From positions 24,394 to 88,393 of the forward strand of contig JABDGS010000001.1 of assembly GCA_013285915.1 (NCBI GenBank): a DNA stretch of 64,000 bases, in the 5' to 3' direction. Under the pieces are notes generated by a model that made no database searches, was not told the DNA's origin, and was given only the letters and a program-made list of their open reading frames with translations. Below are positions 1 through 64,000 of the stretch, one piece after another (within the stretch, counting starts at the first letter, position 1; every line of letters starts with the position of its first letter). The position numbers and the translations under genes are program-made. The DNA is from Bacteroidota bacterium. Lineage in GTDB: Bacteria; Bacteroidota; Bacteroidia; Chitinophagales; Chitinophagaceae.

Positions 1-1018
1 TATACCGCTGCACAGTAACATTGCCGGTTACATAGTTGGTATTAGCGCCTGCATTGGTTACTGCCGCTGTGCCATGCGCGTTTGACGCCAGCACCAGGTT
101 GCCATCGCTGCTTAGCGTGCCGGCAATGGGGTTATACGTGCCAAATACTTTTACCAGGCCGCTGTTAAGCGATAGGCCCTGTGCATTGTTTAAGGTTAAA
201 TTGTTAACGCTAAGGGCGCCTATTATATCTTGTGGCGCTGTGCCTGTAAAAGCCACAGCCCCTTTGCTGGCGTCAAAGGCGCCAAAGTTGGTTAGCATGC
301 CTGTTATGCTAAGGGCACCTGTACTGTCAAAGCTTAGGGTACGCCCCGCCTCAATGGTAACATCCTGCGCGGCGGCGCTGGCGCTAAGCAAGGGCTCGTG
401 TGTTACACCTGTGGCGGGTATCTTTACATTATCGCTGGCACCGGGCACTGCGTTAGCGCTCCAGTTGCCGGCAGTGTTCCAATTTGTGCTTATGGCGCCA
501 TTCCAAATGTATAATACAGTTATGGCAATATCGTTGCTATTGGGGCCGCCGTTGTAGGCCGGTATATTGCTTACAACTCTTATGTGGTAGTGGGCGCCGG
601 CCGGCGTGCTGGGCGGTATAGTGGCGTTAATTATGCCTGTTGCAGTGCCTGTAACAGTGCCAATATTTACGGCACTTGCAAAGCTGCCCGTGGCATCGCT
701 TAACTGCGCGGTAAAGGTAACGCTGTTATCAATAAAACTAAACGGCATAAATACTATGGTTACCGCATCCCCGCTTTGCATGCCGGGGTTTGGGTTAAAG
801 GTGTTTATTTCAATTTCTGGCTGCAGTATGCCCTGGGTAAGCTGGTTGCCACCGGCTGTTATGGTGGTGGCAAATGCGCCGCCCATCGCCCAGCTAAGGC
901 TAAAATCATCGGTGCTGGCATAGCCGCCGGCCGTAACGGTTGCGGCTGGGCTAAGCGTTTGCCCCAGCGCTGCTGCAAAGGGGCCTGCCAATAATATTGC
1001 TATCAATAATTTTTTCAT
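1..1018 (-). CDS. Secreted Gly/Ala/Thr/Asn-rich surface protein, N-terminal part (gene continues past the left edge)
   Basis: Absent from the ORF track because there is no stop in the window. The reverse-strand ATG at 1018..1016 gives MKKLLIAILLAGPFAAALGQTLSPAATVTAGGYASTDDF, a typical signal peptide. The stretch I translated by hand (about 900..1018) has no stop; openness down to position 2 is assumed, not checked codon by codon. The + strand ORFs 36..994 look like its antisense shadows. Confidence 0.6.
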   Translation of the reverse strand, partial: MKKLLIAILLAGPFAAALGQTLSPAATVTAGGYASTDDFSLSWAMGGAFATTITAGGNQLTQGILQPEIEINTFNPNPGMQSGDAVTIVFMPFSFIDNSVTFTAQLSDATGSFASAVNIGTVTGTATGIINATIPPSTPAGAHYHIRVVSNIPAYNGGPNSNDIAITVLYIWNGAISTNWNTAGNWSANAVPGASDNVKIPATGVTHEPLLSASAAAQDVTIEAGRTLSFDSTGALSITGMLTNFGAFDASKGAVAFTGTAPQDIIGALSVNNLTLNNAQGLSLNSGLVKVFGTYNPIAGTLSSDGNLVLASNAHGTAAVTNAGANTNYVTGNVTVQRY

Positions 1019-1117
1019 AGTAAATACCTGTTTATATACCAAATACTAATACACCCGCTTCAATCGCTGTCATCCGCCACCTGTCATTAAAAACTTTAAA
1101 CTTCGGCCATCTGCCTT

Positions 1118-2059
1118 CTACAGTATTTGTACCCAAAATGAACCTTCTCTCATTATTTGCACGCCTGAATTTGCTGGTATGCTGGTGGATGTTGTGTTGA
1201 AAAAATTTCTATAAGCGTCAATAGCACATGGGTTGGCGGTGCGGTTTACAAAAATAAATACCTGGCCGACGCCGACGCCGCTCGCCGGAAAATGGATAGT
1301 ACCGCCCCCGTTGGTGGTAATAGAATATACAATCCTGGAGCCAGACACCAGGGGGCTGTTAATCGTGTAATCAAAGGTCAAATCTACGTCCACAAAGGTA
1401 TAACGCAAACCCTTGTTAATTGTCAAATTCTCAGCTGTGACAGCGGTTGCGGAGATGTTGGACGCATTCAAGTTGTGATTTAAATATATATCGCCTGTAT
1501 TTGTGTTAAACATGTCCCCGTTGGCGTCCACGTTCCAGCCCCCAATGCTTAAGCTTGAGGGGGTTGCCCAGCTTGCATTGCCATTGGCATCGCTTTGCAG
1601 CAGGTTGCCGCTGGCAGCGCCCGGCGTAATTTTTACATTGGCCGCGGTATCTGCTTTGGTGGCATGCAGGGCGTAAGGCACGCTAAGCATTTGGGTAGTG
1701 CCAATGCTGGTATAGCTTGTGCCGCCAGCTGGGTCTATTTCCACCTCGGTAAATTTAGCGGCCCCGCCCCAGTCAATACTATTAAAGGCGCCGGTTACAG
1801 GCGTGCCCTGCCCAATGTTTACCAAAAACAGGCCAAGGTTATTGGTAGTAGCGCTCTGTGTTTCCTGGTACACTATGGCGCCGCTGGCAGTGCCGCTGTG
1901 TATGCTAAAACGCAGGGCTACCGTGGTATTTTGCAGCAGGTTGCCGCCGCTGTTACGCGCTATGGCCTGGTAAGTAATGCCGTTAGGGCTTTGGGCTTGT
2001 GCAGCATACATAATACATGTAAACACTGCCAACAGCAGCATAGCAATTGTTTTTTTCAT
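1118..2059 (-). CDS. Secreted hypothetical protein (signal peptide, Gly/Thr/Asn-rich)
   Basis: ORF 1118..2101. The likely true start is the internal MKKTIAMLLLAVFTCIMYAAQAQ at 2059, which reads as a signal peptide. No family recognised. Confidence 0.6.
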   Translation of the reverse strand: MKKTIAMLLLAVFTCIMYAAQAQSPNGITYQAIARNSGGNLLQNTTVALRFSIHSGTASGAIVYQETQSATTNNLGLFLVNIGQGTPVTGAFNSIDWGGAAKFTEVEIDPAGGTSYTSIGTTQMLSVPYALHATKADTAANVKITPGAASGNLLQSDANGNASWATPSSLSIGGWNVDANGDMFNTNTGDIYLNHNLNASNISATAVTAENLTINKGLRYTFVDVDLTFDYTINSPLVSGSRIVYSITTNGGGTIHFPASGVGVGQVFIFVNRTANPCAIDAYRNFFNTTSTSIPANSGVQIMREGSFWVQIL

Positions 2060-2275
2060 ACCTATGGTTTTTTTTAGCGGTGGCAGCAGGGGGCTGCGCA
2101 ATTAGCTTGGTTTTTGGTTTGCGTTTTTTTACGGAAAATGGCAGGCTGCGGGCTTTTGTTTAAAAGGCAGCTTTCATTTGTGATAAAGATAAGCCGGGAG
2201 GATTAAACAATAAAACATTTTATAGATAATTTTTATATGGCGGGGCCGATTTTTTATAAGAAGGCGCCTGGTATA

Positions 2276-2637
2276 AAACCTTGAAGGTTTATCTAGTTGC
2301 GGCAGCATTTGTGGTGTTGATGGACAGGAAGTGACGGAAAAAAATGAGAGGCCGATACTTTCCGCAATAATATCACCCCTTCGGGGTTTTAAGCAGCTTG
2401 TTTTACTTTTTACAATAATGTCATCCCTTCGGGATTTATTTTGCAGCAATTACTCCTGGAGAATTTAATAGCAGATACTAAAAAATAATTCCAGTTACAG
2501 AATAAAGGCTTCTTTATGCAAACCCGAAGGGTTGAAATTATTGTAGCTATTAGAACAGAAAATTCATTAAACCCCGAAGGGGTGATATCGGAGCCTGAAA
2601 TAAAAAACCTTGAAGGTTTTCAAAACCTTCAAGGTTT
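2276..2637. repeat. Composite of short stem-loop modules in mirror order (A-B-C / C'-B'-A')
   Basis: A is aaaccttgaaggttt at 2276..2290. B is atatcaccccttcggggttt at 2370..2389. C is tacaataatgtcatcccttcgggat at 2411..2436. C' at 2521..2545 and B' at 2569..2588 are reverse complements of C and B. A-type hairpins recur at 2604..2621 and 2622..2637. Confidence 0.65.
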
Positions 2638-2640
2638 AAT
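2604..2640 (-). terminator. Tandem hairpins plus T-run, likely terminator of the PmbA-like gene
   Basis: On the minus strand, aaaccttgaaggtttt and gaaaaccttcaaggtttttt lie about 50 nt after the stop at 2692. Confidence 0.5.
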
Positions 2641-2691
2641 TTTCACAAACAAACTCCGTGCAAAACTCTGCGAAACTCTGTGACCTGAATT

Positions 2692-4026
2692 CTACACTGC
2701 GTCGCTTAAACTTGTAAATGTAAAATCGCGAATCTTCATCGGTGGTACCAAATAGCTGCGGTACGATTCAACGCTTATGCTGCGCTCAACTTTACCCAGC
2801 TCTTCCACGTTATTCAGCATAATTACCGGGCTTTCATTAAACCTGAAATTTTTTACGGGGAATTTTATTTCACCATTATCAATAAAAAAGGTCCCGTCGC
2901 GGGTAAGGCCTGTTAACAGCAATGTTTGCGCGTCAACAAGGCGTATATACCACAGCCTTGAAACAAGTATGCCCCTTTCGGTGCTTTTGATCATATCCTC
3001 CAGGCTGGCTGTGCCGCCTTCCATGATATAGTTGTTTGGGAAGGGCACAGGCTGCACATTTTTTTGCTGTGCCCAGTACCTTGAATAAGCAAGATTTTTT
3101 ACAACACCTTTTTCTACCCAATTAATGCGCCCCTGCGGAAAACCTTCCCTGCTCCATGTGGCAGAAGGCAGGTCGGGGTTAAACGGGTCAGAATAAATGG
3201 TTACTTTTTCATCCATCAGTTGATCTCCCAAACGGTTACCGCCACCGGGTTTGCTCATAAAGCTGCGGCCCTCATCTGCACTGCGTGCATCAAAACCGCG
3301 GAACATATTCTCCAGCATATAAGTGGCAGCAACAGGCTCCAGTATCACAGTGTATTTGCCCGGCTCAATTGCCCTTGCACCTAATGACCCATTGGCCTTT
3401 GTGGCTGCAATTTTTGTAGCTGTTAAAGTATCAAGCTTGTTTACATCATTAAAGCCACGCGCCGCATAGCCACTGGCGGTACCTTCTGCATTACGCATGG
3501 TAACGCTGAATATTACATCTGTATCGCGGTTATAACAAAACAGGCCCTTGCTGTTCATTATAGCTACAGCGTTGGCACTGTTTTCAATATAACCTGCGGC
3601 TTCAAGTTTTGCATCTTCGGAAACTTTAAGACTTTTAGCCACAGCATCAGCACGACTGTCAGGCGTCATCGCTGCAGTTGAAGGCGCATACGTTATTGAC
3701 TCTTTAAACTCCTGCGGGCCCAGCAAGGGCATGTGCTCAGGGTTTTCAGGGGCAAGCTGTGCAAGCTCCTCACTGCGCTGCACCACTTTTTGCAGGCTTG
3801 CATCATCAAACTCGTTAATGGTTGCTGTACCTGTTTTTTTACCAAAGGTTGAGCTAACTGCAAGGCTTAATGTGGTTATATCACCCGCTGTACTTATAGC
3901 GTTTTTTGCATAACGTATATTACCGCCTTCGCTGCCGTTAAGGCTAACTTCGCATTCATCTGCTTTTGAAAAGCTGAGGGCTTTTTTTAACAAGGCCTGT
4001 GCTTCGTCTTTTGTAAATAATGCCAT
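2692..4026 (-). CDS. TldD/PmbA family metallopeptidase (PmbA/TldE-like partner, no signal peptide)
   Basis: ORF 2692..4059. The likely start is MALFTKDEAQALLKKALSF at 4026. The length (about 444 aa) and C-terminal region are typical of the PmbA/TldD family, and it is adjacent to a TldD-like gene. Confidence 0.85.
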   Translation of the reverse strand: MALFTKDEAQALLKKALSFSKADECEVSLNGSEGGNIRYAKNAISTAGDITTLSLAVSSTFGKKTGTATINEFDDASLQKVVQRSEELAQLAPENPEHMPLLGPQEFKESITYAPSTAAMTPDSRADAVAKSLKVSEDAKLEAAGYIENSANAVAIMNSKGLFCYNRDTDVIFSVTMRNAEGTASGYAARGFNDVNKLDTLTATKIAATKANGSLGARAIEPGKYTVILEPVAATYMLENMFRGFDARSADEGRSFMSKPGGGNRLGDQLMDEKVTIYSDPFNPDLPSATWSREGFPQGRINWVEKGVVKNLAYSRYWAQQKNVQPVPFPNNYIMEGGTASLEDMIKSTERGILVSRLWYIRLVDAQTLLLTGLTRDGTFFIDNGEIKFPVKNFRFNESPVIMLNNVEELGKVERSISVESYRSYLVPPMKIRDFTFTSLSDAV

Positions 4027-4190
4027 AATTTTTTCACCACATAGGCACATAGAAAACATAGAAACACATAGTTAATTACCATTGTGTTTTATGTAGTTTT
4101 TGCATGTGGTTTTTATTTGTGGTTAAAAAATTTATTTCTTCTCAATGTGAAGCATATAAAGCTTATTCACCCCTTTAGGGGCAGGGGTTA

Positions 4191-5825
4191 CTATATCTTC
4201 CTTGCTGTGTTTATCACATTCACCCCGTTAAACCTTGCAGTTGATGCGCCATGGCTAACAGCGTTGCTTTGTGCGGGCTGGCCCTTACCATCGTTAAAGG
4301 CGCCACCAAGGCGGTAATCGTCTTTACCCGCAACGGCTACGCAGCTATTCCAAAACTCCTGAGTGTTGGCCTGGTAAGCAACATCTTTAAGCATGCCAAC
4401 AATTTTACCATCTTTAATTTCGTAAAATGTTTGGCCGCCAAACTGAAAGTTGTAACGCTGCTGATCAATACTAAAGCTGCCATCGCCGATAATATAAATA
4501 CCTTTTTGCACATCTTTTATAATGTCATCTACACTCTTATTGTCCTTGCCCGGCTGCAGCGACACATTGGGCATGCGCTGAAACTGTACATCAGACCAGC
4601 TTTGCGCGTAACAGCAACCCTGCGATTCCTTCAAACCCAAAATATGCGCCTGGTCGCGTATGGCCTGGAAGTTTACCAGCACACCTTCTTTAATTAAATC
4701 CCATTGCTTGGTGGCAACACCTTCGTCATCATAACCTACCGCACCAAGACTGCCTTTTTGTAATTTATCAGCAACAATGTTTACCTGCTTGCTGCCAAAC
4801 TGAAAATTTTTGCTGTGCAGCTTTTCCAGCGATAAGAAGCTGGTGCCCGCAAAGTTTGCTTCATAGCCCAATACGCGGTCAAGCTCAGTCGGGTGTGCAA
4901 CACTTTCATGTATGGTAAGCCACAGGTGCGATGGATCCAGCACAAGATCGTACTTGCCCGGCTCCACTGTTTTTGCTGATAGTTTTTGCGTTACATCGTT
5001 GGCAGCGTTCTTCATATCCTCCAGCATATCGTAGCGGTCTTTATACCGTGTTACTATACCTTGCACTTTATTCTCCGGGCCGCAGGTAAGGTACTCGAAA
5101 CCCATACCTACCGGCGAGCTGAGCGACCTGCGCGTTTCAAACTTACCGGTTGTTTTATCTGTTTTTGTTACATTGAAAAAGGGGTATACACGATGAATAT
5201 CCTGGTCGATATAAGAACCATCAGTAGAAGCAAAATATTTTTGCTCATTCACCGCAAGTATGGCCGAGTTTACAAAGTTTACACCACCTGCCAGTGCAAT
5301 GCCGTTAACATTCAGCAGCAGATCAACTTTTTCTTTAACCGGTACCTCAAACGGATTTTTTTCAATAGGCGTTTTCCAGCTTACTTCGCCATAGCCTTTT
5401 TGCGGCACCAACTGCACCACGTTTGGTTTTATGCGTGCATTTGCTTTGGCAACAGCCACAGCCCTCTCAGCAATTTTGCCCACTTCATCTTTGGTAACCT
5501 TTGGTGACGCGGCAAAGCCCCAGCAGCCATTTACTATAACCCGAACGCCCACACCAAAACTTTCGGTATTGGCAACGTTCTGCACCTTTTTTTCACGCGT
5601 GGTAATAAACTGGTTAAGGTAGCGCCCAATGCGTACATCGGCATAGCTGGCACCCTTAGTTTTAGCGGTGTTAAGCGCAACATCAGCTATTTGTTTTTTG
5701 GTAGCTGCATCCATGCCGTCGTTAATAGCTGCCAGCGGGTCAATATTCCTGCTGAACAAAAACTCGGGCATCATCAGCGCACCAAAACCCATGGCCGACA
5801 ACTGTAGAAATTCTTTTCTTCTCAT
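4191..5825 (-). CDS. TldD family metallopeptidase with twin-arginine signal
   Basis: ORF 4191..5867. The likely start is MRRKEFLQLSAMGFGALMMP at 5825 (RRxEFL Tat-like motif followed by a hydrophobic region). It has the HESVAHPTELD metal-binding-type motif of TldD. Confidence 0.85.
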   Translation of the reverse strand: MRRKEFLQLSAMGFGALMMPEFLFSRNIDPLAAINDGMDAATKKQIADVALNTAKTKGASYADVRIGRYLNQFITTREKKVQNVANTESFGVGVRVIVNGCWGFAASPKVTKDEVGKIAERAVAVAKANARIKPNVVQLVPQKGYGEVSWKTPIEKNPFEVPVKEKVDLLLNVNGIALAGGVNFVNSAILAVNEQKYFASTDGSYIDQDIHRVYPFFNVTKTDKTTGKFETRRSLSSPVGMGFEYLTCGPENKVQGIVTRYKDRYDMLEDMKNAANDVTQKLSAKTVEPGKYDLVLDPSHLWLTIHESVAHPTELDRVLGYEANFAGTSFLSLEKLHSKNFQFGSKQVNIVADKLQKGSLGAVGYDDEGVATKQWDLIKEGVLVNFQAIRDQAHILGLKESQGCCYAQSWSDVQFQRMPNVSLQPGKDNKSVDDIIKDVQKGIYIIGDGSFSIDQQRYNFQFGGQTFYEIKDGKIVGMLKDVAYQANTQEFWNSCVAVAGKDDYRLGGAFNDGKGQPAQSNAVSHGASTARFNGVNVINTARKI

Positions 5826-6037
5826 GTAGGTCAGTTTCGTAATTAGTGTAGTTAAAAGCCGCATCAAAATACAACCTAAATGCTATTTGTGCGCATTAAA
5901 ATGTTGGGTTGGTCGTAAAAAATGATGTTTATACCGAAAAAGTTACCGAATTCATTGAGTGTTTTTTGGAGACTGGCCGTAGTACCATGTGGCATCGGCT
6001 GTTGCGTCGCACATTTGGGCTGTGGGACAGAATGCTG

Positions 6038-6160
6038 CCCTGCCCTTTAGGGCGGGGATAAGAAAGTCACAAGAAATTTCTGGCTTCAGCCACATCCAAC
6101 AATTTGGCTAAAGCCGGATTAACCTGTTGCATTTCTGTTCCCCGGCCTAAAGGCGCGGGG
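6038..6160. repeat. Second mirror-symmetric hairpin composite (D-E-E'-D')
   Basis: D is ccctgccctttagggcgggg at about 6038..6057. E is tggcttcagcca at 6081..6092. E' is tggctaaagccg at 6105..6116. D' is ccccggcctaaaggcgcgggg at 6140..6160. D' and E' approximate the reverse complements of D and E. Confidence 0.55.
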
Positions 6161-6193
6161 CAAGGGGGTTGCAGATGACAATTTGCAAGGCGC

Positions 6194-7933
6194 CTATCCA
6201 TTAAACTTCCTCTCCACCCATAAATAGGTGCAGCAAACTAAAAGCAGTATAAAGAAATACACCTTATTCACGGGTACGTCTTCAGTTGCTTGCAGCACAT
6301 CAACAGGTGATGAAAATTGCTGTTGCTGTACATACTGCTGCGTGGCGTTTGTTTTTGAAACGGCGGTTGCTATTTTCCAATCATCGGCACTATACACATA
6401 AAAATTTGCAGAATCGTTTTGCATTTTAATGGTTTGCCATCCCGTTTGTACAGGCCAGTATGTGCCGCTCCATTCAAACGGAAGCTGCACGCCTTGCTGC
6501 AGGTACACAGGGCTTTCGCCGATAACCGGCTGCGGATTATTATTTGCCGCAAACGTAAGGTGTAACGGCTGGTTTACCACAGGCACGGCAGGAGTGAAAT
6601 TAATATCCGTTTGTTGCCTGCCTTTAGCCACTTTATTTAGCAGCGTACTCCAATAAGTATAGTAATCATCTTTGTTGCCGGTAAGCATCCAGCTATACGT
6701 GTTGTTATAGGTGGTAACGGCTATTTTACCCGAACCATATACAGCGCTGTTAACCAGCACCTGCGCAGATGAATCTGTTGTTAATGCCTGTGTGCCCGGC
6801 TGCGGACGAATGTATAATAACTGCTCAGCCGTAACACCGTGCAATGCACCTGCGCCGGTTAACTGCAGCATAACATTTTGTGATACCTTATGCGGCTGCG
6901 AATATACCGGGAACGTTTGCGCATAAAATGACGATGAGGGTAGCGTAGTATCAGCTTTTATTATCATTCCAAGCCCGTTTGATATGCTGGTTTGTATACT
7001 GTTTTGTTCATCCTTACTTAAGGCGGCAAAGGCTGCTGCATCGGTTATCAATACATCAAAAGATGCAAGTGTTGGCCCTGTAATTTTATCAATATTGGTT
7101 GTTGCTGTGTTTAAAAATGATCTATCGTATTTGTCTTTGCTGGTTGTATTTCTTACTACTACCTGGTAGCTGTTTTGTGACAGCCAGTTCTTTAAAAAGT
7201 TATCTTCAAAATCAGGTGAGGCCGCTAATATCAATACCTTCAGGGAATCAGCGGCAGTAACTTCAACTGGCAGCAATTCATCTTCTATCACTTTATCGCC
7301 AGCCACTGCGGTTATATTGTACACTGCCTTGCCCGACTGCTTAGGCACTGCGCTTAATTGAAATGGCTGCTGTTTATTTGGCCCAATGGTTACAGAATCA
7401 AGCATTGTGTTCAATCCGTTTAAAATAATCTTCACAGGTGTGTTTGCTGTGTTGTTAAAGCTACCTTGTACCCGTAATTTTTCACCCGTATGCAGGGCTT
7501 GCTGCCAATGTATGGATGTGATGCCGGTACCAATAGTTTGGGGATGGAATATTACGGGTATGTTGTGCAACTGCTGCAGTTCATCTGCCGATAAACCATA
7601 ACCAAAAACATGCACGCTTTTGTAGTTGGTTTTGCCGGATGCGATAAAATCTTCAAAGGTATAGGCTGGTAAATTTTTGTTTGCTGCGTCTTTAAAAAAC
7701 TGTACACTGTCTTTGTTGTAACCGGCTGTTATAATAATAACAGAGTTTTCGGCAGCAACTGTTTGCTTATAATTGATGTTAAGACCCAGCAACGTTACAC
7801 CGGCAGTTGCTAAAACAGTGGCTGTTAAACGAAGCAACAGGTTTTTTTTATTGCGCCTTTTGTGTTCTTTATAACAGGTAATAAGCAGCAACAGCGCACC
7901 CGCAACAATTACTATATAGTCCCAACCGGCCAT
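6194..7933 (-). CDS. Uncharacterised membrane protein, last gene of the MoxR/DUF58/BatA cluster
   Basis: 579-aa ORF with N-terminal TM segments (WDYIVIVAGALLLLITCY, LTATVLATAGVTLLGL) and a C-terminal TM (VYFFILLLVCCTYLWV). Its ATG overlaps the upstream stop by 1 nt (TAATG). Confidence 0.6.
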   Translation of the reverse strand: MAGWDYIVIVAGALLLLITCYKEHKRRNKKNLLLRLTATVLATAGVTLLGLNINYKQTVAAENSVIIITAGYNKDSVQFFKDAANKNLPAYTFEDFIASGKTNYKSVHVFGYGLSADELQQLHNIPVIFHPQTIGTGITSIHWQQALHTGEKLRVQGSFNNTANTPVKIILNGLNTMLDSVTIGPNKQQPFQLSAVPKQSGKAVYNITAVAGDKVIEDELLPVEVTAADSLKVLILAASPDFEDNFLKNWLSQNSYQVVVRNTTSKDKYDRSFLNTATTNIDKITGPTLASFDVLITDAAAFAALSKDEQNSIQTSISNGLGMIIKADTTLPSSSFYAQTFPVYSQPHKVSQNVMLQLTGAGALHGVTAEQLLYIRPQPGTQALTTDSSAQVLVNSAVYGSGKIAVTTYNNTYSWMLTGNKDDYYTYWSTLLNKVAKGRQQTDINFTPAVPVVNQPLHLTFAANNNPQPVIGESPVYLQQGVQLPFEWSGTYWPVQTGWQTIKMQNDSANFYVYSADDWKIATAVSKTNATQQYVQQQQFSSPVDVLQATEDVPVNKVYFFILLLVCCTYLWVERKFNG

Positions 7934-10065
7934 TAATTATTTGCTTTTTGCAGGTTTTTAAAATATTGTTGCTGTAACTGGTTATATGGTTGGGCAACCG
8001 TTTTTTGTGGAAGCTGTCCCGGAGCAGCTATTATTTTCTGCAACGCACTTTCTGCTGTTTGTATATCTGTAAGGGAGGCTTTTCCGCCACCTTGCAAGGT
8101 CTCTAAAATCTTTTTGAGCGATTGCAACCCCTGTAAGTACACCGCAGGCTCAGCAGCAGCTTTGTTGCTAACAACTTGTAAAGCCTGTTGCAAAACCTGC
8201 ATATCATTAACGGTTATGTGCGGTGTAACTTTTAATTCTTCCAGCGCAGATAATGATGCTGCCACCGTTTGGTTGACACCAGTAACTTGCGGAATAGTGG
8301 TTTGTGTTTGCGGCTCAATTATTTTACTAAGGTCTCCGGTTAAGCGTTTCTCCGGTTTTAAAGGTGTTGTTTTAGATGTGGTTTTTGCAACATACACCCG
8401 CGATTTTTGCTGCAGGTCTTTTAGCAGGCGCAGTGCTTTATATTCATAAGGCAATGCATCCTGCGGTTTAAAGGTACGCAGCCGCATTTCGGCCCCCCAC
8501 ATCTCTGTCAGCGTTGCCTTTAGCTGTTGCTTTATGTCGTCGGTAAAAAATGTGGCATCTTCAGCGTTATCATGCTTATCTGAAAATGCATCCAGTATTG
8601 CACTGGCCTTGCCAAAGTTTTTTGGGTCGTTTAGGTCACCGGCTTCAACATCACCACCTTCATTACTCTCATTTTCTTCACCCAAAAATTTCCCATAACG
8701 CAGGCGCAGCAGTTTTTGATCAATACCCAAATTATTACTGCGGTTTTTAAAATCCTCAACACGCAGCGTGTCTTTATCTTTCAGCAGTTGTTCTGTCTCA
8801 ATTATTATCTGCCGTTCGCTCCTGAAAAACTCTGGCTTTAGTTTTACATTGCCCAGCAACACATCGCTTTCCATCAATTGCGCTGTATCTGCCAGCGTAA
8901 CAATGTACATGTCGCTGCGCTTTTCCTGGTTGTTATTGTCAGTAGCTTTTATATAAAAATATAATTCATCGGCAGGCTGCATGCCCAGCGCAGCAAGGTC
9001 AACCATTTTTTGCAACTGGTATTGCTCTAACTGCCTGTTAAAACTGGTGGCGAATGTTATGTTTTGTTCTTTAAATTTTACAGCCTCTCCGCTGCCGCTT
9101 GCAATAGTTGCTACAACGGATGCAGCTTTAACACCATAATCATCCGCCACCACAGCATTAATATTTATACGCTGCGGTTCGCCATACTCAATGGTTATGT
9201 TTGGCTTTGGTGAAGTGATGGTGATAACCGGTGGCTGGTCTTTTATCATTTCTATGCGGTAGAATTCTGACAGCTTACCATCAACCATCACCTGGTAAAA
9301 ACCACTGCTGGTGATTGTTTTAACAGCGCGGCATGCTTTGCTTTGGTTATTGGTATAATGCAATTGCTGCGTAGTTGAATCGTTAAACAATAGGCGGATA
9401 TTTTTTTGGCCGCCACCGGGTTCAACCTCCCAGGCAACAATTGAGCCTTCTTCCACTTTTAAATTAAATTGGTTTTGTTCCCTTTGTGTATGCTTTGTAT
9501 ATGCCGGCGGCACAATAGTAACTTTTACCGATTGTATGCCCTGCGGTATTTTTTCTGTTGGGGTGTTGTTTGTAACTGATTTGTTATTGTTGTTTGATGA
9601 ATGATTGAAATGCACGGGCACCACTGCCAGCCCCGCACCAACGGCACAGAGCAGCAACAACGTTATTGATGAAGTGCGTAATGGCCTTGTAAGTTGTTTT
9701 GGTGAGGTTATTTGCAGTAATGCAGCAAATGTTCTTTCAGCCTGTAATGTTTCCAGCAAGTTTAGTTCGTTCACGGGTTTTAATAACAGCCCGCAGCTTT
9801 CTTCCAGTTCACTATAATTAGTATTTAAAAAACTTGTGACAACTGTGTTTGTAATTTGCCAGGGGCGTTTTGCAAACAGCAGGGCGGCGCACAAACCAAT
9901 AAACGAAGGAATAATAAACCAGGGGGGGAGAGCGAAAAGCTTGTATAATAAAATACCTGCAACAAAAGCACAACCCGCACTAATAAAGACGATTGCTATG
10001 ACTGAATTGGTAATCCATTTTTTTCTTAATGTCTGAATAATATTGATGCCGCTTACCTCACGCAT
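7933..10065 (-). CDS. Large uncharacterised membrane protein (possibly DUF4175-like)
   Basis: 710-aa ORF with N-terminal TM hairpin and a helical C-terminal half (EMWGAEMRLRTFKPQDALPYEYKALRLLKDLQ). It overlaps the upstream BatA-domain gene by 8 nt. The family assignment is tentative. Confidence 0.55.
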   Translation of the reverse strand: MREVSGINIIQTLRKKWITNSVIAIVFISAGCAFVAGILLYKLFALPPWFIIPSFIGLCAALLFAKRPWQITNTVVTSFLNTNYSELEESCGLLLKPVNELNLLETLQAERTFAALLQITSPKQLTRPLRTSSITLLLLCAVGAGLAVVPVHFNHSSNNNNKSVTNNTPTEKIPQGIQSVKVTIVPPAYTKHTQREQNQFNLKVEEGSIVAWEVEPGGGQKNIRLLFNDSTTQQLHYTNNQSKACRAVKTITSSGFYQVMVDGKLSEFYRIEMIKDQPPVITITSPKPNITIEYGEPQRININAVVADDYGVKAASVVATIASGSGEAVKFKEQNITFATSFNRQLEQYQLQKMVDLAALGMQPADELYFYIKATDNNNQEKRSDMYIVTLADTAQLMESDVLLGNVKLKPEFFRSERQIIIETEQLLKDKDTLRVEDFKNRSNNLGIDQKLLRLRYGKFLGEENESNEGGDVEAGDLNDPKNFGKASAILDAFSDKHDNAEDATFFTDDIKQQLKATLTEMWGAEMRLRTFKPQDALPYEYKALRLLKDLQQKSRVYVAKTTSKTTPLKPEKRLTGDLSKIIEPQTQTTIPQVTGVNQTVAASLSALEELKVTPHITVNDMQVLQQALQVVSNKAAAEPAVYLQGLQSLKKILETLQGGGKASLTDIQTAESALQKIIAAPGQLPQKTVAQPYNQLQQQYFKNLQKANN

Positions 10066-11497
10066 ACACCCGCTCCTTTTTTGCTTTTAATGATACCAGC
10101 CTCTCAATAAGAAAAATTATACATGCCGCGAGCCAAAATGCAGGTGATATATCAGTTGAATTGTTTAGTTGTGATAAAGCCCCGCTGTTTTCTTTCAACT
10201 TGTATGGCTGCAACTGCCTGCTATCAATAACGCGTTTATCTTTTTGATTGATGGTGCCGGATCCACCACCCGGATATAGCAACGAATATATCATTTGCGG
10301 AAACTGGTTGTTCCACACCAAATCGTTCCATGATGCATCAAAATGGCTGTAAAAACTGTAAATATTTGCAGTGCCGGATTGCTTTGCAAGCAGAGGATTG
10401 CCATAGCCATCCGCCCAAATGGTTTGCACGCCTGTGTTAAGATTATTGGTTGAGCGTATATGTTTATACAGCGCAGCTTGTGCGCCTGTTGCTGATTGGT
10501 TGGGGCCTGCTAATATGGCGGATTGTATATTTTCAACCTGGCCTGTTTGATACATGAAAATATTTTTTGCCTGTACACCGGCAGGTATTGGCTGGCTTGA
10601 AAGCCAAAATAACCAATCAATATTTGCAGGTAAACCACTTACATTATTTAAAACAGAAGTAACTATTTTTCTTTTGCTAAACTGCTGCACAGCATCAATG
10701 GCGGCCTTTATATAGCCAGCATCTGTTATATTATCCTTTGCATAAACGGCAACGTGCAGAGTGTTTGTATCAATTGGAATAGTTATATTTTGTTGAGTTG
10801 TTTTAGCTATATCATTATAAGTGTTATAAGTGCCGATGGCGGTGCTGGCTGCAGTTGTAATATGCAGGCTGTCTGTGCTGGTTTCATAAGCACCCGCAGT
10901 GTATGTAGAAGTATCAGCCGGTATGTAAGTAAACCAATGCATATTTGCTGTTACCCCAGCACGGTTACTATTAAAATGGGTGAGATAACTGTTTGTAAAA
11001 ATGAATAATGGAGTAGAAGCATTAGTGCCCCTATTTAGTCGCACAATATCTGCCCAATAGTCAACGGCAGTTATGGTTGAATCCGGCTTTTCACTTAACG
11101 CAGCAGAAAGGTCTTTCTTTTCAAAACCCGTATTAAAATAATGAAATTCAAAACCGGCGGCAAGCAGTGAATCAACCTGTGGTTTAAAATGATTGTAGGT
11201 GTTTTGTACATCATTCTTATCCATCAATACCCAGCCTTTGCCTGCGGTATTGTCAGCCCTCCAGCGAGGCTGGGAGAGGAGCAGCGCAAGCAGCATAATT
11301 AGCAGGCAACGCAGTAACAGCAGCAACAGGTCGTGCAGTTTTATGCTGCTTGTAGTTTTTACGGCATCTTTTGTTAACAGTGCAACGCTGCCCACTTTTA
11401 ATATTTTTCCCTGCTGCACATTCCACAAGTGAAGGATGATGGGAATGAGCACTGCGGTGGCCGCGAACAAATACACAGGTTGCAAAAAATAAAACAA
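10058..11497 (-). CDS. BatA (aerotolerance regulator N-terminal) domain-containing membrane protein
   Basis: The N-terminus MFYFLQPVYLFAATAVLIPIILHLWN...KILKVGSVALL matches the double-TM BatA_N type. It has a C-terminal TM and sits 3 nt after the DUF58 gene. Confidence 0.7.
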   Translation of the reverse strand: MFYFLQPVYLFAATAVLIPIILHLWNVQQGKILKVGSVALLTKDAVKTTSSIKLHDLLLLLLRCLLIMLLALLLSQPRWRADNTAGKGWVLMDKNDVQNTYNHFKPQVDSLLAAGFEFHYFNTGFEKKDLSAALSEKPDSTITAVDYWADIVRLNRGTNASTPLFIFTNSYLTHFNSNRAGVTANMHWFTYIPADTSTYTAGAYETSTDSLHITTAASTAIGTYNTYNDIAKTTQQNITIPIDTNTLHVAVYAKDNITDAGYIKAAIDAVQQFSKRKIVTSVLNNVSGLPANIDWLFWLSSQPIPAGVQAKNIFMYQTGQVENIQSAILAGPNQSATGAQAALYKHIRSTNNLNTGVQTIWADGYGNPLLAKQSGTANIYSFYSHFDASWNDLVWNNQFPQMIYSLLYPGGGSGTINQKDKRVIDSRQLQPYKLKENSGALSQLNNSTDISPAFWLAACIIFLIERLVSLKAKKERVYA

Positions 11498-11500
11498 TGT

Positions 11501-12388
11501 TTACGCTTTTAATTTATTACGCTGGTTAAGAAAATCTTTTAATGCCTGGTCTAAAGGCTGCTGCATATTTATCAGCCTGTAAAAAATGTTCCTGTTAAGC
11601 AATTGCTGCCTTATGGATGATAAATATTGCTGCAAGTTTTGTTTGTATGCCGTTGCATACCTGCCAGAATCGATATTAATTACCTCGCCGGTTTCCAGGT
11701 CTTCCAGCGATGTAAAACCTTTATAATCCAATTCCATTTCGTTCTGTGCCAGTATGTGAAAAACGATCATTTCATGTTTTTGCGCGCTCAGTTCATCCAG
11801 CAGTTTAAATATCTCGCCATTTTCCTGGTACAGGTCTGTTATAAAAATCAATAATTCCTTTTTTGTTGAACCTGCAAAAATGTCTTTGTACTGCACAGGT
11901 TCAGTAAACCTGCCGCCCGGCTGAATATTTTCCAACTGGAAATACAACCGCGAAAAATGCTGATGATCTTTTTTTGAAGGCAGCACAAATAGCTGGTTAT
12001 TCTGCAACACATACAACCCCACTGAATCGTTCTGCTGGTTGGCAAGATAGGTGAGCGAGGCCGCCAGGTATTTAGCATATTCAATTTTTGTTATGCCGTT
12101 GTCAGCGTGGTTCATAGATGCGCTTGCATCAATTACAAACCGTACAGATATACTTGTTTCAATCTCCGATTCGCGTATATAATACCTGTCGCTGCGGGCA
12201 TACATTTTCCAGTCAAGCCAGCGCAGGTCGTCCCCCGGCTGGTAACTGCGGTACTGGCTAAATTCAAGCCCTGGCCCCTTAACCTTGCTTTTATTAATGC
12301 CCTGCATAAACCCGTCAATAGTGGTTTTGGCCGCCAACTGCAGGTTTTTAATGGTCATTAATATTTTGGGGTCGAGTAAACGGCTCAT
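11501..12388 (-). CDS. DUF58 domain-containing protein (vWA-like, MoxR partner)
   Basis: ORF 11501..12457. The first 23 codons read through a GC-rich hairpin repeat, so MSRLLDPKILMTIKNLQLAAK at 12388 is the likelier start. It has the motif FSQYRSYQPGDDLRWLDWKMYARSDRYYIRE typical of DUF58. Confidence 0.8.
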   Translation of the reverse strand: MSRLLDPKILMTIKNLQLAAKTTIDGFMQGINKSKVKGPGLEFSQYRSYQPGDDLRWLDWKMYARSDRYYIRESEIETSISVRFVIDASASMNHADNGITKIEYAKYLAASLTYLANQQNDSVGLYVLQNNQLFVLPSKKDHQHFSRLYFQLENIQPGGRFTEPVQYKDIFAGSTKKELLIFITDLYQENGEIFKLLDELSAQKHEMIVFHILAQNEMELDYKGFTSLEDLETGEVINIDSGRYATAYKQNLQQYLSSIRQQLLNRNIFYRLINMQQPLDQALKDFLNQRNKLKA

Positions 12389-12563
12389 AAGAGAATCGGC
12401 CCCCTTCCCGGCCTTCCCCCCATAGGGGAAGGTGTTACGATGAACGAAGCGAGACAATATCTATATATGCCAATTTTTAATGGCTTCTCTTTTCGAACAA
12501 CACTTGAATTCATTTTATGTGATCGCATCTCCACTTCGCCCATCAATTTTAAATATTTACTTA

Positions 12564-12756
12564 TTGAGGTCGCATTTTGCGACCTCAAAGTTTCACCTTT
12601 TTGTATCACAAAGCTTTACGTTGAACACTATCTTGCCTTCTATTATGTCGTCACAAACTGTGATGACATCTTGTAATATGCAGTCACAATTTGTGACTGC
12701 ATAACTCTAATTTGTTGATTTTCATTTAATTCCAGCCATCCGGTCGCAAATTGCGA
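12564..12756. repeat. Array of four related perfect or near-perfect hairpins (GTCRCA-N3-TGYGAC core)
   Basis: 12564..12588 is ttgaggtcgcaTTTtgcgacctcaa, a perfect 11-bp stem. 12645..12669 is atgtcgtcacaAACtgtgatgacat, with one G-T pair. 12678..12702 is atgcagtcacaATTtgtgactgcat, perfect. 12742..12756 is gtcgcaAATtgcgac. Confidence 0.75.
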
Positions 12757-12806
12757 CTGCATACTTATCCTTCTAATCAACCAATCAACTACTATCTTCT
12801 AACACC

Positions 12807-14672
12807 TCAATTCTCCGCATGCGCCACTGCACCGCCTTCCACCGGTACCCAAACCTGCAACGGTGATGCCTGCTGACCTGCATCTGCAAACGGCACCAGA
12901 ACCAGCACTTCCTTCTTTTTAATATCTTCCCTGCTAACTGAATACGCTTGCCTGCCCACCCAATAGCGGGGCAGGTTAATGGCAACGTCTTCAACCGTTA
13001 ACTTACGGGCATCGGTAAAATTGGCGGACACATTTATGCTGCGCCCAACATTTAGCAACGAATCAACAGCCAATACCTGCGGGCCGCGTTTAAAAGCAAC
13101 AAAACCTTTATAAGTAGGGTCGCCTTTTATAATTTGCAAAGGCATATCAAACTGCACATCCACTTTATCATCGGCCTGCCATACGCGGTTAATACTTACT
13201 TCATCATTACCGGTAATATTTTGGCTTGTTCCATTTATGGTAAGCCTGTAATTAACCGCCCATGAAGGAATGCGAAAATTAAGGGTGAATTTTTTTGACT
13301 GAGAAGGCTTTACCGTGTACACCACCTCACCTTCTTTTGGAAAGCTGGATGAGGCTGTAAGCTGCATCGTTATGTTAGCGCCATCATCAGTGGTAATATT
13401 TTCTTTTACAAAACCAGGCTCATACATCAGCACGGTAAACTGCTTATTAACCTTGCCCCAAATAACGCCCGGTATAAGCGATATACCCCTTGGTACGCTT
13501 GATAGGCAGCATGAAAAACCCTGGTCGCAACGATAAGGTTTTGCACCCTGTAAAGCAGTGTAATAACTAACGCAGCCTGTTTCAGGGTTCTCGGCGGCAA
13601 ACAGGTGGTTATATACCGCCTTCTCAATTTCTTCAGCGTATTTCATTTCCCCGGTTATCTTAAGCATCTGCTCGTTAAACTGTATCCAGGTAACTGTAAC
13701 GCAACCTTCGCCCATATGCACATCATTGCCCGCCGGCAGTTGGTGGTCTGGCGTAAAAATCTCGCCCACACTGGCTGTGCCAGTTATGTACAGGCGTTTG
13801 CTTACAATATCCTGCCAGGCAGTTTCCAGTATCTTAAAATATTTTTCATCACCGGTTAGTTTGTAGTATTTTAAAATACCAACAAAACAGCTAAGCATCT
13901 CATAAGCTTTTGCATCGCCCACTTTTGTAACATCACCAAATTGCTGCAGCGCGGTAAATAGTTTTGGGCCTGTCGCAGTCTCCCAATTGCTTAATATGTA
14001 TTGACAAAAAGCCAGGTACTTTTTATCGCCGGTGTAGCGGTACAGATCAACCATCGGCTCTAATATGCTGCCTGGCGCAAGGCCAACATGCTCGCCATGT
14101 GTATTTAAATCCAACTGGCCGGAGCCGTTACCAAATGTGCGGCAAATTAGGTCTGCAGCCCTCTTAGCTGTTTCAAGTGCGGCCTTGTTGCCGGTGATGG
14201 AATAATAATTTAGCAGCCCAATAATTGCGTATTTATGCGCCCACACATCCCACTCTGTCCAGCGGTCTTTTAACAGGTAGGTACCAATATAGCCATCAGG
14301 CATTTGCGTGGCTATATACTTGCGAACCATATCATCCATCAGCGCTTTTAGCCTGGCATCGTGTGTATAAGCATACGTTCTTGATGCTGAAAACAAAAAC
14401 TTGCCTACATGCTCCCCAATCCATGTTTGAGAGCCGGGCCTGTGCACAAAGCCGGAAAGCAATATGCCTGAATCAATTTTTAATAAGCGCTTATCGAGGT
14501 TTATATATACATGGTCGTTAAGCAACCCGCTGAATTCTTCCAGGCCTGCAGGTGTATATTTTTCCTGTATCCTATTAGGGATGATAGGCTGCCACATATC
14601 TGTTGAGTCAACAGATGCAACAGCATGTGCAGCGACAATGATAAAAATGATGAAGGAGAGCATTTTTTTCAT
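12807..14672 (-). CDS. Glycoside hydrolase family 127 (beta-L-arabinofuranosidase-like, DUF1680), secreted
   Basis: 621 aa with signal peptide MKKMLSFIIFIIVAAHAVAS. It carries GEGCVTV and FSCCLSSVPRG motifs, consistent with the Glu/Cys Zn site and catalytic Cys of the HypBA1 family. Confidence 0.85.
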   Translation of the reverse strand: MKKMLSFIIFIIVAAHAVASVDSTDMWQPIIPNRIQEKYTPAGLEEFSGLLNDHVYINLDKRLLKIDSGILLSGFVHRPGSQTWIGEHVGKFLFSASRTYAYTHDARLKALMDDMVRKYIATQMPDGYIGTYLLKDRWTEWDVWAHKYAIIGLLNYYSITGNKAALETAKRAADLICRTFGNGSGQLDLNTHGEHVGLAPGSILEPMVDLYRYTGDKKYLAFCQYILSNWETATGPKLFTALQQFGDVTKVGDAKAYEMLSCFVGILKYYKLTGDEKYFKILETAWQDIVSKRLYITGTASVGEIFTPDHQLPAGNDVHMGEGCVTVTWIQFNEQMLKITGEMKYAEEIEKAVYNHLFAAENPETGCVSYYTALQGAKPYRCDQGFSCCLSSVPRGISLIPGVIWGKVNKQFTVLMYEPGFVKENITTDDGANITMQLTASSSFPKEGEVVYTVKPSQSKKFTLNFRIPSWAVNYRLTINGTSQNITGNDEVSINRVWQADDKVDVQFDMPLQIIKGDPTYKGFVAFKRGPQVLAVDSLLNVGRSINVSANFTDARKLTVEDVAINLPRYWVGRQAYSVSREDIKKKEVLVLVPFADAGQQASPLQVWVPVEGGAVAHAEN

Positions 14673-14683
14673 ATTACAGGCAT

Positions 14684-15685
14684 TTATTGTATAACTGTTT
14701 TTGGCCGCTGTATATTTTTCAACAGCTCGGCAGTAACGTTATCGGCGATAATATTTTCCGCATCAGCTTTAAAATTCATCAACACCCGGTGGCGTAAAAC
14801 GGGGTAGGCCATAGCGTGAAGATCTTCCATCAACACGGCATACCTTCCTTTAAACAGCGCCCTTGCCTTGGCCGTTAATATAAGGCTTTGCCCTGCACGC
14901 GGCCCGGCGCCCCAGCGAACCCAATCCTTTACATAATTAACGGTTGTGGTATCTGGCCGCGTAGCACGAATAAGGTTACTCACGTAAGTTATCAAATCTT
15001 CGCTAATACTAACCTCGCGCACCAGCTTTTGCATTTGTATTATCTCATCTGCGGCCAATACAGGCTCAACCGTTGCCTTTTTGCTGCCCGTGGTAGAGGT
15101 AAGTACCTGTATTTCTTCCTTATCAGTTGGGTAACCAATTTTTATATACAATAAAAACCTGTCGAGTTGCGCTTCGGGCAATGGGTAGGTACCGGCCTGT
15201 TCAATAGGGTTTTGTGTGGCGAGAATGAAGAACGGCCTGTCAAGCGGGTAGGTTTGGCCGCCATAAGTAACTTCAAACTCCTGCATAGCCTCCAGCAACG
15301 CGCTTTGTGTTTTTGGCGGTGTGCGGTTTATTTCATCAGCCAAAATAATATTCGCAAACAACGGGCCTTTGTTAAATTTAAAAAAGCGCTTGCCCGTTAC
15401 ATGGTCTTCTTCCAGTATTTCGGTGCCGATTATATCTGTAGGCATTAAATCTGGTGTAAATTGTATGCGCCTGAAACTTAAATGCAATGCCTGGCTTAAT
15501 GTTTTTACCATCAAGGTTTTTGCAAGGCCGGGCACACCTTCTAAAAGGCAGTGGCCACCGGCAAGCAGTGCCGTTAAAATTTCATCCAGCACATCATCCT
15601 GCCCGATTATTATTTTTTGTATCTCCTTTTTTAGCTGCGGTAGTTTGCCCAATAAGTCTTTTACTGCGCGTTCTGCTGTATCCAA
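14684..15685 (-). CDS. MoxR-family AAA+ ATPase
   Basis: 333 aa. Walker A is GVPGLAKT and Walker B is ILADEINR. It also has PEAQLDRF, typical of MoxR/RavA-type ATPases. Confidence 0.92.
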   Translation of the reverse strand: MDTAERAVKDLLGKLPQLKKEIQKIIIGQDDVLDEILTALLAGGHCLLEGVPGLAKTLMVKTLSQALHLSFRRIQFTPDLMPTDIIGTEILEEDHVTGKRFFKFNKGPLFANIILADEINRTPPKTQSALLEAMQEFEVTYGGQTYPLDRPFFILATQNPIEQAGTYPLPEAQLDRFLLYIKIGYPTDKEEIQVLTSTTGSKKATVEPVLAADEIIQMQKLVREVSISEDLITYVSNLIRATRPDTTTVNYVKDWVRWGAGPRAGQSLILTAKARALFKGRYAVLMEDLHAMAYPVLRHRVLMNFKADAENIIADNVTAELLKNIQRPKTVIQ

Positions 15686-16120
15686 AATGTTAGGTTTTAT
15701 GTAATATATCTATTAATGCGGTAAGGCCGGAAATTATAAAAAAATCGCGAGACGAAAACTCAAATACGGTAGTAACGGCAAATAATATGGATAAAAATGT
15801 GATTGAAAAACCGTGATAATTTGTTTTAGTATGAACGTGTATAAAACATACCCCTAAATGGGGGATGAAGTTTTCCAGGCCGTATTACTGCTTCTGCACA
15901 CAAAGTGAAATCGTGTGAAACGATTTTATTTCTTGATGTTTACGTTGCGGATTTAATGTGAGTTCGGGATAATGGAACGAAATTAACGCTTACATAGCTC
16001 CTTATCCTGTTAGCAATAAAGCGTGGTGTGCCACACCTACGGCGTGGAAGAACACTCGCTTATTGTGGTTGCTACAAAGCTTTTGCCCCTATGGGGCACA
16101 TACACCAAACATTTACTTAG

Positions 16121-16591
16121 TTAAACTGTGGCGGCTTGTTGCACAAATAAGCCAGCCGGTATTTGTATGTTGGCAAGCAGCTTGTCTTCAAGCAGGTTTG
16201 CGAATGTTTCAAAGTATACAATCACATCTTCGCGCACATTACGCTTTAACCAGCGAAAGCCGCCGGGCAAGTTTTGCAAAACCTGTTTATCCTGCAGGTA
16301 TTCAAGGTTGTGGATGTCAACCGGCGTTAAACCTATGGTTGTTAATTTATGTACCAGCAGGCTTACCGGTGCGTCTGTAATACCGCAGTAATCTTCTGCC
16401 AGTTCTGTCCACTCGCCAATGCCGGTATGCGCATACTGCAATATTTCCTGCTTGCTTAAATGGGTAACGCTTTGTAAAAGATTACCACAATTGCAAGCAC
16501 CGTGATTTCCCCAGGCGTAGTGGGCGCCGTTGCGTAAGCGTGTGGCTGTATCGCGCAGGGCTGTTATTAATTCAATATTTGGGTAAGCCAT
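16121..16591 (-). CDS. Conserved-looking hypothetical protein (156 aa)
   Basis: Clean ORF with no overlapping better ORF. It contains HGACNCGNLLQS. No family recognised. Confidence 0.5.
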   Translation of the reverse strand: MAYPNIELITALRDTATRLRNGAHYAWGNHGACNCGNLLQSVTHLSKQEILQYAHTGIGEWTELAEDYCGITDAPVSLLVHKLTTIGLTPVDIHNLEYLQDKQVLQNLPGGFRWLKRNVREDVIVYFETFANLLEDKLLANIQIPAGLFVQQAATV

Positions 16592-16777
16592 AAAATTATG
16601 TTTCGCCTCACTCTCGGTCTCTCTCCGCCCGGAGAGAGATGCCCCAAGACAAGGCTTGTTTTATCTTGAAAAATAACTCAGTCAGCTTTATCAATTCAAG
16701 GCTTTAAATCCCGTCTATCCTTTCAATCCTGAAAATCTGCGTGCCATTATTCGCTTTAATCACAATCTGCAATAACA

Positions 16778-18409
16778 TTATTCTTCCTTCAAAAACGCAT
16801 ACCTGTAATCAACAGGTGGGTTAAATGTTTCTTTAACAGTTCTTGCGCTAAGCCAGCGGTAAAGGTTTATCATGCTGCCTGCTTTGTCATTGGTGCCGCT
16901 TCCTCTAGCTCCACCAAATGGCTGCTGGCCTACAACGGCGCCGGTTGGTTTATCGTTTATATAAAAGTTACCCGCAGCATTGCGCAGCCTGTTTGTAGCC
17001 TGTAAAACAGCCGTCCTATCCTGCGCAATGATAGAGCCTGTTAAGGCATAAGGAGAGGTACTGTCAACCAAATCCATCACTTCCTCAAATTTGTCGACAT
17101 CATACACAAATATTGTAAGTACAGGCCCGAATATTTCCTCGCACAGTGTTACATATTTGGGGTCTTTGGCTTCAATAACTGTAGGCTCAATAAAATAGCC
17201 TTCGCTTTTATCGTAATTGCCCCCAACCAATATACTTGCTTTCTTATCTTTTTTTGCATTGGCTATGTAACTGCTGATCTTATCAAAACTTTTTTCGTCA
17301 ATTACTGCATTAATAAAGTTGCTGAAATCTTCCACACTGCCCATTTTCATGGTCTTTATTTCGGCAACAAGTTTTTGCTTTATTTCATCGGCCAGGTTTG
17401 AGGGCAGGTAGGCCCTTGATGCGGCAGAACATTTTTGGCCCTGGAACTCAAATGCACCCCTTGCAAGCGCTGCAACCGTTGCATCAGCATCGGCGCTTTT
17501 GTGCACCAGCACAAAATCTTTACCACCCGTTTCACCCACAATACGCGGATAGGTACGGTAATTGTGAATATTGTTACCTATTGTTTTCCAAATTTGATTG
17601 AACACACCTGTTGAGCCGGTAAAGTGTATACCGGCAAAATCACGGTGATTAAAACAAACATCGCCCAGCACAGGGCCATCCACATAAATAAGATTTATAA
17701 CACCGTCTGGCAGGCCGGCTTCTTTTAAAATACGCATAAACATTTGCGCGCTATAAATTTGGGTGTGCGCCGGTTTCCAAACAACCACGTTGCCGCACAT
17801 TGCAGCACTGGTAGGCAGGTTACCGCCAATAGCCGTAAAATTGAAAGGCGTTATAGCCAGTACAAAACCTTCCAGCGGGCGCCATTCGGTACGGTTGTGC
17901 ATACCGGGTGATGATATTGGCTGCTGCTTATATATCTCGCTTAAAAAGTGTACGTTAAACCGTAAAAAATCAATCAGCTCACAGGCGCTGTCAATCTCAG
18001 CCTGGTAAGCATTTTTACTCTGCCCCAGCATAGTGGTGGCGTTCATGTGGCTGCGGTATTTTGCAGCCATCAAATCTGCCGTTTTTAAAAATATATGTGC
18101 GCGCTCTTCCCATGGCATGGCAGCCCAGGCATCTTTGGCTTTAAGCGCGGCATCAATAGCCTGTTTTACATGTTTTTCCTCCCCTGCATGAAAGAACCCC
18201 AGTGTATGCGCAATTTCATGTGGCGGGTGTATAGCACCTTTGCTACCTGTTTTAACCGCTTTGCCTCCGATATACATGGGGATATCCAGTGTTTTCTTTT
18301 TTAATTCGGTCAGTGTTTTCTTTAAAGCGGCTTTCTCTGCCGAACCGGCTGCGTATTGCAATACAGGCTCATTGGCAGGCAACGGGTAACTAAAGGTTCC
18401 TAAACTCAT
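16778..18409 (-). CDS. pruA: L-glutamate gamma-semialdehyde (1-pyrroline-5-carboxylate) dehydrogenase
   Basis: 543 aa in the aldehyde dehydrogenase superfamily. It has VGETGGKDF and the catalytic Cys context FEFQGQKCSAASR. Length and N-terminus are typical of single-domain PruA. Confidence 0.9.
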   Translation of the reverse strand: MSLGTFSYPLPANEPVLQYAAGSAEKAALKKTLTELKKKTLDIPMYIGGKAVKTGSKGAIHPPHEIAHTLGFFHAGEEKHVKQAIDAALKAKDAWAAMPWEERAHIFLKTADLMAAKYRSHMNATTMLGQSKNAYQAEIDSACELIDFLRFNVHFLSEIYKQQPISSPGMHNRTEWRPLEGFVLAITPFNFTAIGGNLPTSAAMCGNVVVWKPAHTQIYSAQMFMRILKEAGLPDGVINLIYVDGPVLGDVCFNHRDFAGIHFTGSTGVFNQIWKTIGNNIHNYRTYPRIVGETGGKDFVLVHKSADADATVAALARGAFEFQGQKCSAASRAYLPSNLADEIKQKLVAEIKTMKMGSVEDFSNFINAVIDEKSFDKISSYIANAKKDKKASILVGGNYDKSEGYFIEPTVIEAKDPKYVTLCEEIFGPVLTIFVYDVDKFEEVMDLVDSTSPYALTGSIIAQDRTAVLQATNRLRNAAGNFYINDKPTGAVVGQQPFGGARGSGTNDKAGSMINLYRWLSARTVKETFNPPVDYRYAFLKEE

Positions 18410-18736
18410 ATCTAAGTTTTTTAGTGTATAAGAGGCGCAAAATTACGGAAAGTTGGGGAAGTGGGCTAATGCCTGTGAAGATGCGGGCGTTTATTATAAG
18501 AGAGTATAAAAAAAGGTGTTTTTCCCGTTAAAAAGGCAGCCCGACTATAGTATGTTTGTGTTGCAAGCATGACTAACCCCGCATTTAAAGCCCGCAAATA
18601 ATAACATATAACAGGGCATAATGGCTCTTAAAAAGAATTATGCTTGCGAGATTAAAATTTATTCTGGTTATCTTCTCTTTCTGGATTTTAGTTAGTATAT
18701 TTCTAAAACTCTTAACTATCAAAAAAACAATTAATT

Positions 18737-19168
18737 ATGACGTATCAAAACTCACTTTTTTTTGCAGGCGGCAGATTGCTGCAAACTGTAGCAACACCAG
18801 GTACAAAAGGCCTAAAAGTTGTGCAAAATGGTTTAACCGGCGCTTGGGATATTACTGTCACAGTAAGTATTTTGCCCGTCGAATTCCAAGGAATAATAAA
18901 AAAATATTCAGACTTTCCGCTGGATGCTACAGAGGATTTTGGAAAAAAGTACCCAAACCAAGTTTATTTTGAAATTTTTGATAATGCTGGCAGCCCGACA
19001 GATGTTGCACTGATCCCAGGAAAGTTTTCACTTTTTATGGACAAACAATTGGCAGGCGGTGCAACAGGCGCTATTCAGCTTACTTTGGTTCCGGCAGCAA
19101 TGGGCAAAACTGATAACAGTAAAACCGATAACGTAATCGTGGCAGTGGAACAAGCCGCTCAGCAGTAA
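18737..19168 (+). CDS. Hypothetical 143-aa protein, no recognisable family
   Basis: ORF preceded by an AT-rich region and followed by a strong bidirectional hairpin. It has no signal peptide. It is convergent with the C11-like gene. Confidence 0.5.
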   Translation: MTYQNSLFFAGGRLLQTVATPGTKGLKVVQNGLTGAWDITVTVSILPVEFQGIIKKYSDFPLDATEDFGKKYPNQVYFEIFDNAGSPTDVALIPGKFSLFMDKQLAGGATGAIQLTLVPAAMGKTDNSKTDNVIVAVEQAAQQ

Positions 19169-19214
19169 TGTTTTAGAAGCAAGCAGCTAATTTTTTTCAG
19201 TAACGGCTTACAAT

Positions 19215-19254
19215 AAAACAGGGATATACAATACGTATTGTACATCCCTGTTTT
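19215..19254. terminator. Bidirectional rho-independent-type terminator between convergent genes
   Basis: aaaacagggatatacaatacgtattgtacatccctgtttt forms a long near-perfect stem flanked by an A-run and a T-run. Confidence 0.65.
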
Positions 19255-19277
19255 ATTTATCTCTGTGTTTTTGGTGG

Positions 19278-20876
19278 TTATGCAATTATTGGTGACCCCC
19301 ACGAAGCAAAATCACTGAAAAACTGCACGAAGCCCGGCGTATCTGTTACAAAAGAAGGCTGCCATACCGGTGACTTCTGATTTAATATATCCATCAGCAA
19401 ATCGCAGTTTTGCATTATTTCAGGAAACCAAAAACCTATGCCTTTGTTATTTTCATACTTAAATTCAGTTGCGCAATCAATATAGTAGTAACCTGAATCG
19501 GAGTTATAAAATTTATCCCCAAAATACACCTGGCTATCAACCTGCGCCAATATATTATTTAACTGCATGCACTTATTGTACACATCATCAATTTCCTGGC
19601 TTGTGTTTTTATAGCCTAATTGTTTAATCATTGAAGGCAGGTATTTTGTAAGCACATACAAATCGACAATCATTACAGAGGGAAGGCAGTAAGAATTATA
19701 TTTCAGTAATTGCCTCTGCACGACGCTAAGGCAAATATATAGCTGTTGTTTAACCGCCTGGTTTGACAAACTTGTTAAAAAAGCTGCAAACGCTTGCTGT
19801 ATTTTTTCAAATAAGGCTTTATCAAGCTGTATGGCGTTTAACTTCCAGGTGTTTATTATTTCATCCTCATAGTGCGGATGCGACCTGTGTGCTTTACCCC
19901 TTGCTATTATCCCGGTATTTGACAAGAAGAGCCCTGCAATATCGCGGTTGCTGTAATCGACGGAATTAGAGGCGTTCTGGTTATTTATTATTTGTGTAAA
20001 TACATCAACCCAATCATAAGCAGGATAGCTGATACCTGAAACGGGAGCAACAAGATAATCAACACAATCTCTAAACTCGTACTGGGTAAAAATATTCTGC
20101 ATCAAGCAATTGAACATTACCAGCAGATCAAGTTTGGCAACCCCTACGGCGCCAAGGGCGCCGGTTATGGCCCGGGCAAAAGATACATTGCTTAAAAGGT
20201 TTAGATTGTGCTTAAGAAAATATTGCTCAAGACCTTGCGATGTAAGAGCAGACAAATTGCCAAGACCGGAACAATCATCATTACCTATTGGCATACCGTC
20301 TTTATCATCTGGTGAATCATCGGTATTTTTGTCTGGGTCCTCATCTTTTTTTGGATGCATCAGCGAATACTGCAAAGGCTGCAAAAGCGGCATCATGTTA
20401 ATACCTAAAACTGATCCATGCCCGAACGTAATTACCATGCGCCTGTCAGCAGGATATGCTTCAAAAACTTGCGTTAGTACATTCTTTACGGCATCTTCAG
20501 CTACCAATGTGTCTATTGCCGGCGGTACTGTAACTTTAGCAGACGGGTTTATCCTGTCGTTTTTAACCGGGGTATCAAACTTTTCACTTACTGTAATGCT
20601 TTGAAATAAGCCCGTGGGGGTGCCATGTTTGGGCGTAAAAAAAACCCTTACCTGCACGATAATAATTTTACATCTTAAATCAAAGGGTATATCTTTAAGA
20701 GATTGGTAAAGGCTGTCGGTTTCTGTTTGTATTGAAATATATTTATTGTTTGGGTCGTTTATATGGTCACTATCATACAAAATATTATTATATATCAAAA
20801 AAACCGAAAGCCAGGTAGGCGGTGTTGGCTTAGGCGGGGTTTGATTGGGCGGGGTTGGATTGGGATTTTCCGTCAT
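19278..20876 (-). CDS. Clostripain-like (peptidase C11, clan CD) cysteine protease homologue, no signal peptide, Pro/Thr-rich N-terminus
   Basis: 532 aa. It shows the clan CD pattern of a hydrophobic strand followed by the catalytic residue: RRMVITFGHGS (His-Gly) and LDLLVMFNCLMQN (Cys), then YLVAPVSGISYPAYDW, as in C11 (...ylvaSee.ep..Gw.Y). The N-terminus WLSVFLIYNN resembles the first strand of C11 enzymes. Confidence 0.6.
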   Translation of the reverse strand: MTENPNPTPPNQTPPKPTPPTWLSVFLIYNNILYDSDHINDPNNKYISIQTETDSLYQSLKDIPFDLRCKIIIVQVRVFFTPKHGTPTGLFQSITVSEKFDTPVKNDRINPSAKVTVPPAIDTLVAEDAVKNVLTQVFEAYPADRRMVITFGHGSVLGINMMPLLQPLQYSLMHPKKDEDPDKNTDDSPDDKDGMPIGNDDCSGLGNLSALTSQGLEQYFLKHNLNLLSNVSFARAITGALGAVGVAKLDLLVMFNCLMQNIFTQYEFRDCVDYLVAPVSGISYPAYDWVDVFTQIINNQNASNSVDYSNRDIAGLFLSNTGIIARGKAHRSHPHYEDEIINTWKLNAIQLDKALFEKIQQAFAAFLTSLSNQAVKQQLYICLSVVQRQLLKYNSYCLPSVMIVDLYVLTKYLPSMIKQLGYKNTSQEIDDVYNKCMQLNNILAQVDSQVYFGDKFYNSDSGYYYIDCATEFKYENNKGIGFWFPEIMQNCDLLMDILNQKSPVWQPSFVTDTPGFVQFFSDFASWGSPIIA

Positions 20877-23800
20877 ATAGTTTTTGTTTTAGTTTGCGGG
20901 TTGTTATTTGCTTCAGCCCACGCCAGGCAAAGCCAGGCAAGGCATATAACTTTCTTTACACAAAAGCAGGGCCTCAGCAGTTACAATATAAACAAAATAA
21001 TTAAGGATTGCAATAATTTTATTTGGGTTGCCACACAAAATGGCCTGAACCGTTTTGATGGGCGGGAGTTTGTTATTTATAACAAAGATTTAGAAGCTAA
21101 AAGGGCGATACTTTCTAATGATGTTACAAGCCTTATTTACGACTCGGCAAAAAACATTATTTGGGCTATTTGCAACAATGGCGGCATAAACGGCATAAAT
21201 ACCATAACGGGCAGCGTTGAATATGCAGTGCGGTATAACAACGCCGAATTGAAAGAAGACTGGAGGGCATGCGCCACTTTTTTACAAGGGAAAATTTACA
21301 TAGGCACATCTGCCGGCGTTGATATTTTTAATACTGCTACACGAAGCTTTGAAAAACTTGACAACAGCCTGTTTTCCTTTTACCAGTTAACAGGAAAAAA
21401 TGCTGTACGTGCAATTTCCATTGACCACAATAACAATATTTGGTGTGCCGTAATGGGCAAAGGCATAGTAATTTTTAACCCGGCCAAAAGGCAGGCGCTA
21501 AAAAAAATACCTTTCTCTCAATTTATGCATCAAACCGGTAAAGATTTTTTTTGGCCCAGGTATTCTGTATTCAGCAGCAATAACAACTATTGGCTGGCAA
21601 CCCGCGCAGGCTTATTTAGAATGGCATACGACAGTGCTTACAATATTATTAACGGGGGCCTTGAGAATACACCGCTGAATGCTTTTAAAGGCCAGGAAAT
21701 TGACAATTTGTTTGCAAACACTGATGGCGAGCTTATTATACCAGGCAACACGCTTTATAAATACAGCTGCCAAACCAAAACAATGTCGCAAATATCGCCG
21801 TTAAATGCAACTGCAAATGCTTGGCTTGAAAATGCAACTTTTTGTTTTGAAGACAATGAAAAAAATATATGGTTCGGCTGCAGGCAAGGCTTAGGCTTTA
21901 TAAACCATAAACCCCCTGCCTTTTTACCCACTGCCAATAGCTCGTTTTATAATTACAAGCTTAGCCACTTATACGGCGTATGTGCTGTTAACGATACCGA
22001 CGTGCTTTCAGGAACGGTTGAAGGCTTGTTTTTGGTAACAAGGAACAGGAAAATAAAACAGCTATTAGCAAAAAGGCTTGTTCAAAATATTTTCAGGTTT
22101 AAAGACGGCGATATAATTATTTCAGGCAACAAAAGCTTGTGTATTTACACTAACGGTGTAATTGTGCCCATTGAACAAAAATACCCCGAGTTTTCGCAGT
22201 ACAAAACATGGCAATTTAACAGCAGGGTTTATATAAATAGCTCAACTATGGTAATAGGTACAGAAAATTACCAGGGCGTGCTGGTTTGGGATTTTAAAAG
22301 CCATTACATTATAAACCTGCGGCAGCCGGGTGACAAAGGCCAAAGCAAGGCAAGCGCCATAGCATCAAACATTATAAACACAGTTTTTTTTACAAAAAAT
22401 AAACAGGTTGCCATACTATCAGATTATAGTTTAACGCTGTTAAACCCATATACCCTTGAAACCAGGCCGGTAAGACTAAAATACAATGGCGAGGTTTTAA
22501 ATATTTTAATGGATATGGCAGAGACTAAAAACAATTACTGGGTTACTGTTTATGGTTTTGGCCTTGCTAAGCTTGATAAAAATTTTAACCTGCTAAAAGT
22601 TTTTAAAGTAAACGATGGGTTAAGCAGCACAAGCCTTTATAAGATATTCAACTACAACGATAGCCTTTTGGTGCTTACCAGCGATTTTGGTGTTTCAATT
22701 TTTAATACCGGCGCTGAACGTTTTTTGCGTTATTTTGATGATGACGGGTTACAGGACAATACTTTTGAAGAAGCCTGCGGGGACACATTGAACAATAACA
22801 TTTATACTGGTGGGGATAATGGGTTTGTAAAAATTAATCCCGCTGGTATTACCGCTGAAAACCATGTGCCCGAATTATATTTTACCAGGCTGCTGGTGGA
22901 AAGAGCTAACGACACCAGGCTTGATACAGGAAATCTAAATGCCAGTAAATTTATTATTCCAAATGACGCACTGCAGAGCAATATTTATTTTACGGGCCTG
23001 CATTATACCAACGCAGGCAGGGTTTATTATGAATATAAGATAAAACAAATTAAAGATGAATGGCTGAAGCTGAACACACAAAATTTTATAACGCTGGTTG
23101 GGATGCAGCCCGGCACCTACACCCTGCAGGTAAAGGCAGCCAATGAGGATGGCGTTTGGAGCCCGGTAAAAGAGCTGCAGCTTGTTTTTTTGCCCAAGTG
23201 GTACCAAACATGGCTGTTTAAGTTAGCAATTATAGCGGTTGTTGCCGGTCTGTTATATGCCCTTTACCGTTACAGGATAGAGCAAATTTTAAGGGTAGAC
23301 AGGCTTCGCCGAAAGCTAAGCAGCGACCTGCACGATGATATTGGCAGTACGCTTAACAGCGTGAACCTTTTTACCAAAATGGCGATGATGCAGCAAAACC
23401 AGGGCGAATACCTGCCGCGAATAAAAGAAGGTGTGCAAAATGCCATAACCAGTGTAAGGGATATTATATGGATAATGGACAAGGAACCCGAAACCATAGA
23501 GAGTATTTTTTCGCGTATCAATGCTTTTTCTCAACCGGTATCAGCAGTCGCCGGCAGTGCATTGCAAACAAATATTGACCCTGCAATCATTTCCTATAAA
23601 CTGCATGGCCAGGAAAAGCAAAATGTTTACCTGGTAATTAAAGAGGCTATTAATAACTGCATTAAATATGCCGGCTGTAAAAAAATAACGCTGCAGGCCA
23701 AAAAAATTAATAAGCAAATAGTGGTTTCAATTGCAGACGACGGAAAGGGCATTGATAAAGAAGATGGGGCAGTAAAAATTACAACGGGGGGCAGTGGTAA

Positions 23801-23912
23801 CGGCCTGAAAAATATGCAATTGCGCTGCGGTGAAATTAAATGGAAATTTACGCTGGATTCAGCGCCGGGTAAAGGCACATGCATTACCATTACCGGTAAA
23901 ATTAAAGAGTAA
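20763..23912 (+). CDS. Sensor histidine kinase with periplasmic two-component-regulator propeller repeats plus Y_Y_Y domain, one TM, HisKA_3-type dimerisation domain and HATPase_c
   Basis: FIWVATQNGLNRFDG-type propeller repeats. Y_Y_Y region is YYEYKIKQIKDEWLKL...GTYTLQVKAANEDGVWS. TM is WLFKLAIIAVVAGLLYALY. H-box is LSSDLHDDIGSTL and G-box is GGSGNGLKNM. The start is uncertain: ATG 20763, or in-frame TTG 20841 (gives MIGRGWIGIFRHIVFVLVCGLLFASAHA), or TTG 20901. Confidence 0.85.
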   Translation: MVTIIQNIIIYQKNRKPGRRCWLRRGLIGRGWIGIFRHIVFVLVCGLLFASAHARQSQARHITFFTQKQGLSSYNINKIIKDCNNFIWVATQNGLNRFDGREFVIYNKDLEAKRAILSNDVTSLIYDSAKNIIWAICNNGGINGINTITGSVEYAVRYNNAELKEDWRACATFLQGKIYIGTSAGVDIFNTATRSFEKLDNSLFSFYQLTGKNAVRAISIDHNNNIWCAVMGKGIVIFNPAKRQALKKIPFSQFMHQTGKDFFWPRYSVFSSNNNYWLATRAGLFRMAYDSAYNIINGGLENTPLNAFKGQEIDNLFANTDGELIIPGNTLYKYSCQTKTMSQISPLNATANAWLENATFCFEDNEKNIWFGCRQGLGFINHKPPAFLPTANSSFYNYKLSHLYGVCAVNDTDVLSGTVEGLFLVTRNRKIKQLLAKRLVQNIFRFKDGDIIISGNKSLCIYTNGVIVPIEQKYPEFSQYKTWQFNSRVYINSSTMVIGTENYQGVLVWDFKSHYIINLRQPGDKGQSKASAIASNIINTVFFTKNKQVAILSDYSLTLLNPYTLETRPVRLKYNGEVLNILMDMAETKNNYWVTVYGFGLAKLDKNFNLLKVFKVNDGLSSTSLYKIFNYNDSLLVLTSDFGVSIFNTGAERFLRYFDDDGLQDNTFEEACGDTLNNNIYTGGDNGFVKINPAGITAENHVPELYFTRLLVERANDTRLDTGNLNASKFIIPNDALQSNIYFTGLHYTNAGRVYYEYKIKQIKDEWLKLNTQNFITLVGMQPGTYTLQVKAANEDGVWSPVKELQLVFLPKWYQTWLFKLAIIAVVAGLLYALYRYRIEQILRVDRLRRKLSSDLHDDIGSTLNSVNLFTKMAMMQQNQGEYLPRIKEGVQNAITSVRDIIWIMDKEPETIESIFSRINAFSQPVSAVAGSALQTNIDPAIISYKLHGQEKQNVYLVIKEAINNCIKYAGCKKITLQAKKINKQIVVSIADDGKGIDKEDGAVKITTGGSGNGLKNMQLRCGEIKWKFTLDSAPGKGTCITITGKIKE

Positions 23913-24558
23913 CCATACCATTGCGCACTGCGTATAACGCAAGCCCAGTACGGCTTTTAGCGCCAAGCTTTTCAAACAGGGCTTCGCGGTAACCATCAAT
24001 TGTACGGGGGCTTAAAAACATTTTTTCGGCAATTTCCTTGTACGTTAATTCGGTACACGAGAACTGTAAAAATTCCCTTTCGCGGTTGCTTAATTCAACG
24101 TCATTGCCATTATCGCGCAAAATTGAATGTATCAACTTGCCTGTAATAAAGTCTGTATAATAATAGCCGTGTGTTGTTATGGCGTCCATCGCTTTCTTTA
24201 GTTCTGCGGGCTCAATATCTTTGCTTAAATATCCTTTAACACCTAATTTAAGCATGCGTATAATTGTTTCTTCTTTTTCAATCATACTAATAACAAGCAC
24301 GTTAATGCCGGGGCAATGTTTGTTAATCCAGCCAACCGTTTCAAAGCCATTTGCGCCGGGCATGTTTATATCAACCAAGGCTATATCAGGTAAATTATTG
24401 AACGATATTTTTTTTTGAAAATCCAGCCCGTTTGAAGCTTCAAACATAACGGTATATGTGTTTTCAAACATATTTATCAATGCGATAAGGCCTTTACGGA
24501 ATAACTCATGATCGTCGACAACCGCGATCTTGGTTTTAAGCTGACTTTGGGGAGACAT
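23902..24558 (-). CDS. LuxR/NarL-family response regulator
   Basis: 218 aa. The receiver domain has VVDDHELFRKG and LVDINMPGANG. The C-terminal LuxR HTH is LSNREREFLQFSCTELTYKEIAEKMFLSPRTIDGYR. Confidence 0.9.
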   Translation of the reverse strand: MSPQSQLKTKIAVVDDHELFRKGLIALINMFENTYTVMFEASNGLDFQKKISFNNLPDIALVDINMPGANGFETVGWINKHCPGINVLVISMIEKEETIIRMLKLGVKGYLSKDIEPAELKKAMDAITTHGYYYTDFITGKLIHSILRDNGNDVELSNREREFLQFSCTELTYKEIAEKMFLSPRTIDGYREALFEKLGAKSRTGLALYAVRNGMVTL

Positions 24559-24885
24559 AAAGCAATTAGGATTGCTTAAAGTTATGGATTTTTTTTGATT
24601 GATCGTGGATTTTACTAAACAAAACCGCGGAGTATTATTATTCCGTTGCCCAAAACAATGCTTGAATATAAAAATACAAATCTTTAAAGTATGTCACCGG
24701 GCGCAGGTAAGCGCAACGTCGTCCGGAGCTAATACTTTTTTTATTCAATCTAAGATGCATATAATCGTCACTAATGGCAGCAACGTGATGTTATACCCAA
24801 ATTGCAACATCCCCAACATTAACTAATTGTAACCAGCATCAAAAAAACACAGGCTTGCTGTACATTTACCCTCAATCTATACTAC

Positions 24886-27600
24886 ATGCAATCTTTTATA
24901 AAAGCTATCTTTTACGCTCTTCTTATTTTAACCATGGCCAATACAAATGCCCAAAAAACATATAATATACTAACTGTACCAGGTAAAGATTCTTATACCC
25001 ATATTGATCTGAAAAATCACACAAGTGTTTTACCAAGCGGCCGTATGGCAACACCTGCTGGCGAAACCATACAAATAACGCACGACCCTTTTGGAATGGC
25101 TGTTTCGCCCGATGGCGTCACTACCATTACGCTTCATAATGGCGTATTCACCATAATTAAAAATTCGACGTTGCAAAACACGCGCGTACCAAGCTATAAT
25201 GACAAAATTCCTTCGCCATTGTCCAGCGGGAGTTTTTTGGGGGTGGCCTTTGCGCGGGACAGTAAAACAGTGTACCTGAGTGGTGGTGATAATGGGGCCG
25301 TGATTGTGTATGATATTGAAAACATGAAACGTCTTGACTCTATTTCACTAAACGGCAAAGTGGATACCACGGATTTTGAAGATAGTTTTACCTCAGACCT
25401 GGTGCTGAATGACGACAACCATGAGCTGCTGGTGCTTGACAGGGCAAACTATCGTATGGTTAGGATTGATATTAACACCAAAAAAATAACAGCGTCGATA
25501 CCCACGGGCAGGTTGCCTTTTGGTTTGGCGCTTAGTCCCGACCATTCCATTGCTTTTGTTGCCAATGTGGGCATGTACAGTTATCCTGTAATAACCGGTG
25601 CAACGCCGCAGAATTACGACAGTATGATGATACCTTTTCATCCATACGGTGACAACACGCCACAATCAATAAACGGCTATATGTGGCAGGGCAGAAAAAT
25701 ACCCGGTGTGGGTAGCCCGCTTGCAAAAGAAGCGATGAGTGTTTACACCATTGATTTAAAGACCAACACTGTAATTGATAAATATAAACCCGGCCACCAG
25801 ATCGGCCAGATGGTTGAGAGCGCTGAGGTGGTTGGCGGCGCAAGCCCAAACTCAATAACAGTGGGCAGCCGCTACGCGTATGTAAGTAATGCAACCAACG
25901 ACAATATATCTATTATTGATTATCGTAACCATAAAATTATTGGCCATATACCGGTAAGGGTTGATAGCCTTATTGACCATTACCGCGGCCTGCTGCCATT
26001 TGGCATTACCCTGAGCAAAGATGAAAAAACGCTGTACGTAACCCTGCTTGGTTTTAACGCGGTTGCGGTTATTGATGTTGCAACGCACACAACAAAGGGG
26101 CTTATACCAACAGGCTGGGGCCCTGCGAGGGTACAGCTTAGCAGTGATGAAAAAGAAATGTATGTAATTACGTGCCGGGGCTATGGCGCCGGGCCAAATG
26201 GGGGCTACCATTTTATTGTTCCGGTGCAGGGCACATATATTGGTGATATTCAGTTAGGTACCTTTCAGAAAATTGCGATGCCCAATGCTGAACAATTAGT
26301 CACTTATACAAAACAATGTATAGCCAACACCTTTGTAAAACAGGCTGTCGAGGATGATGGCAAAAACCCGTTGCCACCTGCCCCTGGTATAAGGCAAAGC
26401 CCGATAAAATATATAGTGTATATAACAAAGGAAAACAGGAGCTATGATGAAGTGCTGGGACAATTACCAACGGGTATTGGCGATTCAACCATTGCAAGGT
26501 TTGGTGTTGGTGTAGATATTCATTATAAAGATAAAACGCTGGTGAAAGTAAATGTGGCGCCAAACCACCTAAAAGTTGCCAAACAATTTGCATTTGACGA
26601 CAACTTTTACTGCGACAGCGATGCTTCTATACACGGCCACCACTGGATGATGGGTGTTATACCAAACGAATGGGTGGAAACAAACTCAAGCGCTGATGCA
26701 ACATCCATGATATTTTCAAAAGCGCCCGGCAGAAGACAACCCGGCTCAACAGGCAGTATGGACCCGGAAGACTATGGAGAGCGGGGTGGATTGTGGGAAG
26801 CGCTTGACCGAAGCCATGTGTCATTCTACAATTTTGGAGAGGCCAACGAAACTGCACACGTGCGCGAAGAATGGCTTGATACCGCAACGGGCGCTGCACA
26901 TGGTGTTATGGTACCGATGCAAAAGGCTTTATGGCCAAAGACGAGCCACGACTATGCTGGTTTTAATACCAATATACCAGACCAGTTCAGGATGGAGCAA
27001 TTTGAAAGGGAGTTTACAAAAAAATGGCTTACCGGTAAGGAGAAGATGCCCCAGTTAATAACTATGCAGGTACCAAACGACCACACTGCAAGCCCAAGAC
27101 CAGAAGACGGCTATCCTTACTACCACAGTTACGTAGCAGATAACGACCTGGCTGTTGGCAGGATATTGCATTTTCTGTCGCGAACACCATACTGGAAAAA
27201 TATGCTGGTAATAATTACCGAGGACGACCCGCAGGGCGGTGTAGACCATATTGACGCTCACCGGAGCGTTTTGATGATGGCAGGCCCTTATGTTAAACAT
27301 GGGTATACCAGCCACACGCATGCAAACTTTGGTGCTATTTTAAAAACGATCTATAACATACTCAACGTGCCTTACGTAAACCAGTATGATGCTACCGGCA
27401 CGCTGCTACAGGATTTTTTTACTGATAAACCCGACTTTACACAATACAACCTTGTGTTTCCTTCCAAATCAGTTTTTGATCCCCAGCAGGCAATGAAACG
27501 GTATAACCGCAACATTGACTGGCGTAAAGTGCTGCAGGGCGCTGACATGGATGATGAGGATGATATACGAAAAACCCACTATGAAAAAAACGGGGAATAG
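24886..27600 (+). CDS. Secreted fusion protein: YncE-like beta-propeller plus phosphoesterase (phospholipase C/AcpA-type, alkaline-phosphatase superfamily) domain
   Basis: 904 aa with signal peptide MQSFIKAIFYALLILTMANTNAQ. The N-terminal half has repeated propeller-blade-like segments (SPDG.., VYLSGGDNGAVIVYD, LYVTLLGFNAVAVID). The C-terminal half starts IKYIVYITKENRSYDEVLGQL, typical of the phosphoesterase family. Confidence 0.75.
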   Translation: MQSFIKAIFYALLILTMANTNAQKTYNILTVPGKDSYTHIDLKNHTSVLPSGRMATPAGETIQITHDPFGMAVSPDGVTTITLHNGVFTIIKNSTLQNTRVPSYNDKIPSPLSSGSFLGVAFARDSKTVYLSGGDNGAVIVYDIENMKRLDSISLNGKVDTTDFEDSFTSDLVLNDDNHELLVLDRANYRMVRIDINTKKITASIPTGRLPFGLALSPDHSIAFVANVGMYSYPVITGATPQNYDSMMIPFHPYGDNTPQSINGYMWQGRKIPGVGSPLAKEAMSVYTIDLKTNTVIDKYKPGHQIGQMVESAEVVGGASPNSITVGSRYAYVSNATNDNISIIDYRNHKIIGHIPVRVDSLIDHYRGLLPFGITLSKDEKTLYVTLLGFNAVAVIDVATHTTKGLIPTGWGPARVQLSSDEKEMYVITCRGYGAGPNGGYHFIVPVQGTYIGDIQLGTFQKIAMPNAEQLVTYTKQCIANTFVKQAVEDDGKNPLPPAPGIRQSPIKYIVYITKENRSYDEVLGQLPTGIGDSTIARFGVGVDIHYKDKTLVKVNVAPNHLKVAKQFAFDDNFYCDSDASIHGHHWMMGVIPNEWVETNSSADATSMIFSKAPGRRQPGSTGSMDPEDYGERGGLWEALDRSHVSFYNFGEANETAHVREEWLDTATGAAHGVMVPMQKALWPKTSHDYAGFNTNIPDQFRMEQFEREFTKKWLTGKEKMPQLITMQVPNDHTASPRPEDGYPYYHSYVADNDLAVGRILHFLSRTPYWKNMLVIITEDDPQGGVDHIDAHRSVLMMAGPYVKHGYTSHTHANFGAILKTIYNILNVPYVNQYDATGTLLQDFFTDKPDFTQYNLVFPSKSVFDPQQAMKRYNRNIDWRKVLQGADMDDEDDIRKTHYEKNGE

Positions 27601-27699
27601 CTTAAACAACATTGCAATAGCATATTGAGGCCGTTGGATGTTTAATGATCCTGCTTTCCAAATTTTTCCGTACGTTTGAAAAATTTGTAACCGGCCAGG

Positions 27700-28695
27700 A
27701 TGAGCGTAATAACCTATATAAACATAGCGCGAAGGGTTTATAAAGAGATACAAACACAAAAGCAATTTAATAAAGATTTTCTAATTCCGTATCTTGACGA
27801 ACTGGAACAGCGGCACCATGGAACATTTCAGCCCGAACAACGTGGTAAAATTTTAAAATACTACGGGCTTTTTATTACATCATTTTTATGCAGCAGCTAT
27901 AAAAAATTGTATGGTGAAAAATTAACTGCTGAGGAGCGTAAACGGGCTACATTATTTGGTATTTTAACGCCCGTTGGCGATGATCTGTTTGATATTGATA
28001 AACTGCCTCTTGCTGATATTCATACCATAACTTTTACACCACAACAATATAATGCCACCACTTTTTCAGCAGGGGTAGCTAAGGAAATTCAAACCTACCT
28101 GCTTGAGCATGTTCCGCATAAAAAAGAATATATTGAAGCAAGCAAAAATGTGCTGGAAATTCAGGCGGAGACCATAAAGCAAACAAAGCCATCCATTACA
28201 AAAGCGGAAATGGAGCGCATTACCCATACCAAGGGCGCGGTGTCAGTTATTATCTATCACCAATGCCTTGATGTGGCCGCATCGCTGCATATGCTTGATG
28301 TGCTATTTTATGTGGGCAGCCTGTACCAGCTTGGCAATGATATTTTTGACCTCTATAAAGATGTTCGCGATAATATTTACACCCTTGTAAATACCTGCGA
28401 TGATTTTTTGGCTTTCAGAAAAATGTTTATTGAAAGAGTTAAGGCGCAAAACAGGCGTATTATGGCGTTGCCCTACCGCGAAAAAGACAAGAAAGAGTTT
28501 TGCATTATTATGAACACTATTAATGCAAGAAGCATGGTGGCTATTGACCAGTTTTTGCGCCTGCAGAAAAAGATGGGCAACAAAAAAATTAATTGGTGGC
28601 AACTTGAACGAAAGGATATGATCGTTGATATGGAGAAGAAAATAAACCTGCTGCGCTGGCTGAAATACGTAAGGATGCTGCCAAAATGGACGTGA
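27700..28695 (+). CDS. Class 1 isoprenoid biosynthesis enzyme-like protein (terpene synthase / squalene-phytoene synthase-like fold, putative)
   Basis: 331 aa, no signal peptide. DDLFD at aa 94-98 (nt 27979..27993). LGNDIFDLYKDVRD at aa 211-224 (NDIFDLYKD = nt 28336..28362). Size and motif spacing match bacterial class I terpene synthases. Confidence 0.5.
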   Translation: MSVITYINIARRVYKEIQTQKQFNKDFLIPYLDELEQRHHGTFQPEQRGKILKYYGLFITSFLCSSYKKLYGEKLTAEERKRATLFGILTPVGDDLFDIDKLPLADIHTITFTPQQYNATTFSAGVAKEIQTYLLEHVPHKKEYIEASKNVLEIQAETIKQTKPSITKAEMERITHTKGAVSVIIYHQCLDVAASLHMLDVLFYVGSLYQLGNDIFDLYKDVRDNIYTLVNTCDDFLAFRKMFIERVKAQNRRIMALPYREKDKKEFCIIMNTINARSMVAIDQFLRLQKKMGNKKINWWQLERKDMIVDMEKKINLLRWLKYVRMLPKWT

Positions 28696-28773
28696 GTTAG
28701 GTTTCGCACAAAGCCCGAAATTTCGGGCGCAAAGATGCGAAGATGAATAGAGTATTTATAATTTAAGTAAAGC

Positions 28774-29976
28774 ATGCGCATTTTTGGTTTCATATTATTT
28801 TTATTTATTGGCCTAAACTGTTTGTGTGCGCAGCAAACAGATTCCTACATCATACACACCCTTTTAAAACAAATAGACAGCGCACAATACAAACAAAACG
28901 ATGGTGAGTTTTATACGGGCATGTTTAAAGGCTATCGAGCCTGCGGTGGTGGCCCGCATAATTACCAGCCCGACAATAATATTTTTTTTACAGCGGTAAC
29001 TGCTTTTGGTCTGCGCAATATTATTCCGCACCTGGATGGTGAGGATAAATTACTTGCAGAGGCAGTTTATAAACGTGCATCAGCATCGTATCCTTTGTTT
29101 AAAAACAGGTATGGTAACCCCTATTATGGTTTTTGGGCCACCAACGATATAATTATGCCGCACACCTTCATCTTTCAATATCTTAAACAGGTATTTGGTC
29201 AGGGTGAGGACGCAGATGATACCGTTATGATATTGCTAAGCAGTGATACCGATGACAGCACCTGCAACGTGTTAAAAAAGCACATGATTGCATTAAGTAA
29301 TATAACCAAAGGCAAACGCATTATTTCGACCTGCAAAAAATACACTGATATACCCGCATACAGCACGTGGCTGGGCGACCGCATGAGCGTTGATTTTGAT
29401 TTTGCCGTGCACTGCAACATCATGTATTTTATGCTTGATAAAAAGCTTCCCTTTGTTAAACAGGACAGTGCCACATTGCACCTGTTGGCTGAAATGGTTA
29501 AGAACCGGGATTATATGAGCAACCCTGTTTTTTTATCACCATATTATGTGCATTCATCAATATTGCTGTACCATTTAACCAGATTGATGGGGGCTTTTTC
29601 TATTCCTGAACTCGAGATATACAAACGCCAGTTAATAGCCGATATACATTACCTGTTAACCACCTGCAACAATGTAATGGATCAAATAATTTTGCGTACT
29701 TCTTTATTGCGGCTTGGCGCCAAAGCCCCTGAACTTGATCTGCACAGCCTGCAGGAATTTGAGGCCAGCAACCAAAACAGTTTTGTTTTCTTCCAGGCAA
29801 GGGCAGCATTTCCATACCCAACACCTTTAAAAAAGATATTCCTTAACTGGAGCTATATTTATTATTACTTCTACTGCCCAACCTATAATAAAATGCTGTG
29901 GCTGGAGTATTTGGTGGAGAAGAACCTCATCCCCGGCCCTTCTCCACGGGTGGAGAAGGGTGCCCCGCCGTCATAA
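28774..29976 (+). CDS. Hypothetical helical-repeat protein with DxDDT motif and N-terminal signal/anchor
   Basis: 400 aa. The N-terminus is MRIFGFILFLFIGLNCLCAQQ. GEDADDTVMILL is at aa 144-155 (DADDT = nt 29209..29223). The last ~15 codons read into a palindromic repeat, so the true C-terminus may be slightly artefactual. Confidence 0.5.
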   Translation: MRIFGFILFLFIGLNCLCAQQTDSYIIHTLLKQIDSAQYKQNDGEFYTGMFKGYRACGGGPHNYQPDNNIFFTAVTAFGLRNIIPHLDGEDKLLAEAVYKRASASYPLFKNRYGNPYYGFWATNDIIMPHTFIFQYLKQVFGQGEDADDTVMILLSSDTDDSTCNVLKKHMIALSNITKGKRIISTCKKYTDIPAYSTWLGDRMSVDFDFAVHCNIMYFMLDKKLPFVKQDSATLHLLAEMVKNRDYMSNPVFLSPYYVHSSILLYHLTRLMGAFSIPELEIYKRQLIADIHYLLTTCNNVMDQIILRTSLLRLGAKAPELDLHSLQEFEASNQNSFVFFQARAAFPYPTPLKKIFLNWSYIYYYFYCPTYNKMLWLEYLVEKNLIPGPSPRVEKGAPPS

Positions 29977-30346
29977 CAGGATCAATATTATATTTGGTAA
30001 TTGAATTGTTTAATGCTGACTTATTTGCATGAATTTTCCAGCGGTTAGGCTGGTTGAATAATTTTTTTGGCAACGCTATGTAATAACTTTTATACTCAGT
30101 CACATCGTTATCACATACCGCCGCTGCTAAATATATTGTGTGTAGCGTAAGGTATTCTGCGGTAGTTAAAATTTCTTTTATCAATTCATCGCCATAATAT
30201 CTTCTGCAAGTGCGGATGTCTTCAACATCGCCGCGTTCAAAAACCCTCTCAATAACTAACCTATAACTTTTGTTATAATCAAGGTTTGAAAATTTTATTC
30301 CTCTAAATATTCTTGGGTCATAAATAGGCTTTTCTTTCTTTTCCAT
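29927..30346 (-). CDS. Hypothetical protein, possibly DUF6922-like
   Basis: ORF 29927..30379; the likely start is MEKKEKPIYDP at 30346. The segment NLDYNKSYRLVIERVFERGDVEDIRTCRRYYGDELIKEIL resembles the DUF6922 pattern. The assignment is tentative. Confidence 0.4.
   Translation of the reverse strand: MEKKEKPIYDPRIFRGIKFSNLDYNKSYRLVIERVFERGDVEDIRTCRRYYGDELIKEILTTAEYLTLHTIYLAAAVCDNDVTEYKSYYIALPKKLFNQPNRWKIHANKSALNNSITKYNIDPVMTAGHPSPPVEKGRG
29946..29969. repeat. GC-rich 10-bp-stem hairpin (cccttctcca-cggg-tggagaaggg) between convergent genes
   Basis: Perfect inverted repeat seen directly. Related copies lie at 12412..12432 and 16618..16639. Confidence 0.7.
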
Positions 30347-30487
30347 ATACTTAATTTTAAAGAATAACCCTAAACTCAATCAAAGAATGAATACTTTCCT
30401 GGACACGGCAACCTACTGATCAACTTCCTCATTGCAAATCAACCAATCAACTGGTTTTTACCATTCAACCTCTCCCTTGCCAATCAA

Positions 30488-31577
30488 CTATTCGCTCTCT
30501 TTCTCCATCATCAAATAGGCTTTTATAAAGCCATCCAGCTCGCCATCCATAACAGGTTGCACGTTGCCCACCTCGTAATCTGTGCGGTGATCTTTTATCA
30601 TTTTATAAGGATGAAAAACGTAGCTGCGTATCTGGCTGCCCCACTCAATTTTTTTCTTACTGGCGTTGGTAACGTTTTTGGCTTCTTCACGCTTTCGTAG
30701 CTCCTCTTCATACAACCGGCTTTTCAGCATTTTTAAGGCAAGTTCCCGGTTTTCGCCTTGTGTACGGCTTTGCTGGCACTCTACAATAATACCTGATGGT
30801 ATATGCTTTAACCTTACTGCAGTTTCAACCTTGTTTACGTTTTGGCCGCCTTTACCACCGCTTCGGTAAAACTCCCATTCCAGTTCATCGGGCTTTACCT
30901 CTATTTCAATACTATCATCAATAAGCGGGTACACAAATACGCTGGCGAACGAGGTATGCCTGCGGGCATTGCTGTCAAATGGCGAAATACGCACTAACCG
31001 GTGCACCCCGCTTTCGGCTTTTAAAAAGCCATAAGCGAAAGGCCCGTCAAATTGCAACGTAGCCGTTTTAATACCGGCACCATCGCCTTCCTGGAAGTCG
31101 AGTTCAGTAACTTTCCAACCCTGCTTTTCACCATACATACGGTACATGCGCAACAGCATTTCGGCCCAGTCCTGGCTTTCAGTACCACCAGCACCGGGGT
31201 TTATTTGTAATACACCCGGTAATTCGTCTTCTGGCTGGTTGAGGGTGCTTTTGAATTCAGCGTCCTCAATTAGCTGCAGGGCATTATTGTAAGCCAGCCG
31301 TGTTTCTTCTTCGGTGGCGTCACCACCTTTCCAAAACTCGAACAGTACTACAAAATCATCTACAGCACTTTCAACCTGCTTATATAATTTAAGCCAGTAT
31401 TCGTGTGTTTTAATTTCCTTCATTATGCCGGTGGCGCGTTCGTTATCATCCCAAAAACCCGGCGAGAGAGAGAGTTGCCTGTCGTTATCTATTTTTTGCG
31501 TACGGTTATCAACGTCAAAGAAACCTCCTTAGAACGCTAACGCGGTCCCGTAAAACTTTAATTTGCTCTATTGTCAT
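30488..31577 (-). CDS. prfB: Peptide chain release factor 2, requires programmed +1 frameshift: join(31577..31518, 31516..30488)
   Basis: The ORF track shows only 30488..31423. Upstream, the minus strand reads ATG ACA ATA GAG CAA ATT AAA GTT TTA CGG GAC CGC GTT AGC GTT CTA AGG AGG TTT CTT TGA C. Skipping T at 31517 joins the long frame ([25 protein letters not shown]...). The protein has SPF and GGQ motifs. Confidence 0.92.
31514..31529 (-). promoter_or_regulatory. RF2 autoregulatory +1 frameshift site (AGGAGG-N3-CTT TGA C)
   Basis: The plus strand gtcaaagaaacctcct at 31514..31529 is the reverse complement of AGGAGGTTTCTTTGAC. This is the internal Shine-Dalgarno-like element plus slippery CUU UGA C. 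Confidence 0.9.
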
Positions 31578-31723
31578 GGTAATTTGAAAATTAGGTAATT
31601 TGAAAATTTGAAAATGAGAGGACTGTTCCGTTGCGTATTGCGTGTTGAATATTGATTACTGAATATTTGTATTCTTACCCTCCACAATCGCCTGCAACCG
31701 GAAACCGGCAACCTGTAACTTTC

Positions 31724-32713
31724 TCAGTACGCCCACTTGATCCACGTTGCGCCCCAGGTAAACCCACCACCAAACGCAGCGAGTATAAGATTATCACCTT
31801 TTTTTAGCTGGTTTTGCCATTCCCACAGGCAAAGCGGTATGGTGCCACTTGTGGTGTTGCCGTACTTATGAATATTTATCATCACTTTATCGGTTGATAC
31901 GCCCATGCGTTTGGCGGTAGCATCAATTATTCTAAGGTTGGCCTGGTGTGGCACCAGCCAGGCAACATCGTCGGCTGTAAGATTGTTACGCTCCATTATT
32001 TCAGCGCTTACATCGGCCATACCTACCACCGCAAACTTAAATACGGTTTTCCCTTCCTGGAAGGCATAATGCTCCTTAGCGGTAACGGTTTCAATGCTGG
32101 CTGGCTTCAATGAGCCGCCTGCCTTCATGTGCAGGTAAGGCCGGCCGCTGCCATCACTTTTTAATATGCTGTCCTGTATGCCCAAACCTTCTTCGTTTGG
32201 TTCAAGCAGAACAGCGCCGGCGCCGTCGCCAAACAATATGCAGGTGTTACGGTCAGTATAATCAATAATAGCACTCATCTTATCAACGCCCACTACAATT
32301 ACTTTTTTATAACGCCCGCTCTCAATAAAGCTTGAGCCTGTTGAAAGACCATATAAAAAACCGCTGCACGCTGCGCTAAGGTCAAAGCCCCAGGCATTGG
32401 TAGCGCCAATTTTATCGGAGATAATGTTGGCTGTGGCCGGAAAAACCATATCAGGCGTTACGGTGCAGCAAATAATGCATTCAATTTCCTTTGGGTCCAG
32501 GTTCTTTTTACGCAGTATTTCTTCAATAGCGGGTACGGCCATATCGCTGCTGCCTTTGCCTTCGCCTTTTAATATCCTTCTTTCCTCAATACCCGTCCTC
32601 GTGCGTATCCACTCATCATTTGTTTCAACCATTTTTTCCAGCTCCTTATTTGTTAATATATAGTCTGGAATATAGCCGCCCACTGCGGTAATGGCTGCTG
32701 TAATTTTACCCAT
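31724..32713 (-). CDS. fabH: Beta-ketoacyl-ACP synthase III
   Basis: 329 aa. The active-site Cys context is [13 protein letters not shown]. It also has HQANLRI and [11 protein letters not shown]. Confidence 0.92.
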
Positions 32714-33236
32714 CTGTTGTATTTAAGTGGGCAAAAATAGGTTGAAAATCATAAAACATACTACAAAACCATTATGCCCGCACAATAACGTGTTGCCGTT
32801 GTGCATAAAGGCGTGTTAGCATATTTATGCATAATTTTCATGCGTTCGCCAAATCCCCGGGTATATTTCGTCCCGTACCTTTTTCGCCGGTATTGGACAA
32901 ATCGCGGAGGAAAAAGGGAGGAAAAAGGAGGAATGCAAAAATGCACAACTTTTTGATTATCATTTAATTAGAAAAATATTACACTAAATTATAAAAAAAT
33001 AACATGTCTTAGTTACCCCGGTTACCCTGCCAGCCCTTTTTGCCTTCTACCCATGCTAAAAAAACATTTACAACCCGCTACTACTATATATAAAAAACAC
33101 TGTTTTGTCCGCTAAAAAAGTGATTAAATTTTTTCACCTGCCATTACCGTTTAACTAAATCGCCGCTCCTTCAAATAAATCATCTGCAATTCCTTCTTTA
33201 TTTGCCTGAAAACCATATTTTTGGCTAACGGCAGTT

Positions 33237-33818
33237 ATGATAGCATTTGTAAGAGGTAATTTTGTACGCAAGTCGCCTGCACAGGTTATAGTAGATGTTA
33301 ACGGGGTTGGATATGAGCTGCAGATAAGCCTTAACACTTATTCGCATATAAGCAACAGTGCCACCGGGCAATTGCTTACTTACCTGCACATAACCGAAAA
33401 TGCCCAAACACTGTTTGGTTTTTTTGAACAGGAGGAAAAAGACCTGTTTTTACAGCTTATCAGTGTTTCGGGTGTTGGCGCCGCCACGGCACGCATGATG
33501 CTGTCGGGAATGAAGCCGGACGAAATTGTAAAAGCCATCCTGCAGGGCAACGCCAAACTGCTTGAAAGTATAAAAGGCATTGGCCGTAAAACAGCAGAGC
33601 GCCTTATACTTGAACTGAAAGATAAAGTGGGAAAGATAGGTGGCAGCGGCAATATACCTTCGGGTGGTGCGTTTGTAACGCCCGAGCAGGATGCGGTAAA
33701 CGCGCTAATGGCATTGGGCATTGCGAAACCGGTTGCTGAAGCAGCTATAAAAAAAGTACAAAAAACAGATAATATTACCCTGGAGGAATTAATTAAAACA
33801 GCACTCAAAAACCTATAG
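33237..33818 (+). CDS. ruvA: Holliday junction branch migration protein RuvA
   Basis: 193 aa. It reads MIAFVRGNFVRKSPAQVIVDVNGVGYELQISLNTY...LISVSGVGAATARMMLSG. Confidence 0.92.
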   Translation: MIAFVRGNFVRKSPAQVIVDVNGVGYELQISLNTYSHISNSATGQLLTYLHITENAQTLFGFFEQEEKDLFLQLISVSGVGAATARMMLSGMKPDEIVKAILQGNAKLLESIKGIGRKTAERLILELKDKVGKIGGSGNIPSGGAFVTPEQDAVNALMALGIAKPVAEAAIKKVQKTDNITLEELIKTALKNL

Positions 33819-33857
33819 CTATCGACGTAACCTTTACTTAACCATTGCTAACGTAAA

Positions 33858-36800
33858 TTGGGTATCCGCGTTTCATTTATTATTCTATTTGTGGCTTTGC
33901 TTGCAGGTAGTACTGTGTATGCACAAAAGACGCCAACCGCGTCAAAAGGCGATACATTGCACTACCCCCTGCAGGACAGGCGCGGCGACCGCTTTAGCTG
34001 GCAAAGCCATAACCCGTTTAACCTTAACGATACTTCGCTTATTAAGCAAACCATTGAGTACGACCCCGTTACAAAACAGTACATTATAATTGAAAAAATA
34101 GGCAACACTGTTTACAGAACCCCAACATCGCTGACATTTGAAGAGTTTTGGAAGCTGCAGTCACAAATTGCGGAGGACGATTATTTTAACCAGCGCGCAC
34201 AGGCTTTAAATACTTTAAACCGAAATACGCTGCGGCCAAAGCCACATGTGTATACCAAGCTGTTTGACAGAATTTTTGGCGTTGGCCCCAACGGTTTAAA
34301 GGTTGACATAAAGCCGCAGGGCGAGGTTAACCTTAAATTGGGATATACCGGCCAGAACGTTGAAAACCCCACATTGCCTGAACGGGCGCGCAAAAACGGC
34401 GGGTTTGATTTTAACATGACCTCGAACGTGAACGTAATGGCAAGCATTGGTGATAAGCTGAAGTTGCCCATTAACTATAATACGCAGGCCAATTTTGATT
34501 ATGAAAATCAGTTAAAGCTTGATTATAAGGGGATGGATGATGAACTGATAAAATCAGTTGAGGCGGGTAATATCTCATTTCAAACAAAGGGCACGTTGAT
34601 GTCGAGCGTGCAAAGCCTTTTTGGTATAAAAACTAAACTGCAGTTTGGCAAGCTTACCGTTACAACGGCAATTGCCAACCAGCGTTCGCAACGGCAGTCG
34701 GTTACCCTGCAGGGCGGCGGTTTAAGCCAGCAGATAAATAAAAAGCTGGATGATTATGATGAGAACAGGAACTTTTTATTAGCCCAGTACTTTAGGAACA
34801 ATTATAACAAGGCAATGGCCAACCTGCCTGTAATAAACAGCCAGGTGCAAATATTGCGGCTTGAAGTTTGGGTAACAAACCGCACCGGTACGGTTACCAA
34901 CACAAGGGCAATTGTGGGCCTTATGGATTTGGCTGAAAATGCGCCCTATAACCCTAATATACATGCCGCGCTTAACAACAGCAACCTGCCCGATAACGGC
35001 AGTAACGACATTTATAATTTTTTGGCTGGTGGCAAGGCAAACCGCGACCCCACTTTTGTTAATACCGTGCTTTTGCAAAGAGGTTTGAACCCGGTAGACG
35101 ATTACGAAAAAACATTTGCCCGCAAGCTTGACCCCAGCGAATATTATTTTAACCCAAAAGTGGGCTTTTTGTGCCTTAGGCAACAGCTGCAGCCAAACGA
35201 TGTGCTGGCGGTAGCTTACCAGTACACTTACAATGGCCGCACCTTCCAGGTGGGTGAGTTTTCGCAGGATGTTACGGTAGATTCAACAAGCGGCGTGCAA
35301 AAAGTACTGTTCCTTAAATTACTGAAAGCTACCTCGCAGCGCCCATTATTGCCGTTGTGGCAATTGATGATGAAGAACATCTACTCACTGGATGTTACCA
35401 GCCTGCAGCAGGATGGGTTTAATGTAAACATACTGTACCAGGAACCCAGTGGCGGCACAAAAAGGTACCTGCCCGAGAGCAGCCCGGCGGTAACCGGTAA
35501 ATCACTTATTTCTATCCTTAACTTAGACAGGCTGAATTATCGGAATGATCCCCAGCCTGACGGGCAGTTTGACTATGTGGATAGTTTTACCGTGCTTTCC
35601 CAGCAGGGTAAAATAATCTTTCCGCTCCTGCAGCCTTTTGGCCGCGACCTTGATACACTTGCCTTTGCCGGTACAGACCCTTCATTAAGGGATAAATATA
35701 TCTACAACCAGTTATACGATTCTATTAAAGCCATAGCGCAAACCTATGCCAACCTTGACCACTATATTGTACAGGGCACGGTGAAAGGCGCCTCTAATTC
35801 TGAAGTGTATTTGGGCGGGTTTAATATTCCACCGGGCTCAGTAACCGTAACGGCGGGAGGTCAGCCATTAATTGAGAACCAGGACTATTTAATTGATTAC
35901 AACTTAGGTACGCTGAAAGTTATTAACCAGGCTATACTAAACAGCGGTGTGCCGGTTAATGTGCAGTTTGAAAATAATGCCAGCTTTGGTATACAGCAGC
36001 GAAGCTTTTTTGGTTTGCGCGCGGATTATACTGTTAACAAAAAGCTATCGCTTGGCGCTACTATGGAGCGGCTGAGCGAGCGGCCATTTTTTACCAAGGA
36101 AGACTATGGTGAAGACCCCATACGCAACACCATGTACGGCCTTGATTTTAACTACCGCTCAACCTTGCCGGGCCTTACAAGGTTGCTTGATAAACTTCCT
36201 TTTTATACCACTACTGCGCCGAGCACTATAAATGCCTATGGCGAATTTGCCGCACTTAAACCCGGCCATGCGCCGCAAATAGGTGCTGGTGGAAACGGGC
36301 TGATATATATAGACGATTTTGAAGGAAGCAGCAGCAGTGTTGACCTCCGGTTCCCATTTGTTTCGTGGGCGTTGGCATCAACGCCGGCGGGCAATAACCT
36401 GTTTCCCGAAGCAACCCTGCAGGATTCTGTAGCCTATGGTTATAACAGGGCAAAACTTGCGTGGTATAATATTGAACCGATATTACAGGATAAAACCAGC
36501 ACACAAAACCCGCTGCGCGATAATCATAATGAATTGAGTGACCCGAGGGTACGTGCAGTAAGTACAAACGAACTGTTTCCACAGAGGACAACAAACATAA
36601 CTGATGTTTTAACCTCAACATTCGACCTTGCTTATTACCCCACTGAACGCGGGCCTTATAACTTTGATGTTAGCAAAAATGATATTGATGCCAATGGCCG
36701 GTTTAGGTTTCCCAAAACCAAGTTTGGGGGTATAATGCGCAGCCTTGACCAAACCGATTTTGAAACAGGTAATATTGAATTTCTTGAGTTTTGGGTGCAG

Positions 36801-39800
36801 GACCCCTTTATTAAAAACCCCGGCAGTTCAGGCGGTAAGCTGTATATAAACCTTGGTAATGTAAGTGAGGATATTTTGAAGGACGGCAGAAGGTTTTACG
36901 AGAACGGGTTAAGTACGCCAAGCCAGCCGGCTGCCATTGACAGTACAACCACCTGGGGCAAAGCGCCGACAAACCCGATACAAATAACACAGGCATTTAG
37001 TAATAACCCCGCCGACCGCGTGTTTCAGGATGTGGGTTTTGACGGTCTTGACGATAATGGTGAACGCACCAAACGCAGTAATTATTTAAACCAGGTTGCC
37101 GGTAATTTTGGCACCACGTCACTATTTTATCAAAAGGCCTTCAACGACCCTTCAAACGACAATTATAAATGGTACCGTGATGCCAGTTACGATGCCGCAA
37201 AAACTGGTATACTTGGCCGGTATAAAGATTACAATAACCCGCAGGGCAATTCACCGGTTGCTGATAATACCTCCCAGTTTTCACCGGCAGCTACGCTGTA
37301 TCCGGATAATGAAGACCTTGACCATGACAACACACTTAACGAAACTGAAGAATATTACGAATATGCAATAGACCTTAAGCCGGGCATGGGTGTAGGGTTA
37401 AGCAAGTATATAACTGACCAGCGGGTTATTACACCGCATCTTGCCAATGGAACGTCAGCGCCTGAAAACTGGTACCTGTTCAGGGTGCCAATTAAAGAAT
37501 TTACAGGCAAAATAGGCAACATACCCGATTTTAAATCTATCCGCTTTATCCGTATGTACCTTACGGGTTTTGAAGACTCGGTGGTAATGCGTTTTGCAAC
37601 TTTAAACCTGGTACGCAACCAATGGAGAACATTTACTTACAATCTTGATACAACCGGGTCTTACACACCAATTCCCGCAAATTCACCCACATCATTCGAC
37701 GTTCTTTCAGTAAACGTAGAAGAGAACAGCAGCAGAACGCCTATTCCATACAAAATACCACCCGGCATTGAGCGTGTGCAGATATTAAGCAACAACGGCG
37801 TAAACCTGTTGCAGAACGAGCAGTCAATGAGCCTGCGTGTACACAACCTTGCAAAAGGCGATGCAAGGGCTGTGTTCAAAACACTTAACCTTGACCTGCG
37901 CCGCTACGGTGAACTGTCAATGTTCGTTCATGCTGAATCAATATTAAACCAGCCTGCTATTAATGATGGCGACCTGTATGCTGTTATACGTATAGGGCAG
38001 GATTTTTTAACCAATTACTACGAGGTACGCATACCTTTAAAAGTTACGCTGCCAAATTCAACGGCTACGGCTGACCAGATTTGGCCGACAGATAACAATC
38101 TTGATTTTGCTTTGCAGGACCTTGTGCAGTTAAAGCTGCGGCGTGATGCCATATCGGGCCAGAACATCTCAAAAATTTACAGGGAACTGGCGGGCAACGG
38201 CCCCAAAACTTATGCTGTAATAGGCAATCCCAACCTTGCTGAGGTGCAGGGAATATTGATTGCGATAGAAAATGCAAAAACTACCAATATAGCCGTTAAT
38301 GCTGAGGTTTGGGTTGATGAACTGCGTTTATCTCAGATTGATGAACAGGGTGGCTGGGCTGCGCTGGGCAGGGTTGATATGCAGCTGGCTGATCTTGGCA
38401 CCATGTCGCTATCCGCAAATACCTATACCCATGGCTGGGGAACAATTGAGCAGCAGGTGAACCAGCGTGCCTTTAACGATATGCTGCAATTTGATGGTGC
38501 CATAAATATTGATGCAGGTAAAATGCTTCCCAAAAAAGCAGGCATTTCCATACCGCTTTATGCAAGCATAGACCGCACAATTTTAACCCCTCAGTATGAT
38601 GCCTTTGACCAGGATGTGCTGTATAAATATAAACTGGCTACAGCGGGTAAGATGGTAGATTCGGTAAGGGCCGCGGGTATTGATCAAACCACTATAAAAA
38701 CCATAAACCTTACCAATATGCGGTTTGGTGTAAATGGTAAAAAGCCAAAGCTCTGGAGCATCAGCAATTTTGATTTCAGCTACTCATATACCAGCTTTTT
38801 ACAATCAAACCCAACTATTACACGTAACCAAATTACAAAGCAGCGCGGTGGTTTTGGTTATACCTATAACGGGCAACAAAAATTTATTGAACCTTTTAAG
38901 AAGATCATCAAGTCAAAATCGCAATGGTTCTCGCTTATTAAAGATTTCAACTTTAACCTAACCCCTTCACTCATTGGTTTCAGGGCCGATATAAATAAGC
39001 AAACCGGTTTGTATATACCCCGGCTTATAAATATATACGACAGCTTTAAAGTGCAGCAGGTTGACTCATCGTACAATAACCTCTTCACTTTCGACCGGTA
39101 CTATAATTTTAAATGGGACCTTACAAAAAGCCTGAACTTCGATTTCAGCGCTATAAATAATGCAACCGTTGATATGCCATACGGGCTTATTAACACCAAA
39201 GCAAAACGCGATACGGTAAACCGCAACTTTTTTAATGGTGGCAGAAATACCATGTACCAGCAGAAAACTATTTTGAGTTACGCCCTGCCGCTTGCCAAGT
39301 TTCCGCTTACTGACTGGATACAGGCACGGTACAGCTATACAACAACGTATAACTGGATAGGGGCAAGCCTGCTGGCGCTAAACCTTGGTAATACTATTGA
39401 AAACAGCCAGGGTAACGATTTTAACGGCCAGTTTGATTTTACAAAACTATACAGCAAATCAAAATTTCTTGCAGCGGCGCTGGCGCCTAAAACACCAACC
39501 GATGCTGGCAATACCAACCCTGGCGATGTAGGTAAACCTGCTAACGATTCAACCATAACTATAAAGCCCCGTGCAGAAGTGGTTAAGGGCTTAAAAGGAA
39601 AAGCAAGAAAAGCGGCTTTGCAAAAATGGCGGCAGCAAAAACGCGATGCACGCAAAGCAAAACACAACGCATCCGGCCCGCGGCAAATTGGCGGCGCGGT
39701 AAAAACAGCCGTGCACCTTATTACCATGTTGAAAACGGCAACTGCGGGCTATAACGAAACATATAACAGCCGTATACCCGGTTACATGGATAGCACCAAA

Positions 39801-41141
39801 TATATAGGCCAGGATTTTAAAAGCATGCAGCCAGGCCTTAGTTATGTGATGGGTAAACAGCCCGATACAAACTGGCTAAACACAAAAGCAAGGCAGGGTG
39901 TTATTACGCACGATACCACGTTTAACCTGTTTTACCAGCAGGATTTTGAGCAGCACCTTACCCTGTCAGCACAGCTTGAACCCTTGCCTGAATTTATTGT
40001 TGACCTTAACCTGGAGAAAACATTTACCAAGCAGTATACCGAGCTTTTTAAAGACTCAACCGGCTTTGGTGACTACAAACATTTTAGCCCCTATGCGGGT
40101 GGTGGTTTTAGCGTAACGTATATAAGTTTTAAAACTTTATTTTCAAGCTACAACCCCAACCAGCTTTCGGGCACATTTATTAAGTTTCAAAATTACAGGC
40201 AAACCATAGCCAACAGGCTTGCGCAGGCAAACCCTTACTGGAAAGCAGCAGGCTCACCCACTACAACTGATGCAACCGGTGCAACATACCCCATGGGTTA
40301 TGGGCGGTACGCGCAGGATGTGCTTATCCCTGCATTTTTGGCGGCGTATACAGGCAAAAGCCCCAATACAGTAAGCCTGCTTAACCAAAGCAATGCAACC
40401 ATAAAATCAAACCCATTTAGCGGCATTACACCGTTGCCCAACTGGAGGTTAACTTATACAGGCTTAACAAAAATTCCGGCCCTGGCCGAAATATTCAGCA
40501 ATATCAGCATAACCCATGCCTATACCTCAAACTTAAGCATGAATGCGTTTACCAGTGCGCTGTATTATTACGACCCGCTGCATTTGTCGCAGCCGGCCTT
40601 TCTTGATACAATTTCAGGAAACTATGTACCATTCTTCCTGGTACCAAACCTTACCATGGAAGAGTCATTTTCGCCGCTTATTGGTATTGATGTTACCACC
40701 ACAAAACAAATGAACCTGCATTTTGAGTATAAGAAAGGCAGAAAACTAAGCTTGAGCCTTATTGATTACCAGCTTAGCGAGGTACGCAGTACCGGGTGGA
40801 GTTTTGGCGGCAGTTTCAGGAAGAAGGGCGTTAACCTGCCATTCAGGCTGCCATTTACAAAAGGCAAAAAATTAGATAATGACCTCACGGTGCGGTTAGA
40901 CCTTTCAATGGAAGATGATACGCAAAATAACAGCCAGCTTGATCAGTTGTCGGCTTACAGTACAGGCGGCCAAAAAGTTATTACTATTCAGCCATCTATT
41001 GACTATGTAATGAGCACGCGTGTAAGGCTTAAATTTTATTTTGACCAGATAAGAACAATTCCGTATATTTCAACATCCGCGCCTATTACAAATACGAGCG
41101 GTGGTATACAAATAAGCGTATCACTTGCCCCGAAACCGTAA
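33858..41141 (+). CDS. sprA: Cell surface protein SprA (type IX secretion translocon / gliding motility)
   Basis: 2427 aa from a TTG start at 33858, with a signal peptide (MGIRVSFIILFVALLAGSTVYAQ). The very large beta-barrel-type sequence has the length and N-terminal region characteristic of SprA/Sov. Confidence 0.88.
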   Translation: MGIRVSFIILFVALLAGSTVYAQKTPTASKGDTLHYPLQDRRGDRFSWQSHNPFNLNDTSLIKQTIEYDPVTKQYIIIEKIGNTVYRTPTSLTFEEFWKLQSQIAEDDYFNQRAQALNTLNRNTLRPKPHVYTKLFDRIFGVGPNGLKVDIKPQGEVNLKLGYTGQNVENPTLPERARKNGGFDFNMTSNVNVMASIGDKLKLPINYNTQANFDYENQLKLDYKGMDDELIKSVEAGNISFQTKGTLMSSVQSLFGIKTKLQFGKLTVTTAIANQRSQRQSVTLQGGGLSQQINKKLDDYDENRNFLLAQYFRNNYNKAMANLPVINSQVQILRLEVWVTNRTGTVTNTRAIVGLMDLAENAPYNPNIHAALNNSNLPDNGSNDIYNFLAGGKANRDPTFVNTVLLQRGLNPVDDYEKTFARKLDPSEYYFNPKVGFLCLRQQLQPNDVLAVAYQYTYNGRTFQVGEFSQDVTVDSTSGVQKVLFLKLLKATSQRPLLPLWQLMMKNIYSLDVTSLQQDGFNVNILYQEPSGGTKRYLPESSPAVTGKSLISILNLDRLNYRNDPQPDGQFDYVDSFTVLSQQGKIIFPLLQPFGRDLDTLAFAGTDPSLRDKYIYNQLYDSIKAIAQTYANLDHYIVQGTVKGASNSEVYLGGFNIPPGSVTVTAGGQPLIENQDYLIDYNLGTLKVINQAILNSGVPVNVQFENNASFGIQQRSFFGLRADYTVNKKLSLGATMERLSERPFFTKEDYGEDPIRNTMYGLDFNYRSTLPGLTRLLDKLPFYTTTAPSTINAYGEFAALKPGHAPQIGAGGNGLIYIDDFEGSSSSVDLRFPFVSWALASTPAGNNLFPEATLQDSVAYGYNRAKLAWYNIEPILQDKTSTQNPLRDNHNELSDPRVRAVSTNELFPQRTTNITDVLTSTFDLAYYPTERGPYNFDVSKNDIDANGRFRFPKTKFGGIMRSLDQTDFETGNIEFLEFWVQDPFIKNPGSSGGKLYINLGNVSEDILKDGRRFYENGLSTPSQPAAIDSTTTWGKAPTNPIQITQAFSNNPADRVFQDVGFDGLDDNGERTKRSNYLNQVAGNFGTTSLFYQKAFNDPSNDNYKWYRDASYDAAKTGILGRYKDYNNPQGNSPVADNTSQFSPAATLYPDNEDLDHDNTLNETEEYYEYAIDLKPGMGVGLSKYITDQRVITPHLANGTSAPENWYLFRVPIKEFTGKIGNIPDFKSIRFIRMYLTGFEDSVVMRFATLNLVRNQWRTFTYNLDTTGSYTPIPANSPTSFDVLSVNVEENSSRTPIPYKIPPGIERVQILSNNGVNLLQNEQSMSLRVHNLAKGDARAVFKTLNLDLRRYGELSMFVHAESILNQPAINDGDLYAVIRIGQDFLTNYYEVRIPLKVTLPNSTATADQIWPTDNNLDFALQDLVQLKLRRDAISGQNISKIYRELAGNGPKTYAVIGNPNLAEVQGILIAIENAKTTNIAVNAEVWVDELRLSQIDEQGGWAALGRVDMQLADLGTMSLSANTYTHGWGTIEQQVNQRAFNDMLQFDGAINIDAGKMLPKKAGISIPLYASIDRTILTPQYDAFDQDVLYKYKLATAGKMVDSVRAAGIDQTTIKTINLTNMRFGVNGKKPKLWSISNFDFSYSYTSFLQSNPTITRNQITKQRGGFGYTYNGQQKFIEPFKKIIKSKSQWFSLIKDFNFNLTPSLIGFRADINKQTGLYIPRLINIYDSFKVQQVDSSYNNLFTFDRYYNFKWDLTKSLNFDFSAINNATVDMPYGLINTKAKRDTVNRNFFNGGRNTMYQQKTILSYALPLAKFPLTDWIQARYSYTTTYNWIGASLLALNLGNTIENSQGNDFNGQFDFTKLYSKSKFLAAALAPKTPTDAGNTNPGDVGKPANDSTITIKPRAEVVKGLKGKARKAALQKWRQQKRDARKAKHNASGPRQIGGAVKTAVHLITMLKTATAGYNETYNSRIPGYMDSTKYIGQDFKSMQPGLSYVMGKQPDTNWLNTKARQGVITHDTTFNLFYQQDFEQHLTLSAQLEPLPEFIVDLNLEKTFTKQYTELFKDSTGFGDYKHFSPYAGGGFSVTYISFKTLFSSYNPNQLSGTFIKFQNYRQTIANRLAQANPYWKAAGSPTTTDATGATYPMGYGRYAQDVLIPAFLAAYTGKSPNTVSLLNQSNATIKSNPFSGITPLPNWRLTYTGLTKIPALAEIFSNISITHAYTSNLSMNAFTSALYYYDPLHLSQPAFLDTISGNYVPFFLVPNLTMEESFSPLIGIDVTTTKQMNLHFEYKKGRKLSLSLIDYQLSEVRSTGWSFGGSFRKKGVNLPFRLPFTKGKKLDNDLTVRLDLSMEDDTQNNSQLDQLSAYSTGGQKVITIQPSIDYVMSTRVRLKFYFDQIRTIPYISTSAPITNTSGGIQISVSLAPKP

Positions 41142-41172
41142 GGTTGCTTTACAATAGAAAACACCCGCTGTT

Positions 41173-41928
41173 ATGAACATGAAATATTTATCAGCCACAC
41201 TATTTGCGGTAAACGTTTTGTTGTTACCTGGCACTGCCTTTTCCCAACTAAAGCAAAATACCAGCAGCGGCGAGCAGTTAAATTTAACTTTTAACATAAA
41301 GGCCGGTGATGCAACTGTAGTGCCCGGTAACACCTATACAAACCCTTTTGGTGAAACATATACCGTGCAGAAGTTCAGGTTTTATATTGCGCAAATACTT
41401 TTGGAAGACAGCACCAATACCAGCGAACAGTTTTTCCCGGATGATTATTTTTTGGTAGATGCAGGCGATACCGGGTCGAGAACCATTACTGTTCCTATAT
41501 CGATAAAACATCTCACAGCAGTTTCATTTTTAGTTGGTGTTGACAGTGTTGCCAATGTAAGCGGTACGCAAACAGGCGCGCTGGATCCCGCCAATGGCAT
41601 GTTCTGGACCTGGAATACCGGTTATATAATGCTAAAACTGGACGGTACTTCACCCGCGGCAAAAGTGCCCGGCAACGCTTTTTCATTACACGTTGGCGGG
41701 TATAAAACGGGCGAAAACGCCACGCGCAAAATTGGCTACCTTATAAGGCACAGCCAAAAGCAGGCGGTGCACAACATTGTTTTTAATGTTGACATAAACA
41801 AATTGTTTAACGGGGCGTACCCCATAAAAATAGCTGAACATCCTTTGTGCCACCAGCCTGGCGCACTTGCTATGCAACTGGCCGATAATTACGCCACCAT
41901 GTTCAGCCTGGGGCAGGTTAGCAAATGA
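41173..41928 (+). CDS. MbnP-family protein (putative copper-binding periplasmic partner of MbnH-type peroxidase)
   Basis: 251 aa with a signal peptide. It shows the pattern TYTVQKFRFYIAQILLED...GMFWTWNTGYIMLKLDG...HVGG. Its stop overlaps the start of the di-haem peroxidase gene (ATGA at 41925..41928). Confidence 0.55.
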   Translation: MNMKYLSATLFAVNVLLLPGTAFSQLKQNTSSGEQLNLTFNIKAGDATVVPGNTYTNPFGETYTVQKFRFYIAQILLEDSTNTSEQFFPDDYFLVDAGDTGSRTITVPISIKHLTAVSFLVGVDSVANVSGTQTGALDPANGMFWTWNTGYIMLKLDGTSPAAKVPGNAFSLHVGGYKTGENATRKIGYLIRHSQKQAVHNIVFNVDINKLFNGAYPIKIAEHPLCHQPGALAMQLADNYATMFSLGQVSK

Positions 41929-43013
41929 AGTGGCTGTATACAATATGCGCATGCGTAATTGTTATTGCGGTTTGCAGTATGTTTATTTCAGCTGCCAATA
42001 AAACACCCATACCAACGCCGCTTAACTTTACTGTACCGGCCGGATGGCCGCAACCCGTTTACGACTTTAAACAAAACCCTTTAACTAAAGAAGGTTTTGA
42101 GCTGGGCCGGAAATTATTTTACGATGGCAGGCTAAGCCGCGATGGCAATTTTTCCTGCGCATCATGCCATCAGCAATTTGCCGCCTTTGCCACTTACGAC
42201 CATAATTTAAGCCATGGTATAAATAATTCGTTCACACGGCGTAATTCCCCCGGCCTGTTTAACCTGGCCTGGCAAAAAGAGTTTATGTGGGATGGTGGCA
42301 TCAACCACCTTGACCTGCAGCCGCTTGCCCCGATGACAGATACATTGGAAATGGGGGAGACGATAGACAATATTTTAACAAAGCTGCGCGCAGATACTGC
42401 TTACAAAAGAATGTTTGCAGGGGCTTTCGGTTCGGCTGATATTACAACGCAACGGGTAACCAAAGCCCTAAGCCAGTTTATGCTGATGCTGGTGAGTGCC
42501 AACAGTAAATTCGACCGCGTGATGCGCGGCGAAGACAGTTTTGATCTGCCCGAGAAGCTTGGCTACGCGATATTTCAGAAGAAATGCCAGGCCTGCCACA
42601 CACCACCGTTGTTTACAGATTATAGTTACCGAAATACCGGCATAACAACGGACATGTATTTAAATGATGTGGGCAGGATGAAGATAACCCGCAACCCTGC
42701 AGACTCATTAAAATTTAAAGTGCCTTCACTTAGAAATGTGCAGCTTACTTTTCCGTACGGGCATGATGGCCGGTTTTATTATTTACAGGATGTTCTTGAC
42801 CATTACCGTAAAGCAGTGGTAAACAGCCCGTCTGTTGACCCGCTGGTGCGCAACAATATGCCATTGTCAAATTTTGAAACAGGGCAGCTAAAAGCATTTA
42901 TGTACACCTTAACAGATTCTGTTTTTATAAGCGATGTACGGTTTGCACCACCCGGTTACGAGAACAGGGCCCCGAAGGCGCCGGCTGAACATGAGCACCA
43001 GTATAAATATTGA
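41925..43013 (+). CDS. Di-haem cytochrome c peroxidase (MauG/MbnH-like)
   Basis: 362 aa with two CxxCH motifs, CASCH and CQACH. Confidence 0.85.
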   Translation: MKWLYTICACVIVIAVCSMFISAANKTPIPTPLNFTVPAGWPQPVYDFKQNPLTKEGFELGRKLFYDGRLSRDGNFSCASCHQQFAAFATYDHNLSHGINNSFTRRNSPGLFNLAWQKEFMWDGGINHLDLQPLAPMTDTLEMGETIDNILTKLRADTAYKRMFAGAFGSADITTQRVTKALSQFMLMLVSANSKFDRVMRGEDSFDLPEKLGYAIFQKKCQACHTPPLFTDYSYRNTGITTDMYLNDVGRMKITRNPADSLKFKVPSLRNVQLTFPYGHDGRFYYLQDVLDHYRKAVVNSPSVDPLVRNNMPLSNFETGQLKAFMYTLTDSVFISDVRFAPPGYENRAPKAPAEHEHQYKY

Positions 43014-43040
43014 GCATGCTTGAAGTATGATGCACTTCAA

Positions 43041-43556
43041 TCACCTCGACGCCATTTTTATTTTCCCCTCAATACCGTCATCCATTGTTTTCCCAATAAT
43101 TGAACCCGCAAGTATTTTTAACATGGCAACCATTTTGTTGTTTTTGGTGTCCCAATAGTAGGCTTCAATTGTTTTAACTTTAATAATACTTATGCCGGGG
43201 TCATCAACACCTTCGGTAAACCAGGCTTTGGCAATTGGTGTCCAAAGCTCTTTTATTTTATCCTTATCTGTTGATATCTCAGCGTTACCATAAATGCTCA
43301 GGTACTCACTGTTGCTTTTATTAAAATAAAAAAGTTGTACACGTTTATCTTTCTCAATATCCCTGTTTTTGTCACTGGACCTTTCACTGAGAAACCATAA
43401 TGCGCCCTCATCATCCACATGCTGTGTTGACATAGGTCTTGTAACCAGCGGTACTGTTGACAGGTCTGTTGTAAACAGGCATATGTCAGCAGATTTTACA
43501 AGCCCTTTAATTTTTTCGATTGCATCGTTGTCGTAAAGATTTTTAATATCACCCAT
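43041..43556 (-). CDS. Pyridoxamine 5'-phosphate oxidase family protein (general stress protein 26-like)
   Basis: 171 aa with ICLFTT...TRPMS...GALWFLS...VQLFY, the pattern of the PNPOx-like split-barrel family. Confidence 0.7.
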   Translation of the reverse strand: MGDIKNLYDNDAIEKIKGLVKSADICLFTTDLSTVPLVTRPMSTQHVDDEGALWFLSERSSDKNRDIEKDKRVQLFYFNKSNSEYLSIYGNAEISTDKDKIKELWTPIAKAWFTEGVDDPGISIIKVKTIEAYYWDTKNNKMVAMLKILAGSIIGKTMDDGIEGKIKMASR

Positions 43557-43754
43557 AACTTGTGTTTTAAAATTTAATATGATTACAGGCAGTAGTTATT
43601 ACAACTAATGTGCCCGCATTGTATGTTTAAAAGCCATATCAGCAAAGGCAAATACATTTAAACAACTGGACATGTATGTTGATTAAGATAACCACAGCAG
43701 GTAAATAAATCACCACAAAATATTTACCTTGCAATGCCAATAATTATAATTGCA

Positions 43755-44021
43755 ATGACCATTCAGTTAATAATAAAAGGCAAAGTACAAGGTGTGTTTT
43801 ACAGGGCCAGCGCAAAAGATGCGGCTGAACGCCTGTGCATAACCGGCTGGGCAAAAAATATCCATGCCGGCCATGTGGAAATTGTTGCCAGCGGAACGGA
43901 TGAAGCGGTAGACCAATTTATTGAATGGTGCAAACAGGGGCCACCGCGTGCGATTGTAAAAGAAGTTGTTGTGTCAGTAGCTGCAGAGGAAAATTTTGAA
44001 GGTTTTGAAATAATTAGATAG
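43755..44021 (+). CDS. Acylphosphatase
   Basis: ORF 43734..44021; the likely start is MTIQLIIKGKVQGVFYRASAKDAA at 43755. It has the acylphosphatase signature GxVQGVxFR and GWAKN..GHVE. Confidence 0.85.
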   Translation: MTIQLIIKGKVQGVFYRASAKDAAERLCITGWAKNIHAGHVEIVASGTDEAVDQFIEWCKQGPPRAIVKEVVVSVAAEENFEGFEIIR

Positions 44022-44295
44022 AAAGAATTTACAGTCTATAGTTTGGAGTTTACAGTTTTAACAAGGTGTCTTAAGATAGAGGGCGAAAGAATAGGTCTAA
44101 TAAATGGCGACTGTACATTGTGTTTTTGTATTATATCACGTCATTTGGGGGATAAAATTCTTTACATATTGTGCCCACAATCGGATATTTAAATTTAACG
44201 CTGCATATAAGCCCCCTTTAGGCCCGCCCGTGCCGGAACGGACGGGGGATGGGGGCTTTGAACATGAACTTTAATAGCTACCTTTGCCCTCTTGC

Positions 44296-44919
44296 ATGAG
44301 CAGCACTAAATTTACATTTACAAGGCTTCGTTACCGCAGCGGCGACTGGGATACAGACCAGCGTATGCCCAGCAATATTTTAAACTCTTTGATCGAATAC
44401 ACAACCATACCTGTAAGCCTGCAGGAAAAAGTGGTTGACCTTGGCAGCAACGAGTTATTTCTCTATCCATTTTGTTATATAAGCGGCCACAAATTGGTGC
44501 AGTTTGATGCGCAGGAGATGGCCAACTTTAAAAAATATGTTGAGAATGGCGGTTTTGTTTTTGCCGATGACTGCAACCATGATATTGACGGCCTTTTTGC
44601 AAAATCTTTTGAAGCAGAGATGGAATCGATTTTCGGGCATGGGGCACTAAAAAAAATTCCGAACAACCATGCCATTTACAACAGCTTTTTTAAGTTTGAA
44701 AAAGGGCCGCCCACAACAGGCTTTGAATTGAATGGCTGGGGTGACGACCTTGTGCACGATTATTTAAAAGCTGTTGAAATAAACGGCCGCATCGGTGTGC
44801 TATACAGTAATAAAGATTATGGCTGTGAATGGGATTATGATTTTCGTAATAAACGTTTTCTCTCCGAGGACAATACAAAGTTCGGCGTTAATATTATTAT
44901 GTACGCGATGAGCAGCTAA
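44296..44919 (+). CDS. DUF4159 domain-containing protein
   Basis: Starts MSSTKFTFTRLRYRSGDWDTDQRMPSNIL... and continues LYPFCYISGHKLVQFDAQEMANFKKYVENGGFVFADDC. This family usually travels with MoxR/DUF58/BatA genes. Confidence 0.65.
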   Translation: MSSTKFTFTRLRYRSGDWDTDQRMPSNILNSLIEYTTIPVSLQEKVVDLGSNELFLYPFCYISGHKLVQFDAQEMANFKKYVENGGFVFADDCNHDIDGLFAKSFEAEMESIFGHGALKKIPNNHAIYNSFFKFEKGPPTTGFELNGWGDDLVHDYLKAVEINGRIGVLYSNKDYGCEWDYDFRNKRFLSEDNTKFGVNIIMYAMSS

Positions 44920-44977
44920 GCATCGCGAATATTCACACCCGAAACTTTCAGGCTAACAAACCGCAGGTATAAAACAA

Positions 44978-45976
44978 TTACTTCTGTTGCTGTTTCTGCG
45001 CTTTTTCTTTCTTTTTAAAAAAACCTCTTAATAAAAAGTTATGCTGCAGGGCCTCAAGGTTTTCATCAAGCTTTTTGCTGCTGCTGGCAAGGTTTTCAAC
45101 CATAGTTTTTAAATTCTGTGCCACCTGCTGGTCATTCAATATCATCCCCACTGGTTTTTTGGTATCGTTAAATGCACCGCTTGATAATTGCAGGCTGTCT
45201 GCAATGTTATTCACCTTTGACATGGCATTTTGCAGAGAAACTGATGCAGAATCCAAATGAGAAACTGACGCTTTTACACTGTTAAAAACTGTAGTATCAG
45301 TAATCAGCTCATTAGCCAGTGTACCCTGTTTGTGCAGGCCATTTGAGAATTGCTGCACGTTGGCTATAACCTGCTCGCTTTTTATTGCAACAGATTTAAA
45401 TCGCGCTATAGCGCTTTTAATATCCATCGCCATGGTAGAGTCGCTCAGCAGCTTGCCTATGGTACCCTGCCCATTTACCAGTTTACGTGTTACCTCTTTA
45501 AGGTTACCCGTTATCTCCAGCAGGTTGCGGTTATTTTGCTGCAGCATTACAAACATCTCATCTGTACTGGGGGTAACAGCAATATGCAGGTAATCACCAT
45601 CCTGCACAAGGGGCACCTGCCTTGTACCACCGGCAATTACTATTATTTTATTGCCTATAAAGCCGTCGCTGCTTATTTTGGCGGTAGCATCTTTATGTAT
45701 GCGTTTAATGGCATCTTTATCAATATTCATCAGTACTTCCACCTTGGTTTCACCATAAAAATTAATTTTTTTAATAGTGCCTACCTTCACACCATACAAC
45801 CAAACATTGTTTCCCGCCTGAAGGCCATTTACATCGTCAAACACAGCTTTTATTGTTGTGGCTTTAGCAAATGTTTTTTGCTGGCCGCCTAAAATAAATA
45901 CTGCAAGCGCCAGTATTATCAGCCCTACGGTTATAAAAATGCCAACAACAACGCTGTGGTTTAGTTTTCTTTTCAT
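44978..45976 (-). CDS. MlaD/MCE-family substrate-binding protein
   Basis: 332 aa with an N-terminal TM, an MCE domain (GLQAGNNVWLYGVKVGTIKKI) and a helical C-terminal tail. It overlaps the upstream ABC ATPase gene by 4 nt. Confidence 0.8.
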   Translation of the reverse strand: MKRKLNHSVVVGIFITVGLIILALAVFILGGQQKTFAKATTIKAVFDDVNGLQAGNNVWLYGVKVGTIKKINFYGETKVEVLMNIDKDAIKRIHKDATAKISSDGFIGNKIIVIAGGTRQVPLVQDGDYLHIAVTPSTDEMFVMLQQNNRNLLEITGNLKEVTRKLVNGQGTIGKLLSDSTMAMDIKSAIARFKSVAIKSEQVIANVQQFSNGLHKQGTLANELITDTTVFNSVKASVSHLDSASVSLQNAMSKVNNIADSLQLSSGAFNDTKKPVGMILNDQQVAQNLKTMVENLASSSKKLDENLEALQHNFLLRGFFKKKEKAQKQQQK

Positions 45977-46758
45977 GGGTTAGTTATAAAATTGTAATCA
46001 TAAAAATTTTTGATCCGCACGTCATCTGATTGAAAAACTTCTTCAAAACTTCCCTGTCTTAAAAATTTTCCGTCATACAGCATCGCCACCCTGTCGCCGG
46101 TGGTTTTGGCGCAGGTAAGGTCGTGTGTAATGATGATAGACGTTGTTTTATATTCATCTTTTACTTTGTTCATAAGCTTATTGATCTCAATTGATGTTAC
46201 CGGGTCAAGCCCTGCTGTTGGTTCATCATACAACATTATTTCAGGCTCCAGTATCAGCGTGCGCGCAATGCCGATGCGTTTTGTTTGCCCACCCGATAAC
46301 TCCGAAGGCATCTGTTCAATGCTTCCTGCCAATTGCACATCATCCAGCACTTTTTTAACTGCCTTGTCAATATCGGCCCTGCTTAATTGTGGTTTATTAC
46401 GTACCAGTGCAAACTCTAGGTTTTCTCTAACCGTCATACTGTCGTACAGCGCGCTGCTTTGAAACGAGAAGCCAATACGTAACCTAAGCTTTTGCAGGTC
46501 TTTGTTGCTTATGGTATTCATATCACAGCCCAGCACATTCACATCACCCTTATCTGCCTTCAGCAAACCGGCAATAATTTTTATAAGCACAGATTTACCC
46601 GAACCAGATTTGCCAAGTACCACCACGTTCTCGCCCCTAACTACATCAAGGCTTATACCATTTAGCACTTTAAGTGTTCCAAAAGCCTTGTAAACATTTT
46701 TTACCGAAATGATAGTTTCTTTTGCCTGGCTGTTTTGTATGTCGGGATTTTTTTGCAT
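45973..46758 (-). CDS. ABC transporter ATP-binding protein (MlaF-like)
   Basis: Walker A is GKSGSGKS, the signature is LSGGQTKR and Walker B is MLYDEPT. Confidence 0.92.
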   Translation of the reverse strand: MQKNPDIQNSQAKETIISVKNVYKAFGTLKVLNGISLDVVRGENVVVLGKSGSGKSVLIKIIAGLLKADKGDVNVLGCDMNTISNKDLQKLRLRIGFSFQSSALYDSMTVRENLEFALVRNKPQLSRADIDKAVKKVLDDVQLAGSIEQMPSELSGGQTKRIGIARTLILEPEIMLYDEPTAGLDPVTSIEINKLMNKVKDEYKTTSIIITHDLTCAKTTGDRVAMLYDGKFLRQGSFEEVFQSDDVRIKNFYDYNFITNP

Positions 46759-46760
46759 GC

Positions 46761-47564
46761 TTATCGTAAGAAAGAATTTACAAATTGAACAATTACGGTT
46801 TCTTCCAAAAAAATGGCGAACATGGATATAACCACCGCCTGGTTGGCCGCCTTGCCAACACCCACTGTGCCATTGGTAGCATTATAACCCTGGAAACAAC
46901 TGATAACGCCAACGGTAAAGCCATACACGGCAGATTTTATGACCGAAGAAAATATATCAAGAAAAGAGATCTTTGAAAAAGCATCGTTCATAAACCCCCT
47001 GAAGCTGGTAAGCTCATTCGTGTGTACATTAAGGTACGAACCAAGTATGCCCACACCGCCGGAATATAATACCAGTAGCGGCAGCATTAAACTGCAGGCC
47101 AGTATGCGCGTAACCACCAAAAATTTAAATGGGTTGGTGGCCGTCATCTCCATGGCATCAATTTGCTCAGATACCTTCATGCTGCCAAGCTCGGCGCCAA
47201 TGTTGCTACCTACTTTGCCGGCTACTATTAACGAGGTTACCAGCGGTGCCAGTGCGCGTACAATTGCAATGGTTACCAGCGACGGCAACCATGATGCAGC
47301 GCCAAACTCAGATAATGAGGGGCGGCTTTGCTTGGTAAACACAAGCCCTGTTATAAAACCGGTTAAAGTAATAAGGGGCAAAGTTTTACAGCCAACTTCG
47401 TAGCATTGGTTTATTACCTCCCTTATTTCATAAGGGGGTATAAATACCTGCTTAAAAAATTGTACAATAAATTTGTACAGGCGGTACATGCCTGCAAAAA
47501 AATCGCGCAAGCCGCCTAAAATGCCGGCGCGTTGTGTTGTTTGGCCTGTTTCTGTGTTCATCAA
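46761..47564 (-). CDS. MlaE-family ABC transporter permease
   Basis: 267-aa polytopic membrane protein, first gene of the MlaE-MlaF-MlaD-like operon. Confidence 0.85.
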   Translation of the reverse strand: MMNTETGQTTQRAGILGGLRDFFAGMYRLYKFIVQFFKQVFIPPYEIREVINQCYEVGCKTLPLITLTGFITGLVFTKQSRPSLSEFGAASWLPSLVTIAIVRALAPLVTSLIVAGKVGSNIGAELGSMKVSEQIDAMEMTATNPFKFLVVTRILACSLMLPLLVLYSGGVGILGSYLNVHTNELTSFRGFMNDAFSKISFLDIFSSVIKSAVYGFTVGVISCFQGYNATNGTVGVGKAANQAVVISMFAIFLEETVIVQFVNSFLR

Positions 47565-47700
47565 GGTTAGTTGTAATAACTTCTACAGGGGTATGTTAAA
47601 CAACTTGAGTGCCAGAATATGGTAAAATGTAAAAGAGCAATAATGTGTTATATTTTGGTTTATGGCTGCCGTTAAAGTATTTTAGTGCCAAATTGTTTGA

Positions 47701-48225
47701 GTGTTGAAAGCCATACTAACAGAACAGCAGGTTGCATTAAGCATAAAAAGACTGGCGCACCAGGTAATGGAAAACCATTTGCAGTTGCAGGATACCGTTA
47801 TTATAGGTATGCAGCCACGGGGCATTTATGTAAGCGACAGGATTGTGGATGAGTTGAAGCAATTAGTTGCCCCTGCCAAAATAAAATATGGCAAACTGGA
47901 TATTACCTTTTACCGTGACGATGTGAGGAAGGAACTTAAATTAGCCAATAAAACCGATATATCTTTTAGCATTGAGAACAAGCAGGTTGTTATAATTGAT
48001 GATGTTTTGTGGACCGGCAGAACGATACGCGCCGCGCTTGATGCACTGCTTGATTTTGGCCGCCCTAAAAAGGTTGAACTCTGTGTGCTTGTTGACCGTC
48101 GCTTTAGCCGCGAGCTGCCGATACAGGCAGACTACGTTGGCCGCGCCATTGATACTTTTCCGCAGCAAAAGGTTATTGTAAAATGGAAAGAGAAAGATGG
48201 AATAGACGAAGTGGTGTTGGTTTAA
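47701..48225 (+). CDS. pyrR: Bifunctional pyr operon regulator / uracil phosphoribosyltransferase PyrR
   Basis: 174 aa from a GTG start. The PRPP-binding motif is VVIIDDVLWTGRTIRAAL. Confidence 0.9.
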   Translation: MLKAILTEQQVALSIKRLAHQVMENHLQLQDTVIIGMQPRGIYVSDRIVDELKQLVAPAKIKYGKLDITFYRDDVRKELKLANKTDISFSIENKQVVIIDDVLWTGRTIRAALDALLDFGRPKKVELCVLVDRRFSRELPIQADYVGRAIDTFPQQKVIVKWKEKDGIDEVVLV

Positions 48226-48271
48226 ACGAACGATCTCTTTACCAGGCTGATCTGATTCAAATACTCAATAA

Positions 48272-48354
48272 TCAATATTCAACACTCAAAATTCAAGTGA
48301 AAAGTGAAGGGTTGTTATAAGGTTTTCCGTTGAGCATTGAGTGTTGAATATTGA
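48272..48354. repeat. 18-bp perfect inverted repeat (tcaatattcaacactcaa ... ttgagtgttgaatattga), 47-nt spacer
   Basis: The arms lie at 48272..48289 and 48337..48354. It belongs to the dispersed gtgttgaatattga family, also found at 31635..31655 and 54627..54647. Confidence 0.75.
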
Positions 48355-48407
48355 GTGTTTCCCGATATTTGGAATTTACCCATAGAATAATCAGCAACCA
48401 ACTACAC

Positions 48408-50867
48408 ATGAGAATATGCCTGTTTCTGCTTGCCGTGCTCATTCAGCAATACCTTTTTGCACAGGATAATATTTCTTCTCTTATTGATATTAAAAAAATT
48501 GACCCCTCAACGGTAATATGGTTTAATAAACCAGCCACCAAATGGGAAGAAGCATTACCGGTGGGCAATGGCCGGCTTGGCGCTATGGTGTTCGGCAAAA
48601 CAGGGCAGGAGCGGATACAGCTGAATGAAGACACTTACTGGAGCGGCGGCCCTTACAGCAGCGTGGTTAAAGGCGCTTATAAAGCTTTGCCAGAAGTGCA
48701 GAAAGATGTGTTTGAGGGAAAGTTTATGAAAGCCCATAACCTGTTCGGTCGTGAGATGATGGGCTACCCGGTAGAGCAGCAAAAATACCAGTGCCTGGGC
48801 AATCTTATATTGTTCTTTAAAGGAGAAGAAAAAGCTGCTGGTTACAAACGCTGGCTTGATCTGTCAACCGCGACAACTTCAACAGTATATACAGTGAACG
48901 GCGTAACCTATAAGCGGGAAGTTATAGCATCATCGCCCGACCGTGCTATCGCAATACGCATAACCGCTGATAAGCCCGGTAGTATATCGTTTACAGCTAA
49001 CCTGCGCGGTGTGCGTAACCAGGAAATGAGCAATTACACCACCGATTATTTCAGGATGAACAGCGATGACAACGATTGCCTGGTGCTAACAGGAAAGTCC
49101 GGCGATTATATGGGTATAAAAGGCATGCTGCGGTACGAAGCGCGTGTTAAAGCCGTAGCTGATGGCGGCACTGTTACCGTAACAGATAATATCAACCTCA
49201 CCGTTACCAACGCCAATGCAGTAACGCTCTATTTTGTTGCGGCAACCAATTTTGTAAACTATAAAAATGTATCTGCCGACCAGCATAAAAGGGTTATGGA
49301 TGCATTGGCGGGCGTTCAATCAAAAACCTATGAGGTTATAAAAACTGCTGCCATAGAAGACTATCAAAAATTATTCAACAGGGTTAGCTTTCATCTTTCC
49401 AATACTGAGAGTTCTTATTTACCCACCGATGAAAGAATGAAGGCGGTAACATCGTCACCAGATCCCTCACTCGCAGGCCTTTGTTACCAGTTTGGGCGGT
49501 ATGCCATGATCTCATGCTCACGCCCCGGTACAGAACCAGCCAATCTGCAGGGTATCTGGAACCAGGATGCCAACCCAATGTGGGATGCAAAATACACCAC
49601 TAACATAAACACCCAAATGAACTACTGGCAGGTTGAAACCGCCAATCTGCCCGAATGTGAACAGCCGCTGGATAAGATGATGCACGAGATAATGGACGAA
49701 GGCAGCAAAGTAGCTAAGGAGCATTATAATGCGCGCGGCTGGGTATTGCACCAAAATACTGATCTGTGGCGCGTGGCTGCCCCTATGGATGGCCCAACCT
49801 GGGGCACATTTACGGTTGGCGGTGCCTGGCTTACCAACGCGCTTTGGGAGCATTATGCTTTTACGGCTGATACAGCCTACCTGCGCAGCATGTACCCGGT
49901 TATAAAAGGTGCCGTGCAGTTTTTTATGGATTTTTTGGTGATGCACCCCAACGGCAAATGGCTTATAACCAACCCCTCCACTTCGCCGGAGAACTTTCCC
50001 CAACGCCCGGGTAATGGCGAGTATTATGATGAAGTTACAGGCATAACGCTGCCAGGTACGACTATCTGTGCAGGTTCGTCAATCGATATGCAAATACTGG
50101 ACGACCTGTTTGGCTACTATGCAAAAACATGCGCTATTTTAAAAACCGACACCGCGTTTGCTGCAAAGGTGTTACAGGCAAGGGCTAAGCTTGTGCCGCC
50201 ACAAATAGGCAAAAGCGGTATGCTGCAGGAGTGGGCTGATGATTGGGGGCAACTGGAAGATAAGCACAGGCATATGTCTCCGTTGTACGGCTTATACCCC
50301 GGCAATGTAATTTCTCCCACTAAAACACCTGGACTAATTGATGCGTGCAAAAAATTATTAGAAGAAAGGGGAGATGAAAGTTCAGGCTGGAGCCGTGCAT
50401 GGAAGCTGTGCTTATGGGCGAGATTGTTTGATGGTGACAGGTGCAATAAAATATTTAAAGGCTATGTAAAAGACCAATGCTTCCCCCAATTTTTTGCAAA
50501 AGGTGGCAGTGTAATGCAGGTAGATGCCACTTTTGGTTCAGCGGCGGGTATTGGTGAAATGGTATTGCAAAGCAATGAGGATGCAATTGATATACTGCCT
50601 GCTATTCCGGCTGAATGGTCAGATGGTGAAGTAACCGGCCTTTGTGCCCGCGGCGGCTTTGAAATAAATATTAAATGGAAAGGGGGCAGGGTTGAAAAGG
50701 CAGGGGTATTGTCAAAAGCGGGTAATAAATGCCGCATTAAACTGCACAACGGGCAAAAATTTGCAGTAACGTTTAACGGTAAATCCGTTACAACCACTAA
50801 TGCGGTGGACGGTTCTGCTTCATTCGATACAGTAAAAGGAGGCTTTTATGTACTAACTGCGCAATAG
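48408..50867 (+). CDS. Glycoside hydrolase family 95 (alpha-L-fucosidase-type), secreted
   Basis: ORF 48351..50867. The likely start is MRICLFLLAVLIQQYLFAQ at 48408 (signal peptide). It has EDTYWSGGPY, NLQGIWN and YTTNINTQMNYW motifs typical of GH95. Confidence 0.85.
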   Translation: MRICLFLLAVLIQQYLFAQDNISSLIDIKKIDPSTVIWFNKPATKWEEALPVGNGRLGAMVFGKTGQERIQLNEDTYWSGGPYSSVVKGAYKALPEVQKDVFEGKFMKAHNLFGREMMGYPVEQQKYQCLGNLILFFKGEEKAAGYKRWLDLSTATTSTVYTVNGVTYKREVIASSPDRAIAIRITADKPGSISFTANLRGVRNQEMSNYTTDYFRMNSDDNDCLVLTGKSGDYMGIKGMLRYEARVKAVADGGTVTVTDNINLTVTNANAVTLYFVAATNFVNYKNVSADQHKRVMDALAGVQSKTYEVIKTAAIEDYQKLFNRVSFHLSNTESSYLPTDERMKAVTSSPDPSLAGLCYQFGRYAMISCSRPGTEPANLQGIWNQDANPMWDAKYTTNINTQMNYWQVETANLPECEQPLDKMMHEIMDEGSKVAKEHYNARGWVLHQNTDLWRVAAPMDGPTWGTFTVGGAWLTNALWEHYAFTADTAYLRSMYPVIKGAVQFFMDFLVMHPNGKWLITNPSTSPENFPQRPGNGEYYDEVTGITLPGTTICAGSSIDMQILDDLFGYYAKTCAILKTDTAFAAKVLQARAKLVPPQIGKSGMLQEWADDWGQLEDKHRHMSPLYGLYPGNVISPTKTPGLIDACKKLLEERGDESSGWSRAWKLCLWARLFDGDRCNKIFKGYVKDQCFPQFFAKGGSVMQVDATFGSAAGIGEMVLQSNEDAIDILPAIPAEWSDGEVTGLCARGGFEINIKWKGGRVEKAGVLSKAGNKCRIKLHNGQKFAVTFNGKSVTTTNAVDGSASFDTVKGGFYVLTAQ

Positions 50868-50869
50868 AC

Positions 50870-53284
50870 CTACTCCGTTCTTAAACTTTTTACCGGGTTG
50901 GCAATGGCTGCTTTAATTGCCTGGAAAATTACTGTTGACAGCGCGATAAACAGCGCAAGCAAACCTGCAACGGCAAACATCCACCATGCAATGTTTATAC
51001 GGTAGGCAAAATCCTGCAGCCACTTGCTCATGGCCCACCAGGCCAAAGGCGAAGCAATAACAACAGCAATTGCAACCAGCTTCAAAAAATCGTTTGACAA
51101 CAGCGTAACAATATTTGCAACGCTTGCACCCAGCACTTTTCTCACACCAATTTCCTTCACCCGTTTTTGGGCTGTAAAAATTGCCAGGCCAAACAAACCC
51201 ATACATGCAATAACGATAGACAATGCAGCGGCCACACCAAAAAGGCTTTGAAACTTTTCAAGCTTTGCATACTGGCGCTGAAAATCATCATCCATAAAAC
51301 TATATTCCATTGGGTAGCCCTTATAAACCTTGCCCCAAGCCGCCTGCAAAATATTGGTGGCCTGCTTTGGCGTTACACCATCATAACGTACAGCATAAAT
51401 ATTTATAAACGATGCAAGGCTTAATACAACAGGGTTTATTTTTTGCTGCAGCCCGTGCTGGTGATAATCTTTTAACACTCCGGCTATAGTGCCTTCTTTA
51501 CCAGATGTGGTCAACTTTTTACCTATAGCCTTATCCGCATTGCCCCATCCAAATAGCTTAACTGCGGCTTCATTAATTACAAATGCACTGGTTGAATCAG
51601 CTTTGCTGCCCGCGATAAAATCCCTGCCGGCCTTTAACTGCAACCCAAGTGTTTTAATATAGTTCCCGTCTACTGGAATGTATTCTACTATCAACTGTGC
51701 GTCCTTCGGTTTGCCCTCGGGCCAAGCAAATTGAGAATCCCACCCGCTTCTGCCCGGCGCGGCGGTACAGGCTGTAACATTTTTTATACCGGGCCAGCCT
51801 AACAAAGTGTTTTTAAAAGCTTCGGAATTATCGTTCCGCAACGCCCATGGCACTTTTTTCATATCAATTATAAGTATCTTGTCTTTATCAAAACCAAGGT
51901 ACTGGTTATGCATAAACTGCATTTGCTTCCATATAATAAGCGTACCCATTATAAAAGCAATTGATATAACAAACTGGGTTACCACCATTGCCTTGCGGAG
52001 TATCGCGCCCGATGGCGCATGAGAAAAACGCCCTTTTAAAACCGATATTGGTTTGAATGATGAAAGCACCAAAGCAGGGTAGAAGCCTGCCAGCGGAACA
52101 AGCAATACAACAATACCCAGCATAAGCAGGCAATTCTGCGCTGAAAATAAATTGCGGGCTGTAAATGCCTCGCCAGAGAACTCATTAAACACCGGCAATA
52201 AAATGGTCATAAGCACAACGCTGATAGCCGTTGCGGCAACACATAAAACACCAGTCTCCGTTAAAAATTGCAGTATTAATTTTTTCCGGTTGCTGCCCAA
52301 TACTTTTTTTATACCGATCTCTTTGGCGCGCTCAACCGATTTTGCGGTGGTGAGATTTATGAAGTTGAGACAGGCAATAACCAAAATAAAAATGGCTACA
52401 ATAAAAAATAGCTGCACCATTTTTATATTGCCCGTAGTGCCTCTGCCCGTTGGCATATTTGAGTACAGGTACACTTCAGTAACCGGTCGCAATTTAAGGG
52501 CAGGTTTAAATCCTGTTTTTGCCACAGCTTCCTTTGCTTTATCCAATACAAGATTTTTAATTTTTGCCTGCGCAACATCGCCGCTAATACCCTTTTTTAG
52601 TTTTATGTAATTGTACATATTTACATCAAACCACCCCGACGCATATTCTTCCTTGCAATCCTTTGGATACATAGCACAAAAGGTGTTTAAAGAACCCACC
52701 ATATCAAACTTCAGGTGCGATGGTGCTGATAGATCCTGAAATACACCGGTTACCGTATATGGTACCGTATCGCTTATCATTATTGTTTTGCCCACCACGT
52801 TTTCGGTGGCGCCAAAATATTTTTCTTTTAGTTGCGTGCTTATTACCAGGCTGTAAGGTTTACTCAAAGCAGTGGCTGCATTGCCTTCTGCAAGCTGGTA
52901 GGGAAACACGTTTAAAAATTTTTCATCAGCATACAAAGCATCCTCATAAAAATGTGTATCCTTTGCCTTTATAACCGGCGACCAGTTGCGCATATAAGTA
53001 ACGGCTTCCACTTCGGGGTAATCGGTAGCCAGCACGCGGCCAACCGGCCAGCCTGCACCCGGCAGCGAGCTTGTTGTGCCATCCTGCATTTGCAGATCGG
53101 TTTCTACCCTGTATACCTGTTGCGCGGAGGGGAAGCCTTTATCATAACTTAACTCTCTTTTTACCCAAATTGTTATAAAGAAAAATAATGTGATACCTAA
53201 GGCAAGGCTGCTAAGGCTTATAAAAGTATAGCTGCGGTTAGCCAGGGCATTGCGCCAGGCTATTTTTAGATAGGTTTGTAGCAT
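50870..53284 (-). CDS. FtsX-like ABC transporter permease (MacB-type, duplicated FtsX domains)
   Basis: ORF 50870..53356. The likely start is MLQTYLKIAWRNALANRSYTFISL at 53284, the canonical N-terminus of this Bacteroidota permease family. It has two 4-TM FtsX blocks. Confidence 0.85.
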   Translation of the reverse strand: MLQTYLKIAWRNALANRSYTFISLSSLALGITLFFFITIWVKRELSYDKGFPSAQQVYRVETDLQMQDGTTSSLPGAGWPVGRVLATDYPEVEAVTYMRNWSPVIKAKDTHFYEDALYADEKFLNVFPYQLAEGNAATALSKPYSLVISTQLKEKYFGATENVVGKTIMISDTVPYTVTGVFQDLSAPSHLKFDMVGSLNTFCAMYPKDCKEEYASGWFDVNMYNYIKLKKGISGDVAQAKIKNLVLDKAKEAVAKTGFKPALKLRPVTEVYLYSNMPTGRGTTGNIKMVQLFFIVAIFILVIACLNFINLTTAKSVERAKEIGIKKVLGSNRKKLILQFLTETGVLCVAATAISVVLMTILLPVFNEFSGEAFTARNLFSAQNCLLMLGIVVLLVPLAGFYPALVLSSFKPISVLKGRFSHAPSGAILRKAMVVTQFVISIAFIMGTLIIWKQMQFMHNQYLGFDKDKILIIDMKKVPWALRNDNSEAFKNTLLGWPGIKNVTACTAAPGRSGWDSQFAWPEGKPKDAQLIVEYIPVDGNYIKTLGLQLKAGRDFIAGSKADSTSAFVINEAAVKLFGWGNADKAIGKKLTTSGKEGTIAGVLKDYHQHGLQQKINPVVLSLASFINIYAVRYDGVTPKQATNILQAAWGKVYKGYPMEYSFMDDDFQRQYAKLEKFQSLFGVAAALSIVIACMGLFGLAIFTAQKRVKEIGVRKVLGASVANIVTLLSNDFLKLVAIAVVIASPLAWWAMSKWLQDFAYRINIAWWMFAVAGLLALFIALSTVIFQAIKAAIANPVKSLRTE

Positions 53285-53564
53285 AATGGGCGGTTTGGCA
53301 GTTAAGATTTGCCTGGCTGGACCAGGTAGTGATAAATTGCACCACATTAGTGCCATATTCTTATATTATTGGCAATCATACAATTGTTATAGAGTTGTTA
53401 AACGGGCTGTACGCTTTTGATACACAAGATGTGCGCATTTGCACAACGCACAGCAATTTTAAACCATTAGCCGGCGCACAAAACCCACAACTTATAAACC
53501 AGCGTGCTGCGCCCTGAAACTATAAATTATAAACTATAAACTTTTCCTATATCTTCGCTTTTTA

Positions 53565-54491
53565 ATGGCACTATCTACGCAACATCTGCTGGGTATAAAA
53601 GATCTCAAACCTGAGGATATCCAGCTTATTCTTTCCACCGCACAGCAATTCAAAGAAGTTTTACAAAGGCCGGTTAAAAAAGTTCCCTCGCTGCGCGATG
53701 TAACTATAGTCAATTTGTTTTTTGAGAATTCCACCCGCACACGCATGTCGTTTGAACTGGCGGAGAGAAGATTGAGTGCCGACACACTTAATTTTACTGC
53801 AAGCGCTTCATCTGTAGCCAAAGGCGAAACCCTGCTTGATACAGTAAATAACATTTTAAGCATGAAGGTAGATATGGTTGTAATGCGGCATAGCGCCAGC
53901 GGAGCACCGCACTTTCTTGCAAAACATATTCCCGCTGCTATTGTAAATGCCGGGGATGGTATAAATGAGCATCCAACACAGGCTTTGCTTGATGCGTTCA
54001 GCATGCAGGAACGCACTGGTAAACTTGAAGGGCTGAAGGTTGCCATAATAGGGGATATAATGCATAGCCGCGTGGCACTGAGCAATATTTACCTTTTAGG
54101 CAAAATGGGCGCGGAAGTTATGATAGCCGGGCCGCCAACATTGATACCAAAATATATTACAGAGGCGCTTGATGTGCGCGTAACGTATAATGTAAAAGAA
54201 GCGCTGCAATGGTGCGATGTTGCCAACGTGCTGCGCATACAGCTTGAGCGGCAGAACCAGCCCTTGTTCTCTTCTTTAAGGGAATATAATCTTGCCTATG
54301 GCATAAGCAGGCGGTTGCTGGAAAGCCTTGATAAAGAGATTGTGATAATGCATCCTGGCCCTATAAACCGCGGCGTGGAATTAGACAGTGATGTAGCCGA
54401 CGGGCCACACTCAATAATACTGCACCAGGTTGAAAATGGTGTAGCTGTTAGAATGGCGGTGTTGTACTTGCTGGCAAACAGGGAAAACTAA
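53565..54491 (+). CDS. pyrB: Aspartate carbamoyltransferase catalytic subunit
   Basis: 308 aa with ENSTRTRMSFE, NEHPTQALLD and IMHPGPINRG motifs. Confidence 0.93.
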   Translation: MALSTQHLLGIKDLKPEDIQLILSTAQQFKEVLQRPVKKVPSLRDVTIVNLFFENSTRTRMSFELAERRLSADTLNFTASASSVAKGETLLDTVNNILSMKVDMVVMRHSASGAPHFLAKHIPAAIVNAGDGINEHPTQALLDAFSMQERTGKLEGLKVAIIGDIMHSRVALSNIYLLGKMGAEVMIAGPPTLIPKYITEALDVRVTYNVKEALQWCDVANVLRIQLERQNQPLFSSLREYNLAYGISRRLLESLDKEIVIMHPGPINRGVELDSDVADGPHSIILHQVENGVAVRMAVLYLLANREN

Positions 54492-54686
54492 CCTATTGCA
54501 GATTGCAGATTTTAGATTGCCCCAAAGGGGTCACTTTGTGACAGATTGAATTGAAGCGAAACCGAAAAACCCTTATTGCTGATTCCATGTTGCTATCTAT
54601 ATTAACTTTCTTTTACTGAGTGTTGAGTATTGCGTGTTGAATATTGAATATTTTCTAACTTCACTGGATTCAAAAATAATCATCGG

Positions 54687-55157
54687 ATGCCTAAAACCTG
54701 CTTATTCCCCGGTACGTTCGATCCTGTTACGCTTGGGCACGTTGATATTATAAACAGGGCATTGCCGCTGTTTGATAAAATGATCGTAGGCATTGGTATT
54801 AACTCCGCCAAAAAGCCCATGTTCTCACCCGAGCAAAGAATGGAATGGTTTAACCAGATCTACCGCAACCACCCTGAAGTGGAATGTATGGTATATGAAG
54901 GCCTCACCATAAATTTTTGTAAAGAGGTAGGCGCAAAATATATTTTGCGCGGTATTCGCTTTGTAAGTGATTTTGAATATGAAAAAGCAATTGCCGATGC
55001 CAACCGCACAATGGATAAAACCATTGAAACCATCTTCCTCACCTGCGAGCCGCAATACACTTCCATAGCCTCAACCATTGTGCGCGATATATTAAAACAC
55101 CACGGCGATGCATCACAATTTTTACCGGTTGAGGTGATAAAGACGCTAAACGGGTGA
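54687..55157 (+). CDS. coaD: Pantetheine-phosphate adenylyltransferase
   Basis: 156 aa with FPGTFDPVTLGH (the T/HxGH motif) and SSTIVRD-like ASTIVRD. Confidence 0.9.
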   Translation: MPKTCLFPGTFDPVTLGHVDIINRALPLFDKMIVGIGINSAKKPMFSPEQRMEWFNQIYRNHPEVECMVYEGLTINFCKEVGAKYILRGIRFVSDFEYEKAIADANRTMDKTIETIFLTCEPQYTSIASTIVRDILKHHGDASQFLPVEVIKTLNG

Positions 55158-55158
55158 A

Positions 55159-56289
55159 ATGAAAACCTCCCAAACATATTGCCCTAAACTATTAAAATAC
55201 GTTATTGCAGCAATATGCTTTTGTTTACTGACACCGCACGCAATGGCGCAGGATTTGTGCAAGACGTGTAGCGTTGCTCCATTTACATTTACGCCACGAA
55301 GTACTAAGCTAACAAAGCTGGCTAAACAAAGCCTTGACAGTGCTATCAGGCTACTGAAGACAAATCACGGTTGTTCTGTTTTTGTTCGATTTTGTGCGCA
55401 TGAGCATTTTAAAGATGATAAAATTTTTCTCATTGATGAAGAAAGGAGGGTAGCTGTGTTGAAATATTTTACTTCAAATGGAGTTGACGAAACAAGAATT
55501 AACGAAACTGATTATTTAGGTGGTAACGATACTTTCTTTTTATCTATTAAATCGCCACTGGTATTTGACCCGTTGTTTCATCACCCAAATTTTCGCACGG
55601 GTGGTGCAAAAACGGCAATGGCCTTGCCCGATAGTGATGGCGATTGCATTCCCAACCAACTTGATCTTGAACCTAACACTCCGCCCGGTGCGGCAGTAGA
55701 TACCCACGGCCGCGCACTTGACACTGATGGTGATGGTGTGCCAGACTACAAGGATAAAGAAAAACTCACGCAACAAAAATGCTTTCCCGTTGATAGCAAT
55801 GGAGTGGGGGTTTGCCCGAATATAAATTTTCAACCTCCAAAAACGGACTCAGTAACCATTTGCAATTTTGATTCGTGTAACAATAAGGTCAATGTAACTG
55901 TAAAGCTGGAAGGCTTCGATAATTTTAAATTAAGCCCAACAATAATAAAATTGCTTGACAGCGCAGTTTTAATGATACCGAATTATTCACTGTGCAATAT
56001 TAAAATTGTAGGGTACGAATCGACGGCTTCAGACTATCACGAACAGCAATACAGTTGGGACCGGGTTTATGTCGTCCTACGATACCTATTAAAAAGAGGG
56101 GTCAATAAACAGCGTTTAATTTTTAGTTATGATAATGCTGGTATGCCTGGTGTAATAGATATCTTTTCTACAAGTGAAATTGGGCCTTATTTTGTACCGC
56201 CCCCACATGTTAAATACACCAAATTAAAAAATGTAAACTGGGATACTGTTTTTAAAGAGTCTTATGAGCAAATCCAGAACCATCGTTGA
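55159..56289 (+). CDS. Secreted Cys-rich protein with thrombospondin type-3-like Ca-binding repeats flanked by two degenerate OmpA-like regions
   Basis: 376 aa with a signal peptide (LLKYVIAAICFCLLTPHAMAQ). It has DSDGDCIPNQLD and DTDGDGVPDYKD repeats. The start lies 1 nt after the coaD stop. Confidence 0.45.
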   Translation: MKTSQTYCPKLLKYVIAAICFCLLTPHAMAQDLCKTCSVAPFTFTPRSTKLTKLAKQSLDSAIRLLKTNHGCSVFVRFCAHEHFKDDKIFLIDEERRVAVLKYFTSNGVDETRINETDYLGGNDTFFLSIKSPLVFDPLFHHPNFRTGGAKTAMALPDSDGDCIPNQLDLEPNTPPGAAVDTHGRALDTDGDGVPDYKDKEKLTQQKCFPVDSNGVGVCPNINFQPPKTDSVTICNFDSCNNKVNVTVKLEGFDNFKLSPTIIKLLDSAVLMIPNYSLCNIKIVGYESTASDYHEQQYSWDRVYVVLRYLLKRGVNKQRLIFSYDNAGMPGVIDIFSTSEIGPYFVPPPHVKYTKLKNVNWDTVFKESYEQIQNHR

Positions 56290-56298
56290 CGCATCCCT

Positions 56299-57513
56299 TC
56301 ACACCTTTCTCTTCTTAAACACCCTGTAAGCTTCAAAAGCGCTGGCCAGCGTTAATATAGCACCTGCTACAAATGGCGCACCGGGAAAAATAACAGGTGC
56401 CGATGGTTTGGTAAATGCTGCAAACAGCCACGTCATAAACATTGGTCCCACTATGGTGGTTAAACTCATAAGGCTTGTAAGGCCGCCCTGCAACTCACCC
56501 TGCTCATTTGGTGGTACCTGTGTTGAAATAATGCCCTGTATAGCCGGGCCTGCAATACCTCCAAGCGCGTAAGGCACCAAAAAGGCAAACATCATCCATC
56601 CCTTAGTTGCCAAAGCAAATAATATACAGCCAAGGCTGTACATCAGCAATCCCGTGATCACACTTTTATGCTGGCCTAATTTTGGAATAATTATGCGTAT
56701 CAGGCCTCCTTGTACAATTGCTATCATCAAGCCCACAAACCCTAACGAAAACCCCACCATTGCCTTGCTCCATTTAAATTTGTACATGGTAAAATATGTC
56801 CAGGTGCTTTGCACGGCATGCGCACTCAGGTACAGCAAAATAAGCGATGCAAGCAGGCCATAAATGGCAGGATATTTTTTAAAATGTTTAAATGCGCCAA
56901 AAGGGTTTGCCCTTTTCCATTCAAATTTGCGGCGGTTTTCTTTTGCTAACGATTCGGGCAACACAAAATATCCATACAGCCAGTTAAGCATGCACAGCCC
57001 CGCTGATGCGTAAAACGGAACCCGCGTACCTATTTCCCCAAGCACACCACCCAGCAACGGGCCAATTATAAAACCAAGGCCAAACGCTACGCCTACCATA
57101 CCAAAATTTTGGGTACGTTTTTCAGGCGGGCTTACATCGGCTATATAAGCCGAGGCTGTGGTAAAACTAGCGCCTGTTATACCCGCAATTATGCGCCCAA
57201 CAAAAAGCCACCCGATTGTTGGCGCAAAAGCCAGGAACAGGTAATCTATACTAAAACCAAAAAGTGAAAATAATAACACTGGCCTTCTGCCATAGCGGTC
57301 GCTAAGGTTGCCAATTACGGGGCCAAACACAAACTGCATAAACGCATAGGCAAAAGTTAATGCACCATTATATTCTGAGGCAACACTTAAACTGCCGTTT
57401 ACCATTTTCTTTATCAGGTCTGGCAAAACGGGCATAATAATTCCAAATCCTATCGTATCAATTAAAAGTGTAACAAAAATAAATCCTAATGCTGCCTTCG
57501 TATTATTTTTCAT
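56299..57513 (-). CDS. MFS transporter, TCR/Tet (tetracycline-efflux-like) family
   Basis: ORF 56299..57570. The likely start is [31 protein letters not shown] at 57513. It has motif A-like [13 protein letters not shown] and is 12-TM type. Confidence 0.85.
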
Positions 57514-57880
57514 GCTGCAGGTGTTTGCTGGTAATGAATGTAAAAATGCAATATTCATACTTGATTGCAAATATTGTAACCCTCAGATGTAAACTTTTTA
57601 TCAATTAGATTTGTGTATTAATTACACATTACTTACTTTTAATCCCTGAAATAACATTTGTTTGTTAATCCAAAAAACAGCCTGCTTATATGAAAAAGAT
57701 AAACAGCGGAAAGCTTTGCTGCAACCTGTACATTGGGGAAAACTCTTTCTCATTAAAAAATTGCAGAATATCTAATAATAGCAGCCTGGCGGGATAAATT
57801 GTCAAATAATTCAGGCAAAAACACAAATATCATCCTTTTACAGGCTATTTCTTTCTACATTCGCACACTTTTAAAACTAT

Positions 57881-60800
57881 ATGATTTTGGCGACTGAAAA
57901 ACATATTATAGAACAGGTACCTGTTGAGGCTAACGGCAACGGCATCCTTAACGGCAACCATGTTAACGGTGAAAAACTGGTAAAAACAAGGGCAAAAAAA
58001 GCCGCTAAACCGGCTGAAAAAACTGGAGATGTTGGCACTGAGCCTGTTACCGGTGATAAAAAAACGGCTGCTGTAAAAAAGCAGTCAGAAAAAACTGCCA
58101 AAAAACCTGCTGCAAAAAAATCGGCACCTAAAAAAGCTACAGTACCAAAAAAAGAAAAGAAAACGGCTGGCGTCGCTGAAATCGTTCAAACAGCTGAAGC
58201 ACCTGTAGCTGCAAAAAAAGCACCCGCAAAAAAGACGATTTCAAAAATTGCGCAAATAACATTTCAATTAAAGTTTCATACCAAATTTGGTCAAACATTA
58301 CATATAACAGGCAACCACGAAATTTTTGGCAATACAAATGTTGCTGCAGCGCTGCCGATGCGTTATTTAAACGAGGATTTGTGGACAGTTACTATTGATA
58401 TTGATAAAGCTACCATTCCGGCAGAAGGCATTACTTACAACTACTTTATACGTTATAAAGATGGCACAGTGAGTTTTGACTGGGGCGCTGATAAAGTATT
58501 GCTTGCACCGGCAATAACAACGGCAGAGCTTTTTATTGCAGATGCATGGAATTTTGCAGGTTATTATGAAAATGCATTTTATACTGAGCCTTTTAAGCAC
58601 GTATTACTTAAAAATAATTACACGCCGGTTAAAATAACAGCACCTAAAAATGCAACCCATATATTTAAGGTAAAAGCACCGTTACTTACAAAAGGGCAAA
58701 CACTGTGCATGACCGGCTCGGCAAACGAACTCGGTAACTGGAACCCTGAAAAACTTGTTCTATTAGGCAAGCAACAGGACGAAGATTTTTTTAATGTTAA
58801 GCTGCATCTTTCTGATGCAATAATGCCTGTAATGTATAAATACGCTGTATTTGATATTGAGCAGGGCAAAATTGTGCAGTATGAGGGTGGCAGCAACCGC
58901 ATGCTGTTTAATGCAAGTGCTAAAAACAGGCAAACAGTGGTTAACGATGGCTTTGCTGTATTGCCTAACAATACATGGAGGGGTGCTGGTGTAGCCATAC
59001 CTGTATTTAGCCTGCGTACGGCAAACAGTTGTGGTACCGGTGAATTTACTGATATAAAACTTTTGGTTGACTGGGCTAAGGCCGCCGGTTTAAAGCTTAT
59101 ACAATTATTACCGGTTAACGATACTACTGCAACGCACACGTGGACAGACAGCTACCCGTACGCTGCTATCTCAGCGTTTGCATTGCACCCAATGTACCTG
59201 CATTTAGAAGATGTGGTACAGGCAAAGCATGCACATCTTTTAGCTGGCCTTGATGCGGAAAGAGTGAAATTGAACAGCCTTGCTACCGTTGATTATGAAG
59301 CAGTAAATGCCTTTAAATGGGGCATAGTAAAGCAGGTGTACCCGCTGCAAAAAATAGGCTTGTTCGCATCAGACGATTACCAGCAATTTTTTAAACAGAA
59401 TGAGCATTGGCTGGTGCCTTACGCCGCTTTTTGCTACCTGAGAGATAAACATAACACTGCGGATTTTAATAAATGGCCTGAGCATAATAAATACGATGCT
59501 GTTGCAGTAAAGCCGCTGCTTGACCTTGCCAGCAGCGCGTATGATGAAATTGCCATTCATTTTTTTGTGCAGTACCACCTGCATGTGCAGTTAACGCAGG
59601 CAACACAGTATGCACACACAAATGGCATAATTGTAAAAGGCGATATACCTATTGGTGTTTACCGTTACGGTGCTGATGCATGGCAAAACCCTGAGCTGTA
59701 CCACATGGATATGCAGGCCGGTGCGCCACCGGATGATTTTGCGGTAACGGGGCAAAACTGGAGTTTCCCCACTTATAACTGGGACAAAATGCGTGAAAGC
59801 GGCTTTACCTGGTGGAAACAGCGTTTTGAACAAATGAGCTATTATTTTGACGCATTCCGTATTGACCATATCCTGGGTTTCTTCCGTATTTGGAGCATAC
59901 CGGTACATTCAGTTGAAGGTATAATGGGTCATTTTGAGCCTGCTATACCCGTATACAGGGTTGAGTTTGATGAAAAGGGTATTTGGTTTGACTATAACAG
60001 GTACTGTAAACCATACATTACGGACCAGGTGCTGCGCGAGGTTTTTGGCAATAGGCAGGATGAAGTTAAAAATACCTTCCTTACCCACGATGGCGCCGGC
60101 AGCTATGAGTTGAAACCTGAGTTTGACACACAGCGGAAAATAGAATTATATTTTAGCGCCGCAGAAGATACAGCGCATAACCAATGGCTTAAACAGGCTT
60201 TGTTTAATATGATATCAAACGTGATATTATTTGAAGTTGAAGGCTCAAAAGGCCGCCAATTCCACTTCAGGTTTGGGGCAGAGGGCACATCATCATTCAA
60301 AAACCTTGATGGCCATACGCAGCACCAGCTTAGCGGGCTTTATGTAAATTATTTCTTCAGGCGGCAGGATGATTTTTGGAAACAAAAAGCCCTGCAAACT
60401 TTGCCCGACCTAAAGCGCGTTACCAATATGCTTGTTTGCGGCGAAGACCTGGGCCTGGTACCAGCTTGTGTGCCTGATGTAATGAAGCAGCTCGGTTTGC
60501 TTAGCCTTGAAATTCAGAGAATGCCAAAGGACTCAAAACGCAGTTTTTTTCACCCGGCAGATGCACCTTACATGAGTGTTGTTACACCATCAACACACGA
60601 TATGAGCACCATCCGCGGCTGGTGGGAAGAAGACCGTAATAAAACGCAGCAATTTTATAACTACGAGCTTGGCCAGTGGGGCGACGCACCGCATTTTTGC
60701 GAGGCATGGATAAATAATGCTATTGTTGTGCAGCACCTGCATTCACCCGCAATGTGGAGCATTTTTCAAATGCAGGATATTTTAGGTACTGACAAAGAAA

Positions 60801-60958
60801 TACGCAGGGAAAATCCGCATGATGAGCGTATTAATGTGCCTGCTATACCAAAATATTACTGGCGTTACCGCATGCATATACCGCTTGAGCAACTGTTGGA
60901 AGCAACCAATTTCAATACGGCATTGTACAATAACATTAAAGCCAGCGGAAGGATATGA
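57881..60958 (+). CDS. malQ: 4-alpha-glucanotransferase (GH77) with tandem starch-binding (CBM20-like) modules and a Lys/Ala/Pro-rich N-terminal extension
   Basis: 1025 aa. The GH77 core has VKGDIPIGV, FRIDHILGFFRIW and CGEDLG. Upstream of the core are ITFQLKFHTKFGQTLHITGN and a second CBM-like block. Residues ~30-125 are KKAAKPAEK/KKPAAKKSAPKK repeats. Confidence 0.85.
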   Translation: MILATEKHIIEQVPVEANGNGILNGNHVNGEKLVKTRAKKAAKPAEKTGDVGTEPVTGDKKTAAVKKQSEKTAKKPAAKKSAPKKATVPKKEKKTAGVAEIVQTAEAPVAAKKAPAKKTISKIAQITFQLKFHTKFGQTLHITGNHEIFGNTNVAAALPMRYLNEDLWTVTIDIDKATIPAEGITYNYFIRYKDGTVSFDWGADKVLLAPAITTAELFIADAWNFAGYYENAFYTEPFKHVLLKNNYTPVKITAPKNATHIFKVKAPLLTKGQTLCMTGSANELGNWNPEKLVLLGKQQDEDFFNVKLHLSDAIMPVMYKYAVFDIEQGKIVQYEGGSNRMLFNASAKNRQTVVNDGFAVLPNNTWRGAGVAIPVFSLRTANSCGTGEFTDIKLLVDWAKAAGLKLIQLLPVNDTTATHTWTDSYPYAAISAFALHPMYLHLEDVVQAKHAHLLAGLDAERVKLNSLATVDYEAVNAFKWGIVKQVYPLQKIGLFASDDYQQFFKQNEHWLVPYAAFCYLRDKHNTADFNKWPEHNKYDAVAVKPLLDLASSAYDEIAIHFFVQYHLHVQLTQATQYAHTNGIIVKGDIPIGVYRYGADAWQNPELYHMDMQAGAPPDDFAVTGQNWSFPTYNWDKMRESGFTWWKQRFEQMSYYFDAFRIDHILGFFRIWSIPVHSVEGIMGHFEPAIPVYRVEFDEKGIWFDYNRYCKPYITDQVLREVFGNRQDEVKNTFLTHDGAGSYELKPEFDTQRKIELYFSAAEDTAHNQWLKQALFNMISNVILFEVEGSKGRQFHFRFGAEGTSSFKNLDGHTQHQLSGLYVNYFFRRQDDFWKQKALQTLPDLKRVTNMLVCGEDLGLVPACVPDVMKQLGLLSLEIQRMPKDSKRSFFHPADAPYMSVVTPSTHDMSTIRGWWEEDRNKTQQFYNYELGQWGDAPHFCEAWINNAIVVQHLHSPAMWSIFQMQDILGTDKEIRRENPHDERINVPAIPKYYWRYRMHIPLEQLLEATNFNTALYNNIKASGRI

Positions 60959-61005
60959 ACGTGAATCGTCAATCGTGAAACGTCAATCATAAAACCAGCC
61001 GCTAC

Positions 61006-61047
61006 AGACCTTTAAGGTTTTTTTGAGAAACCTTCAAGGTCTTTTTT
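61006..61047. terminator. Pair of mutually inverted hairpins with T-runs between convergent genes
   Basis: agacctttaaggttttttt is followed by gagaaaccttcaaggtctttttt. Confidence 0.65.
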
Positions 61048-61087
61048 ATGCTTCACATATTGGCGTTAGTGTTCCTGGTTAATATTG

Positions 61088-61570
61088 TTATTTCATTTTA
61101 ACCGGCCTGAGCAGCGTTGAAAACGTAAGTGAGCCCATCTTCCATTTACCATCCTCTTTAAGATAAACTTCAGTTACCATAAACGCATGGGTTACTTCGT
61201 TTCCTCCTACTACTGCCAGCAGATCGATATCATTTAAAAGGATGGCGGTATTACCGAAAATGTTTACTGACGCGCCATAAACCTCAGCTTTCTTATACCA
61301 GATCATCCCACCTTTTATTGTATTTAGTTCCTGCGCCTTTCCCCAGCTTCCGCCCATGTGAACAAATACACAGTTTTCGGTAAACAGCCCGTTTAAAGTA
61401 TCTACGCTTTTATTTGACATCCACTGCCATTTGGCTTTAGAGAGATCAAGGAGATCCTGTTCATCTTTGGTGAAAGTTGTAGTTGCTGATGTGCCTGGCA
61501 GTTTAGCCTGGGCATGCGATAGTTGCAAACTTGCAAAAAGCAGCAATAACGCTGCAAAAGCTATTTTCAT
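61088..61570 (-). CDS. NTF2-like (DUF4440/SnoaL-like) protein with signal peptide
   Basis: 160 aa starting MKIAFAALLLLFASLQLSHAQ. The size and pattern (WQWMSNKSVDTLNGLFTENCVFVHMGG) match the NTF2 superfamily. Confidence 0.55.
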   Translation of the reverse strand: MKIAFAALLLLFASLQLSHAQAKLPGTSATTTFTKDEQDLLDLSKAKWQWMSNKSVDTLNGLFTENCVFVHMGGSWGKAQELNTIKGGMIWYKKAEVYGASVNIFGNTAILLNDIDLLAVVGGNEVTHAFMVTEVYLKEDGKWKMGSLTFSTLLRPVKMK

Positions 61571-61655
61571 GATTATTATTGGTTTATTTGTTAGAAATTA
61601 ATTTTTACTGTTATACCCTTCACCAGTTACTCTTTGTAACCAAATAGCGGGTGAT

Positions 61656-62540
<885 letters not shown>

Positions 62541-62659
62541 TTATCAGCCCGGCTTGTATACAGGTTACGGTTCTACTTACCAATATTGCTGATTTGCGCT
62601 AATGCGTTTCGTAACCCCGGGAATAAACCGGTAATTTTGATTACATCAACGATAGTTAT

Positions 62660-63556
62660 ATGGATAACCTGCGGCGATTTGAAACAATAAATGATTACAA
62701 CGCATTCAATAACAATGAAACGTTGCATCCCCTTGTTAGTGTGATAGACTTTTCGAAGGCAGCACCCAGGCAAGGTTCCAAAATGTATTTTGGATTTTAC
62801 ACCATAATATTAAAGGACGTGATCTGTGGCGATTTGGTGTATGGCCGGAATACGTACGATTACCAGGAAGGTACGCTTGTGTTTATAGCGCCAGGCCAGG
62901 TGGCGGGGACGAACAGCAACGGAGAGACTTACCAGCCCAAAGGGTATGGATTGGTTTTTCATGCTGATTTAATACATGGTACACCACTTGGACGGCACGT
63001 ACAGGACTATACTTTTTTCAGCTATCAATCTAATGAAGCACTTCATTTGTCAGAACGCGAAAGGAAAATTATTTTAGATTGTTTTTCAAAAATTGAATAC
63101 GAGCTGGAACATGCTATTGACAAGCATAGCAAGAAGCTGATCGTATCTAATATAGAATTGTTTCTTAATTATTGCCTGCGTTTTTATGACCGTCAATTTA
63201 TTACGCGTGATAAAGTCCACAAGGGCATTTTAGAAAGGTTTGAAACTTTATTGAACGACTATTTTGAAACGGACAAAGCACATACTATTGGGCTGCCTTC
63301 TGTATCGTATTGTGCAGCTGAGTTGAATTTATCAGCAGGTTATTTTGGCGACCTTATAAAAAAAGAAACCGGCAAAACAGCGCAGGACTATATTCAGTCG
63401 AAAGTGATTGACCTGGCCAAAGAAAGAATATTTGACCAAAATAAATCAGTAAGCCAAATCGCTTACGAATTGGGATTTAAATACCCGCAGCATTTTACGC
63501 GTTTGTTTAAACAACGCGTAGGGCAGTCACCCAATGACTACAGGGTGCTGAATTAA
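62660..63556 (+). CDS. AraC-family transcriptional regulator
   Basis: 298 aa. The C-terminal double HTH reads AELNLSAGYFGDLIKKETGKTAQDYI...IAYELGFKYPQHFTRLFKQRVGQSPNDYR. It is divergent from the AKR gene. Confidence 0.88.
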   Translation: MDNLRRFETINDYNAFNNNETLHPLVSVIDFSKAAPRQGSKMYFGFYTIILKDVICGDLVYGRNTYDYQEGTLVFIAPGQVAGTNSNGETYQPKGYGLVFHADLIHGTPLGRHVQDYTFFSYQSNEALHLSERERKIILDCFSKIEYELEHAIDKHSKKLIVSNIELFLNYCLRFYDRQFITRDKVHKGILERFETLLNDYFETDKAHTIGLPSVSYCAAELNLSAGYFGDLIKKETGKTAQDYIQSKVIDLAKERIFDQNKSVSQIAYELGFKYPQHFTRLFKQRVGQSPNDYRVLN

Positions 63557-63780
63557 AGTGCGTCGCGACGATCAACCCTATGTTGTATTATAATGCAACA
63601 TTCAGCCAAATAATGCCGCAAGCTTTTCGCAAAGTGCAAAAATTTTATGCCTTTCATCAAGCCCTGCTGCCTGTCGTCTTATATCCCTCCTATTTCGGGG
63701 GCTGTATTCTGCCTTTCATCCAAACAGGCGTTAGTTAATTTTTTTTAACATTTACCTTTCTAACCTTAAAAAATCTCACC

Positions 63781-64000
63781 ATGCACCGTTTTCTTATTGT
63801 ATCTCTATTCACCTTCATTATTGCAGGCAGCCATGCCCAAAGCCTGTACATGCCCCGCAATATTACCAATGCCTTTAAAAAAGGTACCCGTTCAGCTGAT
63901 GGTAACCCTGGCCCAAAATATTGGCAAAACCATGGTACCTATAATATTACCGTTACTGCAATGCCCCCCGACCGGCATATTACCGGCACTGAACAAATAA
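63781..64000 (+). CDS. M1-family metallopeptidase-like secreted protein, N-terminal fragment (runs off the right edge)
   Basis: Absent from the ORF track. The ATG at 63781 gives MHRFLIVSLFTFIIAGSHAQSLYMPRNITNAFKKGTRSADGNPGPKYWQNHGTYNITVTAMPPDRHITGTEQI, with no stop to the window end. It has a signal peptide and an N-terminus reminiscent of Bacteroidota M1 aminopeptidase-like proteins. The track ORF 63797..64000 is in a different frame and looks spurious. Confidence 0.5.
   Translation, partial: MHRFLIVSLFTFIIAGSHAQSLYMPRNITNAFKKGTRSADGNPGPKYWQNHGTYNITVTAMPPDRHITGTEQI

Follow-up and report, generated by a model that had tools for sequence, protein, structure and literature searches.

The 64,000-nucleotide stretch of DNA analysed here (the window) carries two neighbouring genes on its forward strand, which appear in its list of open reading frames as 27700..28695 (331 aa, hereafter P1) and 28774..29976 (400 aa, hereafter P2). 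They are separated by a 78-bp spacer (28696..28773) containing a weak hairpin (GCCCGAAATTTCGGGC) that is not significant (RNA fold z-score of -1.8), and a scan of the locus for sigma-70 promoters and terminators was uninformative for a Bacteroidota genome. The initial annotation had proposed from short motifs that the pair forms a cryptic terpenoid module, and both reading frames, the gap and the three motifs on which it relied lie where it had placed them. Neither protein matches a Pfam or NCBIfam model, and phmmer and profile hmmsearch runs against PDB sequences returned spurious matches only (RecA, a designed repeat protein, antibodies and dynein). At the level of sequence, neither P1 nor P2 is linked to a solved structure or to a curated family.

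P1 is a soluble all-alpha protein for which the class I isoprenoid synthase fold (alpha-domain) is predicted. Its AlphaFold2 model (pLDDT 92.1, pTM 0.87) consists of about 12 helices, and its maximum 19-residue hydropathy of 1.39 indicates that it has no transmembrane segment. Essentially all of the top 50 Foldseek matches are enzymes of the class I isoprenoid synthase fold, with probabilities of about 1.0 and TM scores of 0.4-0.59, at borderline E-values, the best being 1.2e-3 and none reaching 1e-3. BalTS (5yo8) is the top match and entries for CrtM occupy ranks 2-9, with HpnC and human squalene synthase also present (TM about 0.5), while the best TM score (0.59) is obtained with Sat1646. 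Other bacterial sesqui- and diterpene synthases, among them BjKS, as well as GGPP synthases, MoeN5 and Ord1 are also among the matches. P1 belongs to a large unannotated family that forms 770 clusters at 50% identity and whose genomic surroundings, where sampled, resemble those of Bacteroidota. In the 135 members used to measure conservation (22-55% identity), Pfam matches are all below threshold: polyprenyl_synt in 27 members (best 3e-6), Terpene_synth_C in 16 and, more rarely, Terpene_syn_C_2 in four and SQS_PSY in two. We take these four models to belong to a single Pfam clan. Weak NCBIfam matches within the family include FPP synthase and MenA, and P1 itself matches neither Terpene_synth_C nor Terpene_syn_C_2. 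If P1 is active, it would define a large class I family that is missed by the Pfam and NCBIfam models and by the tools depending on them, and some of the family's capacity to make terpenoids would currently go unnoticed.

The first Asp-rich motif of P1, DDLFD (D94-D98; 27979..27993, forward strand), sits where predicted helix 77-98 reaches its C-terminus, and its D94 is invariant and its D98 at least 90% conserved among the 135 family members. The candidate second metal-binding-type motif, NDIFDLYKD (28336..28362, forward strand), lies where predicted helix 196-216/218-223 ends. The corresponding stretch, NDIFDLYKDVRD, begins at residue 213 (nt 28336); the position given for it initially was correct, and the distance to D94 is 119 residues instead of about 115. 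N213, D217 and D221 are spaced i, i+4 and i+8, and the family consensus around them reads QLxNDiFDvykD, with Q210 invariant and D214, D217 and D221 at least 90% conserved. Besides the two motifs, K178 is invariant and R304 at least 90% conserved. Compared with the canonical NSE/DTE motif, (N,D)D(L,I,V)x(S,T)xxxE, the spacing of NDIFDLYKD is the same, with Asp residues at the S/T and E positions. By a rough calculation assuming about 5.5% Asp, a DDxx[DE] motif is expected by chance in roughly one in eight proteins of such a size, and DxDD, the motif type carried by P2, in roughly one in 15. It is therefore because the motifs are conserved, and not from their presence alone, that those of P1 and P2 stand above chance; indeed, DDxxD and NDxxDxxxD are both kept in relatives of P1 down to 22% identity.

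These features set P1 apart from several known classes. The hallmarks of trans-prenyl diphosphate synthases are a first Asp-rich motif (FARM) DDx2-4D, a second (SARM) DDxxD, an RRG after the FARM and an N-terminal GKxxR. P1 departs from this class (polyprenyl_synt): its second motif starts with Asn and not with Asp, and neither RRG nor GKxxR was seen by inspection of the P1 sequence and the family consensus. A membrane prenyltransferase of the UbiA type, in which NDxxDxxxD has a look-alike, was discarded because P1 is devoid of transmembrane segments. Finally, the class IB motifs of BalTS and BsuTS, DYLDNLxD and DY(F,L,W)IDxxED (PMC5939612), are absent from both P1 and its family consensus, which display DDxxD and NDxxDxxxD instead, and membership of class IB was rejected on these grounds.

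P2 is predicted to be an exported protein with an alpha/alpha barrel, similar to class II terpene cyclases made of a single beta domain. Its AlphaFold2 model has a pLDDT of 83.2 and a pTM of 0.85 overall and is weak between residues 121 and 150 (pLDDT 54-72), a region that includes the Asp motif described below. The ten best Foldseek matches are all chains of AsDMS, the drimenol synthase of Aquimarina spongiae (Aquimarina being a genus of Bacteroidota), aligned through its class II beta domain (E-values of 7.5e-7 to 8e-6, TM only 0.52-0.58); SsDMS and the class II domain of a copalyl diphosphate synthase (CPS) rank below. The structural comparisons thus agree with the class I and class II folds that had been guessed for P1 and P2, respectively. 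A different view of the pair is that the two genes are neighbours without being a pathway, P1 acting as a stand-alone housekeeping isoprenoid enzyme and P2 as an exported barrel of non-terpenoid function, e.g. a periplasmic glycan-processing enzyme or binding protein, with adjacency reflecting common descent in a single bacterial family. Secondary Foldseek matches of P2 to an unsaturated glucuronyl hydrolase (E 1e-2), a GH105 member and a sugar epimerase go in this direction, as do the UniRef labels DUF3131 and DUF2264 on two P2 homologues, which are presumably alpha/alpha-barrel glycosidase-like families. However, the best of these glycosidase-type matches is about 10,000-fold worse than AsDMS, and a Pfam search of 56 P2 homologues with E-values up to 10 gave only noise and no family of glycosidase type. 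P2 accordingly does not fit the six-hairpin glycoside hydrolases, as no Pfam model of a glycoside hydrolase family matches these homologues and the best structural match is not a member of this group.

The candidate class II general-acid motif of P2, EDADDTVMIL (E145-L154; 29206..29235, forward strand), contains the DADDT signature at residues 146-150 (nt 29209-29223), with D148 as the "middle" Asp. In the same 56 homologues (58-81% identity), D146, D148 and D149 are invariant, M152 and L154 are conserved, and the motif takes the form (E)DxDD(S/T)xM(I/V)L. The AsDMS core DDLDTTSMVL (residues 330-339, read from the deposited coordinates) has its best ungapped match to P2 exactly at this place, with a score of 27 that is reached by six of 5000 shuffles for a segment chosen post hoc. 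The P2 motif matches locally the catalytic D331/D333 of AsDMS, with a canonical DxDD in place of the DxDTT of AsDMS. In an ungapped scan with the full 23-residue AsDMS segment, the best match lies off the Asp motif and is not significant; significance is confined to the 10-residue core. A second correspondence concerns Y257-Y258 (29542..29547, forward strand), both invariant in the 56 homologues, which are candidate equivalents of AsDMS Y426/Y427; in AsDMS, Y427 activates the catalytic Asp (PMC12365925). AsDMS residues 425-437 (RYYPAPDVFLFFL) best match P2 residues 256-268 (PYYVHSSILLYHL), and this post hoc segment is not significant when taken alone (828 of 5000 shuffles reach its score). Taken jointly, the Tyr segment and the Asp motif are colinear with AsDMS at a score attained by three of 3000 shuffles, both segments again being post hoc. 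The invariant Asp motif and Tyr pair both have counterparts in the active site of a cyclase, which argues against a non-terpenoid role of P2.

Besides these residues, P2 and AsDMS (as well as MstE) share an (alpha/alpha) barrel of about 350 residues that is formed by one beta domain and lacks a gamma domain, and the DxD(D/T)T-xM(V/I)L and YY elements of AsDMS and P2 occupy matching relative positions. On the other hand, identity to AsDMS is only about 14%, a link between sequence profiles went undetected and the HAD phosphatase domain of AsDMS is missing from P2. The diphosphate ligands R380 and R425 of AsDMS seem to be lost as well, being replaced by S205 and P256 in a tentative local alignment, and at most one of the three diphosphate-binding arginines compared appears to be retained. 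This replacement hints at a substrate of P2 that carries no diphosphate. The homologue alignment also contains 38 conserved aromatic residues. The QW-like element pointed out initially is a pattern match, Q38-x5-G44-x-F46 (28885..28911, forward strand), that is well kept in the P2 homologues (Q38 in 56/56, G44 in 51/56 and F46 in 55/56).

An N-terminal signal or anchor had been recognised in P2, and the hydrophobic segment found there corresponds to a conserved, predicted Sec signal. This signal peptide (M1-A19; 28774..28830, forward strand), probably cleaved after A19 and ahead of Q20, is the only 19-residue window of the protein above a Kyte-Doolittle value of 1.6. Of the 95 homologues that are complete at the N-terminus, 84 have a basic n-region followed by a hydrophobic core, and in 82 a small residue and then Gln come just ahead of the conserved mature start. 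This corresponds to the cleavage pattern of signal peptidase I in Bacteroidetes, known as the "Q-rule" (PMC5837995). The conserved signal indicates that P2 works outside the cytoplasm, with the inner membrane lying between it and both P1 and the prenyl diphosphates, while known class II cyclases operate on the cytoplasmic side. To our knowledge, no exported class II terpene cyclase has been described, and a literature search, although poorly targeted, found none. Export counts in favour of mere neighbourhood of the two genes. If P2 is nevertheless active as a cyclase, it would be the first such enzyme known to us outside the cytoplasm and would change assumptions on where terpenes are cyclised.

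The export of P2 also weighs against the labdane-type logic put forward in the initial annotation. According to this scheme, P2 would protonate GGPP to yield a bicyclic diphosphate and P1 would ionise this product, both in the cytoplasm and perhaps with the help of the upstream phosphoesterase. The fold assignments, the conserved motifs and the same-strand adjacency are all compatible with it, and labdane pairs made of a copalyl diphosphate synthase and a kaurene or pimaradiene synthase (e.g. BjCPS/BjKS, Sat1646) likewise associate class II and class I genes, two of which (BjKS and Sat1646) are among the structural matches of P1. However, the class II partner in these pairs works on GGPP in the cytoplasm, is built as a beta-gamma enzyme and is usually encoded beside a GGPP synthase gene, whereas P2 is an exported monodomain protein, lacks the beta-gamma didomain that copalyl diphosphate synthases and squalene-hopene cyclase have, and has no such gene in its vicinity. 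Indeed, a regular-expression search of all reading frames of 164 fetched loci and of the window revealed no canonical prenyl-diphosphate synthase (SARM) motif and no phytoene/squalene synthase motif, and the poor retention of diphosphate-binding arginines in P2 fits badly with a diphosphate substrate. Concerning the upstream gene, its 904-aa product does end, as noted initially, in a phosphoesterase domain (PF04185, E 4e-10), which follows a beta-propeller. It adjoins the pair only in the closest relative (locus L001) and is itself exported, and we rejected it as a member of the module because it is not syntenic. Altogether, we regard a labdane-type diterpene pair as very improbable.

The synteny of P1 and P2 was examined in 80 species-level Chitinophagaceae loci. 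In 71 of them P2 directly neighbours P1 on one strand, with a gap of roughly 60-290 bp, and this arrangement holds down to 48% identity of P1 while the other neighbours change, no other gene family around the pair being common to more than 17 loci. In the nine loci without P2 downstream of P1, about four end with the contig and at least four have a different downstream gene. The conservation of the pair and of its Asp motifs in relatives, on which the initial proposal had been made to depend, is thereby observed, and such persistence is not easily reconciled with two unrelated neighbours. Conversely, the gap would permit separate transcription, and 84 loci of distant P1 relatives contain neither a P2 homologue nearby nor any conserved partner. 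For one of these relatives, a neighbour of 406 aa turned out to be unrelated to P2 by hhalign comparison with the P2 profile. The distant relatives are stand-alone genes in housekeeping contexts, which implies that P1 has a function independent of P2; the large size of its family also counts for two neighbours without a pathway. Weighing these observations, we consider it rather unlikely, yet a serious contender, that P1 and P2 are neighbours without a common pathway.

Our preferred interpretation, which remains tentative and which we hold at somewhat less than an even chance, is a terpenoid module of two genes that is specific to the clade and divided by the inner membrane. The predicted folds, the conserved motifs, the export signal and the synteny are what was observed; from them we infer the binding of metal and diphosphate, the catalysis with its substrate and product, and the order in which the steps occur. 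P1 would be a soluble, cytoplasmic, Mg2+-dependent class I (ionisation-type) isoprenoid-diphosphate enzyme, in which DDxxD and the N-x3-D-x3-D triad may hold the metal cluster by which a prenyl diphosphate is bound and its diphosphate expelled. The resulting diphosphate-free, membrane-soluble terpene or prenylated lipid would afterwards be cyclised in the cell envelope by P2, a putative Sec-exported class II (protonation-type) cyclase with a single beta domain of the AsDMS/MstE type, with D148 of the DADD motif as general acid and Y258 in an assisting role. Since P2 works outside the cytoplasm, the class I step likely comes first. A parallel is the sporulenol pathway of Bacillus, where BsuTS/YtpB and then SqhC act in the same order as proposed for P1 and P2, the class I enzyme removing the diphosphate and the class II enzyme cyclising the hydrocarbon; labdane diterpenes follow the opposite order, CPS and then KS. 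SqhC is a beta-gamma cyclase that is not known to be exported, unlike the single beta domain of P2, and P1 shares with BsuTS and BalTS the property of being annotated by none of the classical class I profiles. The order of a class I(B) step followed by a class II step is documented for BsuTS (PMC5939612), and monodomain class II cyclases such as AsDMS and MstE exist, with MstE homologues reported in Bacteroidota (PMC12232559, PMC12324236). The more specific version, in which a terpene lipid free of diphosphate is made in the cytoplasm by a new class I family and a stand-alone, Sec-exported class II beta-domain cyclase, the first known, cyclises it in the periplasm or at the outer membrane, is in our opinion doubtful as a whole. 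If true, the envelope of some Chitinophagaceae would contain a cyclic terpenoid lipid that has not been described so far and whose function would be comparable to that of hopanoids or sporulenols.

A meroterpenoid or prenyl-lipid variant of the split module would make P1 not a cyclase but a prenyltransferase of class I fold or a head-to-head enzyme akin to squalene or phytoene synthase, and the exported P2 a cyclase of the prenyl chain of a membrane lipid, e.g. a prenylated aromatic compound or quinone, as in the case of MstE. In CrtM, HpnC and squalene synthase, the second motif N-x3-D-x3-D is preceded by Q-L and the spacing between motifs is similar to that of P1; the Q-L-x-N-x3-D-x3-D context and the 119-residue spacing of P1 thus resemble CrtM and squalene synthase, and CrtM, HpnC, MoeN5 and Ord1 are all among its Foldseek matches. 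That polyprenyl_synt is the commonest weak Pfam match of the family, and that FPP synthase and MenA appear among the NCBIfam ones, points the same way. Yet every one of these matches is below threshold, SQS_PSY, the model of CrtM and squalene synthase, is reached weakly in only two of the 135 members, and the RRG and GKxxR hallmarks of chain elongation are absent. Furthermore, MstE does not figure among the top 50 Foldseek matches of P2, and no aromatic-substrate, quinone, tailoring or other recognisable terpenoid gene lies near the pair in the window. We therefore judge this variant improbable, although the S205/P256 replacements would suit a substrate free of diphosphate and AsDMS is, in its TC-beta domain, closest to MstE, a cyclase of prenylated dihydroxybenzoate (PMC12232559). 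AsDMS itself has been proposed to derive from a stand-alone TC-beta enzyme (PMC12365925). If active, P2 would exemplify this type of unfused class II beta domain, from which drimenol synthases carrying a HAD fusion are proposed to descend.

P1 (27700..28695, forward strand, 331 aa) and P2 (28774..29976, forward strand, 400 aa) are separated by 78 bp. DDLFD is located at P1 residues 94-98, NDIFDLYKDVRD from P1 residue 213 and DADDT at P2 residues 146-150, so both ORFs, their spacing and their motifs had been accurately described in the initial annotation. Since short Asp motifs are frequent by chance, the argument for both proteins relies on conservation, fold and context. Neither matches any Pfam-A or NCBIfam model, and no PDB sequence was matched by either one, with the single sequence or the family profile as query. 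The homologues form 483 (P1) and 505 (P2) clusters at 90% identity; the best 120 listed for each protein are unnamed or hypothetical, and the named organisms among them are Chitinophagaceae such as Parafilimonas, Panacibacter and Ilyomonas. Both proteins escape these curated models and fall within known superfamilies.

The alignment-based AlphaFold2 model of P1 is all-helical and confident (pLDDT 92.1, pTM 0.87), and its Foldseek matches in the PDB are essentially restricted to class I isoprenoid-fold enzymes, which supports the class I fold first guessed from the motifs. They include BalTS (5yo8), many CrtM entries, HpnC, GGPP and FPP synthases, MoeN5, geosmin, pentalenene and 2-methylisoborneol synthases, and the pimaradiene synthase Sat1646 (best TM 0.59); as the E-values are marginal (best 1.2e-3), they assign a fold and not a subfamily. 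An exhaustive profile search yielded a P1 family of 770 clusters at 50% identity, almost all of them ∼330 aa long. Among 135 of these clusters (22-55% identity to P1), D94, K178 and Q210 are invariant, while E79, D98, Q155, Q161, G179, G206, D214, D217, D221, T228, R304 and D310 are at least 90% conserved; both Asp-rich motifs (consensus tglfDDffD and QLxNDiFDvykD) therefore define the family. In the model, each lies where a predicted helix (77-98 and 196-223, respectively) reaches its C-terminal end, the position at which class I enzymes carry their metal ligands. When the 135 members were scanned singly, sub-threshold Pfam matches were obtained to polyprenyl_synt (27 members, best 3e-6), Terpene_synth_C (16) and, more rarely, Terpene_syn_C_2 (4) and SQS_PSY (2), which all belong to one Pfam clan and provide independent support, at the level of sequence, for the predicted class I assignment. 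The class IB motifs of BalTS, a large-terpene synthase of Bacillus, are absent from P1 (PMC5939612). By inspection, P1 displays no chain-elongation hallmarks of prenyl-diphosphate synthases, and it contains no transmembrane segment. On this evidence, P1 is soluble, belongs to a new family within the class I superfamily and is a candidate cyclase, prenyltransferase or head-to-head synthase.

The P2 model is fair (pLDDT 83.2, pTM 0.85) and weak at residues 121-150, beside and partly over the DADD motif. Chains of the Aquimarina spongiae drimenol synthase AsDMS occupy the first ten places among its Foldseek matches (E 7.5e-7 to 8e-6, TM 0.52-0.58). An unsaturated glucuronyl hydrolase ranks next, at 1e-2; a beta-gamma drimenyl-PP synthase, complement thioester domains and a CPS class II domain come lower down. 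In AsDMS, a HAD phosphatase is joined to one terpene-cyclase beta domain. This domain carries out a class II cyclisation that does not depend on Mg, its catalytic residues being D331, D333 and Y427, and is most similar to the monodomain cyclase MstE (PMC12365925, PMC12232559). No glycosidase family was detected in any of 56 P2 homologues, which argues against an unrelated fold of that kind; the early guess of a class II fold is supported. Three AsDMS stretches, taken from deposited coordinates, were compared with P2. AsDMS 330-339 (DDLDTTSMVL) corresponds to P2 145-154 (EDADDTVMIL), and AsDMS 425-437 (RYYPAPDVFLFFL) to P2 256-268 (PYYVHSSILLYHL); D146, D148, D149, L154, P256, Y257, Y258 and Y266 are invariant in the P2 family. 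In a tentative alignment, the AsDMS diphosphate ligand R378 is maybe retained as R203, whereas R380 and R425 are replaced by S205 and P256. The best ungapped match of the 10-residue AsDMS Asp core in P2 is the DADD site, with a score reached by 6 of 5000 shuffles, and the Asp and Tyr segments jointly, with colinearity required, gave a score reached by 3 of 3000, for segment boundaries picked post hoc; neither a longer Asp segment nor the Tyr segment by itself reached significance. These local matches may be considered supportive, not decisive.

A basic residue and a hydrophobic core are present at the N-terminus of 84 of 95 full-length P2 homologues, and in 82 the leader ends with a small residue then Gln, just ahead of the conserved mature start. 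Such a leader follows the 'Q-rule' for signal peptidase I substrates in Bacteroidetes (PMC5837995). Because conservation extends over P2 residues 21-49 and no in-frame Met follows M1 before residue 50, translation must start upstream of residue 21, where M1 is the sole ATG (ATG starts considered). The conserved predicted leader with its Q-rule site places P2 in the periplasm or beyond, where it would be active, with P1 predicted to act in the cytoplasm; the N-terminal signal or anchor initially raised as a caveat is well founded. What is unusual here is the breadth of the unannotated P1 family together with a predicted exported, stand-alone class II beta domain.

Conservation of the pair had been proposed initially as a check. 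Among 80 species-level genomes that carry a close homologue of P1, all Chitinophagaceae-type, 71 have a P2 homologue directly 3' of P1 in the same orientation. In the remaining nine, about four loci stop where the contig ends and at least four (L009, L030, L063 and L064) have another downstream gene. Any other gene family is common to at most 17 of the 80. No terpenoid gene is found among the neighbours in the window (a two-component system, prfB, fabH, ruvA and a 2427-aa ORF), and no ORF in the 164 fetched loci or the window carries the canonical second motif of prenyl-diphosphate or phytoene synthases. In 84 loci carrying remote relatives of P1 (34-44% identity to the distant query P0262, whose clade shares ∼24-32% identity with P1), neither P2 homologues nor recurrent partners occur, so the P1 family is broad and functions without P2, a lineage-specific partner. 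In the main rival explanation, P1 and P2 would be merely co-inherited, with a periplasmic, non-terpenoid role for P2. Three of three distant contexts inspected have Bacteroidota-type neighbours, one being a housekeeping neighbourhood. One distant relative has a GT87 glycosyltransferase gene 21 bp 3' of it and in the same orientation (locus L084, 8001-10183), and another lies near a DUF2079 membrane protein (locus L081, 8001-13600). GT87 enzymes are of GT-C type and depend on polyprenyl-phosphate sugars; these neighbours may hint at a link of the wider family to polyprenyl-lipid chemistry, and do not recur across the 84 loci.

The gene upstream of P1 (24886-27600, forward strand) encodes a 904-aa exported protein with a YVTN/lactonase-type beta-propeller, then a PF04185 phosphoesterase domain (phospholipase C/acid phosphatase family). 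The domain suspected initially is present, but a role with P1/P2 is not supported, since the gene adjoins P1 only in the nearest relative (L001). The idea of a labdane-type diterpene pair is supported at the level of folds and not as a specific pathway: the export signal and monodomain build of P2, the lack of a nearby GGPP synthase and the missing synteny of the phosphoesterase all speak against a CPS-then-KS scheme acting on GGPP in the cytoplasm. A pathway split across the inner membrane accounts best for the observations as a whole, with moderate to low confidence in its mechanism. P1 would ionise a prenyl diphosphate in the cytoplasm and its product would leave diphosphate-free and membrane-soluble; exported P2 would then protonate a terminal double bond, with D148 as acid and Y258 assisting, and cyclise this product in the envelope. 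The order of steps is that of Bacillus BsuTS, then the class II cyclase SqhC (PMC5939612). In a close variant, P1 would be a prenyltransferase and P2 would act like MstE, giving a meroterpenoid. The proposal is open to simple biochemistry.

Other features of the window deserve mention. A perfect 11-nt inverted repeat (CCCTTCTCCAC-gg-GTGGAGAAGGG, 29937-29960, single copy in the window) lies within the 3' ends of the convergent P2 and DUF6922 (29927-30379, reverse strand) ORFs and is probably a bidirectional terminator-like hairpin; it accounts for the ∼12 additional residues of P2 relative to its homologues and for the similar C-terminal peptides of the two ORFs (PSPRVEKG and PSPPVEKG). The release factor 2 gene prfB displays, in the region ∼31514-31575 (reverse strand) upstream of ORF 30488-31423, the classical programmed +1 frameshift site (AGGAGG-TTT-CTT-TGA-C), a known phenomenon; its short upstream frame begins at an ATG near 31575, and the listed 311-aa ORF is the downstream frame only. 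Straight after ruvA, the 2427-aa ORF with a signal peptide (33858-41141, forward strand) looks, judged by its sequence, like SprA, the type IX secretion translocon. At 41173-43013 (forward strand), a gene for an MbnP-family protein precedes one for a MauG-like di-haem cytochrome c peroxidase, a pairing associated with copper acquisition or methanobactin-type loci. Finally, a 532-aa ORF (19278-20876, reverse strand), Pro/Thr-rich at its N-terminus and weakly matching clostripain (Peptidase_C11), overlaps by its 5' end, over ∼110 bp, the beginning of an ORF for a 1049-aa hybrid sensor kinase (20763-23912, forward strand; Reg_prop/Y_Y_Y/HisKA_3); the start codon of one or the other has therefore probably been wrongly assigned.
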